Virus record (IMG/VR): IMGVR_UViG_3300012987_000009
Location: 1,690 to 65,689 of that record
Strand: one strand, 5' to 3'
DNA: 64,000 nucleotides
Source of the DNA: a virus
Lineage: Duplodnaviria > Caudoviricetes
Under the pieces are notes generated by a model that worked only from the letters and a program-made list of their open reading frames with translations, ran no database searches and was not told where the DNA came from. Position 1 is the stretch's first letter. The number at the start of each line of letters is the position of its first letter. Below are positions 1 to 64,000 of the stretch, piece by piece. The position numbers were made by a program, and so were the translations under genes.

Positions 1-129
1 TTCTTAATGGGGGTATATCATAGTCAGATGTTAAAGGATAAATACCCGATCCCTAGACAGCCCATATATCCTCCTTCCCAAATTACTAACGGTCATCCTT
101 TATTAAGAGAGGCTATTTCAGCGCTTTCT

Positions 130-258
130 ATGACAGCAAATACACTCATCAAACTAAAGGAAGCAAAAATAAAAAGGGACTTAATGAAGGACATAAAGCC
201 AAAGAATTGCTTCCCGTGTATTGAGTCAGGCATTAAATCATTCAACCAAAGCAATTAA
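130..258 (+). CDS. small hypothetical protein (start uncertain; ORF track extends to 7)
   Basis: ORF ending 2 nt before the next ATG at 260; no motif. Confidence 0.35.
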   Translation: MTANTLIKLKEAKIKRDLMKDIKPKNCFPCIESGIKSFNQSN

Positions 259-259
259 A

Positions 260-451
260 ATGAACATACACCCATATCTAAAAACATATACCATTGATGG
301 AATTGAAGGCAAATACGTATGCACCCAAGTCACTGTAAGCAATGGCAAGGAATATGGGTTCTTACAGCACCCATCAGACATAAATGGTGATTTTTGGTAT
401 GACCCAGTAAAAAAAACTAAAATAGACGACCCTTTTAAAAGCCCAGAATGA
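260..451 (+). CDS. hypothetical protein (63 aa)
   Basis: ATG at 260 in ORF 221..451; ATGA overlap with next ORF. Confidence 0.6.
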   Translation: MNIHPYLKTYTIDGIEGKYVCTQVTVSNGKEYGFLQHPSDINGDFWYDPVKKTKIDDPFKSPE

Positions 452-612
452 ACATAACAGTAGGTGATATAGTTTACCATCAACTATCAAAGCTGCTTTT
501 TAAATGCGAAAACAAAAAGCATGAGCGATGGATGAATATGAACCCGTTTTACATAAGAACAAATCTAAAACAGATTAATTATGATGAATTTGAAAATAAA
601 AGACCCGGATAA
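448..612 (+). CDS. hypothetical protein (54 aa, not in ORF track)
   Basis: Hand translation MNITVGDIVYHQLSK...KRPG; ATGA-coupled to the previous gene. Confidence 0.55.
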   Translation: MNITVGDIVYHQLSKLLFKCENKKHERWMNMNPFYIRTNLKQINYDEFENKRPG

Positions 613-667
613 AAATCCAGGTCTGGTTAAAATCCAAATTCCTATGAAAAAATATGCGTAAATGTAA

Positions 668-675
668 TATATTTG
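668..675 (+). promoter_or_regulatory. Bacteroidota sigmaA-type -7 element
   Basis: TATATTTG matches TAnnTTTG in an intergenic region; -33 element not clear. Confidence 0.5.
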
Positions 676-740
676 AACTCTAAAACATTTTTTTAAACTA
701 AACAAGTGAAAAAAGCGTTTTTAGGTATTGAATAGGTGGG

Positions 741-780
741 TCGGCATAGGAGTTAATTTGCCCTATGCCGATTTTTTTTT
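741..780 (+). terminator. intrinsic terminator
   Basis: 10-bp stem TCGGCATAGG/CCTATGCCGA followed by T9. Confidence 0.8.
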
Positions 781-785
781 AAAAC

Positions 786-1088
786 TCAAAACCCATAATT
801 TGGTTTGAAATCATGATCCTGAATTTCTTTTAGCTTCTTTTCAAGCTCTGCCATTCTTCTCTTCCCGCTCTTGATGGTATCTTCTGCATCATCCATTTCA
901 TATTTCAGTTCTTCAATCTCCTCTTCAATCTCAATCTCTTTTTGTTCTATTTCTGCGCATTGTTCGCAGATGACTGTATCAGGGAACCATTTATCGCTTC
1001 CTCTGCCATCATTCAAATCAAACCAGCCGCCACACTTCTGGCAGGGGCAAGGCATTTCCATGTTGTGATCGGGTGTTTCGTATGCCAT
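786..1088 (-). CDS. Zn-ribbon plus coiled-coil phage protein
   Basis: CPCQKC...ICEQC followed by an acidic/basic heptad region. Confidence 0.65.
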   Translation of the reverse strand: MAYETPDHNMEMPCPCQKCGGWFDLNDGRGSDKWFPDTVICEQCAEIEQKEIEIEEEIEELKYEMDDAEDTIKSGKRRMAELEKKLKEIQDHDFKPNYGF

Positions 1089-1105
1089 TTATTTATTATT
1101 GTGGG

Positions 1106-1249
1106 TTAATTAATCCTTATAAAAAATATATCCATCAGCTTACCATGGCTATACCATAGCATGCACTTGTCCGCAAAGCCGGTATGTATGTGGCAGACTT
1201 TATAATACCTACTACCGATCGACCACCAGAATATTTTAGGTAGTTTCAT
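1106..1249 (-). CDS. small hypothetical protein (47 aa, not in ORF track)
   Basis: TGATG coupling to upstream gene; fills the gap. Confidence 0.45.
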   Translation of the reverse strand: MKLPKIFWWSIGSRYYKVCHIHTGFADKCMLWYSHGKLMDIFFIRIN

Positions 1250-1662
1250 CATTTAACGGTTAGTGTTTGGAGGTATGCTTCGTAGTCGGCGGCGGTTGCG
1301 GGTAAGAGCTTCTTCATCTCAAACATCACCCTATTAGGCGCTTGCTCAACCTCGTCAAAGTACTCGCCGCATGTATTATGCGTCCAATTAACCATCTTGT
1401 ATATTCGGTCGTACCCCTTCACAAACTCCGGCATCTCCTCTGGCTTACGCTCCTCCCACCATTCCAGTTTCTTGAACAGGTGGGGATAGTTGTCGAAATA
1501 AGTATCATACAAAGTGGCATCCCCGCGCCTTATACAGTATTGGTTTGAATTTACATTTTGAATAAGAGTAAGTGTCTCTCCTTGATAATATCTTCTGTCA
1601 CCCATGTCTGGCCAGGTATTTATAACCTTGTAACGGGGTTTTAATAATTCTTCAGGTGTCAT
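1249..1662 (-). CDS. phage hypothetical protein
   Basis: 137-aa ORF in a tightly packed leftward operon; LLKPRYKVI and YPHLFKKLEWWE blocks. Confidence 0.7.
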   Translation of the reverse strand: MTPEELLKPRYKVINTWPDMGDRRYYQGETLTLIQNVNSNQYCIRRGDATLYDTYFDNYPHLFKKLEWWEERKPEEMPEFVKGYDRIYKMVNWTHNTCGEYFDEVEQAPNRVMFEMKKLLPATAADYEAYLQTLTVK

Positions 1663-1681
1663 TGTTTATCCTCCTTTTGGT

Positions 1682-2176
1682 TTAAATATTTTCCGGGCTC
1701 TCCATACACTTGTCGCATAGATAATATTGATTGCCTATGTAGTTATCGCCGGGGCCACCGCAATTGCCGCATGGTAACGGCTTGTTTTCAGGAGCTTTTA
1801 CCTCCTTCTCCCCTTCCCCGTTCAGGGCTTCGTTGGCCTGCCACATGAAACTTGGCTGACCTACGACCAATGCCGTTTTGGCAATTTCCTTCAACGCCTT
1901 CTCGTACCTGTCGCATTTGGATTGGATGGCGGCGATTTCGTACTGTTGCTTTTGAATCTCTATATGTTGCTGTAGTTCGAGTTTATTACCAGAATGAAAT
2001 TTTATACCAGAAACATTCAATTCATCCTTTACTCTGTTAAATATATTTTCCTCATCGGCATCATCTTCACCGATAAATCCACAATTTGCAATAAGCGAAA
2101 TAGGCCCATTTGTTATTTCGTAATATGGGTCTTCGCAGTCTTCATGCAGCACTAACTGCCATTTATTTTGTTCCAT
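1682..2176 (-). CDS. hypothetical protein with C-terminal Zn ribbon
   Basis: CGNC...LCDKC at the C-terminus. Confidence 0.65.
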   Translation of the reverse strand: MEQNKWQLVLHEDCEDPYYEITNGPISLIANCGFIGEDDADEENIFNRVKDELNVSGIKFHSGNKLELQQHIEIQKQQYEIAAIQSKCDRYEKALKEIAKTALVVGQPSFMWQANEALNGEGEKEVKAPENKPLPCGNCGGPGDNYIGNQYYLCDKCMESPENI

Positions 2177-2513
2177 CTAAAAATGTTTTTATTTCGTTAT
2201 ATAATTCCGGGTCAGTAATAATCAATGCGCCTTCGTGCCGGGAGATGAATTTTTGAAGGAGGGTGCGAGCGGTAGTATGCCTCGCTTGCAGGTCTTTGTA
2301 TCCATCTTCAAAAAACTCCTTTTCGTTAATTAGCTTTGTTTTATAAAACTCTTTCTCCTGCTCTACCAGGTGAAGCCTGGTGGCGTATTCGGTGGCACCG
2401 TTAACATACGCTCCCCATTCTGTACCTTCGTCTTCTGAATACTTCATGTATGCGTCAGCCTTTGCGTGTATATCGGCAATAATCTCAGCCGGCAATTGTT
2501 GTGTGTTACTCAT
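2163..2513 (-). CDS. hypothetical protein
   Basis: 116-aa ORF overlapping its neighbours in the operon. Confidence 0.65.
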   Translation of the reverse strand: MSNTQQLPAEIIADIHAKADAYMKYSEDEGTEWGAYVNGATEYATRLHLVEQEKEFYKTKLINEKEFFEDGYKDLQARHTTARTLLQKFISRHEGALIITDPELYNEIKTFLDGTK

Positions 2514-2619
2514 CTTTGCCTCCGAATTTTTCGTTAATATATATTACCAGTGAAAGCCCGACAAAGAACATTAATATAATAAACCCGAAGGCAAGCATTT
2601 GTTGTGCTAGTTTATCCAT
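2506..2619 (-). CDS. 37-aa single-pass membrane peptide (not in ORF track)
   Basis: MDKLAQQMLAFGFIILMFFVGLSLVIYINEKFGGKDE; fills the gap with short overlaps on both sides. Confidence 0.55.
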   Translation of the reverse strand: MDKLAQQMLAFGFIILMFFVGLSLVIYINEKFGGKDE

Positions 2620-2893
2620 TCCCCACCTCCTTGTATTTGGCGAGGGCGGCAGAAATTGCATCGTCAACATCCGGCTCTATTGGCACGCGCATTTGAATCC
2701 ATTCAAGCGTATCAACTAGACCCTGCGCCCTTCCCGCCCATTCGGTAGCGACTGTTTGGTAGTGTGCGGCGGGTGATGTTGGCACGAATGTTAATGTACG
2801 ATCACATTTTGATTGATACACGGATGCCTTATGGTTTATTATATTTTCAATTTCTTTTGATAGTTTGCTCATTTGATCGTTTTTACAGGTCAA
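2612..2893 (-). CDS. hypothetical protein
   Basis: ORF in operon; start uncertain. Confidence 0.55.
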   Translation of the reverse strand: MTCKNDQMSKLSKEIENIINHKASVYQSKCDRTLTFVPTSPAAHYQTVATEWAGRAQGLVDTLEWIQMRVPIEPDVDDAISAALAKYKEVGNG

Positions 2894-3284
2894 GTAATTT
2901 TATCGATCCCATCCGGCTCTTTAACAACCATCCCAGAATCGCATAATAATTCGTTGGTAGTTGCTCCATTATACCGCCATAGTTGTTTACAATGACTGTA
3001 TCTCCTTGCCTCTGATAGTCCAGTGACACAACACAGAAATCATTTACATAATCCCGGCTTGCTTCTTCTAATTGCTCAAAGCCTGCCTTTCGTAAAAGCT
3101 CAATGATTTTTTTGTTCCTATCACTTTTCTGTATTTCCCTTAAACAATTAGCACAAGTGACGCCATCATAGTATTGGCTCACATTCTCCGACTCCCGGCC
3201 ACATGCTGTATCAGACCAATACTCGCTATTGTCCCCTTCATGAGGCGGCTCGTAACTGGCGTAGTGTGTTTTACCTTTGCTCAT
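2883..3284 (-). CDS. hypothetical protein with N-terminal Zn-finger-like motif
   Basis: H...TACG...VTCANC. Confidence 0.6.
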   Translation of the reverse strand: MSKGKTHYASYEPPHEGDNSEYWSDTACGRESENVSQYYDGVTCANCLREIQKSDRNKKIIELLRKAGFEQLEEASRDYVNDFCVVSLDYQRQGDTVIVNNYGGIMEQLPTNYYAILGWLLKSRMGSIKLLDL

Positions 3285-3549
3285 AATATAACATCCTCCT
3301 TTTTGCTGTGATCATAATATACGCGGAATGCCCCTAACTCTTTTGATACCAACGGCTCAAATAGCTTTGCTGCGATCTTTATACTCTTTACCGCTCCCGA
3401 CTTCCGGGTATACGTCTCAGAAGATCGGGCGATGATGCGACCGTTCTTACTTACTATATGCCAGTGCCAAGTATAGTCTACGCTGCCAGTGTAGTGTTCG
3501 GTTCTGTACAAGTGAATACCCGGTTTTTTTTAGTCTTTGGCATTGTCAT
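3281..3549 (-). CDS. YegP/DUF1508-like protein, split by a -1 frameshift in an A8 run
   Basis: WHWHIVSKNGRIIARSSETYTRKSGAVKSI motif; ATG at 3549 directly after the upstream stop joins the motif frame only with one more A. Confidence 0.6.
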
Positions 3550-3553
3550 CTTA

Positions 3554-3907
3554 TCATTTTTTATTAGGTTGATTATTTCTTTTAACTTTTGAACAACCAT
3601 ATATGCTATACTCGTCGCCAATCATTAAATACCTCCATGTTCTTCTGCCGAATATCCATTTTCTTTTTGATCTATATACTAAATGATGACCTGTACATAC
3701 ATCATTATTTGTTATGCAATAACCATTTATGCTATGAGCAAAAGACGGCGGGATATAAGATATTAACAATATAGACGGTATTGTGTCTATATTATTAATC
3801 ATTGTAACCGAGTCGCGAATGGCTGGCTTGTAGAACGATGACTGCGCATTGCATGTGGTTGAAAGTACAGCAATAAGAACTACGATCAATATTAGTGCTT
3901 GTTTCAT
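3554..3907 (-). CDS. secreted protein (Sec signal peptide)
   Basis: MKQALILIVVLIAVLSTTCNA|Q. Confidence 0.7.
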   Translation of the reverse strand: MKQALILIVVLIAVLSTTCNAQSSFYKPAIRDSVTMINNIDTIPSILLISYIPPSFAHSINGYCITNNDVCTGHHLVYRSKRKWIFGRRTWRYLMIGDEYSIYGCSKVKRNNQPNKK

Positions 3908-3924
3908 TGATTATTGTTTGATTT

Positions 3925-4149
3925 TTATTTGAATGTTATCTTTACAATCCAAATCTGAATACTGCGAAATAACCTGTATTTGGATACGTTTAATGGTTTT
4001 ATAGTATAGATATACCATCCATCTAATTGTCGCTCTTCCCCGACTACCATTCCTTGATGCCTATCTAGGCAAGACCATTTATGTATAGACCATAACTCAA
4101 AGCGCTTGCAGCTGCGAGTGATTTTGAATGCCGGTGGGATACATTTCAT
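3925..4149 (-). CDS. hypothetical protein
   Basis: ATGA overlap with the upstream gene. Confidence 0.55.
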   Translation of the reverse strand: MKCIPPAFKITRSCKRFELWSIHKWSCLDRHQGMVVGEERQLDGWYIYTIKPLNVSKYRLFRSIQIWIVKITFK

Positions 4150-4655
4150 ATATTATCCGATTCGTTTTTTACGTATTGCATTAATGCATCCGGGATAAAT
4201 CGACGTTCTTTTGGCGCAATGTCTGGGTACATGGCTATGAATCTTTCAATGATTAAATCATAGCAGTTCATTTCTGTTATATCAAGTGTGTGATGGTCGT
4301 AGTTCCCGTGGCAATTATTTTTCCAGAAACAAAGTTCAACCCAGTTTAATGGGTGAGTAGATATGGATCTGAATAACCTTTTCGGGAGTATGTGAGCAAT
4401 GCTTGCCCGATACCAGGAGTCTTGGTTCTTTGTTGTAGGTTCGCCGCAATGCAAGCATACACCTTTCATTTCGGATCTCCTCGCCTCAAACCATCTATCT
4501 AATTCCTCACCACCACCCCTATATGTGATTTGCTTCTCTTCGGCCTCTTGCTTTAGTTTCTTTGCGCTTTTCTTTGCGATTTGTTTACGCTGCTTGGGTT
4601 GCTTTGGAAGTGCGGCCTGCTCTTTAATACGTCTTAAATTTTCAGCTCTATCCAT
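4146..4655 (-). CDS. HNH-fold nuclease (NinG/Rap-like)
   Basis: CLHCG...IAHILPK...HPLNWVELC...CHGNYD; start trimmed to MDRAEN. Confidence 0.65.
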   Translation of the reverse strand: MDRAENLRRIKEQAALPKQPKQRKQIAKKSAKKLKQEAEEKQITYRGGGEELDRWFEARRSEMKGVCLHCGEPTTKNQDSWYRASIAHILPKRLFRSISTHPLNWVELCFWKNNCHGNYDHHTLDITEMNCYDLIIERFIAMYPDIAPKERRFIPDALMQYVKNESDNI

Positions 4656-4695
4656 AGTGATTAAATTAAAAGGCATCTGAGTTAGATGCCTTTTG

Positions 4696-5139
4696 TTAAA
4701 AAGGTATATCAGGTTCAATAAATTCAAACACAGTATTTTCATCGGCAATCACCTGCATAGTTCCATTACTGAACAGCTTGGCGTTTTTTAAATCATACAG
4801 CCCTGGCTTCATCGTTTTTGGAACTTTTTCTTCAAATCCAATAAGCGTAACCTCTGATGGTATTTTGCCGCCATCTCCATCAGTTATTCTCTCATTAACT
4901 ACAACGGTTTGCGATGGGCAGAAATACAATACCATCTTGCCGAAATTTTGCTCAAGTCTAACTGTTGTTATATCAGCTTTAACAGTTTGGCCATGTGTTA
5001 GGTTTGCCTCTTTCATCCTCTGCTGTAACACATGCGGCTGAGAGTACTGCGAGATAACCACATCAAGAGATTCTTCTTTTAGTTGTTTTGATTTCCTTCC
5101 AAAAAGGTTCTCAAAAAGAAATTTACTTTGTTTTTTCAT
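4696..5139 (-). CDS. hypothetical beta-rich protein ending in an SSB-like tip (EPDIPF)
   Basis: Start trimmed to M36 of the ORF-track entry; C-terminus FEFIEPDIPF. Confidence 0.65.
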   Translation of the reverse strand: MKKQSKFLFENLFGRKSKQLKEESLDVVISQYSQPHVLQQRMKEANLTHGQTVKADITTVRLEQNFGKMVLYFCPSQTVVVNERITDGDGGKIPSEVTLIGFEEKVPKTMKPGLYDLKNAKLFSNGTMQVIADENTVFEFIEPDIPF

Positions 5140-5186
5140 GCTGATTGTTTTTGTTTCCCAAAGGTGTAAAAAATATTTTTTTTCTC

Positions 5187-5206
5187 CAAATTTATTTATA
5201 AGTTTG
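5187..5206. promoter_or_regulatory. back-to-back Bacteroidota -7 elements (divergent promoters)
   Basis: TAAATTTG on minus (5194-5187) and TAAGTTTG on plus (5199-5206) at the strand switch. Confidence 0.65.
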
Positions 5207-5221
5207 TGCAAACAATTAAAA

Positions 5222-5422
5222 ATGTCGGTAAAAGAAAAAAACAAGAGTAAAGTTATAGGGGCGCAACTAAAAGAACTTCTTAGTAGGAATCAAAGGTGGT
5301 TAGCCGGTAAGATAAAAATGAGAGAAGCTCTTTTGTCTGAGAAAATAACAGGGGTTAAGGAGTTTACGCAAGCCGAACTAGATCTTATAAATAAAGAAAT
5401 GAACACCGACTTTAAATTATAG
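5222..5422 (+). CDS. Cro/XRE-like HTH regulator
   Basis: NQRWLAGKIKMREALLSEKITGVKEFTQAELDLI pattern; first gene after the divergent promoter. Confidence 0.7.
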   Translation: MSVKEKNKSKVIGAQLKELLSRNQRWLAGKIKMREALLSEKITGVKEFTQAELDLINKEMNTDFKL

Positions 5423-5426
5423 GAAT

Positions 5427-5705
5427 ATGGATGTAACTAAGTGGGCTTATGTGAAAATAGAATTAGAGATTCTTGGTAAAGTTGTTGATGCTAGATATGT
5501 ACTTGGTAAAGACTACGAAAGGATATATCAATATTTAAAAACAGTAGGGAAGTTCCAGCCGTACGAGTGGGCTATTTTTATTAAAAGGCACATAGGTAAA
5601 AAGAGTTTATATCAGAGAAAATTAAGAAACAGAAAAGAGAAGGAAAGAAGAAGGAAAGTAAAGGAGAAAAAATTAAAGGAAACCTTAGACGAGCGGGATA
5701 AGTAA
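5427..5705 (+). CDS. basic hypothetical protein
   Basis: ORF in operon, K/R-rich tail. Confidence 0.55.
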   Translation: MDVTKWAYVKIELEILGKVVDARYVLGKDYERIYQYLKTVGKFQPYEWAIFIKRHIGKKSLYQRKLRNRKEKERRRKVKEKKLKETLDERDK

Positions 5706-5724
5706 ATCTTAAAACGCTGATCAA

Positions 5725-6249
5725 ATGGAACATGACCTTATAAAGAAGTTAAATGAAAGAGATGAGGGAGCTTGCAAGATAGTATTCTATGCTCTTTATC
5801 CTAGATTTTTCACATATGTGAAAAGAGAGATAATAAACCACCATGATGCGGAGGATATTGTGATCAGGTGTTTTAGTGTGTTTTTTAAAAGTAACAATTA
5901 CTTTAAGGATTTTGGAGCAATAGAAGCATACCTATTTACCGGAATAAGAAACTCATTGCATAACTATCGAAGATGCAAAAAATGGTTTAGTGAAATCATT
6001 TATGATTATCCAGATGAACCTGATGAAGAAGAAAGATACTATAAAAATATAAGGCCGCTTATGTTTCTAATAAATAAACTACCCGAAAAGTACAAAACAA
6101 TCCTATTACTAGAAATAAAAGGGTGCACTGTAGCTGAAATAGCTAATAAGATGAATATAAAGATTGATACAGTATATCAACAAAGGTGGAGAGCAATTAA
6201 TAAAATAAAGGAAATGATCAATAATGGAGAACTTGATAAATCTATTTGA
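5725..6249 (+). CDS. ECF-type sigma-70 factor
   Basis: Region 2 (DAEDIV...AYLFTGIRNSLHNYRR) and region 4 (INKLPEKYKTILLL...TVAEIANKMNIKIDTVYQQRWRA). Confidence 0.85.
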   Translation: MEHDLIKKLNERDEGACKIVFYALYPRFFTYVKREIINHHDAEDIVIRCFSVFFKSNNYFKDFGAIEAYLFTGIRNSLHNYRRCKKWFSEIIYDYPDEPDEEERYYKNIRPLMFLINKLPEKYKTILLLEIKGCTVAEIANKMNIKIDTVYQQRWRAINKIKEMINNGELDKSI

Positions 6250-6378
6250 GCCAATCATATACAATAAGGTCAGATTTACATTATGGGGGCTGTCTGGTGG
6301 GTGTGATTGGTATGAGAAAGGCGATTTCATACCCGACTGTATTATTTACTTACATCGTTTAAGTCTAAATTAATAAAT

Positions 6379-6666
6379 ATGAAAAAGAAAACACCAGTAA
6401 AAAGAAAGTATGTTAAGAAGTCTAGCAAGAGGAAGCCAATTAATGAGAAAGATGCAATTATTGCTGTAAAAGAATCTGAAGCCGAATTTAAGGAAGCCAT
6501 AGAAGAATACAAAGCAACACTAAAGCCAGAACTAGATGAATTGGAGTTTCTTGACGCCGTAGTTACGGGTATTTCGCAAATGACAAATGAGCAAAAATCT
6601 AGATTCATGAATTATATCTACAGCCGATACTGGGCTTTTATTACATTAAGTAAATTAACACAATAG
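6379..6666 (+). CDS. hypothetical protein
   Basis: ORF in operon. Confidence 0.6.
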   Translation: MKKKTPVKRKYVKKSSKRKPINEKDAIIAVKESEAEFKEAIEEYKATLKPELDELEFLDAVVTGISQMTNEQKSRFMNYIYSRYWAFITLSKLTQ

Positions 6667-6669
6667 TAT

Positions 6670-6921
6670 ATGATAGATGTAATAGGAGAAAATGGTTACG
6701 AATTACTAAAGAAAACGCTGAAGTTTGGCGATATAATAGAGAACAGTTGGGCTTCAGAAGATAACCCAAGAAGATTCGCAATTGTAGTAAACCCAAGAGA
6801 ACATTCTATTCAATGTACTGATAAGGTTATATTTTGGGACTTATTATTCTCACCTGATAGTAAAATAAAAGTACACGGTAACGTATTAAATGATAATTAC
6901 GAAAAAATAAAACAGAAATGA
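6670..6921 (+). CDS. hypothetical protein
   Basis: ORF in operon. Confidence 0.6.
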   Translation: MIDVIGENGYELLKKTLKFGDIIENSWASEDNPRRFAIVVNPREHSIQCTDKVIFWDLLFSPDSKIKVHGNVLNDNYEKIKQK

Positions 6922-7145
6922 ATATATCTGATTTTGTCATCAAAGACAACACTGCATATTTTGACAGCTTTAGGAATGGTATATTTTATTACAATATATA
7001 TAAGGCTAACAGCGATATACAATATCAATTTCAAATACCGATAGAAGAAATCGCAGGAGCTACTATAAAGGCAGAAGAAAAAAGCATAACAATGATGCGT
7101 TGGATACGTAAATCAATTGGAAACAAGACATTCATTAAGATATGA
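6918..7145 (+). CDS. hypothetical protein
   Basis: ATGA overlaps on both sides. Confidence 0.65.
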   Translation: MNISDFVIKDNTAYFDSFRNGIFYYNIYKANSDIQYQFQIPIEEIAGATIKAEEKSITMMRWIRKSIGNKTFIKI

Positions 7146-7515
7146 GAAATAACCCACAAACAAGTATTGACGCTTACCGTTCTTTAGACCCTGCTAAACT
7201 CTCGGACACTTATAAGAAGATAATATTAGCATTAACTGAATTAGGCAACGGAACGTTTGAGGATATAGCTAAAAAAATGAAGGTTGATAAGAGTGTTGTA
7301 TGGAAACGTTTATCAGAATTAGAGAGGGCCAATATACTCTATAGGCCTGGAACAAAAAAACACTTAAATCAGGGAGGTCTGGTTTTGTTTGGATGATTCT
7401 CTCTTTAGATGGAGTGGCTTCTGTAATTGAGGAAGCGAAATTAAAGGGGACACAAACCGTACAAGACCATAGTAGAAATATACAAGCTATTGCCAACTCA
7501 AATAAACTATTTTAA
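7142..7515 (+). CDS. winged-HTH protein, split by a -1 frameshift in an A7 run (7354-7360)
   Basis: GTFEDIAKKMKVDKSVVWKRLSELE HTH; the -1 frame continues TLKSGRSGFVW and ends at TAA 7513-7515, abutting the next ATG. Confidence 0.7.
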
Positions 7516-8535
7516 ATGAAGCAAACTGTAAAAGTTTCTGTATCCGATATAAGATCGTTCAAGAAAAATTCATCTCGCATAACAAGTAAAGGAATCATTC
7601 CAATCCTTGATTATATAAAATTCGACAATGGCACGATTACAAAGACGAGCCAAAATGAATACGTAGTTCAAGAGTCTAATTTTAATGGCGCGTTTCTTGT
7701 CGAAGAGAGGGTGCTTTTTAATTTCATCGAATATACCAACGCGGCAGAGATTTTATTTGTAGCAGATGGGAAAAAAGTCATTCTATCTGATGGCTCACAG
7801 AAGGCTTCATCTAATCAAGATGATATTAACCTTTTCCCTAAAATAGAACAACCTCCCAAAGAAACTGTTTCTTTGACTGATACTATTCTTAAACTTTTTG
7901 GATCGGCGGCCAAGTACACACATGAAAAGGATGACGATCTCAGGAAATCTCATATTTTCATAGGAGGGGACGCTATAATAGCATCAGATGGGTTTATCGC
8001 TTTTTATAGAAAAATAGATAGAGAGTTGCCTAAAACGGCTATCCATAGAAGTGTGGCAGAAAAAGTCAGCACAATAGATCCCGCTGATTTCTCCCAAACC
8101 GAAAAGAAACTTTTTTTCAGGGCCGGTAAAGTCCTTTATGGTTTTAAAAAAACCGAAGCGACATATATTGATATGAGCGGATTTTTCAACTACAAAAAGG
8201 ATACTTATTTTCATGCACCCAAATTTGAACTTATCGCATTTAATGAAATGAGTTTGGGCATGTCTAAACTAAGGTTATGTCACCCCTACTTAGAAGTGGT
8301 TAACGGGAAGCTATTAATGTCAGCCGTTAACAGCGATTATGGAGTGGATAATGAGAAAGAAATAGAGGTTGTTGGAGAAATGGGAGATAAATTTCAATAT
8401 GATGCCGTTATATTAAATCGGCTACTGAAGACAGCTCCAGACGAAGAATTAACTTTTAGCCGCGTAAAAGGCATGATGTACATAACCGGTGATTCCGGGT
8501 TTACTTCACTTATAATGGAATTATTAAACTTATGA
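7516..8535 (+). CDS. dnaN: DNA polymerase III beta sliding-clamp-like protein
   Basis: 339 aa, IIPILDYIKF near the N-terminus, IIASDGF, C-terminal FQYDAVILNRLLK...FTSLIM pattern. Confidence 0.7.
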   Translation: MKQTVKVSVSDIRSFKKNSSRITSKGIIPILDYIKFDNGTITKTSQNEYVVQESNFNGAFLVEERVLFNFIEYTNAAEILFVADGKKVILSDGSQKASSNQDDINLFPKIEQPPKETVSLTDTILKLFGSAAKYTHEKDDDLRKSHIFIGGDAIIASDGFIAFYRKIDRELPKTAIHRSVAEKVSTIDPADFSQTEKKLFFRAGKVLYGFKKTEATYIDMSGFFNYKKDTYFHAPKFELIAFNEMSLGMSKLRLCHPYLEVVNGKLLMSAVNSDYGVDNEKEIEVVGEMGDKFQYDAVILNRLLKTAPDEELTFSRVKGMMYITGDSGFTSLIMELLNL

Positions 8536-8741
8536 TACCGTTTAATTTAGAGAGAGCTAAACTTGGCTTACCGATGCTCACCCGAATAGGGCAAAATGCA
8601 AAATTAATTGCTCATCTTGATGGAGACCAACCAGCTCCTCTTGTAGTAGAAGTAGATGGGCATGAATTAGAAAACTATTATCTAAACGGAAGGCATAACT
8701 TATACCACGATACAGAGTTTGATTTATTCATGGAATATTAA
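8532..8741 (+). CDS. phage hypothetical protein
   Basis: PFNLERAKLG...TRIG...DLFM pattern. Confidence 0.65.
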   Translation: MIPFNLERAKLGLPMLTRIGQNAKLIAHLDGDQPAPLVVEVDGHELENYYLNGRHNLYHDTEFDLFMEY

Positions 8742-8752
8742 AATATACTGCA

Positions 8753-8923
8753 ATGACAGATAAACAATTTGTATTGAGACACTACCCAGACGCCTATGCC
8801 GAGGCAGATGCTTTTGGTGTTGTCATTTATGATGCAATAACGGAGGATCAGCTTGGATCGGGCGATGATCACGCAGAAGCATGGGCTGATGCGAGGAATG
8901 AAATTGAACTAAATAAAAACTGA
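8753..8923 (+). CDS. small acidic protein (56 aa, not in ORF track)
   Basis: MTDKQFVLRHYPDAYA...AEAWADARNEIELNKN fills the gap. Confidence 0.6.
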   Translation: MTDKQFVLRHYPDAYAEADAFGVVIYDAITEDQLGSGDDHAEAWADARNEIELNKN

Positions 8924-8927
8924 TCAG

Positions 8928-9227
8928 ATGAGTGAAATGGGAGAAATGTGGAGCGAACAACGCGAAAAGCTCCGATCAAAAAAGGCTAACCTGTTAAAGT
9001 GGAATACAGATGTAATGTATGGTATGCAGGTAGAATTCGACAACTACTTTGAAATAAAAAAGCATACTGAGTTTCATTACAGCCTATTCCATCCTGAACG
9101 CGGGCGTATGGACTTTTGGCCGTCTACAGGAAAGATATCATGGTTCAATAAGAACGGTAAAACATACGGCAAGCCAACTGTTATAAAAGACTTTGAAGAA
9201 TATTTGATGCAGAATTTCAAACCATAG
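8928..9227 (+). CDS. hypothetical protein
   Basis: MGEMW...DFWPSTGK pattern typical of small phage proteins. Confidence 0.65.
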   Translation: MSEMGEMWSEQREKLRSKKANLLKWNTDVMYGMQVEFDNYFEIKKHTEFHYSLFHPERGRMDFWPSTGKISWFNKNGKTYGKPTVIKDFEEYLMQNFKP

Positions 9228-9260
9228 ATGCATTCACACTAACTAAATAAAATAATAACA

Positions 9261-9560
9261 ATGAGCAATAACAATAACAAATCAGGAGGGGTCGGGTTCC
9301 TTGGATTATTATGCCTTGTATTTATCGTTTTAAAACTTACTGATAATATCGATTGGTCTTGGTGGTGGGTATTGTGTCCATTGTGGGGGCCCGTGGTATT
9401 ATGTTTGGTTGGGTTGGCTATTTACTTCCCTTTTTGGGTTAAAAATAAAAAAGATAAAGAAAAAAGAATAGCCGCTGGCTATAGCAAACACAGTTGGGAC
9501 AACGGCGGCAGATCAAAATGGCAACAAAGGCTTGATGAAATGAATAAACAAAAAAAATAA
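9261..9560 (+). CDS. two-TM membrane protein
   Basis: GVGFLGLLCLVFIVLKL...IDWSWWWVLCPLW. Confidence 0.75.
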   Translation: MSNNNNKSGGVGFLGLLCLVFIVLKLTDNIDWSWWWVLCPLWGPVVLCLVGLAIYFPFWVKNKKDKEKRIAAGYSKHSWDNGGRSKWQQRLDEMNKQKK

Positions 9561-9561
9561 C

Positions 9562-9777
9562 ATGTCAGAAATACACGAAACAACAGATGGCAAAATAATC
9601 CCAATAGAAAATATTGATTATGTAGGCGAAGTTGAGCGACCTTACGAATGGGGGTATAAAGTATTCATGAAAAGCGGTAGTTATTTATGGGTGAGTAAAA
9701 ATGACAGCAGACATTATATCGTTGATTGCAGGAATAAACTTATTGATAAACTTAAAAATCATAAACCATGTATATAG
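9562..9777 (+). CDS. hypothetical protein
   Basis: ORF in operon. Confidence 0.6.
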   Translation: MSEIHETTDGKIIPIENIDYVGEVERPYEWGYKVFMKSGSYLWVSKNDSRHYIVDCRNKLIDKLKNHKPCI

Positions 9778-10199
9778 CAATTACAGAATTTAACGCATGG
9801 GAAAACGAAAGATGGACTTACGTTTTGGATATAGATAAACAAGACGGCGAAGTACTTAATAATCTGATGATATTTATTCGTGTCGCCAATCAGTACTTCG
9901 AAGAAGTAAAAGAGAAGGCAACGCATAGATTATTTGCTGCTTCCAGATATAATTTCAGATTTTATAATGAGTTAGATACAAGTAAAAAGTATCCTGTATT
10001 AAGGAATAAAAAAGTATCGCTTGTGATGAATAGTAAAAGTGCGTACAACTCAGATTTCATTGACCCAAACATGATAATATCGCCATTAAGAATGAAATCT
10101 GCTATGCTAAGAATGAGGGACAAGCAAACAAACGACCTATACAAAAACTTTGATAGCTTATTCTTGAAAAACAAATCAAAGACTGTAACAAAAGACTAA
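9768..10199 (+). CDS. hypothetical protein
   Basis: ORF in operon. Confidence 0.6.
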   Translation: MYIAITEFNAWENERWTYVLDIDKQDGEVLNNLMIFIRVANQYFEEVKEKATHRLFAASRYNFRFYNELDTSKKYPVLRNKKVSLVMNSKSAYNSDFIDPNMIISPLRMKSAMLRMRDKQTNDLYKNFDSLFLKNKSKTVTKD

Positions 10200-10213
10200 T
10201 AGAAGCATAAACA

Positions 10214-10453
10214 ATGAAAAAATCAAAGGCCATTAGTCCGGTTATTGTTACGTTAAAAAATGATTATTTTGAGGTTTTAACTGCTGGGTGGTTAAGTATA
10301 AGTCAACCAGACGGATCATTCATTCCAGTAACTAATGGGGGCTACTTTACATGCAGAAATTTAGAAACTGGGCAATATGCAGATGTTTTCAATAGCGACA
10401 TAAAGCTAATAGCTCGTAAGGCACGAAAAAGAAGTATTTCTAATAATTATTGA
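10214..10453 (+). CDS. hypothetical protein
   Basis: ORF in operon. Confidence 0.55.
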   Translation: MKKSKAISPVIVTLKNDYFEVLTAGWLSISQPDGSFIPVTNGGYFTCRNLETGQYADVFNSDIKLIARKARKRSISNNY

Positions 10454-10785
10454 ATATGTGTGTAGGAATAGATAATTGCAGCAAAAAGAACTGCCTGGAA
10501 CAAGAGCGTTGTGTATTCCCGGTTCGCCTTAGCCTTACTTTTAAAATTGAAGGCCCGGAGGTGGTAGGCAAAATACAATTAAGCAAGTTCGCATGTAGAA
10601 AGCACAGGAAGCTATGTGTCAACGAAAGTGCTTGCGAGATACTAGGCCAATGCATGTATGAGCATCCGGCTGTCATTGCATCTAAAACATTCAAAAGGGA
10701 GCTTAATAAAGCTATTAGTATAGACGAAATATCAAATGTATTTGCAAGGAGATTAGCTAAGGTTAAGAAAATAAATAAAAAATAA
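10450..10785 (+). CDS. Cys-rich protein with two 4-Cys clusters
   Basis: CVGIDNCSKKNCLEQERC and CRKHRKLCVNESACEILGQC. Confidence 0.55.
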   Translation: MNMCVGIDNCSKKNCLEQERCVFPVRLSLTFKIEGPEVVGKIQLSKFACRKHRKLCVNESACEILGQCMYEHPAVIASKTFKRELNKAISIDEISNVFARRLAKVKKINKK

Positions 10786-10791
10786 TTACTT

Positions 10792-11034
10792 ATGCAGACA
10801 TTAAAATTGATATTTGGAGCAATGGCTCCTAAATTGGCAGAACAGCTTAAAAGTCAGAATTTTTCTTACAATAAAGTAGATATGATTCATTTTCAAAAAG
10901 ACGCCGATGCTATAGTTAGGCTTAAAGTAAGAGGATTAATCACAGCTTTTGAGACAGAAAAAGCAACAAACAAACTTATAAAAAGTATAAAAAAGCACAT
11001 AGAGAGTAGATTGCAAGAAACAGATTTTAAATAA
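10792..11034 (+). CDS. hypothetical protein
   Basis: ORF in operon. Confidence 0.6.
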   Translation: MQTLKLIFGAMAPKLAEQLKSQNFSYNKVDMIHFQKDADAIVRLKVRGLITAFETEKATNKLIKSIKKHIESRLQETDFK

Positions 11035-11186
11035 TTACTGAAAAACCAACATCCACACCTATTCGTCCATCTAACGTCCTATGGCCTCTGAATTTTTTAG
11101 GGAATATTTTTCCCAAAATGAACTAAAAAATTTGCTCATACAAATATAACGCCGTAGATTAGCGGAATCAATTACCCATAAAAACA

Positions 11187-11384
11187 ATGGCACGTAAACC
11201 AAGACCGTTAGACATAGCCGCATTGAAGGCTGAATACGAAGTATTAGTTGAGGCGTTGAAAAAAGTAGATTTCGATAAAGCGAAGGCCGCCCGGCTGCTC
11301 AACGTAGATCGCAAGACAATTTCCAATAAATTAAAGCAGTGTCGTGAAGCAGGAGTGCATGAACAATCCACTCAAGTTGCTTAA
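11187..11384 (+). CDS. stand-alone Fis/NtrC-type HTH protein
   Basis: LVEALKKVDFDKAKAARLLNVDRKTISNKLKQ. Confidence 0.8.
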   Translation: MARKPRPLDIAALKAEYEVLVEALKKVDFDKAKAARLLNVDRKTISNKLKQCREAGVHEQSTQVA

Positions 11385-11484
11385 ATTGCCAACCCTAAAC
11401 ATTCACATCTTATAAAATTAGAATGCGAAAACACGTTTCAATTTTTAGTGTACTAACCTGGGTAAATATTCGATTAGATTTTAT

Positions 11485-11591
11485 AAAAGGCAAAACCCCG
11501 TCCTAAGACGGGGCCGTAATTAAATACTCCGGTGTTTTTAAAGCCTTTGACCGGCCTGCCGCTGACTAAACGGCACACAATCTCAAAGTTA
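11485..11591 (-). ncRNA. candidate antisense small RNA (about 94 nt) with its own promoter and terminator
   Basis: Minus-strand TAACTTTG (11591-11584), hairpins TGCCG/CGGCA and CCGGT/ACCGG, terminator CCCCGTC/GACGGGG plus TTTTGCCTTTT. Confidence 0.55.
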
Positions 11592-11900
11592 CTAAACTTA
11601 TTTGGTATTCTTACCAACTACCTTGGGCAATGTTCTACGAAGAAAACAACCCTTAAGATTTAAAGGCAGCCCTGTTACTCCAGGGATGTAAAGGTGGTTA
11701 ACTGATATGCGATTAGGGGCTTAATGACCGGATGACCGGGCCTTATCGCTTAATATACACTGAGTAGGGAGAGAAAGGATTTGTAGCGGGAACCCTGTGT
11801 ATATGAAGGTGGTATCAGTAAAATAGGTAGTCAAATATCAGCACCCTAAAAGGTGCCGGTATCTAACCTTTGTATGTTTAATATTAAATAAAAAAAATAT

Positions 11901-12341
11901 ATGGAAAAGGTTAAATGTTACTTTGATGGAGCTTGCGAACCAAAAAATCCCGGAGGGAATATGGGGATTGGCGCTTATATTTTGGTTCATGGTAAAGAAA
12001 TTTATACTCACAGCAATTACATCCTGGCTAATTCAGAAAACTCTAATAATGTAGCCGAATACATGGCGTTAGAAAAAATACTTCAATATCTACAATCAAA
12101 CGATCTTAAATCAAAGGAGATATGGATATATGGGGATAGTAATTTAGTTATTCAACAAATGTCCGGTAAATGGAAGGTTAAAAATGGCTTATATAAAGAA
12201 TCAGCGCTCCGTTGTAAGGAACTTGCCTTGCGGCTTAAAACTAAACATAATCTTAATTACAAATGGATTCCTAGAGAGCTTAATGAAAGAGCCGATAAAT
12301 TAAGCAAACAACACCTTTTAACCGAAACCGAGAAGCCATGA
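11901..12341 (+). CDS. rnhA: ribonuclease HI
   Basis: YFDGAC, NNVAEY, GDSNLVIQQM, WIPRELNERADKLS catalytic acidic set. Confidence 0.9.
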   Translation: MEKVKCYFDGACEPKNPGGNMGIGAYILVHGKEIYTHSNYILANSENSNNVAEYMALEKILQYLQSNDLKSKEIWIYGDSNLVIQQMSGKWKVKNGLYKESALRCKELALRLKTKHNLNYKWIPRELNERADKLSKQHLLTETEKP

Positions 12342-12673
12342 CAAAAAGTAACTTAGAAAAAAAAGAAACACAAATCCCACATCCATTCTCTGAAAAATTC
12401 ATACCACGTTGGGAGAAGTGGAAAGCGTTTAAGAAAGAGCAATTCCGATTTACGTATAAGCCAATAGGTGAAGAGGGGGCATTAAATAAGCTATACCGGC
12501 TTTCGGGCGGTAATGAGGATATTGCCTTCGAAATAATAGAAGAGGCAATAGCGAACGGCTGGAAGGGCTTTTTTGAACTTAAAAACAACAATAATGGAAC
12601 GAACCCTAAAGGATTTGCTCCGAAACCAACCCCAACCGGAAATGTCCCTGCGGGAGGTTTTGGACAGTTTTAA
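12338..12673 (+). CDS. replication-initiator C-terminal-like domain (no N-terminal HTH)
   Basis: WEKWKAFKKEQFRFTYK...LSGG...IIEEAIANGWKGFFELK immediately before a DnaC-like ATPase. Confidence 0.55.
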   Translation: MTKSNLEKKETQIPHPFSEKFIPRWEKWKAFKKEQFRFTYKPIGEEGALNKLYRLSGGNEDIAFEIIEEAIANGWKGFFELKNNNNGTNPKGFAPKPTPTGNVPAGGFGQF

Positions 12674-13436
12674 GCACATTGAGCTTACTGATGATGAGTA
12701 TTGTGAGGCTATGATTGAGGCAAAAAGAAAAAAAGAGGAATTACTTAAACAACATGAAAGGGAGAGGCTGGCGCAGCAAAACCGAAAACAACTAATTGAA
12801 ACGGGATGGTCTTATGAGCAAACAAGATCATACATGCTTTACAGGGCTCAGTCTTTGTTCGATGGTAGATTTGTTTTGGATCAGTTCAATCAGCCTGTTT
12901 TTGAATTATTGTGTCATTACTTTAGCCGTAGCAATGAGTTTATTTCGTTGGCATCCGGGATGGGGGTTGTGAACCCTAGTTTAGAAAAGGGAATTATCTT
13001 GGCCGGGAATTATGGCACAGGTAAAACTTGGTTGATGAGTTTGTTTAGAAAAAATAATCGACAGGTATACCATGTAGAGCAAGCTAAGGATATAGCTTTC
13101 GCATATCAAAAAAACGGCGATGAAGCTATTGAGCGGCATAGGATCAAAATCGTAAATCCATTTAATGACCCAACTGTTTTTTATCAAAAAAATGCGGGAT
13201 TATGCATGGAAGATATTGGGGCAGAAGATGTAAAAAACAACTTTGGCAATAAAACTAACGTCATAGGTGATCTTATAGAGGCGAGATATGTAAACGACTT
13301 GCTTGGCATTTGGTTTCATGGAACCACTAATATGACAACAACTCATTTTGGAGAGTTTTATGGCGGTAGAGTTACTAGCAGGCTTAGAGAAAAAACAAAT
13401 TTCATCGAATTGCGTGGCCCAGATAGGAGAAGATAA
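12594..13436 (+). CDS. DnaC/IstB-like AAA+ ATPase (helicase loader)
   Basis: Walker A GNYGTGKT, Walker B LCMEDIG, TTN, YGGRVTSRLRE, LRGPDRR. Confidence 0.85.
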   Translation: MERTLKDLLRNQPQPEMSLREVLDSFKHIELTDDEYCEAMIEAKRKKEELLKQHERERLAQQNRKQLIETGWSYEQTRSYMLYRAQSLFDGRFVLDQFNQPVFELLCHYFSRSNEFISLASGMGVVNPSLEKGIILAGNYGTGKTWLMSLFRKNNRQVYHVEQAKDIAFAYQKNGDEAIERHRIKIVNPFNDPTVFYQKNAGLCMEDIGAEDVKNNFGNKTNVIGDLIEARYVNDLLGIWFHGTTNMTTTHFGEFYGGRVTSRLREKTNFIELRGPDRRR

Positions 13437-13771
13437 TGAACGATCCTGTACAAATAGCAAAAGAGCAAACCGAATTCATGTGGTACATCGGAAGGAAAGA
13501 AACAGCCTTGTTCGAGGCCCACAGCATGGCCTATACTGAAGAAGTGGTAATGCAAAACGCCAGGCGTAACTTAATGGTTTGGATTTATTGTTTGTTAAGA
13601 AATTATAAAAAGATAGTACCAATAGAAAACTTAGAACCGGATGTAAAAAAGAAAATGTGGGCTTTTGTAAAAGAAATATGCGCCGGGAAAACAGATGATC
13701 CAAAGCGCATGAAGCAAATAGCACAAGTTTTTTATGCGATTGAATACTTTATAAACGAAAACAATGGTTAA
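13436..13771 (+). CDS. hypothetical protein
   Basis: TAATG coupling. Confidence 0.65.
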   Translation: MNDPVQIAKEQTEFMWYIGRKETALFEAHSMAYTEEVVMQNARRNLMVWIYCLLRNYKKIVPIENLEPDVKKKMWAFVKEICAGKTDDPKRMKQIAQVFYAIEYFINENNG

Positions 13772-14186
13772 AATTCAGGTTATAGGCTATGCCGGGAAAG
13801 ACGCAATTGTTCAACAGCATGGGACAGACAGCGTAATAAATTTCTCTATTTGCCACACAGACAAATATAAGGATGCCAGTGGTCAAAAATACGAACGAGC
13901 TACATGGGTAACATGTTCATGGTGGTTAGAAAATACGAATGTAGCTCAATATATAAAGAAAGGTACGTTACTTTGGGTAGAGGGTTTCCCTGAAGCCAAA
14001 CAATACAAAAACAAGCAAACTGGCGAAACAACCCCTTATTTAAGCATGAGAGTATCTAGGGTGGAGTTGCTTGGTGGTAAAAGAGAAGATAATCAACCCG
14101 TAGGTACACAAGCACAACAAACACAGCAGCCGCAACAACCTGGTGGAGGGTTTACGCCATATGATTCAGATGAGCCTCCTTTTTAA
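13764..14186 (+). CDS. ssb: single-stranded DNA-binding protein
   Basis: IGYAGKDA, YIKKGTLLWVEG OB-fold motifs, Q-rich linker, DSDEPPF tail. Confidence 0.92.
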   Translation: MVKIQVIGYAGKDAIVQQHGTDSVINFSICHTDKYKDASGQKYERATWVTCSWWLENTNVAQYIKKGTLLWVEGFPEAKQYKNKQTGETTPYLSMRVSRVELLGGKREDNQPVGTQAQQTQQPQQPGGGFTPYDSDEPPF

Positions 14187-14199
14187 CTTTTAAATTTAT

Positions 14200-14586
14200 A
14201 TGATGCAAACATACATGACGATCTCAAGGATCGCAAAACTCGTACACGAAAACGCAAAGAATAAAGGATTCTGGGATAGGCCGTCCAATACAGGCGAGAA
14301 GCTGATGCTCATTGTTAGTGAGATAGGAGAAGCAATGGAATCAGATCGAAAAGGGATACACTACACCGGGACAGTAGAACCGATAAATGATGAAGTTCTT
14401 GATGAGGTAAAATGGGAATTATGGTTTAAGAATACTGTAAAAGACACCTTTGAGGATGAGTTGGCCGATGCTGTTATAAGAATATTTGATCTTTGCGAAT
14501 CAAAAGGCATCGACATAGAATGGCACATAAAAAAGAAAATGAGGTATAATTCAACACGACCTCATATGCATGGTAAAAAATATTAA
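14200..14586 (+). CDS. MazG-like NTP pyrophosphohydrolase
   Basis: LMLIVSEIGEAMESDR...EDELADAVIRIFDL...KMRYNSTRPHMHGKKY. Confidence 0.85.
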   Translation: MMQTYMTISRIAKLVHENAKNKGFWDRPSNTGEKLMLIVSEIGEAMESDRKGIHYTGTVEPINDEVLDEVKWELWFKNTVKDTFEDELADAVIRIFDLCESKGIDIEWHIKKKMRYNSTRPHMHGKKY

Positions 14587-14603
14587 ACAAATAAAACAAC
14601 AAC

Positions 14604-14909
14604 ATGACTAATTTTAAGGCCGCAGCAATGGCTGCTGGATTCGTAGCTTTACTTGCTTTTCAGGATCATCAATCAAAGAAAACTTATAAGGTAGAGGCAC
14701 CGCTGGAGTATTGGATTCAGATAACAAATGGGATTGAGTTCACTAAGCAAAGCCTCAAAACATCTGATATACCATCAAAGACAGTAACTATCATAAATGA
14801 TAGCTTTTTCCTCCCTTTCCAAATGGAGATAAAGAGGCAAATAGATGCTCAACAAGACGCTGAAAGGAAAGCAGAGCAAAAGAAGGATACTACAAAACCT
14901 AAAAAATAA
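14604..14909 (+). CDS. hypothetical protein with hydrophobic N-terminus
   Basis: AAAMAAGFVALLAF N-terminal segment. Confidence 0.55.
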   Translation: MTNFKAAAMAAGFVALLAFQDHQSKKTYKVEAPLEYWIQITNGIEFTKQSLKTSDIPSKTVTIINDSFFLPFQMEIKRQIDAQQDAERKAEQKKDTTKPKK

Positions 14910-14912
14910 TTT

Positions 14913-15197
14913 ATGCAATTCGAAAAACCAAAAGTAACAATAGATCTGGAAGAGTACCAGCATCTAAAAGATCGAGTAAATGGCATAGATGCAGATCAAT
15001 ATGTAGTGGCTGCTAAAAAAGTAATAGCTGCTTTGTTGACACATAATGGTAATAGCCGAGCTATTAGTGCCTTATTAGCTTCGCAGGGTGTTATGTTTTC
15101 TGTCTCTGTTGGTAATACATCAATGCATTTGTCGTCTCCTATTGGAGTGCATTACGAGTCAATATCGATTTCAATAATTGATGATACTAAAAAGTAA
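14913..15197 (+). CDS. hypothetical protein
   Basis: ORF in operon. Confidence 0.6.
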   Translation: MQFEKPKVTIDLEEYQHLKDRVNGIDADQYVVAAKKVIAALLTHNGNSRAISALLASQGVMFSVSVGNTSMHLSSPIGVHYESISISIIDDTKK

Positions 15198-15200
15198 TAA

Positions 15201-15854
15201 ATGAAGGATATAATATGCCCCGTATGCAGTAATGCCGCTCCGTTTAGATTAAGGAAAGAGAATGTGGATTATCATCAGTGTTGTAGCTGCCACACCCTAT
15301 TCAGCGGCCCACTTGAAAATTCTAATATGATTGGCGGGGAGCATGAAGAAGGTCGTAATACTCAACAGAATCATTTAAGAATAGGCAGAATAGATGAAAT
15401 GATTCTTGGGGCTAAAAAAGAGGGTATACATATTTTAGACTTTGGGTGTGGTCATGGGATGCTTATAGCGGATTTGAAGAAAAGCGGATATCCAAATGTA
15501 ACCGGATATGACGCTTACTCAGACGAGTATAATAAGTTACCAAAGAGAGAACGATACCATATAATTACTGCTATTGAATTGATAGAACATACATCTCATC
15601 CTTATGTTGAAATAGATGTTATGCATCGCGCATTAGTGCCAGGTGGTGTTGTTATGTTCGAAACATCATTCATAGATGTGGCTGGGCAGGAAAATATTCC
15701 GTTGGAAGATTTCTTTTACATAGCACCCAAAAATGGGCATAGTACCATATTCTCTCATCATGGGTTAGACTTGCTCATGTGTCTGAAGGGGTTTATCCCG
15801 CGCAGGCATTTCAATCGACATGTTAGGCTTTATCAAAAACCATACAAAAAATAG
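15201..15854 (+). CDS. class I SAM-dependent methyltransferase with N-terminal Zn ribbon
   Basis: CPVC...CCSC; ILDFGCGHG; VTGYDAY; ITAIELIEH; LVPGGVVMFET. Confidence 0.85.
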   Translation: MKDIICPVCSNAAPFRLRKENVDYHQCCSCHTLFSGPLENSNMIGGEHEEGRNTQQNHLRIGRIDEMILGAKKEGIHILDFGCGHGMLIADLKKSGYPNVTGYDAYSDEYNKLPKRERYHIITAIELIEHTSHPYVEIDVMHRALVPGGVVMFETSFIDVAGQENIPLEDFFYIAPKNGHSTIFSHHGLDLLMCLKGFIPRRHFNRHVRLYQKPYKK

Positions 15855-15856
15855 CG

Positions 15857-15864
15857 TATATTTG
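15857..15864 (+). promoter_or_regulatory. Bacteroidota -7 element before HNH gene
   Basis: TATATTTG 3 nt after the methyltransferase stop. Confidence 0.55.
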
Positions 15865-15986
15865 TATTGCTGTTTCGCTTCTAATGGTTAGCCTGATTAA
15901 TATATTAAAAATAAACTCCGACACGGATGCACCTACTCAATCGCATTGGGGGCGTGACAGCCATCTGTTGTCGGGGTTAATTTTTT

Positions 15987-16448
15987 ATGCATAAGACGCA
16001 TGGCTTAAGTAAAAGCCCATTGTATAAGCTATGGGCTACGGTTAAAAATAGGTGCTATAATAAAAATGACCGTATATACTCTGAGTATGGTGGTCGTGGA
16101 GTTAGGATGTGTGATGAATGGAGGGATAATCCAGAGGCATTTATGGAATGGTGTAAAGATAATGGTTGGCAGAATGGGTTACAGATAGATAAGGATATAA
16201 TAGCCATGAGTCAAGGATTAGTCCCAGATATATATTCGCCAGAAAGGTGTCAATTTGTAACGCCAAAAATAAATGGAACAGCCACAAGAAAAAGCAGATA
16301 TATAGAATATAATGGGGTTTCGAAAACCCTCGCGCAATGGAGTGATGAATTGGGTATTTCAAGAACTACTATATTAATGAGGTTAGATGTATATGGGTAT
16401 ACTGTAGATCAAGCATTAACTAAAGGCTGGCGGGGCCGAAAAACATAA
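15987..16448 (+). CDS. HNH homing endonuclease
   Basis: RCYNKN...YGGRGVRMCDEW...QIDKD...CQFVT, C-terminal YNGVSKTLAQWSDELG. Confidence 0.85.
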   Translation: MHKTHGLSKSPLYKLWATVKNRCYNKNDRIYSEYGGRGVRMCDEWRDNPEAFMEWCKDNGWQNGLQIDKDIIAMSQGLVPDIYSPERCQFVTPKINGTATRKSRYIEYNGVSKTLAQWSDELGISRTTILMRLDVYGYTVDQALTKGWRGRKT

Positions 16449-16454
16449 AAAATA

Positions 16455-17246
16455 ATGATAACAGGAATAACAATGGGGGCCGGGAATGTGACTGTTCTTA
16501 AAAAGACAATTGAATCATTTATTAACGTATGTGATGAGATTGTTTATGGTGATTTACTTCTTTTTGAGGAAGACAGAGAGGTTGTCAAAAGGTACTCAAA
16601 GGAGTATAATATAAAAATTATACAATTCCCTTTTAACTATATTTTTAGACATGGGTTTTCTTCGATTCTTAATGAGTTGGCTGCTCATGCCACTAATAAT
16701 ACAGTTATGTATTTAAATACTTCTGAAATAATAAGCGAAGATTATGGAATATTTGATATAATCAAAAACAACTCAGATTGTAACTCGTTTTATTTTATAC
16801 ACAAAACTGACCCCCATCGTTGGTTTAGAACCTATAATCGAAAAGAATTGGAATGGTCGGGAGTTATTCATGAACAGCTAAAAGGGGAGTACAGGCCATA
16901 TCATAAGCCAATATTCATGATGGCTGATTTGGAAAAGGATATGGATGATCCATTTAAGGCTGATGTTTTTAATTCGGTTAAAGAAATTTGCTACTTTAGG
17001 AATTACAACCGAATAGTTGATTATCCAAAATCACTTGGAGAAACAGATACCGGCTGGATTAAATTTGCAACCGAAAATTACGACAACATGAAAGAGCGGA
17101 TGCAGTCTAATGCTGGATTGTATGAAGCGTTTTGTACTGGGAGTGATTTAATGCTGCATCAGGCAATAAGAAATTTCAAACCAACTGGTAAGTTTCAATC
17201 ATCAAACCTGATTGAATACCAAGGAGATAAGAAATTCCTTTTATGA
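16455..17246 (+). CDS. GT-A (GT2-like) glycosyltransferase
   Basis: VCDEIVYGD, FSSILNELAAHAT, WSGVIHEQL; LNTSE replaces the usual LDADE. Confidence 0.7.
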   Translation: MITGITMGAGNVTVLKKTIESFINVCDEIVYGDLLLFEEDREVVKRYSKEYNIKIIQFPFNYIFRHGFSSILNELAAHATNNTVMYLNTSEIISEDYGIFDIIKNNSDCNSFYFIHKTDPHRWFRTYNRKELEWSGVIHEQLKGEYRPYHKPIFMMADLEKDMDDPFKADVFNSVKEICYFRNYNRIVDYPKSLGETDTGWIKFATENYDNMKERMQSNAGLYEAFCTGSDLMLHQAIRNFKPTGKFQSSNLIEYQGDKKFLL

Positions 17247-17446
17247 GTAAAGATATAAAAAGGGGGGACTCGGTTATCCCGGAAGAAGGTTATGATAATA
17301 TAAGGAGTCAATATTTTTTTAATGGCCCATTAAAGGTAACTATGGTGGTAGATAACAATCTTCAGTATACTGGGTATAAATTTGTTTACTGTGAATTTGG
17401 GAACAAGGAGGTTGGATTTTATATTAACGCATTAAAAAAATGGTGA
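17243..17446 (+). CDS. hypothetical protein
   Basis: ATGA coupling. Confidence 0.55.
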   Translation: MSKDIKRGDSVIPEEGYDNIRSQYFFNGPLKVTMVVDNNLQYTGYKFVYCEFGNKEVGFYINALKKW

Positions 17447-17447
17447 A

Positions 17448-18470
17448 ATGAAATTTAGCATAATACTATGTCATTACAAGACTGGGAAGATGACCGCATA
17501 TACCGTGGCTCAAATACTAAAATATAAAGGCAACCATGAAATAGAAATACTCATCTGCGATAATAATGCCGGGGATGGGAGTATCGCGTATTTGGAGCCG
17601 TTTAAAGAATACATAAAAGTCGTTGATTATCCAAAAGATAAACTTCAGTCACACGGGATCGGGTATGATGTTCTTTTTGAATTATCACAAAACGAATGGG
17701 TGATCTGCATGGAGAGCGATTCTTTTCCCATTAAAGAAGAATGGTTGGATTATTATGAGAAATTAATAAATGCCGACTGCAAATTTGCGGCATCCCTGCT
17801 TCAGTTGTCAGGTGGTAAATATGGGCATCCTGCTGGCGCTATGTATAATAGAAATATATGGAAGGAGGCGTGGCTTGAGTGCAAATGCAAAACAGAGTAC
17901 CATTATTTCCCTAATATGGCAATGAAGGATGGTTTTGCTAGTCATATTATGGTTCATGAAAGTGTATCAAAGTCTTTTGTAGATAATCCAGATGAATATA
18001 TTGAATTGTCAGATGGCTACAAGCCATATACTCCTAGTGTTGCAAAAAACAAATGGTGGTACTATTCTCCTGTAGTTGGGCCGATGCATAATGGGATGGG
18101 TCGATTGCAGGAGTCGGTTAGGACGTATGGCGGTAGAAATGCAGAAACAGAAGTGCCAAATATTCTTCTTGATAATAGGGCTAAATTAATCTATAGAGTA
18201 GGGTACGAGCCGGGTCAATGGTTTTATTACTGGATGCTGGCAAAAGGGTATCTTGGTTATCATATACCAACTGAAACAAAGTGGCTCCCTGGTAAAGAAG
18301 CTCAACAGCAAGATTACACTTTAACTGAAAATGGTGTAAAACACTTATGGGGAATCTCTGCATACCACGACTATACGCCAGAAAATGAAAAGGGTACTGC
18401 TATATATAAGCAGTCTATCCCAGATCAACTATACAACTCATTACCTGAACATCAAAAAATAACACCATGA
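17448..18470 (+). CDS. GT2 glycosyltransferase
   Basis: FSIILCHY, EILICDNNAGDGS, SHGIGYD, ICMESDSF. Confidence 0.8.
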   Translation: MKFSIILCHYKTGKMTAYTVAQILKYKGNHEIEILICDNNAGDGSIAYLEPFKEYIKVVDYPKDKLQSHGIGYDVLFELSQNEWVICMESDSFPIKEEWLDYYEKLINADCKFAASLLQLSGGKYGHPAGAMYNRNIWKEAWLECKCKTEYHYFPNMAMKDGFASHIMVHESVSKSFVDNPDEYIELSDGYKPYTPSVAKNKWWYYSPVVGPMHNGMGRLQESVRTYGGRNAETEVPNILLDNRAKLIYRVGYEPGQWFYYWMLAKGYLGYHIPTETKWLPGKEAQQQDYTLTENGVKHLWGISAYHDYTPENEKGTAIYKQSIPDQLYNSLPEHQKITP

Positions 18471-18754
18471 GCACATTATCGTTTATGTCTGATGATGGGT
18501 TAGTTGTAGAGTTAGGGATGGAGATATTTGTTCAGGCTAAAGATTGTGGTTATTATAAAAAACACATTGCGAATGAGCAATTAATTCATCGAAGATTAGG
18601 AATAGTTAAAGAAAAAGAAGCGTGGCTATATGAGGCGCAGATCCCAATACATTGGAACTATTTTGTTAAAGAAGAAAATGCAATTGAACATAAGGCAAAT
18701 ATTGAGGCTAATGGGCCTGATGAAATAATATTCTTACCAAAGACAATAATTTAA
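18467..18754 (+). CDS. hypothetical protein
   Basis: ATGA coupling. Confidence 0.55.
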   Translation: MSTLSFMSDDGLVVELGMEIFVQAKDCGYYKKHIANEQLIHRRLGIVKEKEAWLYEAQIPIHWNYFVKEENAIEHKANIEANGPDEIIFLPKTII

Positions 18755-18766
18755 AATAACACTTTA

Positions 18767-19645
18767 ATGGAGATTACAACATTCTCGCATACGGGTAATA
18801 TAGGCGATATATGGGCAAGCATCCCAGCAATGAGACAACACTTTGTTAATACGGGTAAAAGAATTGATTTGTATTTGGTCGCTAACGTCCCGGCCTTCTA
18901 TTATGAAGGCGCAGTGCATCCAACAAAGAGTGAAGCCGGGATCAATGTCATGTTAAATCAGAAGATGATTGACATGATGATTCCGCTTTTAAAGACGCAG
19001 GATTTTATCAATGAAGTTTATTCTATTGATTTTTCTGAATATGAAGACTACAAAGATAAGATCAAGGTTCATCTTGAGTGGTTTCGGGAAAATGAGATAG
19101 GGTTGCCAAACTTTAGCATTAACCGGTGGTACTTCTATGTCTTCCCTGATTTAACCTGCGACTTGTCAGGAATATGGTTAGAGGTGCCGCATACAGAAAA
19201 AGATTTTGCCGCTAACAAGATCATCATAACCAGGAGCGAACGCTACACCAATCCATCAATAGATTACTCGTTCCTGAAACCATACGAAGATGATATTGTT
19301 TTTTGCGGGACTATGCGAGAGTATAATAATTTCTGCATGTCGTATGATCTTAATATCCGCAAGCTCAACATCAATAACTTCTTGGAATTAGCGCAGGCAA
19401 TCAATCAATGTCGGTTTCATATATCAAACCAGACACAGGCAGCACAATTATCGGAGGGACTAAAGATACCCAGAATAATAGAAGTGTGTACATATGCCGC
19501 TAATGTAATTCCTATTGGGGAACATGCATATGATTTTCAGAATCAACTCGGATTAGAATACGCATTCCATAAACTAAACGGAACAGTGGAAATGTTTTTT
19601 GAAAGAATAAAGAAAGAACAAGAAGCAAAAAAAACTGCTCAATAA
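18767..19645 (+). CDS. GT-B glycosyltransferase (GT9/heptosyltransferase-like)
   Basis: SHTGNIGDIWASIPAM; FLELAQAINQCRFHISNQT...LSEGLKIPRI. Confidence 0.75.
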   Translation: MEITTFSHTGNIGDIWASIPAMRQHFVNTGKRIDLYLVANVPAFYYEGAVHPTKSEAGINVMLNQKMIDMMIPLLKTQDFINEVYSIDFSEYEDYKDKIKVHLEWFRENEIGLPNFSINRWYFYVFPDLTCDLSGIWLEVPHTEKDFAANKIIITRSERYTNPSIDYSFLKPYEDDIVFCGTMREYNNFCMSYDLNIRKLNINNFLELAQAINQCRFHISNQTQAAQLSEGLKIPRIIEVCTYAANVIPIGEHAYDFQNQLGLEYAFHKLNGTVEMFFERIKKEQEAKKTAQ

Positions 19646-20445
19646 TGGCATATGTATATAGGCATATAAGGCTTGATAAAAATCAACCATTTTATATAGG
19701 AATTGGGAATGATGATAATTACGCTAGGGCTAATACCATAAAAGGTAGAAATTTACATTGGAAACGAATTGTCGATAAAACTAATTATGATATTGAGATA
19801 TTGATAGACGGAATTAGCTGGGAGCTTGCATGTCAAAAGGAGATAGAATTTATATCTATATATAAAAGAGTAAAAGATGGCGGCACATTATGTAATATTA
19901 CGTTGGGCGGTGAGGGTAAACTTGGTGTAGCGCCAACAAATGCCTTTATAAAAGGGCACAACATGTCCCCTATGAAGGGGAAAAAACTAGACCCAATATT
20001 GAAAGAAAAAATGCACAGTGCTAGGCGAGGTATTCCAAGTTGGAATAAAGGAATTTCACCAAAGAAAGAAAGTATTGAAAAGCAATTAAGAACTAAAAAA
20101 GAATTGGGTAAAATACCGAGAGGGCCAGATCATCCTAGATTTGGTAAGACGCATTCTGAAGAACAAAAAGCAAAATGGAGAGTTACTAGAAAGGGAGACA
20201 TCCCTTGGAATCTTGGTAAGAAATGGGATAGGAATCAGATGACAGATAAAATGCTAAAGGCGAAGCATGGGGATAGGATTGAAGTGTATCAATATGGTAT
20301 GAATGGAATATTTATTCAAAAATACATATCTGTATGTGATGCCTCTGAAAAAACAGGAGTCGGTAAGGGGAATATTTCTCATTGTTTAAAGGGGAATAGA
20401 AAATCAAGCGGCGGCTACAGGTGGTCGCTCAAGCCGCTTGAATAA
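19645..20445 (+). CDS. GIY-YIG homing endonuclease with NUMOD3/NUMOD1 repeats
   Basis: YVYRHIR...FYIGIG, EIEFI, CNITLGGEG, HSEEQKAK, ISHCLKGNRKSSGGYRW. Confidence 0.88.
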   Translation: MAYVYRHIRLDKNQPFYIGIGNDDNYARANTIKGRNLHWKRIVDKTNYDIEILIDGISWELACQKEIEFISIYKRVKDGGTLCNITLGGEGKLGVAPTNAFIKGHNMSPMKGKKLDPILKEKMHSARRGIPSWNKGISPKKESIEKQLRTKKELGKIPRGPDHPRFGKTHSEEQKAKWRVTRKGDIPWNLGKKWDRNQMTDKMLKAKHGDRIEVYQYGMNGIFIQKYISVCDASEKTGVGKGNISHCLKGNRKSSGGYRWSLKPLE

Positions 20446-20450
20446 AAAAT

Positions 20451-20708
20451 TTACCCCATGAGGGAGGAAATTTGGGCAACTGTTTCTGCTACGTAGTATG
20501 CAGTCCCGGTAGAATTAGCAGCTGCGCTAGAAGGAACACGAATCAAGCTATAAACATTATAACCTGAACTGAGGCTTCTTTGTGGTGAGTTTGAGCAGTC
20601 CTCAATTAAAACTAACCCGACTGTTGGGAAGCCTATTTTTTTTGGTTGATCCCGGTCTAAAACGCGGGCATCGATTTGATAAACGTTTACAAAAAATACA
20701 TTGGCCAT
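20451..20708 (-). CDS. lone antisense-oriented hypothetical protein
   Basis: 85-aa ORF filling the gap, convergent on GIY-YIG; YYVAETVAQI tail. Confidence 0.65.
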   Translation of the reverse strand: MANVFFVNVYQIDARVLDRDQPKKIGFPTVGLVLIEDCSNSPQRSLSSGYNVYSLIRVPSSAAANSTGTAYYVAETVAQISSLMG

Positions 20709-20802
20709 TGTAGTGAGTTTTTATGAAAATTCAATATTGATAAGATAAAATTGAATATAATTTGGGGTAATAAAGTGTGTTTCATATTTTTGAGACATCT
20801 AA

Positions 20803-20967
20803 ATGGACTCCGAAAAGACATCCCCAGATTCAATGAAGTTTTTGAAGATTTCCTTAAACCTATGGATTTATGGAAAACTAAAGGCATATGCGAAGGAGAA
20901 CGGCATGTCGGTAAGAGCCGCGATTCGGTTTATTATTAATCAGTTTTTTAAAGGCACTTCATACTAA
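20803..20967 (+). CDS. ribbon-helix-helix-like DNA-binding protein (54 aa, not in ORF track)
   Basis: KFLKISLNLWIYGKLKAYAKENGMSVRAAIRFIINQFF; stop 5 nt before next ATG. Confidence 0.7.
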   Translation: MDSEKTSPDSMKFLKISLNLWIYGKLKAYAKENGMSVRAAIRFIINQFFKGTSY

Positions 20968-20972
20968 ATACA

Positions 20973-21257
20973 ATGGGCTTAGGCGGCATAATACAAATGG
21001 CAATCCAGCGAGATATGGCTGGAAAGGAAGTTCAGAATGGTCTTTCTTATAGCGAATTAGTGGTAGATAATCGCTTCTGCATAAAAATGTCTTCTGAAAA
21101 ACATCCCGAGGCTACAGTAGAATGTTCGGTTCCGTATACTGGAATGCAAGAAGAGGAGAACTATTGTCGGCTATACTTTTTGTCTATGGTATTCAATGCC
21201 GCCGTTCATGGGATGAAAAGGAGATCAGTAAAATCACATAAAAAATTCAAAAGATGA
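20973..21257 (+). CDS. hypothetical protein
   Basis: ORF in operon. Confidence 0.55.
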   Translation: MGLGGIIQMAIQRDMAGKEVQNGLSYSELVVDNRFCIKMSSEKHPEATVECSVPYTGMQEEENYCRLYFLSMVFNAAVHGMKRRSVKSHKKFKR

Positions 21258-21469
21258 CCATTAAGGAATTTAAAAAGATACTCAAAGGCATTCCTGATGG
21301 ATTTGATATAGCCATAGATGTGGGCGATAATTCTTTAATGCCAATTTGCCCAACAGATTGCGGAGTGACACAATTAGAATTTAACGATACCAGGGAGAAG
21401 GTGTTCGTGTTTGTGTTATGTCCTTGCTCATGTGAGCCCGGAACGTCCAAAGAATCTATATTAAATTAA
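21254..21469 (+). CDS. hypothetical protein
   Basis: MTIKEFKKILKGIPD pattern, ATGA coupling. Confidence 0.6.
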   Translation: MTIKEFKKILKGIPDGFDIAIDVGDNSLMPICPTDCGVTQLEFNDTREKVFVFVLCPCSCEPGTSKESILN

Positions 21470-21475
21470 ATCAAA

Positions 21476-22123
21476 ATGATGAGGCGTAATAATAGGCTAG
21501 ATATAGTTGGCCAAACATTTGAAAGGTTAAGTGTCATTGCGTTTGCCGGGGTAAAGGGTGAAAAGACTATGTGGTTGTGTAGGTGTAAGTGTGGTAAAGA
21601 AATCAGAGTGGCTGGCGTATCATTAAGAGCTGGCAAGACAAAATCATGTGGATGTTATAAGGTTGATGGGATAAGGGAAAGAAGCCTTAAGCATGGGCAT
21701 CAAACCCAAGATAACAATAGCGCCGAATATAGGATATGGCGACACATGAAATCTAGATGTTATAATCCAAATGTGGAGCGGTATCCAAATTATGGGGGGC
21801 GTGGGGTAATTGTATGTGAAAGGTGGCTTAACTCGTTTGAGAATTTCTATGCAGACATGGGCCCAAGACCAACAGCGTCACATTCTATTGATAGGTTCCC
21901 GGATGTTAATGGCAATTATGAGCCGTCAAATTGCAGGTGGGCTACTACTACAGAACAAAGCAGAAACACAACACAAAATAATTGGCTGGAATATAATGGC
22001 GAAAGGCTTATTTTAAGCGACTGGGCTATTAGGTTAAAGGCGCATCCGTCTAATATAAACAGGATGTTAAAAAGGAAATCATTTAAAGAAGTTGTTGAAT
22101 ATTATAAAAACAAAACATGTTAA
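21476..22123 (+). CDS. HNH homing endonuclease
   Basis: WLCRCKCG...TKSCGC, YGGRGVIVCERW, SIDRFPDVNGNYEPSNCRWAT. Confidence 0.88.
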   Translation: MMRRNNRLDIVGQTFERLSVIAFAGVKGEKTMWLCRCKCGKEIRVAGVSLRAGKTKSCGCYKVDGIRERSLKHGHQTQDNNSAEYRIWRHMKSRCYNPNVERYPNYGGRGVIVCERWLNSFENFYADMGPRPTASHSIDRFPDVNGNYEPSNCRWATTTEQSRNTTQNNWLEYNGERLILSDWAIRLKAHPSNINRMLKRKSFKEVVEYYKNKTC

Positions 22124-23676
22124 AAAAGACACTTTACGGAAAGGATGCAAGAACTAAAATGTTGGACGGAGTTAAGAAAATTGTTGATGCCATAAGAATT
22201 ACTCTTGGGCCGATGGGGAGAAATTGTGTTATAGCCCAAAGCGCAGTAGTTGATTATGGCGTACATAGTCTCCCGCTCCATTGTACAAAAGACGGCGCGA
22301 CAGTGGCGAAGGGTTTTGATTGTGAAGATTACTTTGAAAAGGTAGGTGTTATGATTATAAAAGAAAGCACCTATCAGACTGTAACGCAAAGCGGGGACGG
22401 GACTTCAAGCTGCGCAATATTAGTTCATGCCTTGTTAGAAAAGGGCGTTGAATTAGTTAATTCCGGGGCAAATCCAATGGAGTTGAAGAAGCAGATAGAT
22501 AAGGCGGTTGAAAATGTAGTTGAACAATTGAAGGCATTTTCAACTCCAATAAAAGGCAACATTGACAGGCTGAGGCAGGTGGCTACTATTAGTGCCAATA
22601 ACGATCCAGAAATTGGCGGCTGGATAGCAGATGCCTTTGAAAAAATAGGCGATGAAGGAATTATTGACTTGGAAGCCAGTAAGGGTGTAAGAACTGAAAT
22701 AAAGATCAGCGATGGTTACAAATGGGATCAGAGCTGGACTAGCCCTTTGTTTATTACAAACCGGGAAAAGCAAATCGTAGAATTTGAAAACCCGCTTATC
22801 CTTATCTACCACAATAGAATTAATCACCACACCCAAATCATGAAGGCACTGGAATTATGCCAGCAGTCCGGAAAGCCTTTATTGATTATTTGCGAAGATG
22901 CCGTAGAAGAGGGGTTGGCCTTTATGGTGCTGAATACCTTGCAAGGACGTGCGAAGGTTTGCGCAGTGAAATCTCCGGCATTTGGCGAAGATCGCAGGCT
23001 TGAAATGGAAGACATTGCTTTATTGACAGGTGGCGACTACATTAGTGATGTGCGTGGTATCAATATCAAGGAGGTCACAAAAGATAACTTCGGGACAGCA
23101 AAAAAGATAATTGTAACCAAAGACGAAACCATTATCATTGGCGGCGGCGGCAATAAAGATTCAATTGAAAGCCATGTGAATGAGCTTCGTATGAATCTAG
23201 CACAAGCCAAAAACGAAGATGAAAAATACCCAATTGAGAAGCGTATTGCAAGACTGAAAGGTGGTGTTGCTGTAATTCAGGTAGGGGCTGCAACTGAAAC
23301 CGAAATGAAGGAAAAGCTGGATCGTTTTGACGATGCAGTGAGGGCAACTAAGGCGGCGATAGCAGAAGGGTTTGTCCCGGGAGGGGGCACAACTTACCTG
23401 CGCATCCGGTCTGGTAATGAAATAGTTGATTACGCAATGGATATGATATTAAGACAGATATGCCTTAATGCCGGGGTGGATGCGGATCAAATTGTAAAGC
23501 AAGTAAAAGGTGCGTCTGGCAATATAGGCTACAATGCAAAAACTGATAAGATTGAAAATCTCGTTGAATCCGGCGTAATTGATCCAACTAAGGTAATTCG
23601 TTGCGCGTTGACCAATGCCGCCTCCAGCGCCGGTATGATTTTAACAACAGAGGCAATGATCGTTGACACAATGTAA
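22117..23676 (+). CDS. groEL: chaperonin GroEL
   Basis: TLGPMGRN, TKDGATVA, GDGTSS, RIARLKGGVAVIQVGAATETEMKEK, DDAVRATKAAIAEGFVPGGG, GVIDPTKV. Confidence 0.95.
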   Translation: MLKKTLYGKDARTKMLDGVKKIVDAIRITLGPMGRNCVIAQSAVVDYGVHSLPLHCTKDGATVAKGFDCEDYFEKVGVMIIKESTYQTVTQSGDGTSSCAILVHALLEKGVELVNSGANPMELKKQIDKAVENVVEQLKAFSTPIKGNIDRLRQVATISANNDPEIGGWIADAFEKIGDEGIIDLEASKGVRTEIKISDGYKWDQSWTSPLFITNREKQIVEFENPLILIYHNRINHHTQIMKALELCQQSGKPLLIICEDAVEEGLAFMVLNTLQGRAKVCAVKSPAFGEDRRLEMEDIALLTGGDYISDVRGINIKEVTKDNFGTAKKIIVTKDETIIIGGGGNKDSIESHVNELRMNLAQAKNEDEKYPIEKRIARLKGGVAVIQVGAATETEMKEKLDRFDDAVRATKAAIAEGFVPGGGTTYLRIRSGNEIVDYAMDMILRQICLNAGVDADQIVKQVKGASGNIGYNAKTDKIENLVESGVIDPTKVIRCALTNAASSAGMILTTEAMIVDTM

Positions 23677-23680
23677 TTTT

Positions 23681-24037
23681 ATGAATGAACAAGAATACAA
23701 CGAAGAAATTAAAAAGGCCGCTTGGCCAAATATACAAGATGGCCAAATAAAATATAAAGCCTTTAAGGCGGTAGATGGCCCAAAAGCAACAGGAACATAC
23801 GTTTGGATAATAAGAGATGAAACTAAGGCAGAGCAGAGCGGTCTGTTAATCCCTGGCACTGGTCGCGAAAAGCCCCACACAGGCACCATTCACTCCTTTG
23901 GAGATAAGGTGACCGATGAGGATATAAGAACAAGAACACGGGCCATCTTTCATAAAGGGATAGGCCAAGAGATTGAATACGGGAATAAATTGTATCTGGT
24001 TTTGCAGGAACATGAAATAATCGGAACCGATGATTAA
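23681..24037 (+). CDS. groES: co-chaperonin GroES
   Basis: SGLLIP mobile loop, EKPHTGTI, EIEYGNKLYLVLQEHEIIG. Confidence 0.8.
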   Translation: MNEQEYNEEIKKAAWPNIQDGQIKYKAFKAVDGPKATGTYVWIIRDETKAEQSGLLIPGTGREKPHTGTIHSFGDKVTDEDIRTRTRAIFHKGIGQEIEYGNKLYLVLQEHEIIGTDD

Positions 24038-24575
24038 AGCAGCGAATAGCAAAATAATAGTCCGGGTAGATCCGACTCAAAAGAATGAAATAAAAATGGG
24101 CGGTATCACTATGACTACCGCCCTATTGTTTGAGAATAATTACCGGGAAAAATCACCAACAATTGGGGTTGTGGTTCGTGGGAATGAATATGTGGTAGAG
24201 GGGGAGGTTGCCTTGTTTCATCATAACCACTTCCATATGCCATCACCTTATTGGATCGGGGATGATTTATTTAGTGTCCCTTTCAATAAAACACTTTTTG
24301 GCATTTTGGATGAAGACGGGAATATAGCGCCTATGTGCGGCAACATCCTGTGCAGCCGTGTGCCTATGGAGTACGCGATGCCTGTCCCAGTAGAAGATCG
24401 GCAAACTTACATTGATAGAGCTATAGTAATTAGTCGAAGCCATCCGGAATACCGATTTGGCCAAACAATCTTCCACCGGCCCCATGCAGGCTATGACATT
24501 GTTTATAACTGGTTCGGCGAAGAAAGGCGCGTAACCAAGGTGCATGAGGAAATGGTGATAGGGATAGCGGGGTAA
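24030..24575 (+). CDS. second co-chaperonin-like protein, apparently two tandem GroES folds
   Basis: KIIVRVD...GVVVRG...GEVALFHHN, then PMCGNILCSRV...GQTIF...VHEEMVIGI. Confidence 0.55.
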   Translation: MIKAANSKIIVRVDPTQKNEIKMGGITMTTALLFENNYREKSPTIGVVVRGNEYVVEGEVALFHHNHFHMPSPYWIGDDLFSVPFNKTLFGILDEDGNIAPMCGNILCSRVPMEYAMPVPVEDRQTYIDRAIVISRSHPEYRFGQTIFHRPHAGYDIVYNWFGEERRVTKVHEEMVIGIAG

Positions 24576-24616
24576 TTGTTCCCCGTGGAACGTTTCGTGA
24601 AACTATTTAAAATAGC

Positions 24617-24640
24617 AAAGCCCTCATTTAGAGGGCTTTT
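24617..24640 (+). terminator. intrinsic terminator
   Basis: AAAGCCCTC-ATTTA-GAGGGCTTTT. Confidence 0.75.
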
Positions 24641-24642
24641 AG

Positions 24643-24650
24643 TATATTTG
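24643..24650 (+). promoter_or_regulatory. Bacteroidota -7 element before the HNH/portal operon
   Basis: TATATTTG directly after the terminator. Confidence 0.55.
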
Positions 24651-24674
24651 AAGTAACCAAACAAAAAATATACC

Positions 24675-25280
24675 ATGCCAAATGTACAGAAATCTAAATT
24701 AACTTTCGTTAGAATTACTAAAGCGGGGCACCACGCAAAAGCGATTTATAGATGCGAGTGTGGCAATGAGAAAGAATTGTATATGACTAATGTAAATTCT
24801 GGGAGTACCAAATCTTGCGGTTGTAGTACCAATAAAACGCATGGGTTGTCTAAAACACCGCTATATGGCATTTGGGGTGGTATGATAATGAGATGCGAGA
24901 ACCCAAATAATGAAGATTATCATAATTATGGAGGGAGAGGGGTGACAGTATGTGATGAATGGAGAAATAATCCAGAAAGTTTTATTGAATGGGCATTAGA
25001 AAATGGATGGAAGAAAGGGATGGAGGTTGATAAGGATAAAAGTGGCAGTATGATATATTCTCCTAAAACATGCGAAATAATAACGAAGAAAGAAAATTCA
25101 AATTATAGAAGAGCAAGTCATTACATAGAATATAATGGCAAAAGACAGACTCTTCAGCAATGGAGTGAGGAAACAGGCATACATTTTAGTTTGATTTTGG
25201 CTAGAATCAATAGACTAAAATGGTCTATTGAACAGGCTTTAACAATAAAGCCTAAATATGGAAGAAAAATAAAAAAGTAA
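24675..25280 (+). CDS. HNH homing endonuclease
   Basis: YRCECG...TKSCGC, YGGRGVTVCDEW, EVDKD, YNGKRQTLQQWSEETG. Confidence 0.88.
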   Translation: MPNVQKSKLTFVRITKAGHHAKAIYRCECGNEKELYMTNVNSGSTKSCGCSTNKTHGLSKTPLYGIWGGMIMRCENPNNEDYHNYGGRGVTVCDEWRNNPESFIEWALENGWKKGMEVDKDKSGSMIYSPKTCEIITKKENSNYRRASHYIEYNGKRQTLQQWSEETGIHFSLILARINRLKWSIEQALTIKPKYGRKIKK

Positions 25281-27766
25281 TGGATAGTAATGATTTATTT
25301 CCTAGCGACCCTCTACTTAATAGATTCTTTTTGAATCCTGCTGAAAAACAGAATAAGGAAAGGGGGAAAAAAATAGTTAAAGATTTCTATAACAAACAAA
25401 CAAATAATAATACAGATACTAATTTCTTCCGGCTGCGTAATGCCAGATGGAATGAATTGTTGCTCTGGGCAAAGGGCAGTCAAAAAATGGCTGAGTTCTT
25501 AGATTTCATGAATGTGGAGTCGGCTAACAAAGCGTATGTTAATCTTGACTACACGCAGTCGCGAGTAGCTGCACAATTTATGGGTACGCTTGTTGAATCA
25601 TTGAGTAAGAATAAAACTTACCCATGCGTTACCGCAATTGATGACGGCTCTGTGAGAGAAAAAGAGGATCGGTTGTTTGAGGCGTTATATCGAATGCACA
25701 ATGTCAAAGAAATAGATGAGCTTCAGCAAAAGGCGGGTATAATGCTGGAACCACCAAATGCATATGTGCCAGATGATGAAATGTCGGCGCGGGTGTATTT
25801 TGAGTTAGAGGACAGGCTGCCAAAGGAAATAAAGTTTGAAAAACTCCTTAATAAAACCCAGAACGATATAAAATTCGAAAGGGTTGCCAATCGAAAAACA
25901 CTTTCCCATCTTACTATTTTAAACTTTGGGTGTACCAAAATTGAAAGGTGTGCGCCTGGCGAGTATACTGTGCGGGTGTGTATTCCAACAAATATGGTGT
26001 TTAATTTCTTTGAAAATGATACCAGCGAACATGAGGTAGATATGGTTGGGGAATTTTATAATTTAAAGGTAAAAGATGCAAAATTAAAAATACCGGGCCT
26101 TACGGAAAAACAATGGTATGAGCTGGCTAAGTATTCAACAACAAAGAATGTTGGGTACTTCAATATAATGTGGAATGACAACTGGGCTCAAACAACTTAC
26201 AATCAAAATAGGCCATACGATGATTGTTCTATTTTGGTATTTGATTGTGAGATTAATTGTGGTGAAGATGTTTATTATGTAGAGAAGCCGGACGCATACG
26301 GGAAGCCAAACATAACTCAAAAAAAGAGCATCCCATATCAACAGGTAACAAAGGATGGACAAATAATCCAACAAGAAAAGCCAGAAGATGTAGAGATAAT
26401 TAAGAAGAAGAAAAACACTTGGATGCGTGGCATATATGCCCCTTATGGGGATATGATGCTTTATTGGGGTGCGCCAGATCTGATCATCCCGCAATACACC
26501 AACACGTCAAAGCCGCTATCATCTTACACAATTAACATCCCGAATAATGATGGAGAGTATGTGCCGTCGTTATTTGAACGTGGGATGGAAGTGCTGCGCG
26601 AATACCAAATTACAAAGCTGAAGCGCAAACAACTTATTGCCAAAATAAAGCCTTCTGGCATACGAATAGATGTTGAGAGTGCCAGAAATTTAGATATTGG
26701 TAATGGCGATTCAATTTCATGGGAAGAAGTGGTTCGCATTTACGATCAAACAGGGAATGAATTGTGGAGCAGTAAGGGGCTTGATCCATTACAAAGGGAA
26801 ACGCCACCGTTAAGCAATACAGTTAGGGATGAAAGCATAGATAAGGTAATTGGCCTTACAAATGTACTTGCCACTCAATTGCAAGAGTTAAGGCAGTTAT
26901 GGGGTGTTCCGCAATACAGGGATGGTAGTGATGTTGGTGATCGCACAGCCGCCAAATTAGCCGAAGGCCAGAATGAAAGTTCTTATAATGTGACTGATTT
27001 CATTCTGAATGCAAACAGTCAACTATGGGAAGAGACATTTTATAAATTGTGTTTGCTTCATTGGAACGACATAGTGAAAGCGGAGCCGGAATCAGAAAGT
27101 GATATGTTGGACAGCCGGTTTGATATAAAAGTTAAAACGAAGTCTACTGAATACGAAAGACAACGGCTGGAAGCGGATATTCAACGATTCAGTCAGATGC
27201 CGGATGCGCAGGGGAACCCGTCCATAACGTTGAAAGATGCTATGTTCATTCGTGAAATTATGGATGAATACAACTACAAACTAGCAACGTGGTATCTCAC
27301 GACTACATATGAAAGTAATAGGCGCAAGGCAATGGAAGAAAGTCAGCAGTTACAACAACAAAACCAAGAACTGCAAGCGCAGGTAGCACAGCAAACCGCG
27401 CAGAAAGAAATGGAGATGCAAATGCAAAAGCTGGAAGCTGAAAAAGAGCTGGCTGAACATAAGGCGTTGCAGGATATGAAGGTGGAGTTGATCAAGGGTA
27501 GTTTTACTATCGCTTCAAAAGCAGAAAACCCACAAATGCCATCATGGTTGAATACAGTTATCTCTCAATTAATACCAAATATAACCGTTCCGATTGCGCA
27601 GGAAAATAAAGACATGGCCCAAGAAGTTATATCGCAGCAGATGCAACAACAACAGGCTATGATGCAGCAACAGTCAGGCGAAGATGAACAAATGGAGGAT
27701 ATGCAAGGGCAGCAAGAAAGCCCTGAAATGGAGCAACAAGAAATGATGCAAGGACAAATGCAGTAA
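25280..27766 (+). CDS. portal protein
   Basis: 828 aa, directly before terminase, helical, long Q/M/E-rich coiled C-terminus. Confidence 0.75.
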   Translation: MDSNDLFPSDPLLNRFFLNPAEKQNKERGKKIVKDFYNKQTNNNTDTNFFRLRNARWNELLLWAKGSQKMAEFLDFMNVESANKAYVNLDYTQSRVAAQFMGTLVESLSKNKTYPCVTAIDDGSVREKEDRLFEALYRMHNVKEIDELQQKAGIMLEPPNAYVPDDEMSARVYFELEDRLPKEIKFEKLLNKTQNDIKFERVANRKTLSHLTILNFGCTKIERCAPGEYTVRVCIPTNMVFNFFENDTSEHEVDMVGEFYNLKVKDAKLKIPGLTEKQWYELAKYSTTKNVGYFNIMWNDNWAQTTYNQNRPYDDCSILVFDCEINCGEDVYYVEKPDAYGKPNITQKKSIPYQQVTKDGQIIQQEKPEDVEIIKKKKNTWMRGIYAPYGDMMLYWGAPDLIIPQYTNTSKPLSSYTINIPNNDGEYVPSLFERGMEVLREYQITKLKRKQLIAKIKPSGIRIDVESARNLDIGNGDSISWEEVVRIYDQTGNELWSSKGLDPLQRETPPLSNTVRDESIDKVIGLTNVLATQLQELRQLWGVPQYRDGSDVGDRTAAKLAEGQNESSYNVTDFILNANSQLWEETFYKLCLLHWNDIVKAEPESESDMLDSRFDIKVKTKSTEYERQRLEADIQRFSQMPDAQGNPSITLKDAMFIREIMDEYNYKLATWYLTTTYESNRRKAMEESQQLQQQNQELQAQVAQQTAQKEMEMQMQKLEAEKELAEHKALQDMKVELIKGSFTIASKAENPQMPSWLNTVISQLIPNITVPIAQENKDMAQEVISQQMQQQQAMMQQQSGEDEQMEDMQGQQESPEMEQQEMMQGQMQ

Positions 27767-27767
27767 T

Positions 27768-28067
27768 ATGACACTAGAAGAAAAAGTAGCTCTCTATGAG
27801 CAGAATGGCGCAGCTAAATTGTTTTATAGTCTTAATCGAAAAATGAATGAGATGGCTGATCTTATGAATAAGACAAAGCTATCTGATATATCATTGGATG
27901 ATCCGAAGGATAAAACATTTGAACGTTTGAAGGTTATTTGGAATGATGCAGCTAGTATAGCTATAGCTGTAAAGGCACTCGGAGACTCTGCCGGAGTAAC
28001 AGGTGATGAAAAGAAGGACGTAGAGAAAAAACCATTCAATGACAGATTAGCAATGGATCGTAATTAA
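27768..28067 (+). CDS. putative terminase small subunit
   Basis: 99-aa helical ORF coupled to terL; position only. Confidence 0.45.
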   Translation: MTLEEKVALYEQNGAAKLFYSLNRKMNEMADLMNKTKLSDISLDDPKDKTFERLKVIWNDAASIAIAVKALGDSAGVTGDEKKDVEKKPFNDRLAMDRN

Positions 28068-30154
28068 TGAGTGAAGTTATAGAGATATATGGGTCGAAAA
28101 TAAGACTACCAGAACGTCCGGCTGACGAAGATGGTATTAATTTTGGGCTTCCTAGAAAAGAACAAAAATGGGCTAAAAAAGAACTGCCTGCATTCTTTGA
28201 AAAGGTCGAGTATTCAAAGGATGGTAAGTTGATGTTAACTAGTGAGCAAGATGCATACGCTGAAAAAGAACTAAAAAGATGTAGGGATGGGGCCTGGATT
28301 TGGATTGGCGAAAAGATGCGTTACATAACAGGGCGTTATTATTTTTATTTACAGTACTATATTTTGGAGGATGGGAATGCTCCTGATTTCAGAGAGGCAG
28401 ATAGATTGTATTTTCTTTTCTTTCAATATTGGTTTTCTGTATTGTGGTGCTTAGGTATAATCAGAATAAAAAAGCGCCGCCAAGGGGCTTCTTCGCAATC
28501 GTGTTCTAATATATTGTATGAGGCGATCTTCTATAAAAACTCAAACTGCGGGTTAATATCTAAGACCAGGGAGGACAGCAAAGCTACATTCACCGAAATG
28601 GTAACTAATGCCTATCAGTTACTGCCCCCATTTTTTAAACAAAAATTAGTTGGCAAAGAGGAGTCGGTTACTGAATTGGTACTCGCGCATGATAAGGGGG
28701 CTAATTCTAAAATAAACTATCGAGCCCCTGTGTTAAATGCGTATGACCGTGGCCGTATGTCATATGTTTTGGGAGATGAATTTGGCAAGTTGGCCCCAGA
28801 CGTACCTGCATCTAAGCTATTAGGTATTATTTCTAAAACGTTAGTCAAGGGGGTTAAGCGTGTTGGTTGGATTGATTTGCCATCAACGGTGAATGAGCTC
28901 ACTAAGGGTGGGGGTGCTGAGTATCAGAAGATATTTGACGCGGCAAACCAGTTTAAGCGTAAGCCTACAATAAACAGGATTGTAAGGTTTTTCCAGCCTG
29001 CATATGAAGCATTCGAGGGGTTTATAGACGAGTTTGGCGATAGTGTTATAGATGTTCCTACGCAAGAGCAGTATGATTACTTGGTTGCTAAGTGGGTTCA
29101 GTATAACGAAGATGGAGATCTGATTTCAGAGTTGTGCGAAGATGATATTAAACTTGGGGCTAAGGTTTATGTGATGCATAAACGTCGTGATGGGTTGAGC
29201 GAGGAGGCGTTGGAAGAAGAAACACGTATGAATCCATGTGATGAAGGAGAGGCTTTCATGTTTATGGGTATGGGGTGTGAGTTTAATTCTGGCAACATTA
29301 AAAAACAGCAAAATAGACTAGAAGAGAGCCCTGTCTTTTTAAGACAATGCCGCCTTGAAAAGAAAACAGAAACAATTAAGGGTGATGTATTAGGCGCGAA
29401 GGACAAAAAGAAGGTAAGTGTTAATTTCATGGATGATGAAAAAGGCGGCTGGCTTCTTTTTGAAAAACCCATTAATGAGAATAGTTTCAGATATGACGGG
29501 AAGGGGTTTGAGCCATTAAATAAACACCTGTATCAAATAGGGGTAGACACAACAAAAGATGATTTCGCTTTGGATGGATCAAAACCTACTATCTGTGTGT
29601 TTAAGAAATCGTTGATAATTGAAGGGGAGGAAACCGGTAATTATCCGGTTGCATACTATATTGACAAGACCAGATTAGATGTACACTTTGATGATGAGGT
29701 CTTGAAAGCTTGTTTGTGGTATGGGTGTACTGCTAACTATGAAATTGACGCGAGGACAGATTTCTATAAATTTTTCTGGAAAGAAGGGGCTAATTCAATG
29801 CTTGAATGGACGCCAAAGTTTGCCCAAAATCCAGTAAATTTTACTCCTGCTAAATTTAAACCAGGCACTCAGTCGGGCGACCCTTATCAGTTGGCGGCCC
29901 AATTGCAGGCGGCTAAAATGTATGTTGACGGGACTGATCCAGATAAATACAATGGGCATGTTCATAGAATTGTGTTCCCGACGCTCTTGGCGCAGTTATT
30001 AAAATATGATCATTCTGCTAGGACACCATCAGATCAGGTGATTGCTCTTATGATGGCTTTATTACCAATACTTGGTGAAAATGAAGTCAACAAAACAAAA
30101 GAAACAAAGCCTAAAGAGGTTTTAAAGACTTACAAAATTAAACTTTCAGCTTAG
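28067..30154 (+). CDS. terL: terminase large subunit
   Basis: Walker A-like IKKRRQGAS, Walker B VLGDEFGK, nuclease YQIGVDT, C-terminal SDQVIA. Confidence 0.88.
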   Translation: MSEVIEIYGSKIRLPERPADEDGINFGLPRKEQKWAKKELPAFFEKVEYSKDGKLMLTSEQDAYAEKELKRCRDGAWIWIGEKMRYITGRYYFYLQYYILEDGNAPDFREADRLYFLFFQYWFSVLWCLGIIRIKKRRQGASSQSCSNILYEAIFYKNSNCGLISKTREDSKATFTEMVTNAYQLLPPFFKQKLVGKEESVTELVLAHDKGANSKINYRAPVLNAYDRGRMSYVLGDEFGKLAPDVPASKLLGIISKTLVKGVKRVGWIDLPSTVNELTKGGGAEYQKIFDAANQFKRKPTINRIVRFFQPAYEAFEGFIDEFGDSVIDVPTQEQYDYLVAKWVQYNEDGDLISELCEDDIKLGAKVYVMHKRRDGLSEEALEEETRMNPCDEGEAFMFMGMGCEFNSGNIKKQQNRLEESPVFLRQCRLEKKTETIKGDVLGAKDKKKVSVNFMDDEKGGWLLFEKPINENSFRYDGKGFEPLNKHLYQIGVDTTKDDFALDGSKPTICVFKKSLIIEGEETGNYPVAYYIDKTRLDVHFDDEVLKACLWYGCTANYEIDARTDFYKFFWKEGANSMLEWTPKFAQNPVNFTPAKFKPGTQSGDPYQLAAQLQAAKMYVDGTDPDKYNGHVHRIVFPTLLAQLLKYDHSARTPSDQVIALMMALLPILGENEVNKTKETKPKEVLKTYKIKLSA

Positions 30155-30302
30155 ATTTTAAAACCAACCACTCTCTAACAATCTCCATTAGAGCATGAGC
30201 CTGTGAAGCCTTTAACTCTTTTTTTTCTGATTTGATTTCAACTTGTTTAAGAAGTACCGCTTTCCTCAAATCAGCTGGGAAATCCTTTAATAATTGGGGC
30301 AT
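30138..30302 (-). CDS. small antisense RHH-like protein (54 aa, not in ORF track)
   Basis: MPQLLKDFPADLRKAVLLKQVEIK...SQAHALMEIVREW; TAAATTTG lies 5 nt upstream of its ATG. Confidence 0.6.
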   Translation of the reverse strand: MPQLLKDFPADLRKAVLLKQVEIKSEKKELKASQAHALMEIVREWLVLKSKLKV

Positions 30303-30415
30303 AACTACAAATTTACGGGCCTTCGTGTCCGTTTGGGCCTTAGTTTGGTCTAAGGTACAAAAATACAGCCATTTATAAGGGGTATTTTTACTTCAAATAA
30401 AATACTCCCCATAAA

Positions 30416-31606
30416 ATGGCAGACGAGTTAATTCAGCAAACAGCTCCAGAAACAAATACAGAAGTTCAAGAACAAGCAGCCGCACCAGAAATGAGTTTGG
30501 CCGCTCATATGGCTATTGCATTAAATGGTGGGATTGCCCCGCAGGATACTGAAACCAGAGTAGCGCCTGATGCTACACAGGAAGCAGGAACCGCTGCGGC
30601 TGCGGCTGTATCTGATTCAGTTGTAAATGACCCTTTTGGTCTTTTTAAAGAAAAATTCGGGTATGAAAACCCCGATGCTGCAATAAAAGAGATTGAAGAA
30701 TTAAGGGCATTTAAGGCCCAGCCAAGAACACCTGAGTTCACAGTTCCAGATACAGAAAGCGCAGCTATTCTTCGTGCATTAGCTGCCGGTAAAAGAGAAG
30801 AAGTATGGAAGGCGTTAGACCATGAAATGAGGATCGAACGCCTTATAAATGCAGAAGTAAATAAGGACAGTGCAGCAGATATTGTAAAGATGGGCATGGC
30901 CCTGAAATATAAAGACCTTACTCCTGACGAAATAAACTACAAGTTTAATAAGCAATTTGCTGTCCCGCCTGAGCCAAAACAGATGGATCTTGAAGATGAT
31001 GATGCCTTTATGAGTAGGCACACTGCATGGAAGGATCAGGTGACGGATAAGCAAATGGAGCTTATGATTGAAGCAAAGCTGGCCAAGCCAGAGCTTCAAA
31101 ATGCAAAAGGTAAACTCGAAATCCCAGATATAGAAACTCCTGTCGATGAAGGGTATATCCAATATCAGAAAATGTTGGAAGAGAATGCCCGACTAGATGC
31201 GGAAACAAAAGCAGCGTATCAGAAATTAACACCAGAGGCTATAGAAACCAAGCTGAATTTTAAAGACGAAGCCAATAAAATAGCGTTTGAGTTTCAGTTT
31301 AAGCCGGATACTGACATGTTCAATAAGGCGGTGGATATTGCAACAAATGCCGATAAATTTTGGGGGCTATTTCAAAATTCGGACGGAACTCCGAATCAAA
31401 AACTATTCCTAGAATCTATCATGTATGCCCTTGATAAAAACAAGGTTTTGCTTTCAGCAATGAATCAAACAAAGAATGCAACTATCAAGGCACAGCTTCC
31501 TGACAACAGTGAGGGAGGATTGGTGCGACAAATTCCACAATCACAAGAGCCTAATGAACTGGATCAAAAGATGCGTGCTTCATTGAGAGGGTATGGCGGG
31601 TATTAA
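30416..31606 (+). CDS. capsid scaffolding protein
   Basis: Acidic, low-complexity helical protein directly before the capsid gene. Confidence 0.7.
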   Translation: MADELIQQTAPETNTEVQEQAAAPEMSLAAHMAIALNGGIAPQDTETRVAPDATQEAGTAAAAAVSDSVVNDPFGLFKEKFGYENPDAAIKEIEELRAFKAQPRTPEFTVPDTESAAILRALAAGKREEVWKALDHEMRIERLINAEVNKDSAADIVKMGMALKYKDLTPDEINYKFNKQFAVPPEPKQMDLEDDDAFMSRHTAWKDQVTDKQMELMIEAKLAKPELQNAKGKLEIPDIETPVDEGYIQYQKMLEENARLDAETKAAYQKLTPEAIETKLNFKDEANKIAFEFQFKPDTDMFNKAVDIATNADKFWGLFQNSDGTPNQKLFLESIMYALDKNKVLLSAMNQTKNATIKAQLPDNSEGGLVRQIPQSQEPNELDQKMRASLRGYGGY

Positions 31607-31640
31607 CAAACATTAACAACACTTTCAAAATTTATAAACT

Positions 31641-33047
31641 ATGCCATCCGCAATAGTTAGAGGCGCAACCGGCCAACCGGGTACAGTCGCATATCCTTCC
31701 GGGCTAACCACCGGTATTTTTAACGAACTTAACTTCGTAATTCCTGATTATATCCCTGGTCTAATCGCTAAATACGGTAACGAATCGTATATGCTTGCGA
31801 TGGAGATTTTGGGTAATACTAATATTGAGCAGGTAAATACAACCACCAATACCTTCTCACATTTTGAAAAGAGCCGTATTTATGGTTCTGGCTTAGTGGC
31901 AACTACTGTTGCTGCCGGTGCCGTTGGTGCTGCTGTTAACGTAACACTCAAAAGTCCTCAGTCATACAATGACGGTGCTACTGGTACGCAGTCACCTTTC
32001 CTTTTGAATCAGACAATAAAATTCCGCTCGAATGGTCTGAAGTTCAAATTGACAAACATCACTCGTACTACCAGCGCGTTTGTGTTAGAGCTTACGCCAA
32101 TGGGTGCTTATACCGTTCACTCTGGAACTGGGTCTACGGTTCTGGCGGGTGAAGGTCTGGAAACATTCGGTAACCAGTTAGCGGGCGAGGCTTCAGACAG
32201 CCAAGGAACGCAACAGCCTAAGCTGTACCGGTACGACAATACCGCCACAGTTTTACGAGCCTCTGTAAAAGCAAGCGATTTGGCTGGTATGAATAAAACC
32301 CAGATTGACTTCGGTAATGGCAGCCATTATCTACCAACATTGGCTATCACCACCATGAATCGGGTAATGATGACGGATATTGAGGATGCGGTTATGGAAG
32401 GAGTGCCTTATTCGAATATAGCCAATACTGTTGGTACGGTTGGTATCCTCCCAGATGTTACTGCGCGTGGTTCTGAGGTTGATTATGTTCAGGGAAGTTT
32501 CATTATTGGAGATTTCCAGAATTTTACAAATGTTTTGGATGCTAATGGTGGCCCACGCGAGTACCACTTCTTGCAAGATCTGAAGCAACGTCAAGATATA
32601 AACAACCTGTTGTTTGGTATATATCGTAATGGGGCGATCAGTTATGGTTCAGTAGGTACAAGTGCCGAAGCGGCTGTAAGCTATGGCTTCAAGAGTTTCT
32701 CTACTGACACTTTTGATTTTCACTTCCACCGTTACAAAGGGTTCACTGCGCAGGCTGTGTTTGGTTATACTCCAACAGTTGGCGATTATCGCGCCTATTT
32801 TGGCTTCGGTGTGCCACAAGGTATGACCGTAGACGCTAAGGATAGCTCTACTCGGCCGTACATGCAGTGGGTTTATCAACAAAACCCTGACATCCCAACA
32901 TCTCAGCGTATTTACAGCTGGGATCTGGGATATACAAAAAACACGAAGACCACAATTGCGGCTAACTTTTACGAGCAAATTGCATATGTTGGTTCTCGCG
33001 TTACTGCCGCTGAGCAGTTTGCGATATTAAAAGGTATCATTTCATAA
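31641..33047 (+). CDS. major capsid protein
   Basis: 468 aa after scaffold, followed by a strong terminator; distinct codon usage; HK97-like layout. Confidence 0.8.
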   Translation: MPSAIVRGATGQPGTVAYPSGLTTGIFNELNFVIPDYIPGLIAKYGNESYMLAMEILGNTNIEQVNTTTNTFSHFEKSRIYGSGLVATTVAAGAVGAAVNVTLKSPQSYNDGATGTQSPFLLNQTIKFRSNGLKFKLTNITRTTSAFVLELTPMGAYTVHSGTGSTVLAGEGLETFGNQLAGEASDSQGTQQPKLYRYDNTATVLRASVKASDLAGMNKTQIDFGNGSHYLPTLAITTMNRVMMTDIEDAVMEGVPYSNIANTVGTVGILPDVTARGSEVDYVQGSFIIGDFQNFTNVLDANGGPREYHFLQDLKQRQDINNLLFGIYRNGAISYGSVGTSAEAAVSYGFKSFSTDTFDFHFHRYKGFTAQAVFGYTPTVGDYRAYFGFGVPQGMTVDAKDSSTRPYMQWVYQQNPDIPTSQRIYSWDLGYTKNTKTTIAANFYEQIAYVGSRVTAAEQFAILKGIIS

Positions 33048-33056
33048 TTCATAACC

Positions 33057-33088
33057 ATATAGGGGCGTTAAATCGCCCCTATATTTTA
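33057..33088 (+). terminator. intrinsic terminator
   Basis: ATATAGGGGCG-TTAAAT-CGCCCCTATAT-TTT. Confidence 0.75.
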
Positions 33089-33100
33089 ATTTAAAAAATC

Positions 33101-34099
33101 ATGGCAGACACTAACAATGAGTTAGTCCCAGAAAAAGAAAAAAAGGAGCGGAAGAAAAGGGAACCAAAAATCCAGTCAGATAAACCTGTAACGCAGAATG
33201 TGGATGATAGTGATAAATGGCCGGTGGAAGCTGCGTATTTGGCGATGGAGTTTGATCCGCAAAAGAAGTACATGTTCGAGCTGGCTGTACAGAATATGGA
33301 AAGAGAAATGCCGGTTATAGAGGTAGAGGGACAAAAGTCACGGATCATTAAAACGGATAAGTATAAGCCCTACCAAAACATTGTTCTTACATCTCAGGTA
33401 ATTTGGAAAGGTCAGCGAAGAATTTGCCGGTATTATGATGGGTGTACATCCATATTTGCTGATGAGCAGCCGAAGGATAAAGAGGAAATAGATCAATACA
33501 TTAAAATTACGCAGCCAAGGGCGTTCTTGAAAGGTAAGTTTGGTGTGTATGGAGATGAGAAGATGTTGCTATTGTATCTGATGATTTGTTCTTGGAATGA
33601 AGAGAGCCCATTTAGAACACGTAGTGCTAATGTGATATTTAAGGCATCTGATACGGTTAAAATAGCTTCAGCCGAATCAGCAAAATTGGATGAGACAGAG
33701 CGGGCGTTGCAGTTGGCAAAAGATGCATCAAGAATAAAGATGATCATTCATTCTGCCTTCTTGGGTATAGAAACAGAGGATTTTGATTCTGGGAATCCGC
33801 TGACCGACAAAGAGATCAGAACTAAATATCGCAGACGCGCATTGGAAGATTCTGCTTACTTCATAGAAAGCTATGGGAACAAGGCGATAGAGGTTAAGTA
33901 TTATATTAACCAGGCACTTCTGAAAGGGTTAATTACAAATAAGTTCAATCCGAATAAGGCAACATGGCAAAACGGGAAAGAAATATGCGATATTTCCGGA
34001 TTGAAATCGAATGATGCTATCGGGGAGAAAATATTTGAGTTTAGCCAGCTGGAAGATGGTCAAGAATTTACTATTCAACTGAAGGCTTTGTTTAGTTAA
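33101..34099 (+). CDS. virion-module protein following the capsid gene
   Basis: 332 aa, CRYYDGCTSIFADEQ block; position. Confidence 0.6.
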   Translation: MADTNNELVPEKEKKERKKREPKIQSDKPVTQNVDDSDKWPVEAAYLAMEFDPQKKYMFELAVQNMEREMPVIEVEGQKSRIIKTDKYKPYQNIVLTSQVIWKGQRRICRYYDGCTSIFADEQPKDKEEIDQYIKITQPRAFLKGKFGVYGDEKMLLLYLMICSWNEESPFRTRSANVIFKASDTVKIASAESAKLDETERALQLAKDASRIKMIIHSAFLGIETEDFDSGNPLTDKEIRTKYRRRALEDSAYFIESYGNKAIEVKYYINQALLKGLITNKFNPNKATWQNGKEICDISGLKSNDAIGEKIFEFSQLEDGQEFTIQLKALFS

Positions 34100-34127
34100 A
34101 CTATTTATAGAGTACTCTTTTAAAAAC

Positions 34128-34160
34128 AAAAGCCTATCTGTGAGAATGGATAGGCTTTTA
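34128..34160 (+). terminator. intrinsic terminator
   Basis: AAAAGCCTATC...GATAGGCTTTT. Confidence 0.75.
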
Positions 34161-34174
34161 TTCTTTTAAACAAT

Positions 34175-34846
34175 ATGGCGTTAACAACTGATTATCTATA
34201 CCAGTATACGCTGAATTTGATTAGAAAAAATCAAGCAGGAGCGTTAGGTTCTGTTGAATGGGCTCGTCACTGGAATGATGCTCAATCGGCATATATGGAT
34301 GATATGCTTGGTAGGTTTCAAGGAAGGACAAATGGGAAGGCTGGAATAAATACCGGGTTGATAGAAAATCAAACCATACTTCAAAAACTATCACCGTTTA
34401 CAAAAAACGCAACAGTTGCTATTGCATCTGGCAATGGCAACAAGCCATCTGGGTTTGTTTATGAATTAGCATTAAGGATAAATGGAAAAGATGTCAGAAA
34501 GATAAATCACGATCAAATAGCGACGGTTAACGATAATGTAATAGATCCCCCATCCATATCGTCTGATACTTATTATGTAGTTGAATACGAAGGGTATTAT
34601 ACTTTTCTCCCATCAGGAGTATCTTCAGCATCACTAGATTACATCGTTGCACCAACGGATATTGTGTGGGGGTTTATTATTTCTGGTGGGCGGCAAACAT
34701 ATAATTCAGCTACCAGTGTTCAACCACTTTGGGATAATAATTCTTGTAGGGAGATAACCAGACGTGTGTTAGACACGGTTGGCGTTTCTTACAAGGATTC
34801 TGATTTTGCAGGATTTGGTAATAGAGTAGTAAATACAGGAAACTAA
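34175..34846 (+). CDS. head-tail ring/adaptor protein 1
   Basis: 223 aa; first of three similarly sized helix-beta-helix genes before the tail-stabilisation gene. Confidence 0.6.
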   Translation: MALTTDYLYQYTLNLIRKNQAGALGSVEWARHWNDAQSAYMDDMLGRFQGRTNGKAGINTGLIENQTILQKLSPFTKNATVAIASGNGNKPSGFVYELALRINGKDVRKINHDQIATVNDNVIDPPSISSDTYYVVEYEGYYTFLPSGVSSASLDYIVAPTDIVWGFIISGGRQTYNSATSVQPLWDNNSCREITRRVLDTVGVSYKDSDFAGFGNRVVNTGN

Positions 34847-34848
34847 TA

Positions 34849-35517
34849 ATGGCATCCTTAATAACATACACAAAGAAACTTTTAGTACAACGTATTCGGC
34901 AGGATCTTGCTAATGATTTTCCGGACTCTGAGTTTGCTATTTCAGAACGGGAAGTGTTGCTGCATATTGATCAAGCTCTTGCGTATAATGCTGTAGGTCA
35001 GGTGTACAACGGGGCTAAGGTTTTGGGATCACTTGAAGTGCCAGAAGGGTATTTGACTCGTTATGCGTTGGCCGCATTAGTTCAAGATACAATTACTGGT
35101 GAATGGTACGCCACCTTGCCGCAACCACCGGTTTCGTTGCCATTGGGGTACAGTATTACTAGATGTTATTTTGCGAGTACCCAAAATGGTGTAAGCCAGG
35201 AAATTCTTCCAATAAAGGCCAAGCGGGTAGCTTATAGAAGCAATATGCCGCGTCCGGCAGGAGCCGAATACAAGATAAGCAATGGGGGTACGATATTCAT
35301 AACAGCTAATGACGGGGCCGTGTTATCTGGCGTTTCTGTATATGTTGAAATGTTAAATACTCGTACATCATCTATGACTGATGTTTTAAACTTACCAGAT
35401 GACGCAATTGAGGGGATATATAACTTAGCTTATGCCAAGCTGGTGCAAAGATATAAAATGCCAAAAGATGTTATTGAAGACCAAATTGGCGCAGGTAATA
35501 CAACCCAAAAATCATAA
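34849..35517 (+). CDS. head-tail ring/adaptor protein 2
   Basis: 222 aa; position and size. Confidence 0.6.
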   Translation: MASLITYTKKLLVQRIRQDLANDFPDSEFAISEREVLLHIDQALAYNAVGQVYNGAKVLGSLEVPEGYLTRYALAALVQDTITGEWYATLPQPPVSLPLGYSITRCYFASTQNGVSQEILPIKAKRVAYRSNMPRPAGAEYKISNGGTIFITANDGAVLSGVSVYVEMLNTRTSSMTDVLNLPDDAIEGIYNLAYAKLVQRYKMPKDVIEDQIGAGNTTQKS

Positions 35518-35520
35518 TGA

Positions 35521-36255
35521 ATGACTGATATTACACAATATGTGCCGCTTAAACAAATAGTTTCATATATGATTGATGAAACTAATGAATCCATAGGTAG
35601 CTTTGATAGAGCTTGGGTACTAGCTTTTCGTGGGTTGGTGGATATGTTGTTTGATGTGACCGCAGAGGCTATAACTGTTAGATTGCCAGTGTTGGGTAAT
35701 AAAACTGTTCCGTTCCCTGCTGATTATTTGTCATGGGTAAAAATTGGTATTCTTAATGAGAATGGGGAGGTTAGTACATTAAAGATAAATGATGCGTTGA
35801 CTACATTCAAGGACAACAACCCCAATCGCTTAGATCAAATTAATGGGGATGTAAATGATGCAGCCCCACTACTGTTAGGCAGCCCATTTTATTTAAACTA
35901 TTACTACAATAACACTTATCAGCCATTGTTTGGTGTAGGAGGTGGGCTGATCCAGTATGGAGAGTGCAGAATAGATGACAAGAATAATATTATAGTATTA
36001 CCTCCGGATTTTAGGTTTGATAGTATTATATTGGAATATATAAGTAGTCCACAGAAAAATGGAGATTACCATGTGCCAATTGTTGCGCAGGAAGCCATTA
36101 TTGCTTTTATAAAATGGAAAAGCAAAACAGGAACAGAGAGGGAATATGTATCTGCACAGATAAAAGCAAGACGAAGGATGCCAAAAAAGAAGGTGTCGCT
36201 GCAAAAAATAAACCAGATATTAAGGGAAAGTGAAGCACAAAAACTTAGATCATAG
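35521..36255 (+). CDS. head-tail ring/adaptor protein 3
   Basis: 244 aa; VPFPADYLSWVKIG block; position. Confidence 0.6.
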   Translation: MTDITQYVPLKQIVSYMIDETNESIGSFDRAWVLAFRGLVDMLFDVTAEAITVRLPVLGNKTVPFPADYLSWVKIGILNENGEVSTLKINDALTTFKDNNPNRLDQINGDVNDAAPLLLGSPFYLNYYYNNTYQPLFGVGGGLIQYGECRIDDKNNIIVLPPDFRFDSIILEYISSPQKNGDYHVPIVAQEAIIAFIKWKSKTGTEREYVSAQIKARRRMPKKKVSLQKINQILRESEAQKLRS

Positions 36256-36257
36256 TA

Positions 36258-39200
36258 ATGGAGAATAAGGTACAGATAAAGCAGCTGGCCGGGATGCTCA
36301 ACCTGGACGACCCATTAGAGGCGGTGGCTCCTACATCCCATGTAGGAGCTAGGAACATTTACTTTACTGGCACCCCTCCAAACAGAAAGGCGAATGTGGT
36401 GCAGGGGGTATTACCTGTTAGTAATTCGTTATTGCCTAATACCGGAGTAAATAAAACTATTTTTAAAAAATACGACCAGGTAAACAAAAGGATATATTTT
36501 GGGAATTACAATTCATTAGGCAAGCATGGCATTTATTCTTTTGATACTATTGCACAGACATTCTCAAGATTGATTGAGGTGGGGGTTAATGCATCCGGTG
36601 ATCCTTTGGCGTTTACTGCCGAATCGATATATAATACTGACATAATATATGGCGATAGTACTCAAGGGGACATTTTGTATTTTACGGACTCACTCAACAG
36701 GCCGACGAAGATAAATATTAACCGGGCGCTTTCTGGTGGATATGGAACCATACAAAGATCTTATTTGGATGTGGCGAAGGAGCCGGCTGATATGATCATA
36801 TATGCTACCTATGAAAATGATCCAGCAAATACTGTTAATAGTCTTCGAAAGAAGTTGTTTAGATTTAAGATAAGGTGGGTGTTTGATGACTTGGATAAGT
36901 CCATAACCAGTAGTCAGAGCGCAATGCCTTTGCCATTTAACGCATTTGATCAGACTGTAGATGCAGACCCTACAAAAAATTGCCGAATAGCACTGGTGTA
37001 TCAGACTGGCCCCTCAAATGTCAAAAAAGTAGAAATATATGCAGCCAATTCGGATGGGAACCAAATGAGTGATTTCTATCTTATTGAGTCTATAGACAAG
37101 GCCACACAGGGAATTTCAAGCAATGATATAGCTACCTATTTGTTTTACAATGACAAAGCATATACAACATTAAATACAACAGAAAGTAACCAACTGCTTG
37201 ATTATGTACCTCAGCAAGCGATTGCCCAAACAACACTTAATGGGAATGTAATAGCTTATGCAAATATAACAGAGGGATATCCAAACCTAACTAATTTCTC
37301 GGCCAGCGCGATTTCATCCAGTGCTGTTCCTTATTATTATGGGGATTACTATAGCCAGCTGGTCGCATATAAAGGCACCAGCTCTATACATATAGTAGTT
37401 AGAGCTTCAATAGTTTTGCCAGGTAATAATTACAATGTTTATTTTTCAGATAGCTCAAGTATATCATATACGGCTATATTGGGTGATGATGCATCCTCTG
37501 TTATAGAGGGACTTCGGGTTAGTGCCATAGCTAATGGATTTATTATTGATAGCAGTTCTGCTAATGATTTATATATATCAAAGACATCAGTTGATGTTTC
37601 GTACTGGAACGTAACAAATAGTTCGTATTCGGTTAATGCTTTATTGTATACATCGTTTAATGCATACGACTGGAATAGTAAATATGGATTCGGTTTAATA
37701 TATTTTGACCAAAAGGGGAGGACAAATGGTGTTGTATATACCAATGGGTTTTCTGTGCAAACAAATTCGTATACTGAATCAAATCCGACAGGGGATATAA
37801 CTAAATTCAACGCAAGTATTTATCATCAACCGCCAGATTGGGCCTATTACTGGCAATGGGTTAGAACTAAGAATCTAAATAAAGCCCATTTTGTGCAATG
37901 GATTACAGATAGAACATATAAGGATTTAAGTGCGGTATCCGGAAAGATAAAATATGCATATCTGAGTATTGAGTCTCTTAGGGTATTTGTGGTTGAAAAC
38001 CCAAGCAGTCCGCTATCATATTCATTTACATCGGGGGATAGGGTTCGGTTTTTTAAGAGGTATGACCAAGATGGTAATACTGCTAATCTTTATGGGAATA
38101 CAAAGGATTATGAAATAATTGGATCATTTATAAACCCAACTATAAATGGTGTTGTAAGAGATGGGCAATTTGTAAAAATAATACTCCCTGATACGGATGG
38201 TTCATTTGATTTTGGGTCAGGATTTGATAATTATTTCATTGAATTATATACACCGGCGCAACCAGTAGCTAATGCCCTAAATATGTATTATGAATTTGGG
38301 GAGCGATATTCAATTTTAGCGCCTACATTAAACTCGAGAGCCCATCAAGGCCAATTACAGAATCAAGATATAGGTGCTGGCACCCCGGCTACCTTTGAGT
38401 TTTTAAAAGGCGATGATTATGTAAGACTAAGGGCTATTCAAACAGGAAACGTATATACATGGAATGTACCGCAAAGCTCTGCTACTGGGTTTAGATTTTT
38501 AATCCCTTTGAATTTTGTAAATTCAACATACACTGATTCCAATGTGATCCCACATTCAGTTCCTTTATCTGGGATTGGAAATGTTTTTGATACACATACT
38601 GATTCAAGGTGGCTTATTCAGGTAGTATCAACCCTGACATTATTTAAGATAGGCGGCGTGTTGTCTATTAACTTCCCAACTGCTAAAAGCGGTGATACGT
38701 GGACTATATTTGCACCAAATAAATCGGGAGATAATCACATACTAGTTCCTCCTTTTGATGCTTCCAATGCCGGGACATACACATTCCCTATTACAACATT
38801 AGAGGTAAATGGTGAAGTAACAGATACAATTTCGCTTGAAAATGATAATTTATTTCTAATAGCCCAATCTGTAAATAATAACAACGATAGACAGGTTATA
38901 TTCATGGCATCAACGTTTACACTAACAGTTGATAAAATAATTAATCAGCGTTGTATTGATCCTAATTTTTCTGATTATTATCCAAGTGCGGTAAATTCAA
39001 ATGGGAGGGCCTGGGTTTTTGATGAGAATGCAAATAAAATAACTTACCCAACCCAGATCAGATGGTCATTACCGTATCAGCAGGATACACAAATAAATAT
39101 GACTAGTAGATTTTATCCTGAAAATTTTGATACATTAGATAGGAGTAATGGCCCGATTCAAGCTATGAGGTCAAATATTGGGGTATTAACTTATTTTCAA

Positions 39201-40148
39201 GATAGAAGATGTGGCTGGACACGCATTTATGGTAAATACATTACAGATTCGGAGGCGACCGGGCAACTCGCTACTACAGATTCTATAATAGCAGCAAATA
39301 ATACCAGTTATTATGATGGCAATTTCGGGGTGGGCAACCAGGCAACATCCATAGTACAAAGCGGATATGTTTATTATTTTGTTGATCCGGTTCGCAGAAA
39401 AATATTAAGGCTAAGTAGAGATGGGATAACAGACTTATCAGAAACGTATAAAGTACAAACATGGGCTAGTCAAAATATACCTAAGTACCAAAATCCGGGG
39501 ACGTATAGGTTCGGTGGTATGCAAAAAATACTTGGTGCATTTAATATTCGACAGGATAATATGGGCGAATATCTTTTATTGGCGCAAGGCACAACGACTG
39601 TAAGTGGGGAAACATTGTCGTTCGAAGAGAAATACAATATGTTTACATCCCCTATAGATATTGATTGCGATGCTATTGTTTGTGCTGAGGACGTTTTGTA
39701 TTGCTTTAGGAATGGAGTATTATATAAACAAGGGGGCGTGAACGTGTCCGCTGTTTTTTTCGGCACTCAATATTCGGCAAATATTAAATTGGTATTTAAT
39801 GAGCAAATTGCAATAAAGAAAATATTCAATGCGACTGGTCATATGGCTAATGCTACATGGGTATCCGATACGAGAGGGGATGTGATAACGAATCATATTA
39901 ATCCACAGACGTTTTTAGGCCAGGAAAGCCTAATAATGAGTCAGGATTATGATATTAGCGAGAATCCGAAACGGTATGCAGCAATAAACAAAGACATGAA
40001 TAGTATGACTGATGGAACTTTGGCATTATGGGAAGGGGATTATATGACAGGGGAGTATATGGTTGTTAATTATAAGTATATAGCAAATGCCCCATCGTTT
40101 TTTTATGCTCCATTTTTAACATGGCAAAGTGACAATAGAAACCCATGA
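36258..40148 (+). CDS. tail stabilisation/muzzle protein (P22 gp10-like position)
   Basis: 1296 aa beta-rich; LTYFQ...YYFVDPVRRKILRLSRDGITDLS propeller-like C-half. Confidence 0.7.
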   Translation: MENKVQIKQLAGMLNLDDPLEAVAPTSHVGARNIYFTGTPPNRKANVVQGVLPVSNSLLPNTGVNKTIFKKYDQVNKRIYFGNYNSLGKHGIYSFDTIAQTFSRLIEVGVNASGDPLAFTAESIYNTDIIYGDSTQGDILYFTDSLNRPTKININRALSGGYGTIQRSYLDVAKEPADMIIYATYENDPANTVNSLRKKLFRFKIRWVFDDLDKSITSSQSAMPLPFNAFDQTVDADPTKNCRIALVYQTGPSNVKKVEIYAANSDGNQMSDFYLIESIDKATQGISSNDIATYLFYNDKAYTTLNTTESNQLLDYVPQQAIAQTTLNGNVIAYANITEGYPNLTNFSASAISSSAVPYYYGDYYSQLVAYKGTSSIHIVVRASIVLPGNNYNVYFSDSSSISYTAILGDDASSVIEGLRVSAIANGFIIDSSSANDLYISKTSVDVSYWNVTNSSYSVNALLYTSFNAYDWNSKYGFGLIYFDQKGRTNGVVYTNGFSVQTNSYTESNPTGDITKFNASIYHQPPDWAYYWQWVRTKNLNKAHFVQWITDRTYKDLSAVSGKIKYAYLSIESLRVFVVENPSSPLSYSFTSGDRVRFFKRYDQDGNTANLYGNTKDYEIIGSFINPTINGVVRDGQFVKIILPDTDGSFDFGSGFDNYFIELYTPAQPVANALNMYYEFGERYSILAPTLNSRAHQGQLQNQDIGAGTPATFEFLKGDDYVRLRAIQTGNVYTWNVPQSSATGFRFLIPLNFVNSTYTDSNVIPHSVPLSGIGNVFDTHTDSRWLIQVVSTLTLFKIGGVLSINFPTAKSGDTWTIFAPNKSGDNHILVPPFDASNAGTYTFPITTLEVNGEVTDTISLENDNLFLIAQSVNNNNDRQVIFMASTFTLTVDKIINQRCIDPNFSDYYPSAVNSNGRAWVFDENANKITYPTQIRWSLPYQQDTQINMTSRFYPENFDTLDRSNGPIQAMRSNIGVLTYFQDRRCGWTRIYGKYITDSEATGQLATTDSIIAANNTSYYDGNFGVGNQATSIVQSGYVYYFVDPVRRKILRLSRDGITDLSETYKVQTWASQNIPKYQNPGTYRFGGMQKILGAFNIRQDNMGEYLLLAQGTTTVSGETLSFEEKYNMFTSPIDIDCDAIVCAEDVLYCFRNGVLYKQGGVNVSAVFFGTQYSANIKLVFNEQIAIKKIFNATGHMANATWVSDTRGDVITNHINPQTFLGQESLIMSQDYDISENPKRYAAINKDMNSMTDGTLALWEGDYMTGEYMVVNYKYIANAPSFFYAPFLTWQSDNRNP

Positions 40149-40549
40149 CATACAATAACATTTACGAATATTTTAAGGGTGATAAGAAGCTACTGGAATA
40201 TTATGATCCATTGAGTGAGGCGACTAATAATGAGGAAGCTGCTATGGAAATATATCACAAGCTGATAGATCATAGTAGAGAGAAGGAGTGCTGTTTTGTT
40301 AGAAATGAGTTTGGTTACATTTTTTACAGTGATAGATTATTGATTAGTTTTTGCGTGACTCCTGAATTAAGAACAAAAGACAACATTGCCAAGTTCGGCG
40401 TGCATTTAAAGGCTACTATGGGGGAGTATTTTGAATGCTTTTTGTATAACAAGAATACTCGGGCAATTGGTTTTTTGAAAAAACTTGGCATGAAAGAAAA
40501 TATTTCAAATAATTTGGTAACACGTTTAATATATAAAGAATGCCAGTAA
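40145..40549 (+). CDS. GNAT-fold acetyltransferase-like protein
   Basis: LISFCVTPELR...CFLYNKNTRAIGFLKKLG; position typical of podoviruses. Confidence 0.65.
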   Translation: MTYNNIYEYFKGDKKLLEYYDPLSEATNNEEAAMEIYHKLIDHSREKECCFVRNEFGYIFYSDRLLISFCVTPELRTKDNIAKFGVHLKATMGEYFECFLYNKNTRAIGFLKKLGMKENISNNLVTRLIYKECQ

Positions 40550-41244
40550 CTTCATTGTTGATGAGTTCATTGATGGCCGGAGATACCGGTAATGGTAAAG
40601 GGGCTGGTTTAGCTAATATAGCAGGCGGCTTAGTGTCAGGCGTGACAGGGTTCTTTCAGCGCAGAAAGGCTAAGAGGGAACTAAGTAAGCTCCAGCGACC
40701 AGAATATGCAATCCCGAATGAAATAATGCAAAATCAAAAAATGGCGCAATTGGCTGCAAGTGAAGGGTTGCCTTCCCAGCAGTATAACAATGCGATGAAA
40801 AATATTCAGCGATCGCAAGCAAATGCATTGAGTGGCGCTATAGATAGACGAAGTGCATTAATGGCGCTCCCTAAATTACAGCAACAGGCGAATGATGCAT
40901 ACGGGAAGCTGGACGTTGCTGACGCTAATGCCAGGATGAATAATCAGCGGCAGCTATATGGGATAAACTCACAAGTGGCTGGCTATAGGGACAAGGCTTT
41001 CGATATAAACCAGATGCAGCCCTATCAGGAGAAAAAGAATTATTACAATTCACTATTGGGGGCGGGTAATCAAAACTTAATGTCTGGCATTGACAAGGCC
41101 GCATCAGGAGTTGGGTTGCTTGTTGGTGGTGGATTTGGAGGTGGTAAAAAGAAAAGCGCGAGTAGCACAGGGAGTGCCCCTGCCTATTATAACGGATATT
41201 CATCGGGCAGCGATTATGGACAAATAGAAAATCAATACGACTAA
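40540..41244 (+). CDS. DNA ejection (internal virion) protein
   Basis: Gly/Ala-rich hydrophobic ends, Q/N-rich helical core. Confidence 0.65.
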   Translation: MPVTSLLMSSLMAGDTGNGKGAGLANIAGGLVSGVTGFFQRRKAKRELSKLQRPEYAIPNEIMQNQKMAQLAASEGLPSQQYNNAMKNIQRSQANALSGAIDRRSALMALPKLQQQANDAYGKLDVADANARMNNQRQLYGINSQVAGYRDKAFDINQMQPYQEKKNYYNSLLGAGNQNLMSGIDKAASGVGLLVGGGFGGGKKKSASSTGSAPAYYNGYSSGSDYGQIENQYD

Positions 41245-42797
41245 TGGCCGAACAGCGCATACTGCCACCGTATGGTGACATATTTATCGTTAACACTCCT
41301 TCTTTAGACAGGACTGCGCAGCAACTTTATGTTGCCCAGCAGCAGCGGCAACTGCGTCAGCAGCAGGAGAATCAGGAGCTGGATAAAATGCTTCAGAAGG
41401 ACTTTGCTAATATTAGATCTGTAGATACGCCAGATGTTGTAGACTCATATACTAGATATAAGCAGTTGAAAAAGAATCTCCTTTTTAATAAGGATTTACA
41501 ACGTGATCCAATGCTTTATAATAAAGCACAGCAGGCGGCTAATGAGGCATATTCTGAAATGAACCAAAGGATTAATCAAAGTAAGGAGATAAAGGACATG
41601 ACTAAAACGATGACAACTGATCGGTTTAAGAACCCTGATGCTTATGCGGATGATTATGGCCAGAGAGTGATGGCCCTAAATAGTACGCCAATATCCGGAT
41701 TGCATCAATATCCAGATTTAGTCAATTGGGATAACTATCGTTATCAAGGGTCAAATACCAACTTCAACGATATTGTGTCAAAGGTTTATGGTCAGCCAAG
41801 AAAAATAGTTGGTAAAGAGGAGGCGTTGGATAAACAAGGGATACAGTTCCGGGCTCCCGTATACGAATACGGAACACCACCTGCCCAAGTGTATGAGGGG
41901 CTGGTCAATTCTTTGGATCATAAAGCGGAAAGGGATGCTGCGTATAAATGGAAGCAATTGACACCAGATGTAGTACAGGGCATTGAGCAACAGTATAATT
42001 CAATACCACAGGCAAAATGGGAGCAAATGGGGTTGGCGGTACCGCAGAAAATAGATATACGCGGAGGGAGCGACGCGGAAAAATACATGCGATTACTAGC
42101 TATGCAAAATGCAATAAACACTAACCCAAGACTTGTTAACTACGAGAATAGGACTTCTGAGAAAGCAAAGATGGATTTGCAGTATGATAGAGATTTAAAA
42201 ATGCAGGCATTAAAACATGCAAACGCAAAAGACTTGATAAAGTTCAAGAAAGATATTGATCCAAATGATCAAGAGCTTAATGATATGTGGGTTACGGAAT
42301 ATGTAAGTAAACTTAAAAATGAGGCATATCAAAGAGGGGTTTATCCATATAAATACGGGAATAGTTCCGCTGTCCAGGAGTATAATATACCTGTAGATCC
42401 GGTTTTAGGTAAGGCGTTAAGCGTTGGAGGTGTTGAGCCAGATGCTGTTCGGGTAGACAAGGACGGTAAATTCAGACGTATTTTTTATAAAAGATATGAG
42501 AAGGGGGATGAAATACCAGAAGGGAAAGCTGTAGGTGATATAAAAAGCAGTGGGCCTAATGCTGTGGTAGATGAAGTATTAGGGAGAGCCCAATTAACCC
42601 AAGATCAACTTGAGTTGGCATTAGGTAAAAAAGCGCTCACCGGGAAGCAGCTGAATAAACAAATGGTCAATACTGTTGGGGGGGCTGGTAAAAAATATTC
42701 TATTAACGGGAAATCATACTCTAAGAAACAACTAAACGATATGGGGTATGATGACAACGAAATTAATGAAGCAATAAACGCAGGCATAATAAAGTAA
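41244..42797 (+). CDS. DNA ejection (internal virion) protein
   Basis: 517 aa, Q-rich N-terminal coiled coil; position. Confidence 0.6.
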   Translation: MAEQRILPPYGDIFIVNTPSLDRTAQQLYVAQQQRQLRQQQENQELDKMLQKDFANIRSVDTPDVVDSYTRYKQLKKNLLFNKDLQRDPMLYNKAQQAANEAYSEMNQRINQSKEIKDMTKTMTTDRFKNPDAYADDYGQRVMALNSTPISGLHQYPDLVNWDNYRYQGSNTNFNDIVSKVYGQPRKIVGKEEALDKQGIQFRAPVYEYGTPPAQVYEGLVNSLDHKAERDAAYKWKQLTPDVVQGIEQQYNSIPQAKWEQMGLAVPQKIDIRGGSDAEKYMRLLAMQNAINTNPRLVNYENRTSEKAKMDLQYDRDLKMQALKHANAKDLIKFKKDIDPNDQELNDMWVTEYVSKLKNEAYQRGVYPYKYGNSSAVQEYNIPVDPVLGKALSVGGVEPDAVRVDKDGKFRRIFYKRYEKGDEIPEGKAVGDIKSSGPNAVVDEVLGRAQLTQDQLELALGKKALTGKQLNKQMVNTVGGAGKKYSINGKSYSKKQLNDMGYDDNEINEAINAGIIK

Positions 42798-45700
42798 TGG
42801 CTGAAGAAATTATATATGATCAAGTAGATGGAGGCGGCGACCCTGACCCGCTAGGGCTGCGTCGTCAATTAAAGCAGGTAAAGAAGCCTACACAAGCCGC
42901 CGACCCATTAGGGTTGCGGTCGCAAATGCGTACAGCAAATGTGCAGCAGCCTGCGTTTCAAGTTCAAGTTGCCCAACCAACATTTAGGGCTACACAACAA
43001 ACCAGCGAACTTCGACCAACTGGGCCTAGTGAGCCTATAAGTATCAAAAAGGAAGAAATAGGGTACATTCCAGATAATCGCACAATTGAAGTTGAAAAGA
43101 TGAGGGGCAAGGCTCAGGAGGCACATAAAAAGATACGCGATGAGTTGTTACTGAACGATGATCAATATGAGAAAAAATTAAGAGAGTTGCGCAGGGATAA
43201 CTATACAGCTGATGATTTGATTCAGGAATACAAGGCAAACGGGTGGCCATTGCCCATCCAGTCTGAAATGCCCAAGTTATTGCAAAGGGCAAAACAGCGT
43301 CAATACGAGAAGCCGATTACGCCCGAAGACATTTCGGATATTAAGACCGGGACTGTATTGGATGAGAAGAATGCCAGGTCGTTCTTAAAGACATTGAATA
43401 AGGCAGAAGCAAATGCAAATTCTTTTGTTATTGATAAATTCAATGAAATATCTAATGATCCTGATGCCCTTGAGAGAATACCAAAAATAAAAAATATTGA
43501 AAAAGAAATAAAAGCAGGCCGCGTTGTTTATGATCCAGAAAAAGGACAAGCGTTTAAACCTGTAGGTGTGATAGGTTCTGCAATTGAGGCCGTCAAACAA
43601 AAAAATCAACTATATGCAGATCGCGATTTTCTTAAAAATACCGAAAATGATGCTGCGATTCTGTCTGAATATAAAGCCCGGAAAAAAGATCAATTAGATG
43701 AGCCTATCCCGGTGCCCAAAGGGAAGTTGTCAGAAATAATTGGTGGCATGGCTGGAACTCCCTGGCAGATATATGCAGCCGGGGCTCTTGGTAGTCTTGG
43801 TGGGCCACAGGCTGGTATTGCAGCTGCAACAATAGTTGGCGGTCGGGAAATGTCCAAATTAGAGTACCCAGCTACTTTTTGGCGAACCATGGATGAGCTG
43901 ATAAGTCAGGGCGTTCCCGAATTTGAATCTGTACACAAGGCTAGGCAACAAGCAGATCAGGCTGCTGAGGTTGGTGCCATTACGGGAGGCGCAATGGGTC
44001 TTGTTGGCGCTAGGATGGGGGCAGCGGCTTTGCCTAAAGTAAATTTATCTCAAGGATTTCGTCAAGCCGCTTTCAATGTATTAAAGCAAAATGGATATGA
44101 GCTTGGCAAAGCTGGATTAGAAGGACTTGCTACAGGAGGGGTAGGCGTTGCTGGGGAAATATATAAAAATAAACTAGCTCAATCAGCGGGAATAAAAAGA
44201 GATATTGATGAAGGTACAAAGCAAGTGTTTGAGCAGAATCTATTAACTACAGTTGCATTGGCTGGTGCCATTAAACTATTTAAAGGAGTTGCCCCAAAGA
44301 ATGCTCGTCAATTAATGCATGGTTTGTCAAAGTTGCCAGATGAGCAAATAGGGGAAATGCTTTCTGAGCGTGTACAATCGGGTGATATAACACAAAAGGC
44401 GGCAGATGATACACAGCAGCGAATTAATGAATATAGAGGGTTAGACAAGTTAATACCTGAAGATGTATCTGAGGAAGCTAGGTTTAAAATTCAAGATAAA
44501 ATAAAAAAGAGAAATGACTTAGACGCTACTCTGGAAACAACAGACAAGGCTTATCACACTGAAATAAAAGAAAAAATAAAAGCATTAGATGAAGAAATCG
44601 TTTCATTGACCAAAGAAAATAAGCAACCAGTTGAAAAAATCCCTAGTGGATTGTCTAAAGAGCAGGAAAAAGAAGCCATAGAAGTAGCTAATGAATGGAT
44701 ACAAGAGGGCATACTTCCTCCTTTGTATGAGGGAATGGTTAAGCAAGACCCGATCGGGTTTTGGAAAATGATTGCACAGCAGGCTCAAAATATGGACGAA
44801 AATTGGAGGCCGTTGGGTAATGAAATAAATGAGCAGGCAATTAGAGATCAGTTTGGCGATACCGTTGTTGATTATGCGAAGGAATTATTTCCTGCGCCCC
44901 AGACAGAAGTACCGAAGTCTGTTAGTGTTATTCAGCCAGGACAAATAAATAGCCCAGAAATAATAGGTAATGATAATATTTATATTGGAGATTTAATAGA
45001 TAAGGATGTGTCGTATAAAGGACAGAAAGGTACGCTTTATCAAGATGGGCAAACTGTAATTTTTAAAGTAAAAGGTGCTAATAGGGAATATGAAATAGGT
45101 AATATTGAAGAGGTTAAAAATAGTCCAATAAACAAATACGGGATTGAACATGAAGCTTCTGTTGTAAGTATAAATAATGATGGGGAGATAGTTATTAGGG
45201 GTAACTCTTACAAGAATAATTATTCTGATCCATTTATGGCTATTAATAGAGATGCGGATGGGAATGTGATAAGTGTGAGTCTTGAAACTAAAGACGGGCA
45301 AAAGAGAACATTTAGGGGTAATATAGCAGAAGATATTGCATACAATATTCATCTAAAGGAGATAAATAAAAACAATGCAACAAAATCAGAGTTCGAAGAG
45401 TTCATTAATTCAAATGAGCCCACCAGGAAGCAGGTTGAAAATGGAAGACTTTCAGAAATTGACCAAGAAGGAGCAATTAAAAATAATGCAGAAGTTCAAA
45501 GAAGCAAAATTGAGCCTGAAACCATAAAACCAAAAGAAGATGCCATTCAAAAGCGAAGCGCAGCGCCGATTATTGTGGATGAAGCGACCGGACATAGCCA
45601 AGAGGTGGTCGGAGGAATACCCGAATCAGGGGAAGTTGCCATACCACAAGAAGAAGGACAACGACCACCCCAAGAAGAAGGTATTACTCCGGGTGAAGAA

Positions 45701-48169
45701 GGGCGAGTAGGCGAACCATCAATGACAGGCATAACTCACAGACAGATGGATATTCTAGCTGAAGAACTTGGGTTGCCTACATATGAAAAATCGCCAGAGC
45801 GTGTATCTGAATGGGATCAACAAGCTGCTAAAAAGTTGCAACAACCAGAAGCGCTTGATAATTTATTTACTAAGCTTCGTAATGGGGAATTGCCAGATCA
45901 TGTAGAAACTAGGATGATGCTTCAGTATATGGGTGATATTATGGCTAAAATAGAGCGCGATCCATATAATCGAGCATTACAGGATCAATTGCTACGCACA
46001 AAGGATTTATTTAATATAGCTGGCCGATTGCAGGGTAAGGGGCTGGCTGCTAGAAAGGGGCAGATACCTGTTGAAGAAACATTGCCTGATTTCATTATAA
46101 GAGACAGGGAAGTGAATAAAGCCCCATTAACAGACGAGCAGATAGCAAAATCTAAAGAAGAGTTTGAGGAAATTAAAAAGGCGAAGGATGACTATGAACA
46201 AAAAGTAGCCAAGCTTGAGGCTGAAAATGCAAGGTTGAAAGCTGAAAAAATAATCAAAGAACAAGCAAAGAAAACCACAAAACAAACAAAAGATTATTCA
46301 TCAGAAAGAAAACAGATAGTTTCTGACATAAGAACGAAGTTAAGAAAGGCAAGAGGGGAAACTAGTATTGTTGCAGTTCCTTATGCAAAGGAGCTTATTG
46401 CTATTGCGCCGGATGTGGTCAAACTTGCTAAGACATATATTGATCAAGGAGTAGCTGAATTGCCTGAATTAGTTAAAAGCATTAAAGATGCATTGGCTGA
46501 AGATATGCCTCATCTAACCGAAGTGGATGTGCATAATATAATTGCGGGGGAGTACAATGAGAAAAAGCCAACAAGAAGTCAATTGGCGCAACAATTATAT
46601 GATTTAAGAAGAGAGGCTAAGTTAATAAATGAGTTGGATGATCTGCAAAATGGTAAAACCCCCGTGGCTAAGGACAAGCAGTTGCAGCGGAATAGAAAGA
46701 TAGAGGATTTAAAAGGCCAGATAAAAGAGCTGCGTGATGAGCTTGGGATTACTAACGTAAACAAATTGTCAGCTTTAAAGTCAAGGTATAAAAAACAAAT
46801 TGCTGATATTGAGAATAAAATAGCAAGCAAGGATTATGGGCCAGATGTGAAACCTGAGCCGTTAAAACTAGACGAAGAAGCAATTGAGCTGAAAGATAAA
46901 ATGATCAAGGCTAAAGCTGAACGCGAAGCTAGGTTGGCTCAGATGGAATACGAGCAAATGTCTGGGAGCAAAAGGGCTCTTGATCTGGCAAATCAGTCAT
47001 TGGATGCCGTGAGGACTATTCAGACAAATCCGGACTTGTCATTTTTTGGAAGACAGGGGATAAAATATTTTATGACGCATCCCGTGCAAGGGCCAAAGCT
47101 GTTTTGGGAGTCAGTAAAGCAGGCGTTTTCGCAAAGTAGATATGACAGATGGTTGTACGATATTCACAACTCTAAGGCGTGGAAGCTGATCGAAGAAACC
47201 GGGTTGGCAGTATTAGACCCGAATACCTTGCATGCCGCACAAAGGGAAGAACAATGGAGGTCACAATTAATCCATAAGATACCAGGTGCGGGTCAGCTTG
47301 CCAAGGCAAGTGAGAGGGCGTTTACATCCGCAGCTAATATGGCCCGGGTGGATTGGTTTATGGAAGGAGTTAGTATTTTAGAAAAACAAGGTAAAACATG
47401 GGAAAATTCAGCCAATGAGTATAAGGCATGGGCAAGTGCGGTTAATAATATGACTGGTCGTGGTGGCTTGGGTAAATTTGAGCCTGTTGTTGGCCAGCTT
47501 GCTATCCCGTTTTGGTCACCTAGATTAATCGCCTCTAATGTGAATTTATTTTTAAACCCGGTTTATTATGCGAAAATGCCAAAAACATCACGCTTAATGC
47601 TGATTAAAAACATGGCACAGTATGTTGGAACCGGGTTAGCATTTTTAGGGTTGGCAAAAACACTCGGAGCAGATGTTGAGTTAGATCCAAGAAGCAGTGA
47701 TTTTGGAAAAATAAAAGTAGGCAATACTAGATATGATGTATGGGGTGGCGCGTCACAGTACATCAGAGTGTTGACGCAGATATTTAAAGGACAACGCAAA
47801 ACTGGGAATGAAATATCAGAATTGAATACACGATCAAAAGTCATGACTGGTGCAAATTTAATTAGAACTAAATTATCACCGATCATTGGTTTTGGCGTCG
47901 ATGCTTTCCTTGGAGAAAATGTGGTTGGAGAGAAGGTAGAATGGAAGGACGCATATAGATTACTGATCCCAATGTTATACAACGATATAAAAGACGCAGC
48001 CAAAGATGGAAAAGGTGGGCCAGAAACAGCTGCAATTGCCGGATTATTATCATTCCTTGGTATTGGGGCGCAGACATATGGTGGCAAAAAAGATTCCGGG
48101 GCGTCTACCACAAGATCAGTTAACCGAAGCCAAACAAGAACTAAATCTAAAAAAATAAAAAGAATTTAA
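42797..48169 (+). CDS. large ejection/polyvalent-type virion protein
   Basis: 1790 aa, coiled coils, Gly/Ala hydrophobic segments, C-terminal DPRSSDFGKIKVGNTRYDVWGG block. Confidence 0.65.
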   Translation: MAEEIIYDQVDGGGDPDPLGLRRQLKQVKKPTQAADPLGLRSQMRTANVQQPAFQVQVAQPTFRATQQTSELRPTGPSEPISIKKEEIGYIPDNRTIEVEKMRGKAQEAHKKIRDELLLNDDQYEKKLRELRRDNYTADDLIQEYKANGWPLPIQSEMPKLLQRAKQRQYEKPITPEDISDIKTGTVLDEKNARSFLKTLNKAEANANSFVIDKFNEISNDPDALERIPKIKNIEKEIKAGRVVYDPEKGQAFKPVGVIGSAIEAVKQKNQLYADRDFLKNTENDAAILSEYKARKKDQLDEPIPVPKGKLSEIIGGMAGTPWQIYAAGALGSLGGPQAGIAAATIVGGREMSKLEYPATFWRTMDELISQGVPEFESVHKARQQADQAAEVGAITGGAMGLVGARMGAAALPKVNLSQGFRQAAFNVLKQNGYELGKAGLEGLATGGVGVAGEIYKNKLAQSAGIKRDIDEGTKQVFEQNLLTTVALAGAIKLFKGVAPKNARQLMHGLSKLPDEQIGEMLSERVQSGDITQKAADDTQQRINEYRGLDKLIPEDVSEEARFKIQDKIKKRNDLDATLETTDKAYHTEIKEKIKALDEEIVSLTKENKQPVEKIPSGLSKEQEKEAIEVANEWIQEGILPPLYEGMVKQDPIGFWKMIAQQAQNMDENWRPLGNEINEQAIRDQFGDTVVDYAKELFPAPQTEVPKSVSVIQPGQINSPEIIGNDNIYIGDLIDKDVSYKGQKGTLYQDGQTVIFKVKGANREYEIGNIEEVKNSPINKYGIEHEASVVSINNDGEIVIRGNSYKNNYSDPFMAINRDADGNVISVSLETKDGQKRTFRGNIAEDIAYNIHLKEINKNNATKSEFEEFINSNEPTRKQVENGRLSEIDQEGAIKNNAEVQRSKIEPETIKPKEDAIQKRSAAPIIVDEATGHSQEVVGGIPESGEVAIPQEEGQRPPQEEGITPGEEGRVGEPSMTGITHRQMDILAEELGLPTYEKSPERVSEWDQQAAKKLQQPEALDNLFTKLRNGELPDHVETRMMLQYMGDIMAKIERDPYNRALQDQLLRTKDLFNIAGRLQGKGLAARKGQIPVEETLPDFIIRDREVNKAPLTDEQIAKSKEEFEEIKKAKDDYEQKVAKLEAENARLKAEKIIKEQAKKTTKQTKDYSSERKQIVSDIRTKLRKARGETSIVAVPYAKELIAIAPDVVKLAKTYIDQGVAELPELVKSIKDALAEDMPHLTEVDVHNIIAGEYNEKKPTRSQLAQQLYDLRREAKLINELDDLQNGKTPVAKDKQLQRNRKIEDLKGQIKELRDELGITNVNKLSALKSRYKKQIADIENKIASKDYGPDVKPEPLKLDEEAIELKDKMIKAKAEREARLAQMEYEQMSGSKRALDLANQSLDAVRTIQTNPDLSFFGRQGIKYFMTHPVQGPKLFWESVKQAFSQSRYDRWLYDIHNSKAWKLIEETGLAVLDPNTLHAAQREEQWRSQLIHKIPGAGQLAKASERAFTSAANMARVDWFMEGVSILEKQGKTWENSANEYKAWASAVNNMTGRGGLGKFEPVVGQLAIPFWSPRLIASNVNLFLNPVYYAKMPKTSRLMLIKNMAQYVGTGLAFLGLAKTLGADVELDPRSSDFGKIKVGNTRYDVWGGASQYIRVLTQIFKGQRKTGNEISELNTRSKVMTGANLIRTKLSPIIGFGVDAFLGENVVGEKVEWKDAYRLLIPMLYNDIKDAAKDGKGGPETAAIAGLLSFLGIGAQTYGGKKDSGASTTRSVNRSQTRTKSKKIKRI

Positions 48170-48170
48170 A

Positions 48171-48674
48171 ATGGCAAAAGTCTTAGTAAAGGTTGCTCCC
48201 AAGGCCGGTGATCCCACAAAGCCAACTTCAGGCAGTGATATGTATATTACTGGAAATAAAAGCAGAATTGATCAAGATTTCGATTTGAGAGATAAGCTAG
48301 CAGAATTGGCAGTCAGAGGAAATTCTTTAAACCCAGATGACAAAGCGGCAATATACGGATATTTAACAACTAACCTTGGGAAAGACAGGGCAATGAAATT
48401 GATGAACCATGCGTATATCTTTAATACAAGGCCGGATGTGCAGCGCTTGAGTCCAGAAGAAAAGCTGAAGTCATTCTATACAATAGGGTCGTCTGACCCG
48501 GATGTAATGGATCTCATTAAGAGAACAAAAAATTTAGGGTATGGGATATTGCCCGGATACCGGGAGTCTATAAGTGATTTGAATCAGGCTACACAAAGAG
48601 GTGATGTTGCTCCCCTCGTTCAGGGGATAGCCCCTGAAGTTAGGGAAAGGGTAAAGCTTCAGATTCGAAAATAA
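48171..48674 (+). CDS. hypothetical virion-module protein
   Basis: ORF coupled to the previous gene. Confidence 0.55.
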   Translation: MAKVLVKVAPKAGDPTKPTSGSDMYITGNKSRIDQDFDLRDKLAELAVRGNSLNPDDKAAIYGYLTTNLGKDRAMKLMNHAYIFNTRPDVQRLSPEEKLKSFYTIGSSDPDVMDLIKRTKNLGYGILPGYRESISDLNQATQRGDVAPLVQGIAPEVRERVKLQIRK

Positions 48675-48708
48675 ACACTATTTTTATTTAATATTTTAAC
48701 TGATTTGT

Positions 48709-49242
48709 ATGGCGTTTACGGGTTCATTTACGGTCACTCAGACAAGCGACATAACTAGTCTAGTCGTTACTGACACATCCTCTTATAGCTCTGAAGGACA
48801 GGGTACATTTTCGACCCGTAGAGTATATCTCTATAAAATAGATACGACTACCTTGGTGCCAAATGGTACATCAACGGCGTATATCGATTTCCCTTTCTCA
48901 GCAGGCGATTCTATTACTATAACAGGGGTGTTGTTGACGGATTATTCTTTGTCTGCCAATGTTGTTTGGCTATCAAATGCACCACAACCGGGGTCGGTTT
49001 ATACCGCTACTGAGGTAGTTACTTTCTTGAATTATATAAATGACTTTATTTATGGTAAGGTGCAACAGCTGTCCGCCAGCCCCTCACTGTTAAATGATAC
49101 GCAGTGGCAAGATAGTATGCAGGTAATGTATAACGAAAAGGAGAATGCGGAACAGGGCACATTGTATGATGACCAATTTGCTGCGCAATCAGCAATAGGC
49201 CGGGCATTTTATTTAATAAATAATGAAAATATGTTTTTCTAA
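48709..49242 (+). CDS. putative tail hub/collar protein
   Basis: Beta-rich N-half, helical C-half, just before the fibre gene. Confidence 0.5.
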   Translation: MAFTGSFTVTQTSDITSLVVTDTSSYSSEGQGTFSTRRVYLYKIDTTTLVPNGTSTAYIDFPFSAGDSITITGVLLTDYSLSANVVWLSNAPQPGSVYTATEVVTFLNYINDFIYGKVQQLSASPSLLNDTQWQDSMQVMYNEKENAEQGTLYDDQFAAQSAIGRAFYLINNENMFF

Positions 49243-49820
49243 TGGGCATATTCGTACCAACTACAACATATTTGAATTATGGCAAAATAAGTCAGTTCTT
49301 GGCGGCTGATCGAATCTCGGAGAACATGTTATTTAGGGGTAGCGATAAGGCTCCCAAATTATCATGGCTGATTGAATTAGTTAGGAAGGCGATTGAGTGG
49401 AAGAATGGAATTGACAGTTCTGATGAAAGCATAAATGAAACAAGTTTGTATTTGTATGACTTGTGCGGAAGATATATACGTGAAGCTAAACAGATATTGA
49501 ATGCCGGAGGTTCTGGCGAAATTATTAATCCTTCAACTGGAAACGCAGTGACTATAGCAACTCCAAATCCGCAGTTTAGGATAGGGCAACCAGGGTCTTT
49601 AATGAATGCCGGAGATACTCAAATTACATTCAATTATTCGGGGGTTGTAAATCCTAGTTTAGAAATAACATTGGATGGGACAGAGGTGCCCTATGGCGAT
49701 GCCTTCCAGTTCAGCTTTACAGCAACATATAACCCAACGAATGTGGTCGTTACATTTAGTAATCCTGTACAGAATGGGTGGCTGCTTAATTTTCACATGA
49801 TTCAATTAGTCAACATATAG
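49242..49820 (+). CDS. putative tail hub/fibre-attachment protein
   Basis: Helical N-half, beta-sandwich C-half; TAATG coupling. Confidence 0.5.
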   Translation: MGIFVPTTTYLNYGKISQFLAADRISENMLFRGSDKAPKLSWLIELVRKAIEWKNGIDSSDESINETSLYLYDLCGRYIREAKQILNAGGSGEIINPSTGNAVTIATPNPQFRIGQPGSLMNAGDTQITFNYSGVVNPSLEITLDGTEVPYGDAFQFSFTATYNPTNVVVTFSNPVQNGWLLNFHMIQLVNI

Positions 49821-49821
49821 T

Positions 49822-52800
49822 ATGAAGTATATAGTTTATATATTCTTGTTTTTACTGATGGGCATGACTGTAAGGGCTCAATTGCCTAGCAGTACATTCC
49901 CGTCTAGGGTATTCAACGGGAATACAAAGGCGCAATGGATAATATTAGACAGCCCTGCTGTTAATCCAATACTGGATACGTTTAATGCCAGGTATCCGGG
50001 AACGCAATTAGTAAGGATTCAAGGTGGAGATACTGCGTTCTGGTTTGGCGCTGGAGGTCATTTGTGGTTCAGGAGCTTATTAAGTCGGGATACTGTATCG
50101 TTAAGTAATAGAATTAACCTAAAACTAAACATAACTGATACTGCTAATAAATGGTGGGGTATTGGTAAACGGTGGGTAGATACGGTGTATCGTGTGAATG
50201 ATTCAACTGTAGGCTATACTATAAATGGGTCACCTTATACATTTGAGATAAAGGGCGGCGCTCAAGGCGGTGGCGGGGGAACTGGCACCGTAACGAGCGT
50301 TGGGTTATCAATGCCTTCTGCATTCTCAGTCACGCCGTCTACTATTACATCTAGCGGCACATTTAATGTTTCTGGAGCAGGCACATCTGCTCAATATATT
50401 AGAGGCAATGGGACGCTTGCGACTACTGACACTGGTATGATTCCGAATTTTTATGTAAAAGCGCGATCATTGTTTTCTGGCACATCTCCCATAACATATA
50501 ATTCAACGACAGGGTTATTGGGGGTGTTGCGTGCAAATACTAGTGGGCAATTAGGGGTGGCTTCATTTAACAATAGTGATTTCGTTGACAATGGAGCGGG
50601 GTTGATTTCACTTCGTAATTCAACTGGAGGAGCTGGGGTGGATACCATATTAAGAATACCAGGGGTAGACAGTATTTATTTTACAATAAGTGGAGTTCAG
50701 TATGCAATTAAAGATAGTTCTGGCATGGTAGTATATGCTAGTAATGGGTTGTCAAAAAATGCAGACACTGTTCAGCTGGGGCAAACAGTTGGCGCAGTGG
50801 GTAATCCTGCTGCGTTGTCAAGTAGTAGGGAGATCCCGTTGAATGGATTTAATACCGTATTTACTGGAACTGGGGGGCTCGCCATTGGGACATCTACTGT
50901 TGGCAACCGGAAATTAAATATATCTGCTACATCTACAACTCAAGGGGCTAATGTTACTACTGTGGATGGCACTGGGATAAACGTGGTGGCATCCGGAACT
51001 GGGAATGCAATGTTCGGTCAAGCGGGCGGTACGGGTACTGGGGTGACAGGTAGTAATTCAGGTAGTTCTGGGTATGGTTTAGTGGGGGTGTCTTCAAGTA
51101 ATAGTGCAATACCATTTAAGGCAAATAATTTCAGCACTCTTACAAATTCAGCGACTCCTGTAGTTGCAGAATTTGTAAGGAATGTTACAGGGATACCAGC
51201 GGATGGGGTGGGTCTTACTGTTATGTTTCGCGGCCAGACAACTACCACTACTGATGTGGAAATGGGGCAAATAAGAAGCTATTTTAGTACTGCATTGCAT
51301 GGTAGCCGGTCATCTGCCTTTGAATTTCATCTGGTAAATAATGCGGTGTCAGCTCGAAAGGCATTCCTTGCATCAACAGGGCAATGGACTTGGGATGGTT
51401 ATCCCGGCTTGACGGCACAAATAGATACGACTACATATAAGCCAGTCGCTATTGATGGTTCTGGTAATGTTGTGAAAATGGCTGGATGGGCAGGTAGCGG
51501 CGGTGGTGGTGGCGCTATATTGAATAATATAGGAACAGGGGGCGCTTGGGCGGCTACTCCTTCCGGTAATATAAAAAGAGCGGCCAACAGCAACACAATT
51601 ACATGGGATAGTACAAGTACCGCAAATTCATTAACGGCAAAAGTAGACACATCATATATAGCAACGCGCTCCATTTGCCAGTGGCCAAATGAACGGAGGC
51701 TTGATACATTTTATAAGAAAAATAATTGGATAAATGGCAATGATTTTACTATACACGGGGCGGCATTATTGAGTTCGAATGGTAACTTCTTGGATCTTTC
51801 AGGCGGCGATGGGACATATGGTAGTAACTACATTACATTCAGCAATGTAACCATGCTGTCGAAATGGAAGATGGTTCTGTTAATTAAACTAACTGGGGCA
51901 TTAGTTTCTGGGGGTGGCTTGGCTGCTGGGTTAAAATATGTGAACTCTAACGCACAATATGATATACAAGGGAGTTTTGCATTTAACACTACAGGGTCAA
52001 CGCCGATCTATATAGCTACTACTAGAGGAGGGGGAACCGTATATCAAACTAGTGGGGGCTCAATGTCGTTTAGCCAAAATGATGTTATAAAGTTAGAGTT
52101 TGAATTTAATGATAGCTCATTTACAGTTTCAGAAACAAATATAACAACAGCAGCAAGTCCCGTGTCTACTACATATAGTTGGGCGAATCCTACTGTTGCT
52201 GCCGGGCAAATACCCAACACATGTAGTTTTGCGATATTCCCTATTAAGGGGGCTCAACAGATTCAATCAATTACTTTAAGCTCGGCTGAAACGCAATTTG
52301 CTTCTGTGGCTATGATCGGAGATAGCAAAGATCAGTTGGGGTTTGCTAGTAGCTTCTCATCTAGAATAGGGAATGAAGTAAATTCATCCATGCCAACGAC
52401 TATTACAAGGGCTGGAGAGGGAGATGGGGTTACACAAACGATGGCCGGGCTTCCTGAGATAAAACTGCTTTCACCCAGAATTGCCTTGTTAAACATTGGG
52501 TCAAATAGTATCCGACAAGGCATGAATGTGTATCAAGTTTTTTCTGCGTATGACAGTATTGTAAAGTCTATCGCATCAACAGGGATTCAGGTGTATCATA
52601 TGGTAATGCCTGAGGATACAGTAGATAATCCAACCAGTGCAGTAGGAATGAGTTTATTTAAACAGATGGTGCAAAGCACATATGGGGCGTTTTATATGAA
52701 CAAAATATGGGATACCCTTGCGGATAATAATAACAGATTAAAGGCTGCGTTTGACTCTGGGGATGGCGTGCATTTGAATCAGGCTGGTATAGATGCCACT

Positions 52801-54222
52801 GTGGTGGCCATATTGAGTTCAAATAAATTAACGGTATGCCCCTCGCGAGTGAGAGATGATTATTTTATAGCGGGTACATTAACAAATTCAAGTACGTCTA
52901 CAGGCATAGCCATAGGCGGAACTGATAATTACATTTTAAAGAAGTCTGGCGGTAATACAGCCAATAGCCTGTTGTATGATGCCGGGACGGGGGTTGGGTT
53001 GGGAACTACCACTCCGATAAACAAATTAGAAATAACAGGCAACGATTTTACAAATAGTATAGTGAAATTTGGTAGTGCTGAAATTCAAAGTGCGGAAGAT
53101 TGTAATTCTTTTGTGTCTAATAATGGACATTTTAACGGAACTAACTGGCGGTACGCTACAAATGGCGGGGCTTCTATATATCAATTATATAGAGATAGCT
53201 TGGTTATATACCTTCTTCCTGCTGGCACCGCTGGCGGCACTATTAATCAAAGCCTTTATAAAAAGATAGAAATAGGGCCACGGGAATTTAGATCAAAAAT
53301 CCCTATAAAAACATTAGACAGTATTACATTTTTCAATTTAACAGCTCCTCCTTCTACGTATAACATTTTGGTGCATGGATTAACGGATAGTCTAGTATAT
53401 CAAGTGCCTGCTTCCTTGTTTGGTGGAATATCGAGTCTAAATGCGCTGACCGCCTCTACGCAGACATTTGCGACTGGCACAAGCGGGAGTGATTTTAATA
53501 TTAATTCGTCTACCTCAACACATACATTTAATATCCCATCAGCCTCTACATCGAATAGAGGGTTAGTCACCACAGCGGGACAGACATTTGGCGGCCAAAA
53601 AACATTTAATGATGGGATTGTTGCTACATCTGGTGTTAATCCAAGGGTGACTATAAATGGGAATGTAAGCACAACAATAGGGCCATCTACTTATGGAGAT
53701 GGCTTGTTGATTGATTTTATAACACACACTAATACTGGCGCTGCTACAACAATATCAGATAATGAGAATTTTAATTTCATTGCAAATCCTACATTAACTT
53801 CTCCGAATGCCATATCGTATACAGGGGATGTAGCTACGGTTAGATTTGTTGGCGCTCCAGTAGCCGCAGGCAGCACGACCATATCTCATCCTTGGAACAT
53901 TTTGGCAAATGACGTTAACTACTTTGCTGGGGTAGCAATGTCATTGAATGAGCAAACAGGGAGTGTTACGCTATCAAATGCATCTGGGATAAACATTTAT
54001 ACAGGGACAGGCGGTAGTACTTGGACGTTGCCTGCACTTGCCACACATCCTGGCAAGTTCATTTTTATAAAAAACGCAGGAAGTGGCAATCTTACGGTTC
54101 AAAGAGCGGGCTCCGATAATATATATGAAACCAGCTCGGTAACGAGCATCACCATAGCAGCGGGAGCTTCCAGAATGTTTGCAGCGGGGAGTGCGTTCTG
54201 GTATGTATGTACGTTCAATTAA
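49822..54222 (+). CDS. tail fibre/spike-like protein with Sec signal peptide and SGNH esterase domain
   Basis: MKYIVYIFLFLLMGMTVRA|Q; GTGTVTSVGLSMP fibre motif; IGDS...NIGSN...DGVH; C-terminal TWTLPA...KFIFIKNAGSGNLTV tip. Confidence 0.75.
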   Translation: MKYIVYIFLFLLMGMTVRAQLPSSTFPSRVFNGNTKAQWIILDSPAVNPILDTFNARYPGTQLVRIQGGDTAFWFGAGGHLWFRSLLSRDTVSLSNRINLKLNITDTANKWWGIGKRWVDTVYRVNDSTVGYTINGSPYTFEIKGGAQGGGGGTGTVTSVGLSMPSAFSVTPSTITSSGTFNVSGAGTSAQYIRGNGTLATTDTGMIPNFYVKARSLFSGTSPITYNSTTGLLGVLRANTSGQLGVASFNNSDFVDNGAGLISLRNSTGGAGVDTILRIPGVDSIYFTISGVQYAIKDSSGMVVYASNGLSKNADTVQLGQTVGAVGNPAALSSSREIPLNGFNTVFTGTGGLAIGTSTVGNRKLNISATSTTQGANVTTVDGTGINVVASGTGNAMFGQAGGTGTGVTGSNSGSSGYGLVGVSSSNSAIPFKANNFSTLTNSATPVVAEFVRNVTGIPADGVGLTVMFRGQTTTTTDVEMGQIRSYFSTALHGSRSSAFEFHLVNNAVSARKAFLASTGQWTWDGYPGLTAQIDTTTYKPVAIDGSGNVVKMAGWAGSGGGGGAILNNIGTGGAWAATPSGNIKRAANSNTITWDSTSTANSLTAKVDTSYIATRSICQWPNERRLDTFYKKNNWINGNDFTIHGAALLSSNGNFLDLSGGDGTYGSNYITFSNVTMLSKWKMVLLIKLTGALVSGGGLAAGLKYVNSNAQYDIQGSFAFNTTGSTPIYIATTRGGGTVYQTSGGSMSFSQNDVIKLEFEFNDSSFTVSETNITTAASPVSTTYSWANPTVAAGQIPNTCSFAIFPIKGAQQIQSITLSSAETQFASVAMIGDSKDQLGFASSFSSRIGNEVNSSMPTTITRAGEGDGVTQTMAGLPEIKLLSPRIALLNIGSNSIRQGMNVYQVFSAYDSIVKSIASTGIQVYHMVMPEDTVDNPTSAVGMSLFKQMVQSTYGAFYMNKIWDTLADNNNRLKAAFDSGDGVHLNQAGIDATVVAILSSNKLTVCPSRVRDDYFIAGTLTNSSTSTGIAIGGTDNYILKKSGGNTANSLLYDAGTGVGLGTTTPINKLEITGNDFTNSIVKFGSAEIQSAEDCNSFVSNNGHFNGTNWRYATNGGASIYQLYRDSLVIYLLPAGTAGGTINQSLYKKIEIGPREFRSKIPIKTLDSITFFNLTAPPSTYNILVHGLTDSLVYQVPASLFGGISSLNALTASTQTFATGTSGSDFNINSSTSTHTFNIPSASTSNRGLVTTAGQTFGGQKTFNDGIVATSGVNPRVTINGNVSTTIGPSTYGDGLLIDFITHTNTGAATTISDNENFNFIANPTLTSPNAISYTGDVATVRFVGAPVAAGSTTISHPWNILANDVNYFAGVAMSLNEQTGSVTLSNASGINIYTGTGGSTWTLPALATHPGKFIFIKNAGSGNLTVQRAGSDNIYETSSVTSITIAAGASRMFAAGSAFWYVCTFN

Positions 54223-54260
54223 TAATTTTTTATACCCCCTATACTTTAAAATACATGTAG

Positions 54261-54680
54261 ATGAATAAATATCCTGATTTTTGGTCAACATTGCTGGGCA
54301 ATGGGTCTTTGGGAACATTTTTGGCGTATTTGGTTATATCTTATTTTGCCGCTACTGCAAGCCTATTGTTTGAGGCAAGTAACAGGGATATAGCTAGCGA
54401 TAACACCCCTAAAAAATGGAGCACTCAGTTTCTTTTGGCATCTAATGTTCTTAGGCTAGTTGCCAACCTATTGACAATCCCACTACTAATCCGGTTAGAA
54501 TATCAGTATGTTGATATGGAGTGGATGATACTGCTCGTTATTGCACAGGGCATACTGATAGATCGCGCCTTTATGTTCCTTAAAAATATAGGTGTATTGG
54601 CTTCTAATAGGTTTGCATCGAAAGTTGCTGATAAAATATCTAGCACTGATTTAGTAGTAACCAAAGGCGATAATCCGTAA
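54261..54680 (+). CDS. multi-TM membrane protein (holin candidate)
   Basis: Three hydrophobic segments; start of the lysis block. Confidence 0.55.
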   Translation: MNKYPDFWSTLLGNGSLGTFLAYLVISYFAATASLLFEASNRDIASDNTPKKWSTQFLLASNVLRLVANLLTIPLLIRLEYQYVDMEWMILLVIAQGILIDRAFMFLKNIGVLASNRFASKVADKISSTDLVVTKGDNP

Positions 54681-54724
54681 AACATGGCGAATACCATGGA
54701 AAGAATTAATCAAAAATTGGAACC

Positions 54725-55036
54725 ATGCACCGTATCTATGAATGGGTCAGAATTATCTTTAAAGAAAAAGTCAATGCCTTTTTTAAAGGATTTACTGGCG
54801 GCAGCATTGTATCTTATCTCTTTTTATATAATAGCAACTTTTCTGGCAAACATGATATACTCATTGCTACAGTAGTTAAGATTATTGCTATTGGGGTTGG
54901 TGGTGTAATATCTGGATTTGCCAATATCCTGGGAACTGACTTCTATAAATGGGCAAAAGCAAAAGTATTAAAGAGGAAAACAAAAATCAAACGAAACAAT
55001 AATGAAACAAAAACAAGAGTTAAAAGAGCTTCTTGA
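54725..55036 (+). CDS. holin-like membrane protein
   Basis: Two hydrophobic segments, highly basic C-tail. Confidence 0.55.
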   Translation: MHRIYEWVRIIFKEKVNAFFKGFTGGSIVSYLFLYNSNFSGKHDILIATVVKIIAIGVGGVISGFANILGTDFYKWAKAKVLKRKTKIKRNNNETKTRVKRAS

Positions 55037-55190
55037 TCGGCTGAAAGAATGGAAGAGCAAGCGTCTTATGAAAGACGAAGGGGATGAAATTACTGATGAA
55101 GTAGTAATCGTATTAGAGTCCCTTTTTGACCCGGCAGGAGATGATTTTGGCTCAAACCCTCCTGGTCACGGGCCAGGTACTCCCCCGTGA
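55002..55190 (+). CDS. 62-aa peptide with Pro/Gly-rich C-terminus
   Basis: Ends DPAGDDFGSNPPGHGPGTPP; GTGA overlap with the next gene. Confidence 0.6.
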   Translation: MKQKQELKELLDRLKEWKSKRLMKDEGDEITDEVVIVLESLFDPAGDDFGSNPPGHGPGTPP

Positions 55191-55636
55191 AAAACCGATA
55201 CATAGGTATAGTGATTCTGTTGGTACTAGGACACGTATTAACAGAATCACACACCTTTATATATTGGATGTGGCCTAAGTCAAAGGATTACTATGTAGAT
55301 CAATGGTTCTTAAAGCCATCATTTAAAGTAGATCAGATAAGCATTCTGTGGTACTCTAAAATGGTGGAAGATTCATTATTGTTAGTTGTATTGTTGTTTG
55401 CCGGAGCTTGTCAGGCGTTTGCTAGGAATTATAAAACATATTTAGAGTGGCAGCGGTATTCGCTCAGATTGTATATTATCTGGATTATTTATTTCGGGTA
55501 TCATGTTTTTGACTTTTGCTCATTTATGTACAACTACAAGACTAATTATATTGCTTATATGGTTGTTTTGGGGACATGTACAATTATATCGTTATTTGTA
55601 GGGTTCTATAAGGTAAAGATGTTTTTGAAAAGCTAG
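55187..55636 (+). CDS. four-TM membrane protein
   Basis: Hydrophobic segments containing GHVLTESH, MVED, YHVFDF. Confidence 0.65.
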   Translation: MKNRYIGIVILLVLGHVLTESHTFIYWMWPKSKDYYVDQWFLKPSFKVDQISILWYSKMVEDSLLLVVLLFAGACQAFARNYKTYLEWQRYSLRLYIIWIIYFGYHVFDFCSFMYNYKTNYIAYMVVLGTCTIISLFVGFYKVKMFLKS

Positions 55637-55663
55637 GTTTAAATATTAAATTTATAACATATC

Positions 55664-56434
55664 GTGATTACTATAAACAATTCAAATAAGCCGCCTAAAT
55701 GGATGGTATACGCGATGCTCATCCTGTTAATATTGCTTGCATATGCTCTTTACAGAGAGTGCAGGCAATCTTATGAGGGGGAAGTTAATCCCGTAGATAT
55801 CCAAGGGAGATTAAAGCGATTAATTAATGATAGCATCGAGAGCTCAAAGAAGCTGGCAGATAATTCCATTCAAAGAGAATTATTAGAGGGGCAGCTTGAA
55901 GTGGCTGATAATAAAAATACGGCCTATCTTGATTCGTTTGGTGTACTTAATAGTGTCCTAAATGGACTTAAAAAAAGATACAAGCCAGTTGTCGCGAGTG
56001 TAGACACAAATGTAACTACTGTTCCAAATGAGTATATAGAAGAGTGCTCTGGTTGTTTCGCGGCAATAGATAAGGCACAACAATTAGGGCTTAGGTATAA
56101 ATCAGAGTTGGATAATAAAGATAATCTAACCAAGTCTAAAATAAAAGTGTTGGACAATAGGATCAGTATTTTAGAAAACCAAAATGTTCAATTAGGTAAG
56201 AGCTATCGTAGTTTATTAGATAGCACCAATAAGGCGGTTCCTGCATTACGTAGAACATTGTTTGCTACCATAGGAGCAATGAGCATTAACCAGATTATGC
56301 CAAATGCTATTGGTGGCGGTTTTTTGTATGAGGACAAAAGACGCCGAATTTTTGGGGCTAAGTATTATGTTAGCAAGTATGGATCTATTTATCAGGGGGA
56401 AATTTCTTTGCCATTATCACTAAAATTTAAATAA
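55664..56434 (+). CDS. spanin-like protein candidate
   Basis: N-terminal TM, long coiled coil, C-terminal amphipathic beta strands. Confidence 0.5.
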   Translation: MITINNSNKPPKWMVYAMLILLILLAYALYRECRQSYEGEVNPVDIQGRLKRLINDSIESSKKLADNSIQRELLEGQLEVADNKNTAYLDSFGVLNSVLNGLKKRYKPVVASVDTNVTTVPNEYIEECSGCFAAIDKAQQLGLRYKSELDNKDNLTKSKIKVLDNRISILENQNVQLGKSYRSLLDSTNKAVPALRRTLFATIGAMSINQIMPNAIGGGFLYEDKRRRIFGAKYYVSKYGSIYQGEISLPLSLKFK

Positions 56435-56437
56435 TAT

Positions 56438-56767
56438 ATGAACAGTAAAAAAGACGGTGAAAAACTCGCATGGATTATTGCAGAGATCATCTTTATTGGG
56501 TTATACATCTTTGTTTCTGGCTGGTATAGCTCTTATTCTAAAATGACCACTAGCCTCCAAGCGTTGGTGTGGGTTGGCAGAGTAGGGATGGTTGCATGTA
56601 TACTGATTTCGTGGATTAAATTTAAAAATCCAAATTTTGATATTTATAGAAAGGTTACCGTTGGTATTGCTATTGTCTTGTCGCTTATTATAGGCATTCA
56701 TCACAGCGTTAGCAGGGAAGATACGCAAGTGATAATTGATAGTCATGAAAACGCTCAAAAGCAATGA
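56438..56767 (+). CDS. three-TM membrane protein
   Basis: Three hydrophobic segments. Confidence 0.6.
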   Translation: MNSKKDGEKLAWIIAEIIFIGLYIFVSGWYSSYSKMTTSLQALVWVGRVGMVACILISWIKFKNPNFDIYRKVTVGIAIVLSLIIGIHHSVSREDTQVIIDSHENAQKQ

Positions 56768-57135
56768 ATTGTTTATATACATATATGTTCATGGCTTTAG
56801 CCGCTGTGTTTAAGGCGTGTGCGGATGCATTTGAAAATACACCAAACTTTGATGAGAGTGTATTTAAAAGGTTGAATAAGAAGTTTTGGTGTAAGGATGT
56901 GTCTTGGCAATATGCCAAGGTTTTGTCGATAAAAATACCGTTTTTTAAGAAACGGGTTGGGTCATATAAAATAGACAGTTGGCATATTAGTATTACACTT
57001 ATGGTTTGTATGATAGCAGCAGCTGTTGTTACATATGTCCCTTGTTATGAATGGTGGCTTCATTATCTGAGTATAGGGCTGATATGGAATGTGGTATTTG
57101 TTTTGTTCTATCATATAATATTTCAAGTTAAATGA
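56764..57135 (+). CDS. three-TM membrane protein
   Basis: Hydrophobic segments flanking FWCKDVSWQY; DSWH motif. Confidence 0.6.
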   Translation: MNCLYTYMFMALAAVFKACADAFENTPNFDESVFKRLNKKFWCKDVSWQYAKVLSIKIPFFKKRVGSYKIDSWHISITLMVCMIAAAVVTYVPCYEWWLHYLSIGLIWNVVFVLFYHIIFQVK

Positions 57136-57734
57136 CAATAACAGTAGACATATTAAAGGCTATTGCACCAGGGAGCAAGAAAACAAATTTCAAGCATTTG
57201 GGAGGATTGGCCCTTTGGATGAACCATTGGTTCCCAAAATTTGAAATTGACACAAAGGGGGAGTTGTGTCATATACTGGCGCAATTAGCCCATGAAAGTG
57301 ACTCATTCAATGCCATGGAGGAATATGCAAGCGGAAATGCGTATGAAGGGCGATTAGATTTAGGGAATAAGATTAAGGGGGATGGTGTTAGGTTCAAAGG
57401 GCGTGGCCCATTGCAAGTAACAGGCCGAAAAAACTACTATTTAATGGGAACGAAGGCAGGCGCTCCGTTAAAATTCATAAACAATCCTGAGCTTCTGGCG
57501 ACGCCAGAGTGGGGGGTATGGTCGGCGTGTATTTTTTGGACTGAAAAAGGGTTGCTCGATATATCAAATATGCCAGATGGGGCAAGAATACCATTAAAAA
57601 TAAAAACCGATAAGGGGTATGAATTAGTGCCGCTGGAACCCATAGTGTACATTAGTAGGCGAGTGAATGGTGGCGTCAATGGTTTGGCAGAAAGGATTAA
57701 GTTTTATGGCAGAGCTAAGGATATTATAAACTAG
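57132..57734 (+). CDS. endolysin, GH19 chitinase/lysozyme-like
   Basis: ILAQLAHES, EEYASG, DLGN...GDGVRFKGRGPLQVTGRKNY, RRVNGGVNGLAER. Confidence 0.9.
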   Translation: MTITVDILKAIAPGSKKTNFKHLGGLALWMNHWFPKFEIDTKGELCHILAQLAHESDSFNAMEEYASGNAYEGRLDLGNKIKGDGVRFKGRGPLQVTGRKNYYLMGTKAGAPLKFINNPELLATPEWGVWSACIFWTEKGLLDISNMPDGARIPLKIKTDKGYELVPLEPIVYISRRVNGGVNGLAERIKFYGRAKDIIN

Positions 57735-57760
57735 CAAGACAATTTATCAATCATTAGTTA

Positions 57761-57794
57761 AACACTGGGGCAACATGAACATTGACCCAGTGTT
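57761..57794. terminator. hairpin between convergent endolysin and sigma genes
   Basis: AACACTGGG...CCCAGTGTT 9-bp stem. Confidence 0.6.
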
Positions 57795-57797
57795 ATA

Positions 57798-58307
57798 TTA
57801 GTGGTGTCGAGTTATATTTTGTTTATTCAGTTTATTCTTCAAGTTTTTCATTCCTTGCTGTAATCCATTTCTAATCGTCAGTGGGTTTGTTTTAAGTTCA
57901 GACGAAACTTCTATCCTAGTATAATCATGTAGATATGTCAGCTTGATTATTTTCTGTTGCTTAGATGGCAAAGTTTCAATGATGGACTGAATGTGCGAGA
58001 TTAAATTTTTCTTTTCTATTTTTTTTAATTCATCCTCAATGGGGGAATAGTTATCGTTCTTCTTTACATAAGCAACATGAAGTTTTTTTTGTCGTAAATG
58101 ATCGATGCATTTATTTCTTGCACTCTTAGTAAGAAGTGTCTTAACCGTTGATTTATTTATTGAAGGTAAATTATCCCATAATTGCATGAATAACTGCATT
58201 GTTATGTCTTCTGCATCTTCTTTAGATAGATTCATTACATTCTTACATTCATTAATTACCCAGCGGTAATATTCATTGAATAGGTTTATATATTCTTCCG
58301 TAGTCAT
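57798..58307 (-). CDS. second ECF-type sigma-70 factor
   Basis: DAEDITMQLFMQLW...TKSARNKCIDHLR; IETLPSKQQKIIKLTYL...EVSSELKTNPLTIRN. Confidence 0.85.
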   Translation of the reverse strand: MTTEEYINLFNEYYRWVINECKNVMNLSKEDAEDITMQLFMQLWDNLPSINKSTVKTLLTKSARNKCIDHLRQKKLHVAYVKKNDNYSPIEDELKKIEKKNLISHIQSIIETLPSKQQKIIKLTYLHDYTRIEVSSELKTNPLTIRNGLQQGMKNLKNKLNKQNITRHH

Positions 58308-58334
58308 ATAGATGAGGTTTAAAAAGTAAGATAA

Positions 58335-58364
58335 GGGGCCAAAACTGGCGAAACAGTTAGCCCC
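58335..58364 (-). terminator. hairpin/terminator upstream of the sigma gene
   Basis: GGGGC..AACTG/CAGTT..GCCCC, followed by a T-rich run on minus. Confidence 0.5.
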
Positions 58365-58384
58365 GGTTAGTTTAGCTTTTGATC

Positions 58385-58762
58385 CTATTTTAGCGCTTCC
58401 AATGCTTTATCTAGTTCCAATAAGTTTATGTCTGATTGAAGTGATTGTTCGTACTCATGGCGAACTACAAGAGTTATGGCTTCATATTGAGATAGGTAGA
58501 AGGTAGTAAGGAATAATTCCCAAGTAGCCTCTAATGGCGTTCCTTTTGGCGAATCCCACCATACCCGAATTGGGTTAGTATTAAATCTCTTTATTGACCC
58601 GATTCTTTCAAGTTCCGTAAGCGATTGAACGGGAGTTAGCTGAAGGGTTCGTTGGAAGTTAGCCGCATTGAGTGGTTTACTCCAATAATCGATGCAAATG
58701 CCAATATCATTAATACGGAATACTGTTACAGTTATATTTTTTCTTATTTGGTCTGTAGTCAT
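58385..58762 (-). CDS. hypothetical protein
   Basis: ORF in leftward operon. Confidence 0.6.
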   Translation of the reverse strand: MTTDQIRKNITVTVFRINDIGICIDYWSKPLNAANFQRTLQLTPVQSLTELERIGSIKRFNTNPIRVWWDSPKGTPLEATWELFLTTFYLSQYEAITLVVRHEYEQSLQSDINLLELDKALEALK

Positions 58763-58800
58763 GGTAGAATAGTTTTTATGGTTAAGTGTTATTGTTTGCC

Positions 58801-59073
58801 TCAGTCTTGTATATGTTTAGGTTTAGATGGCTCATAGTAACTGTATACAATAGCTCCATCTGGTGCGAGTATGCATACTTTGCCGGTCTCTACACACTTA
58901 AACCATCCATAACCGTATCCAGACATCCCGCGACGTTCTGGACATGGGTCTTTGGGGCGACGTGATGTGGCGCAACTACAGGCTACAATAGTAATAAAAA
59001 GGGCCAATAAAAAGAATGTGAAATGAATTGATGATCTTCTTTCCTTGTGTGGGTTAATACGGGTTTGTTTCAT
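58801..59073 (-). CDS. putative lipoprotein/membrane protein
   Basis: FTFFLLALFITIVACSC lipobox-like segment. Confidence 0.6.
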   Translation of the reverse strand: MKQTRINPHKERRSSIHFTFFLLALFITIVACSCATSRRPKDPCPERRGMSGYGYGWFKCVETGKVCILAPDGAIVYSYYEPSKPKHIQD

Positions 59074-59082
59074 TTGATTGTT

Positions 59083-59220
59083 TTATTTAGTGTTTAGCGA
59101 ATCTAACAGAATAGCGGTGGTGCCAAAGCAGACAACACTTATAGTGTGTTCTCCAGTAAAGAGAGCGTACCACCCAATAAAGAAAAACAGAAGTAGTTTC
59201 CACCAGCGATAAACTTTCAT
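59083..59220 (-). CDS. 45-aa membrane peptide (not in ORF track)
   Basis: MKVYRWWKLLLFFFIGWYALFTG...; ATGA-type overlap with upstream gene. Confidence 0.55.
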   Translation of the reverse strand: MKVYRWWKLLLFFFIGWYALFTGEHTISVVCFGTTAILLDSLNTK

Positions 59221-59576
59221 TTATTGTGAGCTGTTGTTTTTTGGTTAATGAATTTAATAAATGACCCAAAGTCTTTTTGTATTTCTAAGCACTTTTGTTT
59301 TAGGTCAATATTTTTCTCCCCGGTGTATTCCATGATTAAAGTCCTTACGCATGGAATATTAGGACTGCCATTCCATTTTATAGAAATAAAGTTTTTAACG
59401 CCATTGTAGGCTTGTTCTTTAGTGGCCGTGGACTCTGTTTTGCGTTTGTGTTTCTTTCTTTTCTCCCAAGGCAATGACTTGTTGCCAGTTCTTGGGAAGC
59501 CATACCCCCTGCCTAAATATTCTCCTGTATAAAAATCAAAATCTCCATTGATTAAGCCATCTGCAATGTCCCCCAT
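59217..59576 (-). CDS. hypothetical protein
   Basis: MGDIADGLINGDFD...GEYLGRGYGFPRT pattern. Confidence 0.65.
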   Translation of the reverse strand: MGDIADGLINGDFDFYTGEYLGRGYGFPRTGNKSLPWEKRKKHKRKTESTATKEQAYNGVKNFISIKWNGSPNIPCVRTLIMEYTGEKNIDLKQKCLEIQKDFGSFIKFINQKTTAHNK

Positions 59577-59587
59577 AACGTATATTT

Positions 59588-59932
59588 TTAAAGGTTAGTT
59601 TTAGCCCATGAACGTATTAATTCCCCATCGCCTTGTGATAAATAGATGACATAGTGTTTGTAGCGTCCATGCCTATCGGTTTTCCAGGTGCAGGTAAAGC
59701 GCTTAAACAATGTGCCATGAGACTTGAAAAGTTCATTGAATACGCCCTCGTTATCACAGTTTATTTTCGCCTCAGTCTTGGTATAGTTCATCGTTGTTTC
59801 ATCGGCCAGTAGGATGGTGTCTGCTGAGTTTACAACTGAAGGGCATTTGTCGCGTGTTTGGCTGTGAGCTTTTAAATAGAAGGCTCCCAATTGAGCGACA
59901 ATAAGAAAGGCGATAATTGCAATCTTTTTCAT
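59588..59932 (-). CDS. secreted protein (Sec signal peptide)
   Basis: MKKIAIIAFLIVAQLGAFYLKAHS|Q. Confidence 0.65.
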   Translation of the reverse strand: MKKIAIIAFLIVAQLGAFYLKAHSQTRDKCPSVVNSADTILLADETTMNYTKTEAKINCDNEGVFNELFKSHGTLFKRFTCTWKTDRHGRYKHYVIYLSQGDGELIRSWAKTNL

Positions 59933-59949
59933 GTTTTAGTAGGGTTTAT

Positions 59950-60210
59950 TTAGTTAGTGGAAATAAATGAATCATAGTCAATATCATAATCAATAGACAA
60001 TAACATCCTTTTGTGTGAGATTGGGAAGTTATGCATTTTGCCCCAGTCCCTTTGTACTACAAAATCAAATACGGACATAAGAGGCAATGTAATTATATTG
60101 TATCCCACATCGGAAGTGTATTCCTGTTTGCGACCATAAAGGGCGGCTTTTTTAAGGCAGCACCCGGATAATATTATCGAATTATAGTCAGGGATTGATG
60201 GTATTTTCAT
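59950..60210 (-). CDS. hypothetical protein
   Basis: ORF in operon. Confidence 0.5.
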   Translation of the reverse strand: MKIPSIPDYNSIILSGCCLKKAALYGRKQEYTSDVGYNIITLPLMSVFDFVVQRDWGKMHNFPISHKRMLLSIDYDIDYDSFISTN

Positions 60211-60418
60211 GTTGTTTGTATTGGCGTTTAATGCTGTTCATTAATACGGCTATTTCTATAAGGCTGTCAATATCAAATAATGGCCTACAGCTATCACTAT
60301 ATTGAATTAGTGATCCGTCTATATGGATGGATGCAACCGTTTCGTGGTTAATTGTCAGGTTCCATTGATTGACATTGTATATTACTTTGAATATCCCGTA
60401 TGTAAATTCTGTTTGCAT
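60188..60418 (-). CDS. hypothetical protein
   Basis: ORF in operon. Confidence 0.55.
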   Translation of the reverse strand: MQTEFTYGIFKVIYNVNQWNLTINHETVASIHIDGSLIQYSDSCRPLFDIDSLIEIAVLMNSIKRQYKQHENTINP

Positions 60419-60579
60419 TGATGTTTTATTAGGGTTTATTAATCGGGGCGTAAGTGACTCGTTAAGGCTTCAAGAGCTTTTATTCTAGCCTCTAGCTCTT
60501 TTAGATATATAAATAATTGATCTTCATTCATATTGCTTTTGTTTGAATTTAATAATAATATTTCAATTGGTTAATTGCC

Positions 60580-60846
60580 TCAGTCTTGTAGTCGTTCAAG
60601 CAAGGTATTCATTTTGTCAATTGCCTGTTCGTTCGTATACCCTACAAGCAGCTGTTTTGTGTCTGTGTGGCGGTAACTATAAGCAACTATTAATTGCCTC
60701 ATTAGGTTTATCAACTCTTTTGTTTGTTCTTTTTCCCATTCTGCACCAGCTTTAAAGGCATTTTTTACTGATATTTCGGGAGTGTTAACAAAGCAATCTA
60801 AACTGTATTCGGTTGCAGCCTGATCTAATGTTAATTGATCTGACAT
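60580..60846 (-). CDS. hypothetical protein
   Basis: AATEYS...NAFKAGAEW pattern common in small phage proteins. Confidence 0.65.
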   Translation of the reverse strand: MSDQLTLDQAATEYSLDCFVNTPEISVKNAFKAGAEWEKEQTKELINLMRQLIVAYSYRHTDTKQLLVGYTNEQAIDKMNTLLERLQD

Positions 60847-60870
60847 AAGTATAGTAATTGAATAAGTTAG

Positions 60871-61125
60871 TTAAAAGAATCTCAAATTCCCCTGGTTAGT
60901 TAATGCCGTTATTTCGTTATTATGATGAAAGATCATTTTAGTTATTTTCAGATCATTTGCAACATCCACACTATTTCTGCAAGGGCTGCCCGGGCCCGGT
61001 ATTGCCTTATTGGTATAGGCGACCGATTTAAAGGCTTTCTTCAAGGCCAATATGATATTTTCATCTCCGTATAAGTCTTTATATCTATACATTTCTTTTA
61101 TTGCACGCATAATAATTGACGACAT
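60871..61125 (-). CDS. hypothetical protein
   Basis: ORF in operon. Confidence 0.5.
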   Translation of the reverse strand: MSSIIMRAIKEMYRYKDLYGDENIILALKKAFKSVAYTNKAIPGPGSPCRNSVDVANDLKITKMIFHHNNEITALTNQGNLRFF

Positions 61126-61207
61126 AAAGCATGTTTGAATAAGTTAATAAATAGGGGTAGTATAGGCCATCCCGGAACTACCCCATTGATTACATATGAA
61201 CAACTAG

Positions 61208-61501
61208 CTATTTGTTATTATTTAAGTAATTGATCAATGTTCGCCTCGTTTTGGCGGCTGATTCACCATAAAACGAATGGGCTGTATATTTCCCGTTCTT
61301 ACCCCCTACTCTCTCGCGTATTTCAATACGCGTTTTTAGATGCGCTCTATCCTTTTTAGTTCCAGGCTGAAATAAGTCTTGTAATAATCCTTTAGTCAAT
61401 GATATATCAGTATCGCATAAAGTAAGGTTAAGTACATGCTCATTCCCGCGTCTAAATGTTAATTGAATAAGGTATTGGGGAGTGTGTTTGTATATTTTCA
61501 T
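61208..61501 (-). CDS. hypothetical protein
   Basis: ORF in operon. Confidence 0.6.
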   Translation of the reverse strand: MKIYKHTPQYLIQLTFRRGNEHVLNLTLCDTDISLTKGLLQDLFQPGTKKDRAHLKTRIEIRERVGGKNGKYTAHSFYGESAAKTRRTLINYLNNNK

Positions 61502-61510
61502 GCCTCAGTC

Positions 61511-62425
61511 TTATTTGCGTTTATTCTCAATTGCAATACCTTCAGGGAGATTTAATTTAGCTATTATATTATTAAGCAGTTCGTCCGGTATTGAATCGTA
61601 ACCCTTCCAATTAAAGGCAAGTGTGTTTGAATGACTGTAGTATATGCAGTTTTTTAGCGCTTCTTTCCCTCCTACTTTCAATACCTCCTTTAACACAATT
61701 TCTTCAGTTTTAAGTTTGTTTATTTTTATTTCAAATTCATTTTCTAAGTCGGCTAATTCTTTTTCTTTTTCAGATTTTATGCGCTCTTCCTTTGCCTCCT
61801 GTGTATAATATCCGCTTTCTTGTCTGTTTAACTCTTCAGCCAATTCTTCTTTAGTTGGCGCATTGAATTGCGTTCTTTTGCTATCAACTAAGAACTTTTT
61901 ACTAGTCATTTGTTCTAGTTGTTCGATTGCTATATTTGCCTGATTGCTCCATTGTTCTAAAATTGACATATTTTGTAAGTGTATGGCGTACTGGGTCTTA
62001 TTTTCGGATAGATTTAATACATCGAATTGCGCCTCTCCTATGCGGTAATATTTACAAAATTTATTTTTAAAGTCCTTTGTTCCTGGCTTACTATCAGTAA
62101 AGCCTTCACGTAAATGGTAAAAGCCGTTTTCCACTGCGTACATTGGGATACCTTTGTAATCGCATAAGTGAAGATCAACAAATGTTTTTAGTTCGGGATG
62201 TGCTGCTAATATTTCATCATGACAACAGCCACCCGCAATCCAGTATCTATCAGATAGAGGTTTACCCTTTTCCCATATATCAGCAGTAATCGAAAAGTCT
62301 TGATGACCGTTTTTGCACTCATCATTTAGACGTATTTTAATACGCATTGTGTTGCCGTCTTTATCCTTTGTAGTGATAGTGTGCCGTAAATCATTGCTAG
62401 CTGTTGGGTGTGTTGTAGTTGTCAT
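61511..62425 (-). CDS. early protein with GGCCHDEI...LHLCD putative metal-binding motif
   Basis: 304 aa; DECKNGHQDFSITA, GGCCHDEI, GIPMYAVENGFYH. Confidence 0.7.
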   Translation of the reverse strand: MTTTTHPTASNDLRHTITTKDKDGNTMRIKIRLNDECKNGHQDFSITADIWEKGKPLSDRYWIAGGCCHDEILAAHPELKTFVDLHLCDYKGIPMYAVENGFYHLREGFTDSKPGTKDFKNKFCKYYRIGEAQFDVLNLSENKTQYAIHLQNMSILEQWSNQANIAIEQLEQMTSKKFLVDSKRTQFNAPTKEELAEELNRQESGYYTQEAKEERIKSEKEKELADLENEFEIKINKLKTEEIVLKEVLKVGGKEALKNCIYYSHSNTLAFNWKGYDSIPDELLNNIIAKLNLPEGIAIENKRK

Positions 62426-62524
62426 ATGCTTTAATTTAAAAATGATTAATAAAAAGTAGAGTTATACCATAGGCTGTATAGAATTTATTAATAATTAACA
62501 TTTATTATTTTAAACGGTACATGG

Positions 62525-62713
62525 TTAAATGTGTGTATTGGTTGCTACGAAAATGCCAAATACCTTCTTCTTATCTTCTTTTAGTGGAATTATCCTAGCT
62601 AAAAAATGAGCTTCTTTTTGTGCATTCCGCGTGTGGATTGCGCCCTCCTTTGTGTATCTAATAGCTTCAACCATATATAATCTGCCATTTATTTTTCTGC
62701 GTAATTGTTTCAT
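62525..62713 (-). CDS. hypothetical protein
   Basis: ORF in operon. Confidence 0.5.
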   Translation of the reverse strand: MKQLRRKINGRLYMVEAIRYTKEGAIHTRNAQKEAHFLARIIPLKEDKKKVFGIFVATNTHI

Positions 62714-62784
62714 AATAATCAGTTTAGTAGTGAATTTGTGGTTAAGACCGGTTGCCCGGTTTCGGCTAATAAAGCCATCTTCAG

Positions 62785-63057
62785 TTAACCTTTAGTGAAT
62801 TTTCCCAGTAGGTTGTATTCACGGCAAACATTAATACCTAAATCAGTAAGCCATACGGTTGAATCTTTCCCATCTTTATGCACTTGCACTAAACCCTTTT
62901 TAGATAAAGAAGAATAAACCCCACTAATTTGCTTCGTGTCGGATATGTCGCAACGTTCTGAACCGCACCATATAGAATCTCCCAATTCTTCCCCATAGTC
63001 TGAATTATTAATACCTTCTAAAACTTGCTTTTCCAGGTCAGTTAGATTGATGTTCAT
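62785..63057 (-). CDS. winged-helix-like small protein
   Basis: LTDLEKQVL...QISGVYSSLSKKGLV...WLTDLG. Confidence 0.6.
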   Translation of the reverse strand: MNINLTDLEKQVLEGINNSDYGEELGDSIWCGSERCDISDTKQISGVYSSLSKKGLVQVHKDGKDSTVWLTDLGINVCREYNLLGKFTKG

Positions 63058-63091
63058 ATACTATAATATTAATAAGGTGATCGAATAGGGG

Positions 63092-63310
63092 TTATATAGC
63101 TTGAAAGTATCTTTTGTATTCGTATTCTGAAATCCGACAGCCAAACCCAGGGAAGGAGTTGCGATCGCTGATGCCCACTAATCTTATATCATTGCAATCA
63201 GCCTGATCTTTAGTTATACGAATAGTTATAATTTCCCCCGCTTTAATGGCATTATATCCGTATTGCGGATCAAAAGCTTGGGTGCAAGTGTGTTTGATTA
63301 AGTTGTTCAT
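63092..63310 (-). CDS. hypothetical protein
   Basis: ORF in operon. Confidence 0.5.
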   Translation of the reverse strand: MNNLIKHTCTQAFDPQYGYNAIKAGEIITIRITKDQADCNDIRLVGISDRNSFPGFGCRISEYEYKRYFQAI

Positions 63311-63355
63311 ATTTATTTAAATAAAGGGTGATTGAATACTGTTTGATTAAATCAA

Positions 63356-63553
63356 TTAGGCTATACAGCACCAGTAAAAAGAATTTAGCAGGTCGGCGTC
63401 ATTGGTAAAGTCCATTGATTCATCTTCTGTCCCTTCTATTGCAAGAAAATCAGCAACATATTTAACATACCATGAGCGAGGAACAGATTTAAAACGGCTA
63501 TAATTAGCATATAATCTGCGTTTCATTTGGCTGCGTGTCATTGGTGTGTTCAT
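63356..63553 (-). CDS. hypothetical protein, first gene after the strong promoter
   Basis: Start trimmed to MNTPMTRSQ. Confidence 0.55.
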   Translation of the reverse strand: MNTPMTRSQMKRRLYANYSRFKSVPRSWYVKYVADFLAIEGTEDESMDFTNDADLLNSFYWCCIA

Positions 63554-63574
63554 GTTTGTTTCAGTTTGATAAAT

Positions 63575-63606
63575 CAAAGATAACTATGTAAGTTGTAAGT
63601 TCCAAA
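63575..63606 (-). promoter_or_regulatory. consensus Bacteroidota sigmaA promoter (strong early promoter candidate)
   Basis: TTTG (63606-63603), N20, TATCTTTG (63582-63575). Confidence 0.75.
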
Positions 63607-63607
63607 T

Positions 63608-63640
63608 TTATTCCCCTTAATTATTTGTTAAGGGGAATAA
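63608..63640. terminator. 13-bp perfect hairpin over a stop codon
   Basis: TTATTCCCCTTAA-TTATTTG-TTAAGGGGAATAA. Confidence 0.65.
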
Positions 63641-63815
63641 CAAAGTTGATGCCTTTATATACAACTATTTTAAATGAGGTGTTTTTTCCCTTCCTAACTA
63701 ATTCATAGATGTATGATGTGTTGCAAGGCCATTGAGCCGCATATTCACTAACCCTTAGAGCGTCACCAGGAAGGTTATCTACAATCTCATATGTATTGTG
63801 TCGTGTATTCTTCAT
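63621..63815 (-). CDS. Xis/MerR-like HTH small protein
   Basis: LRVSEYAAQWPCNTSYIYELVRKGK...IVVYKGINFV; start trimmed to MKNTRH. Confidence 0.6.
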   Translation of the reverse strand: MKNTRHNTYEIVDNLPGDALRVSEYAAQWPCNTSYIYELVRKGKNTSFKIVVYKGINFVIPLNK

Positions 63816-63863
63816 ATACGCTAAGATAGTAAATATATGTATGTAAGTTGTATGTTTGTTCAA

Positions 63864-64000
63864 TTTAATTCCCCATCACCATCCCCACCAAAATAATAAT
63901 ACTCCCAATCCCCCACTCAACCCCCATTAACCCCCAACAAGCAGCACAACACAACCACATACACTAACACAACGCATCTCAACACAACACACTAGAAACA
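63864..64000. other. strand-asymmetric C/A-rich low-complexity tract with G-quadruplex motif on minus
   Basis: Almost no G on plus; C3-N3-C5-N6-C5-N5-C5 at 63904-63935. Confidence 0.7.

Follow-up and report, generated by a model that had tools for sequence, protein, structure and literature searches.

The window analysed here (64,000 nucleotides, positions 1,690 to 65,689 of IMG/VR record IMGVR_UViG_3300012987_000009) encodes a fibre-like protein, P0001, with an N-terminal leader that sequence comparisons support as a genuine-looking, conserved Sec/SPase I signal obeying the Bacteroidota Q-rule. Export of P0001 through this leader appears highly probable. The window belongs to a complete 65.7 kb phage of soil Bacteroidota, and the P0001 gene is located at the end of its virion module, beside the lysis genes. 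In the textbook view, tailed-phage particles are assembled wholly in the cytoplasm. Our literature searches gave no paper on Sec leaders of tailed-phage fibres, and we did not find a published description of a phage fibre with an export signal. We tentatively suggest that the exported pool of P0001 serves as the virion fibre and attaches to particles at lysis; taken as a whole, this chain of events is close to evenly poised, if anything on the doubtful side.

Gene start and signal peptide

The features at the start of the gene are:

49807..49809 (+): in-frame TAG stop, 15 nt upstream of the P0001 ATG
49822..54222 (+): whole ORF, the leader-bearing modular fibre-like protein P0001, 1466 aa (ORF call and homologues)
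49822..49878 (+): signal peptide of the Sec/SPase I type, residues 1-19, MKYIVYIFLFLLMGMTVRA (sequence and homologues)
49879..49881 (+): Gln20, predicted +1 residue after cleavage (Q-rule), with pyroglutamate expected (invariant in alignment A1)

The codons at 49822-49884 (ATG AAG TAT ATA GTT TAT ATA TTC TTG TTT TTA CTG ATG GGC ATG ACT GTA AGG GCT CAA TTG) translate to MKYIVYIFLFLLMGMTVRA-QL, and the predicted mature protein begins QLP. Four codons lie between the TAG and the ATG (TCA, ACA, TAT and AGT), none of the four being a start codon. A longer N-terminus is thus excluded by the in-frame stop 15 nt upstream, as an earlier note made from the sequence alone had stated.

That note had also described a cleavable Sec leader with a basic n-region, a hydrophobic core, a small-residue cleavage site and a +1 Gln, and the sequence bears this out. 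In brief, the n-region contains Lys2, and almost all homologues have Lys or Arg at position 2-3. The core consists of 14 hydrophobic residues (3-16) with no charge, and the mean Kyte-Doolittle value is 3.08 in the best 10-residue window. Val17-Arg18-Ala19 form positions -3 to -1 of the cleavage site and Gln20 is at +1. An AF2 model has a helix at residues 2-15. P0001 is the only ORF with such an N-terminus across the whole virion module (25.3-54.2 kb). The Q-rule, i.e. Gln at +1, applies specifically to the SPase I substrates of Bacteroidota (PMC5837995, PMC10653852).

We did not find a lipobox (SPase II) in P0001; there is no Cys among residues 1-25, which rules out a lipoprotein signal. Secretion by the T9SS was rejected as well. 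A search of P0001 for the T9SS C-terminal sorting domain (TIGR04183/Por_Secre_tail or type B) found nothing in NCBIfam at E <= 1 or in Pfam at E <= 0.01, and the domain is absent from the precomputed Pfam matches of 120 homologues, in line with what the earlier note had reported.

Conservation of the leader

Leaders were detected with a hand-written rule (a hydrophobic core, then small-x-small-Gln) and not with a trained predictor; under this rule 113 of 120 P0001 homologues retain the leader, 107 of them with a length of 18-19 aa. The other seven are fragments or gene calls that start inside the leader. A (50) or V (40) stands at -3, and A (88), S (19) or G (5) at -1. Across the 45 sequences of alignment A1, Gln20 never varies, and the columns of the leader core are only ~20-70% identical. 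Judged from the alignment, a drifting core combined with an invariant Gln20 is the evolution pattern of real signal peptides.

The proposal that Met13 or Met15 could give a cytoplasmic isoform did not hold. Met13 is present in 2.6% and Met15 in 0.9% of 117 homologues, and there is no conserved Met before residue 164. An internal start at either Met was therefore rejected, and there is no conserved leaderless isoform.

Leaders are also found in several other N-terminal families. Under the same rule, none of ~40 classical leaderless fibres scored a leader plus Gln, one or two being hydrophobic only. Residues 1-330 of P0001 have 661 homologues, and IMG/VR contains 417 stretches related to P0001. 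The genome-borne relatives are nearly all Bacteroidota, and the TerL of this phage is closest to those of Cellulophaga and Flavobacterium phages.

Fibre architecture and esterase domain

P0001 is fibre-like, and its sequence suggests a receptor-recognising protein of the tail-fibre type. The following modules were assigned:

49879..50616 (+): conserved N-terminal domain, residues 20-265, common to the whole family, with variable sequence after it (alignment)
50239..50616 (+): fibre module, residues ~140-265 ('GLSMPSAF...TSGxxGxAxF'), also in classical leaderless phage tail fibres
50617..52296 (+): variable Gly/Ser/Thr-rich shaft and middle region, residues 266-825, no family match
52297..52791 (+): SGNH/GDSL esterase domain, residues ~826-990 (PF13472 sub-threshold; motifs)
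53389..54219 (+): C-terminal 277-aa module, residues 1190-1466, full-length in ~40 relatives with different enzyme domains

The catalytic blocks of the SGNH domain are GDS at 833-835 (block I), G893-S-N895 (block III) and D981-G-V-H984 (block V). N895 and D981 are invariant across eight aligned homologues of the domain. PF13472 matches P0001 with 24.1 bits (cut-off 32.9) and covers 864-989 only; many P0001 homologues carry PF13472 in the precomputed table. The C-terminal parts of the homologues are swapped between PF13472, PF03629, PF13088, PF12708 and PF13385 domains, with SGNH, SASA, sialidase and pectate-lyase types included. A conserved N-terminal domain, swapped enzymes and modules in common with leaderless fibres agree with the earlier description of a fibre-like protein. 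The fibre-tip-like C-terminus of that description stands only in so far as the last 277 aa recur in ~40 relatives and contain a short motif also found in classical leaderless fibres.

No fibre family in Pfam or PHROGs matched P0001, and PHROGs gave none for its small neighbours either. A tblastn search against 50,697 phage records left P0001 as a whole unmatched, and sequence searches against solved structures produced no usable match, either for the full-length protein (best E 0.41) or for residues 800-1010. In the ESM Atlas, residues 20-330 and 1190-1466 matched viral clusters only, at 0.85-0.87, which is below the meaningful level. The AF2 model of residues 1-280, built from a 45-row alignment, is too poor for a fold search (pLDDT 58.7, pTM 0.21). 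We did not find a further fibre-like or receptor-binding gene elsewhere in this complete genome.

Genome neighbourhood

The genes flanking P0001 are:

48171..49242 (+): two conserved leaderless small genes, of 167 aa (48171-48674) and 177 aa (48709-49242) (synteny)
49242..49820 (+): leaderless 192-aa gene, candidate fibre adaptor on the tail (synteny and AF2 fold match)
54261..54680 (+): first gene of the lysis region, a holin-like membrane protein of 139 aa, 75-81% identical in 4 of 11 related loci
57132-57734: GH19-like endolysin

The position of P0001 after ejection-like proteins and before lysis is conserved in 11 related loci, and the identical layout recurs in an unrelated 34-kb phage family. 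The 167-aa and 177-aa genes are located between a 1790-aa ejection-like protein and the 192-aa gene. The stop codon of the latter (49818-49820) lies 1 nt before the P0001 ATG, and the gene is conserved in the 11 related loci, where it abuts or overlaps the fibre start. The AF2 model of the 192-aa protein has a pLDDT of 72.9. Its beta-sandwich (residues 104-190) resembles podophage portal-tail and tailspike-anchor domains with Z scores of 8-9.7, which is barely above unrelated models, and a profile search against the sequences of solved structures gave nothing usable. We regard the 192-aa protein as a candidate adaptor that may hold the fibre on the tail.

Enrichment of O-glycosylation sequons

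The O-glycosylation sequon of Bacteroidota is D-(S/T)-(A/I/L/V/M/T), and it is modified only after export (PMC8550257, PMC8729774). P0001 contains 16 sequons against 5.4 expected, a number reached in none of 2000 shuffles. No significant excess was found in the portal, TerL, MCP-like, muzzle and GroEL proteins or in the 396-, 517- and 1790-aa proteins of the same phage. Its cytoplasmic virion proteins have sequons at ~1x or less, and its 332-aa protein has two against 0.8 expected. Four of the P0001 sequons form a cluster:

50089..50208 (+): four sequons (residues 90, 106, 120 and 127) in the motif 'DTxSLSNRINLKLNxSDT' (conservation)

These four are kept in 111, 107, 83 and 108 of 117 homologues, respectively. 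The motif is also present in chromosomal leader-bearing Bacteroidota proteins. The variable C-terminal parts of the 117 homologues have 1204 sequons against 521.5 expected, 114 of the 117 being above expectation, and control motifs in these parts occur at 0.57-1.35x. Among proteins with the same fibre module, sequons occur at 2.58x if the protein bears a leader versus 0.61x if it is leaderless (p = 6e-12), a leaderless set that may contain phages of other phyla. The leaderless fibres of crAss001 have 1.24x.

The enrichment, 2.3-2.6x, is thus confined to leader-bearing fibres and, as a sequence statistic, gives further support for export. Together with the conservation of the leader, it favours the export that had been proposed for P0001. 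It should be noted that sequons are depleted in leader-bearing proteins of Cellulophaga phages (0.32x and 0.39x), where enrichment had been expected, and this limits how far the enrichment can be generalised.

Proposed route of the fibre and alternatives

We suggest the following route. The 19-residue leader would take the unfolded P0001 chain through SecYEG, and SPase I would cut after Ala19, a step in which we have high confidence. Gln20 would then be N-terminal, and the host glutaminyl cyclase would presumably convert it to pyroglutamate. A T9SS domain and a lipobox are both lacking in P0001, so it should stay in the periplasm, and it most probably matures there because it combines a conserved host-type secretion signal with richness in the host sugar-attachment motif. 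Folding in this compartment and O-glycosylation at many D-(S/T)-(A/I/L/V/M/T) sites by the general system of the host are likely on sequence grounds. Fibreless particles would meanwhile be built in the cytoplasm and would probably already bear the leaderless proteins encoded by the three small genes upstream. Once the envelope is breached by the downstream-encoded holin and endolysin, cytoplasm and periplasm would mix and the mature fibre would dock via its N-terminal domain (20-265). The SGNH esterase would deacylate the host surface polysaccharide at adsorption, and receptor stripping from the periplasm before lysis may also occur. Dilution is a competing factor that works against fibre attachment after lysis. 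In its broadest form, the proposal is that a large uncultured group of Bacteroidota tailed phages has a fibre that is obligatorily Sec-exported, trimmed to pyroGlu-20, O-glycosylated and added to fibreless particles on a leaderless adaptor only at lysis; we consider this possible but doubtful.

Every observation on export also fits a P0001 that is exported and yet not part of the virion. It could be a free periplasmic enzyme, i.e. a fibre-like trimeric esterase, a decoy, or an envelope-held fibre like the MAT fibres of Bdellovibrio. A free enzyme would strip or deacylate the host polysaccharide from within, block superinfection and, once released by lysis, keep progeny off debris, with receptor binding by the particle left to another protein, e.g. 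the 1296-aa muzzle-like protein. In keeping with this, P0001 is without the classical leaderless N-terminal anchor of other fibres with the same module, and its motif at residues 50-130 is found in leader-bearing proteins of Bacteroidota chromosomes with a weak match to the MAT N-domain. MAT fibres have the identical layout (PMC10769870), and the Q-rule genes of Porphyromonas phages have no known role and are presumably non-structural (PMC10367356). We nevertheless consider a role outside the virion unlikely. The complete genome offers no other candidate for a fibre-like or receptor-binding protein, and the gene abuts, and in relatives overlaps, conserved leaderless structural-type genes, so that translational coupling is possible. 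Virion receptor-binding proteins characteristically combine a conserved N-terminal domain with exchanged C-terminal enzymes, and two cultured phages have analogous leader-bearing proteins whose annotation records their detection in purified virions. P0001 itself has no MAT_N match, which speaks against an envelope-held fibre of that kind.

It is also conceivable, at a distinctly lower probability, that the virion pool does not use the leader. Some or most of the precursor would then be kept in the cytoplasm by Sec saturation or fast folding and be assembled there as usual, with the N-terminus buried in the tail, membrane-active at infection or trimmed otherwise, and with any exported fraction a by-product or given a second job. 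This would agree with the textbook site of assembly and with the docking of crAss001 gp22 by its extreme N-terminus; it poses no problem of dilution after lysis, and leader-bearing virion proteins of Cellulophaga phages have no sequon enrichment. It leaves unexplained, however, the invariant +1 Gln, the small -3/-1 residues and a core whose sequence drifts while its character persists, as well as an enrichment, confined to leader-bearing proteins, of a motif modified only after export; a conserved internal start is also absent. The hand-made signal-peptide rule leaves room for an artefact, namely an ordinary cytoplasmic fibre whose start codon was misassigned or whose N-terminus is hydrophobic by chance. 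This reading is close to refuted and we give it hardly any weight: the upstream stop leaves no other start before the ATG, Met13 and Met15 are unconserved, and the leader recurs in nearly all homologues and in further N-terminal families but, with its Gln, in no classical leaderless fibre. The route through the periplasm with docking at lysis is the reading that we favour among these.

Implications

If true, a receptor-binding fibre that passes through the periplasm would be a new late step in tailed-phage morphogenesis. Host Sec, signal peptidase I, glutaminyl cyclase and possibly the O-glycosylation locus would be host factors for infectivity, and some virions would carry host-type glycans, which bears on host range, stability and recognition. 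In practice, periplasmic expression may be required for such fibres, and for the esterase, sialidase or lyase domains within them, to fold, and pipelines that drop proteins with signal peptides as 'non-structural' would miss many receptor-binding proteins of Bacteroidota phages.

Comparison with known systems

Classical leaderless fibres and tailspikes (L038-L084) have the 'GLSMPSAF' module (140-265) and a C-terminal motif in common with P0001. Classical fibres, including crAss001 gp22-gp26, also pair a conserved N-terminal part with exchanged enzyme or binding domains at the C-terminus, and they occupy the same place in the virion module. They begin, however, with leaderless anchors (MAKISTYPI.., MANIKISEL.., MADKRISQL..), whereas P0001 begins with a leader. 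In the leaderless gp22 of Bacteroides phage crAss001, a relative with a solved structure, residues 1-26 insert into the THA/THB tail hub (PMC10172136), which speaks against the proposed route. Unlike in P0001, sequons are not enriched in classical fibres (0.61x) or in those of crAss001 (1.24x).

The tailspikes of G7C (gp63.1) and the Vi-antigen acetyl esterase tailspikes are SGNH esterases that deacetylate O-antigen or capsule. To our knowledge, tailspikes of this kind are leaderless cytoplasmic proteins. Their esterase domain is located within the fibre or spike, as in P0001, where the Ser, Gly-x-Asn and Asp-x-x-His blocks are intact.

The MAT fibres of Bdellovibrio bacteriovorus have a signal peptide, a conserved beta-rich N-domain and a variable phage-fibre-like body, and are exported (Caulton et al. 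2024, PMC10769870). They share the layout of P0001 (leader, conserved N-domain, variable fibre) but are encoded by the cell and not in a phage virion module. The MAT N-terminal domain NF053851 gave no NCBIfam match in P0001 at E <= 1, and the chromosomal Bacteroidota proteins with the short P0001 motif match it weakly (24.5 bits, cut-off 60). In phages of Porphyromonas gingivalis, genes with Q-rule signal peptides are reported to encode capsid proteins, spanins and products of unknown function (Matrishin et al. 2023, PMC10367356); predicted cleavage exposes Gln as in P0001, and tail fibres are not mentioned there. In the Hankyphage paper, the sole statement on this subject is that DGR targets of phages have no signal peptides.

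Q-rule Sec leaders like that of P0001 are found in gp085-gp087 of Cellulophaga phage phi18:3 (NC_021794, a podophage of the Pachyviridae) and in gp091-gp095 of phi10:1 (NC_021802, a siphophage of the Assiduviridae). These leaders end in GYS, VSA or LNA, each followed by Q, and literature searches gave no published comment on them. The proteins are annotated as being of the fibre or pectate-lyase type, and the other virion proteins of both phages are leaderless. Their genes are located at the distal end of the tail genes, just before lysis, which matches the position of P0001. The Cellulophaga phages have several smaller proteins (317-786 aa) where this phage has a single protein of 1466 aa, and sequons are depleted in theirs (0.32-0.39x) and enriched in P0001. 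BLASTP of P0001 against phi18:3 gp085-087 gave no significant similarity, and the Cellulophaga proteins are therefore analogues and not shown homologues. Seven of the eight (phi18:3 gp085-087 and phi10:1 gp091-094) are tagged 'structural, based on experimental MS/MS' in a GenBank note. By analogy, they provide indirect evidence that leader-bearing proteins of the fibre type can be parts of virions, and the cultured phages phi18:3 and phi10:1 are direct test systems for the question of an exported fibre.

Predicted signal peptide of the fibre-like protein

The ORF at 49822-54222 (+) encodes P0001, a fibre-like protein of 1466 aa whose N-terminus reads MKYIVYIFLFLLMGMTVRA, followed by QLP after the cleavage site. 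An in-frame TAG at 49807 and the absence of start codons from there to the ATG fix this N-terminus, and the signal-peptide-type start at 49822 described in the earlier note is confirmed as written. Residues 1-330 of P0001 matched 661 homologues. Among the 120 matches listed, 113 keep the leader, as defined by a hand-written rule (a hydrophobic core, then small-x-small-Gln), and the other seven are fragments or gene calls starting inside it. Leader length is 18-19 aa in 107 of these 113, and in the matches listed position -3 is occupied by A or V and position -1 by A, S or G. In an alignment of 45 sequences Gln20 never varies, and column identity is only 20-70% in the leader core versus approximately 90% in the following domain. 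Judged from this alignment, character and cleavage site are conserved rather than sequence, which is the pattern of a signal peptide.

Gln at +1 follows the Bacteroidota Q-rule for signal peptidase I cleavage (PMC5837995, PMC10653852), and nearly every relative in bacterial genome collections comes from Bacteroidota, notably Chitinophagaceae, Sediminibacterium and Chryseobacterium. The P0001 ORF is the only one with a leader-type start within the 29-kb virion module. Neither a lipobox nor a T9SS C-terminal domain was found in P0001 or its homologues, the latter absence in agreement with the earlier note. A cytoplasmic isoform from Met13 or Met15, also proposed there, is unsupported, since these residues occur in 2.6% and 0.9% of homologues, respectively, and no Met before residue 164 is conserved among them. 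Based on the hand-written rule and the conservation of the putative leader, P0001 is very probably exported by Sec and cleaved before Gln20, and the periplasm would be its expected destination.

Three other ORFs in the window have exported-type starts (slash, cleavage site):
3554-3907 (-), early region, 117 aa, Q-rule signal peptide (..TCNA/QSS)
59588-59932 (-), early region, 114 aa, Q-rule signal peptide (..KAHS/QTR)
58801-59073 (-), early region and not lysis cassette, 90 aa, lipoprotein-like (basic N-terminus, hydrophobic stretch, ITIVAC/SC)
The first two predict that the phage exports at least two further small proteins, and the 90-aa ORF looks like it carries a lipoprotein signal with a lipobox Cys.

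Fibre identity and gene order

Residues 20-265 of P0001 are conserved across the family, and the parts that follow are swapped between relatives (SGNH esterase, SASA esterase, BNR sialidase, pectate lyase, LamG). The SGNH blocks of P0001 are intact (GDS 833-835, GSN 893-895, DGVH 981-984), with a Pfam score below threshold. The module at residues ~140-265 recurs in five or more other leader-bearing N-terminal families and in approximately 40 classical leaderless fibres (MAKISTYPI.., MAIQFVNNVDF.., MANIKISEL..). The last 277 aa recur at full length in approximately 40 relatives carrying different enzyme domains, and a short motif within them is present in 55 leaderless proteins and in 36 with a leader. 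The virus record is complete (65,689 bp with inverted terminal repeats, 64 kb of it in the window), and no other fibre-like gene was found in the genome. It is fairly likely that P0001 is the fibre of the particle.

One further protein shares the fibre module and has a hydrophobic N-terminus (..VSFYS/QV), a C-terminal C1q domain (PF00386, E 6.5e-9) and 0 sequons (O-glycosylation motifs, see below) versus 1.7 expected:
L087:2659-4878, 739 aa, Chryseobacterium gambrini, 361-kb contig

The window encodes GroEL, a portal, an MCP-like protein and a large terminase with 26% identity to Cellulophaga and Flavobacterium podophage terminases. A 1296-aa protein weakly matches the crassvirus muzzle C-domain and is followed by leaderless proteins of 234, 517 and 1790 aa, a series that parallels gp120, gp121 and gp123 in Cellulophaga phage phi18:3. 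Next come three small leaderless genes (167, 177 and 192 aa), then the fibre gene, and after it membrane proteins and a GH19-like endolysin. In 11 related loci the order is kept (large ejection-like protein, ~167, ~175 and ~195 aa, leader-bearing fibre, membrane protein), and the preceding gene abuts or overlaps the fibre ATG. An unrelated 34-kb phage family is arranged in the same way: leaderless structural genes come first, the gene of a leader-bearing fibre overlaps the last of them, and lysis genes follow.

Departures among relatives, and additional ORFs in the 34-kb family, are as follows:
L002:8219-8896, L006:6219-6896, L009:6213-6884, homing-endonuclease-like gene (~225 aa, PF22083 NUMOD-like) among the small leaderless genes 5' of the fibre, absent from the window
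L012:8001-8960 and 9155-11797, fibre gene in two pieces, a leader-bearing N-part of 319 aa and a remainder of 880 aa (74.5-kb contig), which may reflect a frameshift, a sequencing error or a true split
L017:11949-12323, L026:10283-10657, 124-aa Q-rule ORF between leader-bearing fibre and lysozyme in the 34-kb family
L017:12634-13137, L026:10968-11471, the following 167-aa lipoprotein-like ORF (..LLGGC/YTQ), possibly an outer-membrane spanin

The gene immediately upstream of the fibre was modelled:
49242-49820 (+), leaderless 192-aa protein, three helices and a beta-sandwich (predicted model)
The model has a pLDDT of 72.9. Its beta-sandwich (104-190) best matches a chain of the LME-1 portal-tail complex (Z 9.7, rmsd 2.5 over 74 residues), followed by the N-terminal attachment region of CBA120 tailspike 4 (Z 9.0), the Carin-1 fibre assembly and the P-SCSP1u portal-tail complex (both Z 8.0) and T4 baseplate proteins (Z ~7.4); Foldseek was also run. 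We treat the fold as a lead because the Z scores are little above background. On this model, the protein may be a stand-alone leaderless fibre adaptor waiting on the tail.

O-glycosylation sequons

Exported Bacteroidota proteins are O-glycosylated at D-(S/T)-(A/I/L/V/M/T) (PMC8550257, PMC8729774). P0001 contains 16 such sequons versus 5.4 expected from shuffles, and 0 of 2000 shuffled sequences had as many as 16. No significant excess was found in the portal, terminase, MCP-like protein, muzzle, GroEL or the 396-, 517- and 1790-aa proteins; a 332-aa protein alone among the phage proteins compared is somewhat high (2 versus 0.8). Each of four N-domain sequons in P0001 is retained by 83-111 of 117 homologues. 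In their non-conserved C-terminal parts, these 117 hold 1204 sequons versus 521.5 expected, and the count is above expectation in 114 of them, although homologous C-parts are not independent. Control motifs in the C-parts (reversed, E- and N-versions, D-(S/T)-other) gave 0.57-1.13x, and D-[AG]-[AILVMT] gave 1.35x.

Among viral-contig proteins sharing the fibre module, sequons are at 2.58x in 33 leader-bearing and 0.61x in 36 leaderless proteins (Mann-Whitney p = 6e-12), some of the latter perhaps from phages of other phyla. In Bacteroides phage crAss001 the leaderless fibres are at 1.24x. Leader-bearing proteins of Cellulophaga phages phi18:3 and phi10:1 are depleted (0.32x and 0.39x), and the enrichment therefore belongs to P0001 and related groups from soil and freshwater and does not extend to every leader-bearing phage fibre. 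It is an independent sign of export, and we consider it probable that periplasmic O-glycosylation of P0001 is a selected feature.

A proposed route from periplasm to particle

If the exported pool is also the pool on the particle, docking would have to come when holin and endolysin merge the compartments. We propose this whole chain tentatively, at somewhat less than an even chance. Its main rival, which we regard as unlikely, holds that P0001 is a fibre-like enzyme which is exported but stays off the particle. It would serve in receptor stripping or exclusion, or sit in the envelope as a fibre of the Bdellovibrio MAT type. MAT proteins are laid out identically, with a leader, a conserved N-domain and a variable fibre (PMC10769870), and chromosomal Bacteroidota proteins with the SLSNRINLKLN motif of P0001 weakly match the MAT N-domain. 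That the virion pool of P0001 instead escapes export is less probable still; it leaves both the invariant cleavage site and the sequons unexplained.

Leader-bearing Bacteroidota proteins, probably chromosomal, have the N-terminus G(I/L)xFQ(A/G)(I/V)AR, DTxSLSNRIxxKLNxSDT repeats and more sequons than expected (contigs of 61-274 kb):
L094:2467-3906, MAT-like candidate
L099:2458-5217, MAT-like candidate
L100:1765-3951, MAT-like candidate
L111:2155-4509, MAT-like candidate
Against the MAT N-domain model of Bdellovibrio (cut-off 60), three of the four give weak matches of 17-24.5 bits. Surface fibres of MAT type that swap modules with those of phages may exist in Bacteroidota.

Comparison with known phages

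We found no description of Sec leaders of tailed-phage fibres in the literature; the nearest published are Q-rule genes without assigned function in Porphyromonas phages (PMC10367356). Outside evidence that bears on virion association comes from phi18:3, in which gp085, gp086 and gp087 lie just 5' of the lysis genes, each with a Q-rule leader. Their annotation as virion proteins is 'based on experimental MS/MS proteomics'; the nine remaining MS-supported virion proteins are all leaderless. The three resemble P0001 in leader and position, but have no detectable sequence similarity to it. Likewise, gp091-gp094 of phi10:1, a siphophage of another family, bear leaders and are annotated as MS/MS virion proteins, and gp095 also has a leader. 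Two of these proteins (~780 aa) are identical over the leader and first ~45 residues, which indicates that leader-bearing fibre genes move between phage families:
L004:34544-36901, podophage phi18:3 gp086
L121:6101-8434, siphophage phi10:1 gp093

Unlike P0001, the fibres gp22-26 of crAss001, whose virion is solved, are leaderless, and residues 1-26 of gp22 are seated in the tail hub. The leader is thus a lineage trait and not a rule for phages of Bacteroidota. For T4 and P22 it is classical that particles already finished take up fibres or spikes in lysates, which makes docking after lysis biochemically plausible.

Follow-up and report, generated by a model that had tools for sequence, protein, structure and literature searches.

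A Fibre-Like Phage Protein with a Bacteroidota-Type Leader and an Excess of the Host O-Glycosylation Motif

Introduction

On the prevailing view, every virion part of a tailed phage folds and is assembled in the cytoplasm, and to our knowledge their known fibres are not made as Sec pre-proteins. Among phage fibres and tailspikes with receptor-modifying enzyme modules are gp63.1 of phage G7C, which is an SGNH esterase tailspike, and the endosialidase tailspikes. P0001, the fibre-like protein described here, resembles these in its presumed N-terminal anchor, its exchangeable C-terminal modules and its position at the end of the tail module; however, they lack a signal peptide and fold in the cytoplasm. 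Mycobacteriophage virions are reportedly glycosylated, a finding attributed to Freeman et al. in 2023. Glycans on virion proteins of a tailed phage would be common to both cases, but in mycobacteriophages phage-encoded cytoplasmic glycosyltransferases act on the capsid and tail-tube, whereas for P0001 we propose a host periplasmic system acting on an exported fibre.

In Bacteroidota, the D-S/T motif of O-glycosylation is enriched above chance in non-cytoplasmic proteins (PMC12871550). The substrates share with P0001 a Sec-type leader, an excess of D-S/T-(L/I/V/T/A/S/M) and an equal order of preference at the third position. They differ in that all those described are cellular, whereas P0001 is fibre-like and comes from a virulent-looking tailed phage; that review mentions phages nowhere (0 occurrences). 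Phage-tail-fibre-like trimers can mature after Sec export, since the mosaic adhesive trimer (MAT) fibres of Bdellovibrio bacteriovorus are made with a signal peptide (PMC10769870). These also resemble P0001 in having a conserved beta-rich domain directly behind the leader and variable tips, but they serve a predatory bacterium as cellular adhesins, belong to no virion and have no reported Bacteroidota O-glycosylation motif. Bacteroidota-style, Gln-exposing leaders are likewise encoded by genes of Porphyromonas gingivalis phages (PMC10367356), although those proteins are of unknown function, are not fibre-like and come with no reported sequon analysis. Our literature search found no paper describing exported, sequon-rich phage fibres.

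Results

Locus and Host

The window, the whole stretch of DNA analysed here, comprises 64,000 nucleotides (positions 1,690 to 65,689 of the IMG/VR record IMGVR_UViG_3300012987_000009). The gene and its parts are as follows.

49822..54222, + strand: gene for the fibre-like protein P0001 (1466 aa), adjoining tail genes on the 5' side and a lysis cassette (membrane proteins and endolysin) on the 3' side
49822..49881, + strand: Sec/SPI-type leader, residues 1-20 (MK, hydrophobic core, V-R-A and then Gln21)
49882..50616, + strand: conserved N-terminal domain, residues 21 to ~265 (50-80% identity in >100 cluster representatives)
52303..52791, + strand: SGNH/GDSL-type esterase module, residues ~828-990 (G833-D-S835, G893-S-N895, D981-x-x-H984)
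53968..54219, + strand: family-conserved C-terminal module of ~85 aa (T-L-P...G...K-N-A-G...W)

In the phage collection TerL had 81 matches, every one of them to a Flavobacterium, Cellulophaga or Maribacter phage, and the genome matches of the phage were Bacteroidota MAGs. Together with the leaders described below, these point to Bacteroidota as the host phylum. Cellulophaga phage phi18:3 (Pachyviridae, NC_021794), a cultured Bacteroidota podovirus, is a distant relative (TerL 26% identity, E 3e-45), and its portal, gp113 and gp114 also match the window phage.

P0001 is the only tail-fibre-like protein in the genome. The gene order runs from a 517-aa and a 1790-aa protein through three small tail-region genes to P0001, membrane proteins and the endolysin, and the synteny is identical in 12 related loci. 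The N-terminal domain, presumed to be the tail-attachment part, matched 113 cluster representatives at E <= 1e-30. Its structure model was poor (pLDDT 61, pTM 0.23), with weak fold matches. The PF13472 profile scored 24.1 bits against P0001, under the cut-off of 32.9; however, SGNH blocks I (GDS), III (GxN) and V (DxxH) occur in order, and precomputed annotation places PF13472 on many homologues. By sequence, the module is probably a receptor-modifying (deacetylating) enzyme.

Leader

The leader carries K2, a hydrophobic core of ~13 residues, small residues at -3 and -1 (V18-R-A20) and Q21 at +1. By sequence it fits the features of the Bacteroidetes Q-rule, namely a basic n-region, an h-region, the -3/-1 residues and a Gln at +1 (PMC5837995, PMC10653852). 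The reading frame is closed by a TAG 15 nt before the ATG, so the hydrophobic segment is the true N-terminus. The leader is kept at residue 1 in >100 cluster representatives of the family, and nearly all leaders of the homologues end in (K/N/V/S)-(A/S/G)-Q. Leaders were called by eye and by a crude rule with hand correction. P0001 does not fit a lipoprotein (SPII substrate), as there is no lipobox Cys and residues 1-618 contain zero Cys. It does not fit type IX secretion cargo either, as no C-terminal sorting domain was found with Pfam or NCBIfam, even at E <= 1.

Motif Excess

The strict motif was defined as D-[ST]-[AILVMT]. The exact count over the 1466 residues gave 57 Asp, 25 D[ST] and 16 strict motifs, and within residues 1-317 there were 14 Asp, of which 12 stood in D[ST] and 8 in strict motifs; the hand counts of the sequence-only reading (16 strict overall; 12 of 14 Asp before Ser/Thr and 8 strict in the first 317 aa) were thus exact. 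In 20,000 whole-protein shuffles, the strict count exceeded expectation (16 vs 5.4 +/- 2.2, p = 5e-5), as did D[ST] (25 vs 13.0, p = 2.5e-4); the enrichment over shuffled controls that the sequence-only reading called for was thus present. For residues 1-317 the counts were 8 strict vs 1.2 and 12 D[ST] vs 3.0, and zero shuffles reached either value. Residues 318-1466 alone were borderline (8 strict vs 4.2, p = 0.05), and there the signal was seen at family level as an L/I/V/T preference after D[ST]. Shuffles preserving local composition in blocks of 30, 50 or 100 residues gave p <= 2e-4. P0001 showed no enrichment of any control motif, whether [AILVMT][ST]D, E[ST][AILVMT], N[ST][AILVMT], D[AG][AILVMT] or D[ST][not AILVMT]. 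The 25 D-[ST] pairs are encoded by 12 different hexanucleotides, and the excess is therefore not a DNA motif.

The N-terminal domain has the highest sequon density of the protein, and four of its strict sequons are conserved across 118 homologues.

50089..50097, + strand: D90-T-V, strict in 88% of 118 homologues
50137..50145, + strand: D106-T-A, strict in 88% of 118 homologues
50179..50187, + strand: D120-T-V, strict in 70% of 118 homologues
50200..50208, + strand: D127-S-T, strict in 85% of 118 homologues

Besides these columns, sequons turn over across ~45-49 columns while the count per N-domain stays near 7. The D43-S-P and D203-T-G columns are 94-97% conserved as D[ST] yet rarely strict, and are thus probably structural. 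The earlier proposal of selection for sequons, especially N-terminally, therefore stands in part: the excess is specific and family-wide, but some of the N-terminal D[ST] excess is not sequon-related.

Family-wide, L (2.5x), I (2.3x), V (1.8x) and T (1.5x) were over-represented directly after D[ST], whereas G, P, F, D and E were under-represented there; E[ST] and N[ST] showed no such bias. The order L/I/V/T agrees with that from glycoproteomics (PMC12871550).

Leader-Bearing and Leaderless Proteins Compared

P0001 is the sole large ORF with a motif excess in the 65.7-kb genome, and small leader or anchor ORFs are also enriched. Four proteins served as controls.

55664..56434, + strand: spanin-like protein with a signal anchor and a periplasmic coiled coil, positive control; 2 strict vs 0.5 expected
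3554..3907, - strand: small ORF with a leader ending C-N-A and then Gln, exported-type control; 2 strict vs 0.2 expected
42797..48169, + strand: leaderless 1790-aa virion protein, negative control; 1 strict vs 3.5 expected
36258..40148, + strand: leaderless 1296-aa virion protein with a crAss-muzzle-like C-terminus, related to phi18:3 gp114, negative control; 6 strict vs 5.2 expected

The 6 motifs in the 1296-aa protein match the figure of about 6 given before. In related phages, the spanin-like counterparts held 1-5 strict motifs vs 0.5-0.8 expected, and the counterparts of the 1790-aa protein 0-3 vs 3.1-4.2. Across the 12 related IMG/VR phage loci, the pooled ratio of observed to expected strict motifs came to 2.80 for the fibres (180/64.3), to 2.81 for further ORFs whose N-termini resemble a leader or TM segment (57/20.2), and to 0.78 for the remaining ORFs (88/112.6). 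In one phage whose fibre is leaderless (L050), the neighbouring lipoprotein still held 4 strict motifs vs 0.3 expected.

The homologous fibres compared numbered 44, were non-redundant and came from several phage groups. Those with a leader (36 fibres, ~6 N-terminal types) scored 1.34-4.13x chance (pooled 520/194.9), and the 8 leaderless ones (~4 types) scored 0-1.15x (pooled 28/44.4). The two sets separated completely (n=44; the contrast is not phylogenetically independent). The trend recurred in a second, independent set, made up of cluster representatives, where 48 of 52 leader-bearing proteins reached at least 1.5x; the exceptions were 4 leader-bearing relatives that were not enriched and 2 enriched proteins with no obvious leader. 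As enrichment follows the leader both within these phage genomes and among the homologous fibres, the motif tracks Sec export, and the sequence-only reading was right to treat it as independent support for real export.

Leader-Bearing Virion Proteins of Phage phi18:3

In phi18:3, gp085, gp086 and gp087 are encoded side by side immediately before the lysis genes, carry MK-hydrophobic-(S/A)Q leaders and are annotated in the record as structural from virion MS/MS; no comment on these leaders was found in the literature searched. Like P0001 they bear leaders, and they belong to a relative of its phage; they differ in that homology to P0001 could be detected nowhere outside the leader and in that they are motif-poor (1/3.6, 1/3.1 and 1/2.9; in total 3 vs 9.6 expected). 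They are therefore a counter-example to the generality of the motif-export pattern. By analogy, they may serve as a precedent for leader-bearing virion proteins, an indirect one for P0001.

Discussion

Two features of O-glycosylation substrates were found in silico in P0001, a non-cytoplasmic leader and the D-S/T-hydrophobic motif. A host-type secretion signal combined with a sugar-attachment motif at 3x chance means that P0001 very probably matures outside the cytoplasm. We hold it highly likely that P0001 is exported and, jointly, that it is under selection for the host O-glycosylation motif, and its sequence makes actual glycosylation probable.

The best explanation overall, which we favour by a modest degree, is that P0001 is a Sec-exported, O-glycosylated receptor-binding fibre docked late. 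It would consist of an N-terminal attachment domain, a variable shaft, the SGNH esterase, whose substrate for deacetylation is probably a polysaccharide of the host surface, and a tip that is conserved. The Bacteroidota-type leader would carry the unfolded chain into the periplasm as a Sec pre-protein, and signal peptidase I would cleave past V-R-A to expose Gln21. The glycan of the host general O-glycosylation system would then be added to Ser/Thr in D-S/T-(L/I/V/T/A/M), at ~16 sites that are densest in the N-terminal domain, and folding and trimerisation in the periplasm would come after glycosylation. As the capsid and tail are assembled in the cytoplasm, the glycosylated fibre would reach the particle only at holin opening or lysis. 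Any benefit of the glycans, which the sequence-only reading suggested could be stabilisation or camouflage, may be protease resistance or the display of the host's own surface glycan. We know of no mechanism by which a fibre in the periplasm would be attached to a particle in the cytoplasm.

That the exported protein is a virion fibre is, on sequence grounds, somewhat better than an even prospect. A less likely reading, which still deserves weight, is that P0001 is exported and probably glycosylated but is a non-virion, fibre-shaped enzyme acting at the infected cell's envelope or in its periplasm to remove or alter the receptor polysaccharide, another protein binding the host; it could block superinfection or keep progeny off debris. 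A Sec leader usually denotes a periplasmic or envelope destination, and we know of no path by which a periplasmic protein would enter the virion. P0001 carries an esterase, and it lacks direct homology to any proven fibre: Pfam, PHROG, NCBIfam and PDB gave no match naming a fibre, INPHARED gave no match, and no cultured member of the family was found. Moreover, the Q-rule leader proteins of P. gingivalis phages have been read as host-envelope modifiers (PMC10367356). Against this, P0001 is the genome's only fibre-like gene and lies in the usual fibre position, where leaderless homologous proteins sit in other phages. In its >600 homologues the N-terminus is conserved and lineage-specific whereas SGNH, sialidase, SASA, pectate-lyase and LamG modules are exchanged at the C-terminus, the pattern of a virion receptor-binding protein, although sialidase, SASA and pectate-lyase modules would also suit an envelope enzyme; homology to P0001 covers only the first 17-22% of the query (up to 45%), and the distal modules differ. 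The C-termini of three relatives (L016, L069 and L012) match annotated tail fibres, and Atlas and Foldseek gave weak fibre-like leads for P0001 itself. In addition, P0001 lacks the T9SS domain or lipobox for delivery to the cell surface, and leader-bearing proteins were detected in phi18:3 virions.

It is quite improbable that P0001 is exported but inherited its motif excess through modules swapped with sequon-rich host proteins, the glycans having no role. The N-domain unit D-T-x-S-L-S-N-R-I-N...D-T does recur in giant leader-bearing Bacteroidota MAG proteins that are 3-6x enriched, as this would predict. However, leaderless fibres are at or below chance despite sharing modules with leader-bearing ones, the four sequon columns are kept in >100 diverged homologues amid turnover elsewhere, and all swapped C-terminal module types have the identical third-position preference.

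That the hydrophobic N-terminus is no export signal (for example, a buried assembly helix) and the D-S/T-hydrophobic excess a feature of the fold would agree with the conserved non-sequon pairs D43-S and D203-T-G, with a low-confidence model that puts D90-T ahead of a helix and D127-S in the turn of a hairpin, and with the motif-poor phi18:3 leader proteins, but is very improbable, given that no enrichment was seen for the reversed, Glu-, Asn- and non-hydrophobic forms of the motif, that large leaderless beta-rich virion proteins of these phages are at or below chance, that the excess extends to unrelated small leader or lipoprotein ORFs of these genomes and follows the leader over at least 6 unrelated N-terminal types, and that the leaders end in small residues and then Gln, like Bacteroidota SPI substrates.

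If P0001 is indeed an exported, glycosylated fibre, its passage via Sec and glycosylation in the host periplasm would introduce a novel stage into virion assembly, the fibre being joined only once the holin acts. The phage would depend in a new way on Sec, signal peptidase, glutaminyl cyclase and O-glycosylation genes, and the host export and O-glycosylation genes would therefore form resistance loci of a new kind. The surface properties of a phage would vary with the host in which it last grew. Tentatively, and at slightly less than even likelihood, a large group of Bacteroidota tailed phages may build receptor-binding fibres in the periplasm, decorate them with the species-specific host O-glycan and dock them at the holin breach, so that the virions of each burst carry the glycan signature of their cell of origin. 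The virion surface would then be modified by the host in a non-genetic way, which could affect stability, adsorption or recognition in the next host. Leader-bearing fibre genes are easily mistaken for bacterial adhesins or morons in annotation. A Q-rule leader with a sequon excess is a phylum-level host marker, and is therefore relevant to host prediction. The P0001 family is large, and leaders are also found on several unrelated fibre types.

Genome context and host

The window covers 64 kb of a 65.7-kb single-contig tailed-phage genome. The gene for P0001, a fibre-like protein, follows the tail genes and precedes the lysis cassette:

25280-27766, portal
28067-30154, large terminase
31641-33047, capsid-like protein
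36258-40148, leaderless large virion protein of 1296 aa
42797-48169, leaderless large virion protein of 1790 aa
49822-54222 (+), P0001, 1466 aa, Gly/Thr/Ser-rich
57132-57734, endolysin

The terminase had 81 matches in the phage collection, all of them from phages of Flavobacterium, Cellulophaga or Maribacter, and the genome hits were nearly all freshwater Bacteroidota MAGs. The P0001 gene and protein had no match in the phage collection. Proteins of 167, 177 and 192 aa are encoded upstream of P0001. A methyltransferase (PF13489) and a GT2 glycosyltransferase (PF00535) adjoin the phage GroEL (PF00118); together they are in window 15201-18470 and 22117-24575. GroES or GroEL is also present in the cultured relatives phi18:3 and Elemovirus.

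Sequon excess in P0001

The strict Bacteroidota O-glycosylation motif, D-[ST]-[AILVMT], was present 16 times in P0001. Within residues 1-317, 12 of the 14 Asp residues precede Ser or Thr, and eight strict motifs were found; the counts in the sequence-only reading were exact. Its figure of about six strict motifs for the leaderless 1296-aa protein also held, with 6 counted and 5.2 expected. The shuffle test that it had proposed confirmed the excess in P0001, with 16 motifs observed and 5.4 ± 2.2 in the composition shuffles (p = 5e-5). Residues 1-317 contained eight compared to 1.2 in these shuffles, while the other 1149 aa taken alone were borderline (8 vs 4.2, p = 0.05). The excess persisted at p ≤ 2e-4 in block shuffles that preserved local composition. 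The control motifs in P0001 (the reversed motif; motifs with Asp exchanged for Glu or Asn, or Ser/Thr for Ala/Gly; and D[ST] with a non-hydrophobic residue next) were at chance levels. A DNA motif was rejected as the cause, as the 25 D-[ST] pairs use 12 different hexamers.

Among the large ORFs of the whole genome, P0001 alone showed an excess; the 1790-aa leaderless protein contained one strict motif compared to 3.5 expected. Two small leader/anchor ORFs were likewise high in strict motifs. The ~1750-1940-aa leaderless virion protein (window 42797-48169 and its counterparts in the related phage loci L001-L011) carried 0-3 motifs compared to 3.1-4.2 expected per phage. Summed by hand, this is about 14 vs 40, which is well under chance and under the other cytoplasmic ORFs. 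A spanin-like protein that has a signal anchor and a long periplasmic coiled coil (55664-56434 (+)) is kept 3' of the fibre in all of the related loci; the protein and its counterparts are sequon-enriched throughout (1-5 vs 0.5-0.8), and the relatives' leader ends in R-G-C.

The leader of P0001

The N-terminus of P0001 consists of MK, a hydrophobic core and V-R-A, followed by Gln21. The leaders finish with a small residue and then Gln, consistent with the Bacteroidetes Q-rule. An in-frame TAG 15 nt 5' of the start rules out a longer N-terminus. P0001 was rejected as a T9SS cargo and as a lipoprotein, as its sequence has no T9SS domain and no lipobox; if exported, it should therefore remain periplasmic. 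Cysteine content and parity, considered as a second export signature, did not differ between leader-bearing and leaderless fibres.

Conservation of the N-domain

More than 600 homologues of P0001 were identified, in which the leader and the N-terminal 260-320 residues are shared. Their distal modules vary, and include SGNH, BNR sialidase, SASA, pectate lyase and LamG. The N-domain alone, used as the query, retrieved 113 cluster representatives at E ≤ 1e-30, with alignments that begin at residue 1.

In the first 320 aa of 119 homologues, 66% of the Asp residues precede Ser or Thr (2.9x chance), whereas D[ST] was hardly enriched (1.2x) in the variable remainder. In that remainder, the residue after D[ST] was A/I/L/V/M/T in 70% of cases compared to a background of 41%, with Leu at 2.5x, Ile at 2.3x, Val at 1.8x and Thr at 1.5x, and with Gly, Pro, Phe, Asp and Glu below 0.4x. 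This order of preference is that reported by glycoproteomics (PMC12871550). No comparable next-residue bias followed E[ST] or N[ST] in the 119 homologues.

In the N-domain (residues 21 to about 265), four strict sequons (D90-T, D106-T, D120-T and D127-S) are conserved at 70-88%. The D43-S (94%) and D203-T-G (97%) pairs are conserved but seldom strict, and are probably retained for structure. The strict sequons are spread over 49 columns, 33 of which are occupied in < 10% of the sequences, with a mean of 6.9 per domain. Given these conserved non-strict pairs, and the turnover of sequons at a steady density, the N-terminal Asp-Ser/Thr excess (12/14), previously read as selection for glycosylation, comes in part from ordinary conservation, and the remainder appears to reflect a maintained density of sequons.

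A unit with a sequon at both ends, D-T-x-S-L-S-N-R-I-N-L-K...D-T, was noted at window 50086-50150 (residues 89-110), in P0155 and in a further retrieved locus (L099:8765-15344), and is present in up to 27 copies in giant leader-bearing proteins. Similar giant proteins in Bacteroidota MAG contigs are 3-6x sequon-enriched, and some adjoin gliding-motility-like genes. In one related locus (L008:10001-13797), a frameshift divides the fibre gene in two: a 319-aa ORF with the leader and the N-domain, and a remainder of 960 aa.

Leader and sequon density across phages

Homologous fibre genes, both leader-bearing and leaderless, were found in other phage groups. The sequon counts are compared by class below.

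Strict sequons by class (observed / expected by chance; ratio)
Fibres, 12 related IMG/VR loci: 180 / 64.3; 2.80
Other ORFs whose N-termini resemble a leader or TM segment, same loci: 57 / 20.2; 2.81
All remaining ORFs, same loci: 88 / 112.6; 0.78
Fibres with leader (n = 36, about six N-terminal types): 520 / 194.9; 2.67 (range 1.34-4.13)
Fibres without leader (n = 8, about four N-terminal types): 28 / 44.4; 0.63 (range 0-1.15)

The ratios of the 36 leader-bearing and eight leaderless fibres did not overlap, with the classes set by a crude automatic rule and hand correction (four fibres that bear leaders, a frameshift fragment and an ORF cut at its 5' end were corrected or dropped). In one phage with a leaderless fibre, the lipoprotein beside the fibre scored 4 vs 0.3, indicating that its host still imposes the signature. 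In an independent set of cluster representatives, 48 of the 52 leader-bearing proteins were at ≥ 1.5x and clearly leaderless proteins were at 0-1.3x; the exceptions were four unenriched leader-bearing proteins and two enriched proteins with doubtful N-termini. These contrasts are not phylogenetically independent, yet they cover many unrelated N-terminal types. Bacteroidota MAG loci, tried as a host baseline, gave ratios of 0 to 6.5x and were uninformative, as they had been chosen for fibre-like giant exported proteins.

At the level of sequence, export of P0001 and selection on the host O-glycosylation motif are well supported. Glycosylation of P0001 is likely, since the occupancy of motifs in non-cytoplasmic proteins is generally close to complete, and engineered motifs become glycosylated, according to a review (PMC12871550). 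The review also reports that glycosylation in B. fragilis is abolished when the Asp is replaced by Glu.

Comparison with cultured phages

In Cellulophaga phage phi18:3, a distant relative, three adjacent proteins (gp085-087; L103:2892-8584) have a structural annotation based on virion MS/MS, and all three start with Sec-type leaders, in which the Gln lies before the predicted cleavage site. Unlike P0001, they are sequon-depleted (1/3.6, 1/3.1 and 1/2.9; 3 vs 9.6 expected in total), so leader-bearing virion proteins need not be sequon-rich. A profile comparison with the N-domain found only the leader in common, and they are not homologous to P0001. The cultured relative Flavobacterium Elemovirus encodes GroEL; its fibres are leaderless and unenriched, also unlike P0001, which ruled it out as a test system.

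Virion fibre or exported enzyme

The most economical reading is that P0001 is a virion fibre, which would join the particle after the holin has opened the inner membrane. The position and synteny of the gene, the architecture of an anchor with swappable modules, and its standing as the sole fibre-like gene of the genome were counted in favour, as were an apparently intact predicted SGNH esterase and the match of the relatives' C-termini to annotated tail fibres of cyanophages, pelagiphages, roseophages and others. Maturation of phage-like trimeric fibres after Sec export is possible, as in the Bdellovibrio MAT fibres (PMC10769870). Literature searches found no description of a tailed-phage fibre that is exported or glycosylated by the host.

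The chief alternative is that P0001 acts as an exported enzyme, which modifies the receptor and never becomes part of the particle. Counted against a fibre was the lack of a match to a named fibre family or solved structure in Pfam, PHROGs, NCBIfam and PDB, where the SGNH hit stood alone and was sub-threshold. The lack of a T9SS domain and a lipobox, which should leave the exported protein in the periplasm, was likewise counted against a fibre. The AlphaFold models were poor, and were also counted against a fibre (residues 1-345, 10-sequence alignment, pLDDT 35; residues 1-270, 58 sequences, pLDDT 61, pTM 0.23). A Foldseek search of BFVD with the residues 1-270 model gave weak hits (TM < 0.2) to elongated fibre-like phage proteins, which were not used as evidence, and the ESM Atlas gave only leads below 0.9.

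Other leader-bearing ORFs

Fibre-like ORFs with Bacteroidota-style leaders were identified on a 79-kb contig in a Gammaproteobacteria MAG bin (L080), which is probably a phage contig put in the wrong genome bin. Q-rule leader proteins of unknown function are encoded by P. gingivalis phages (PMC10367356). In the window, Q-rule-type leaders are present on two small early-region ORFs, 3554-3907 (-) and 59588-59932 (-), the latter with counterparts in several related loci; both may be exported proteins with a role in the host envelope or in exclusion.
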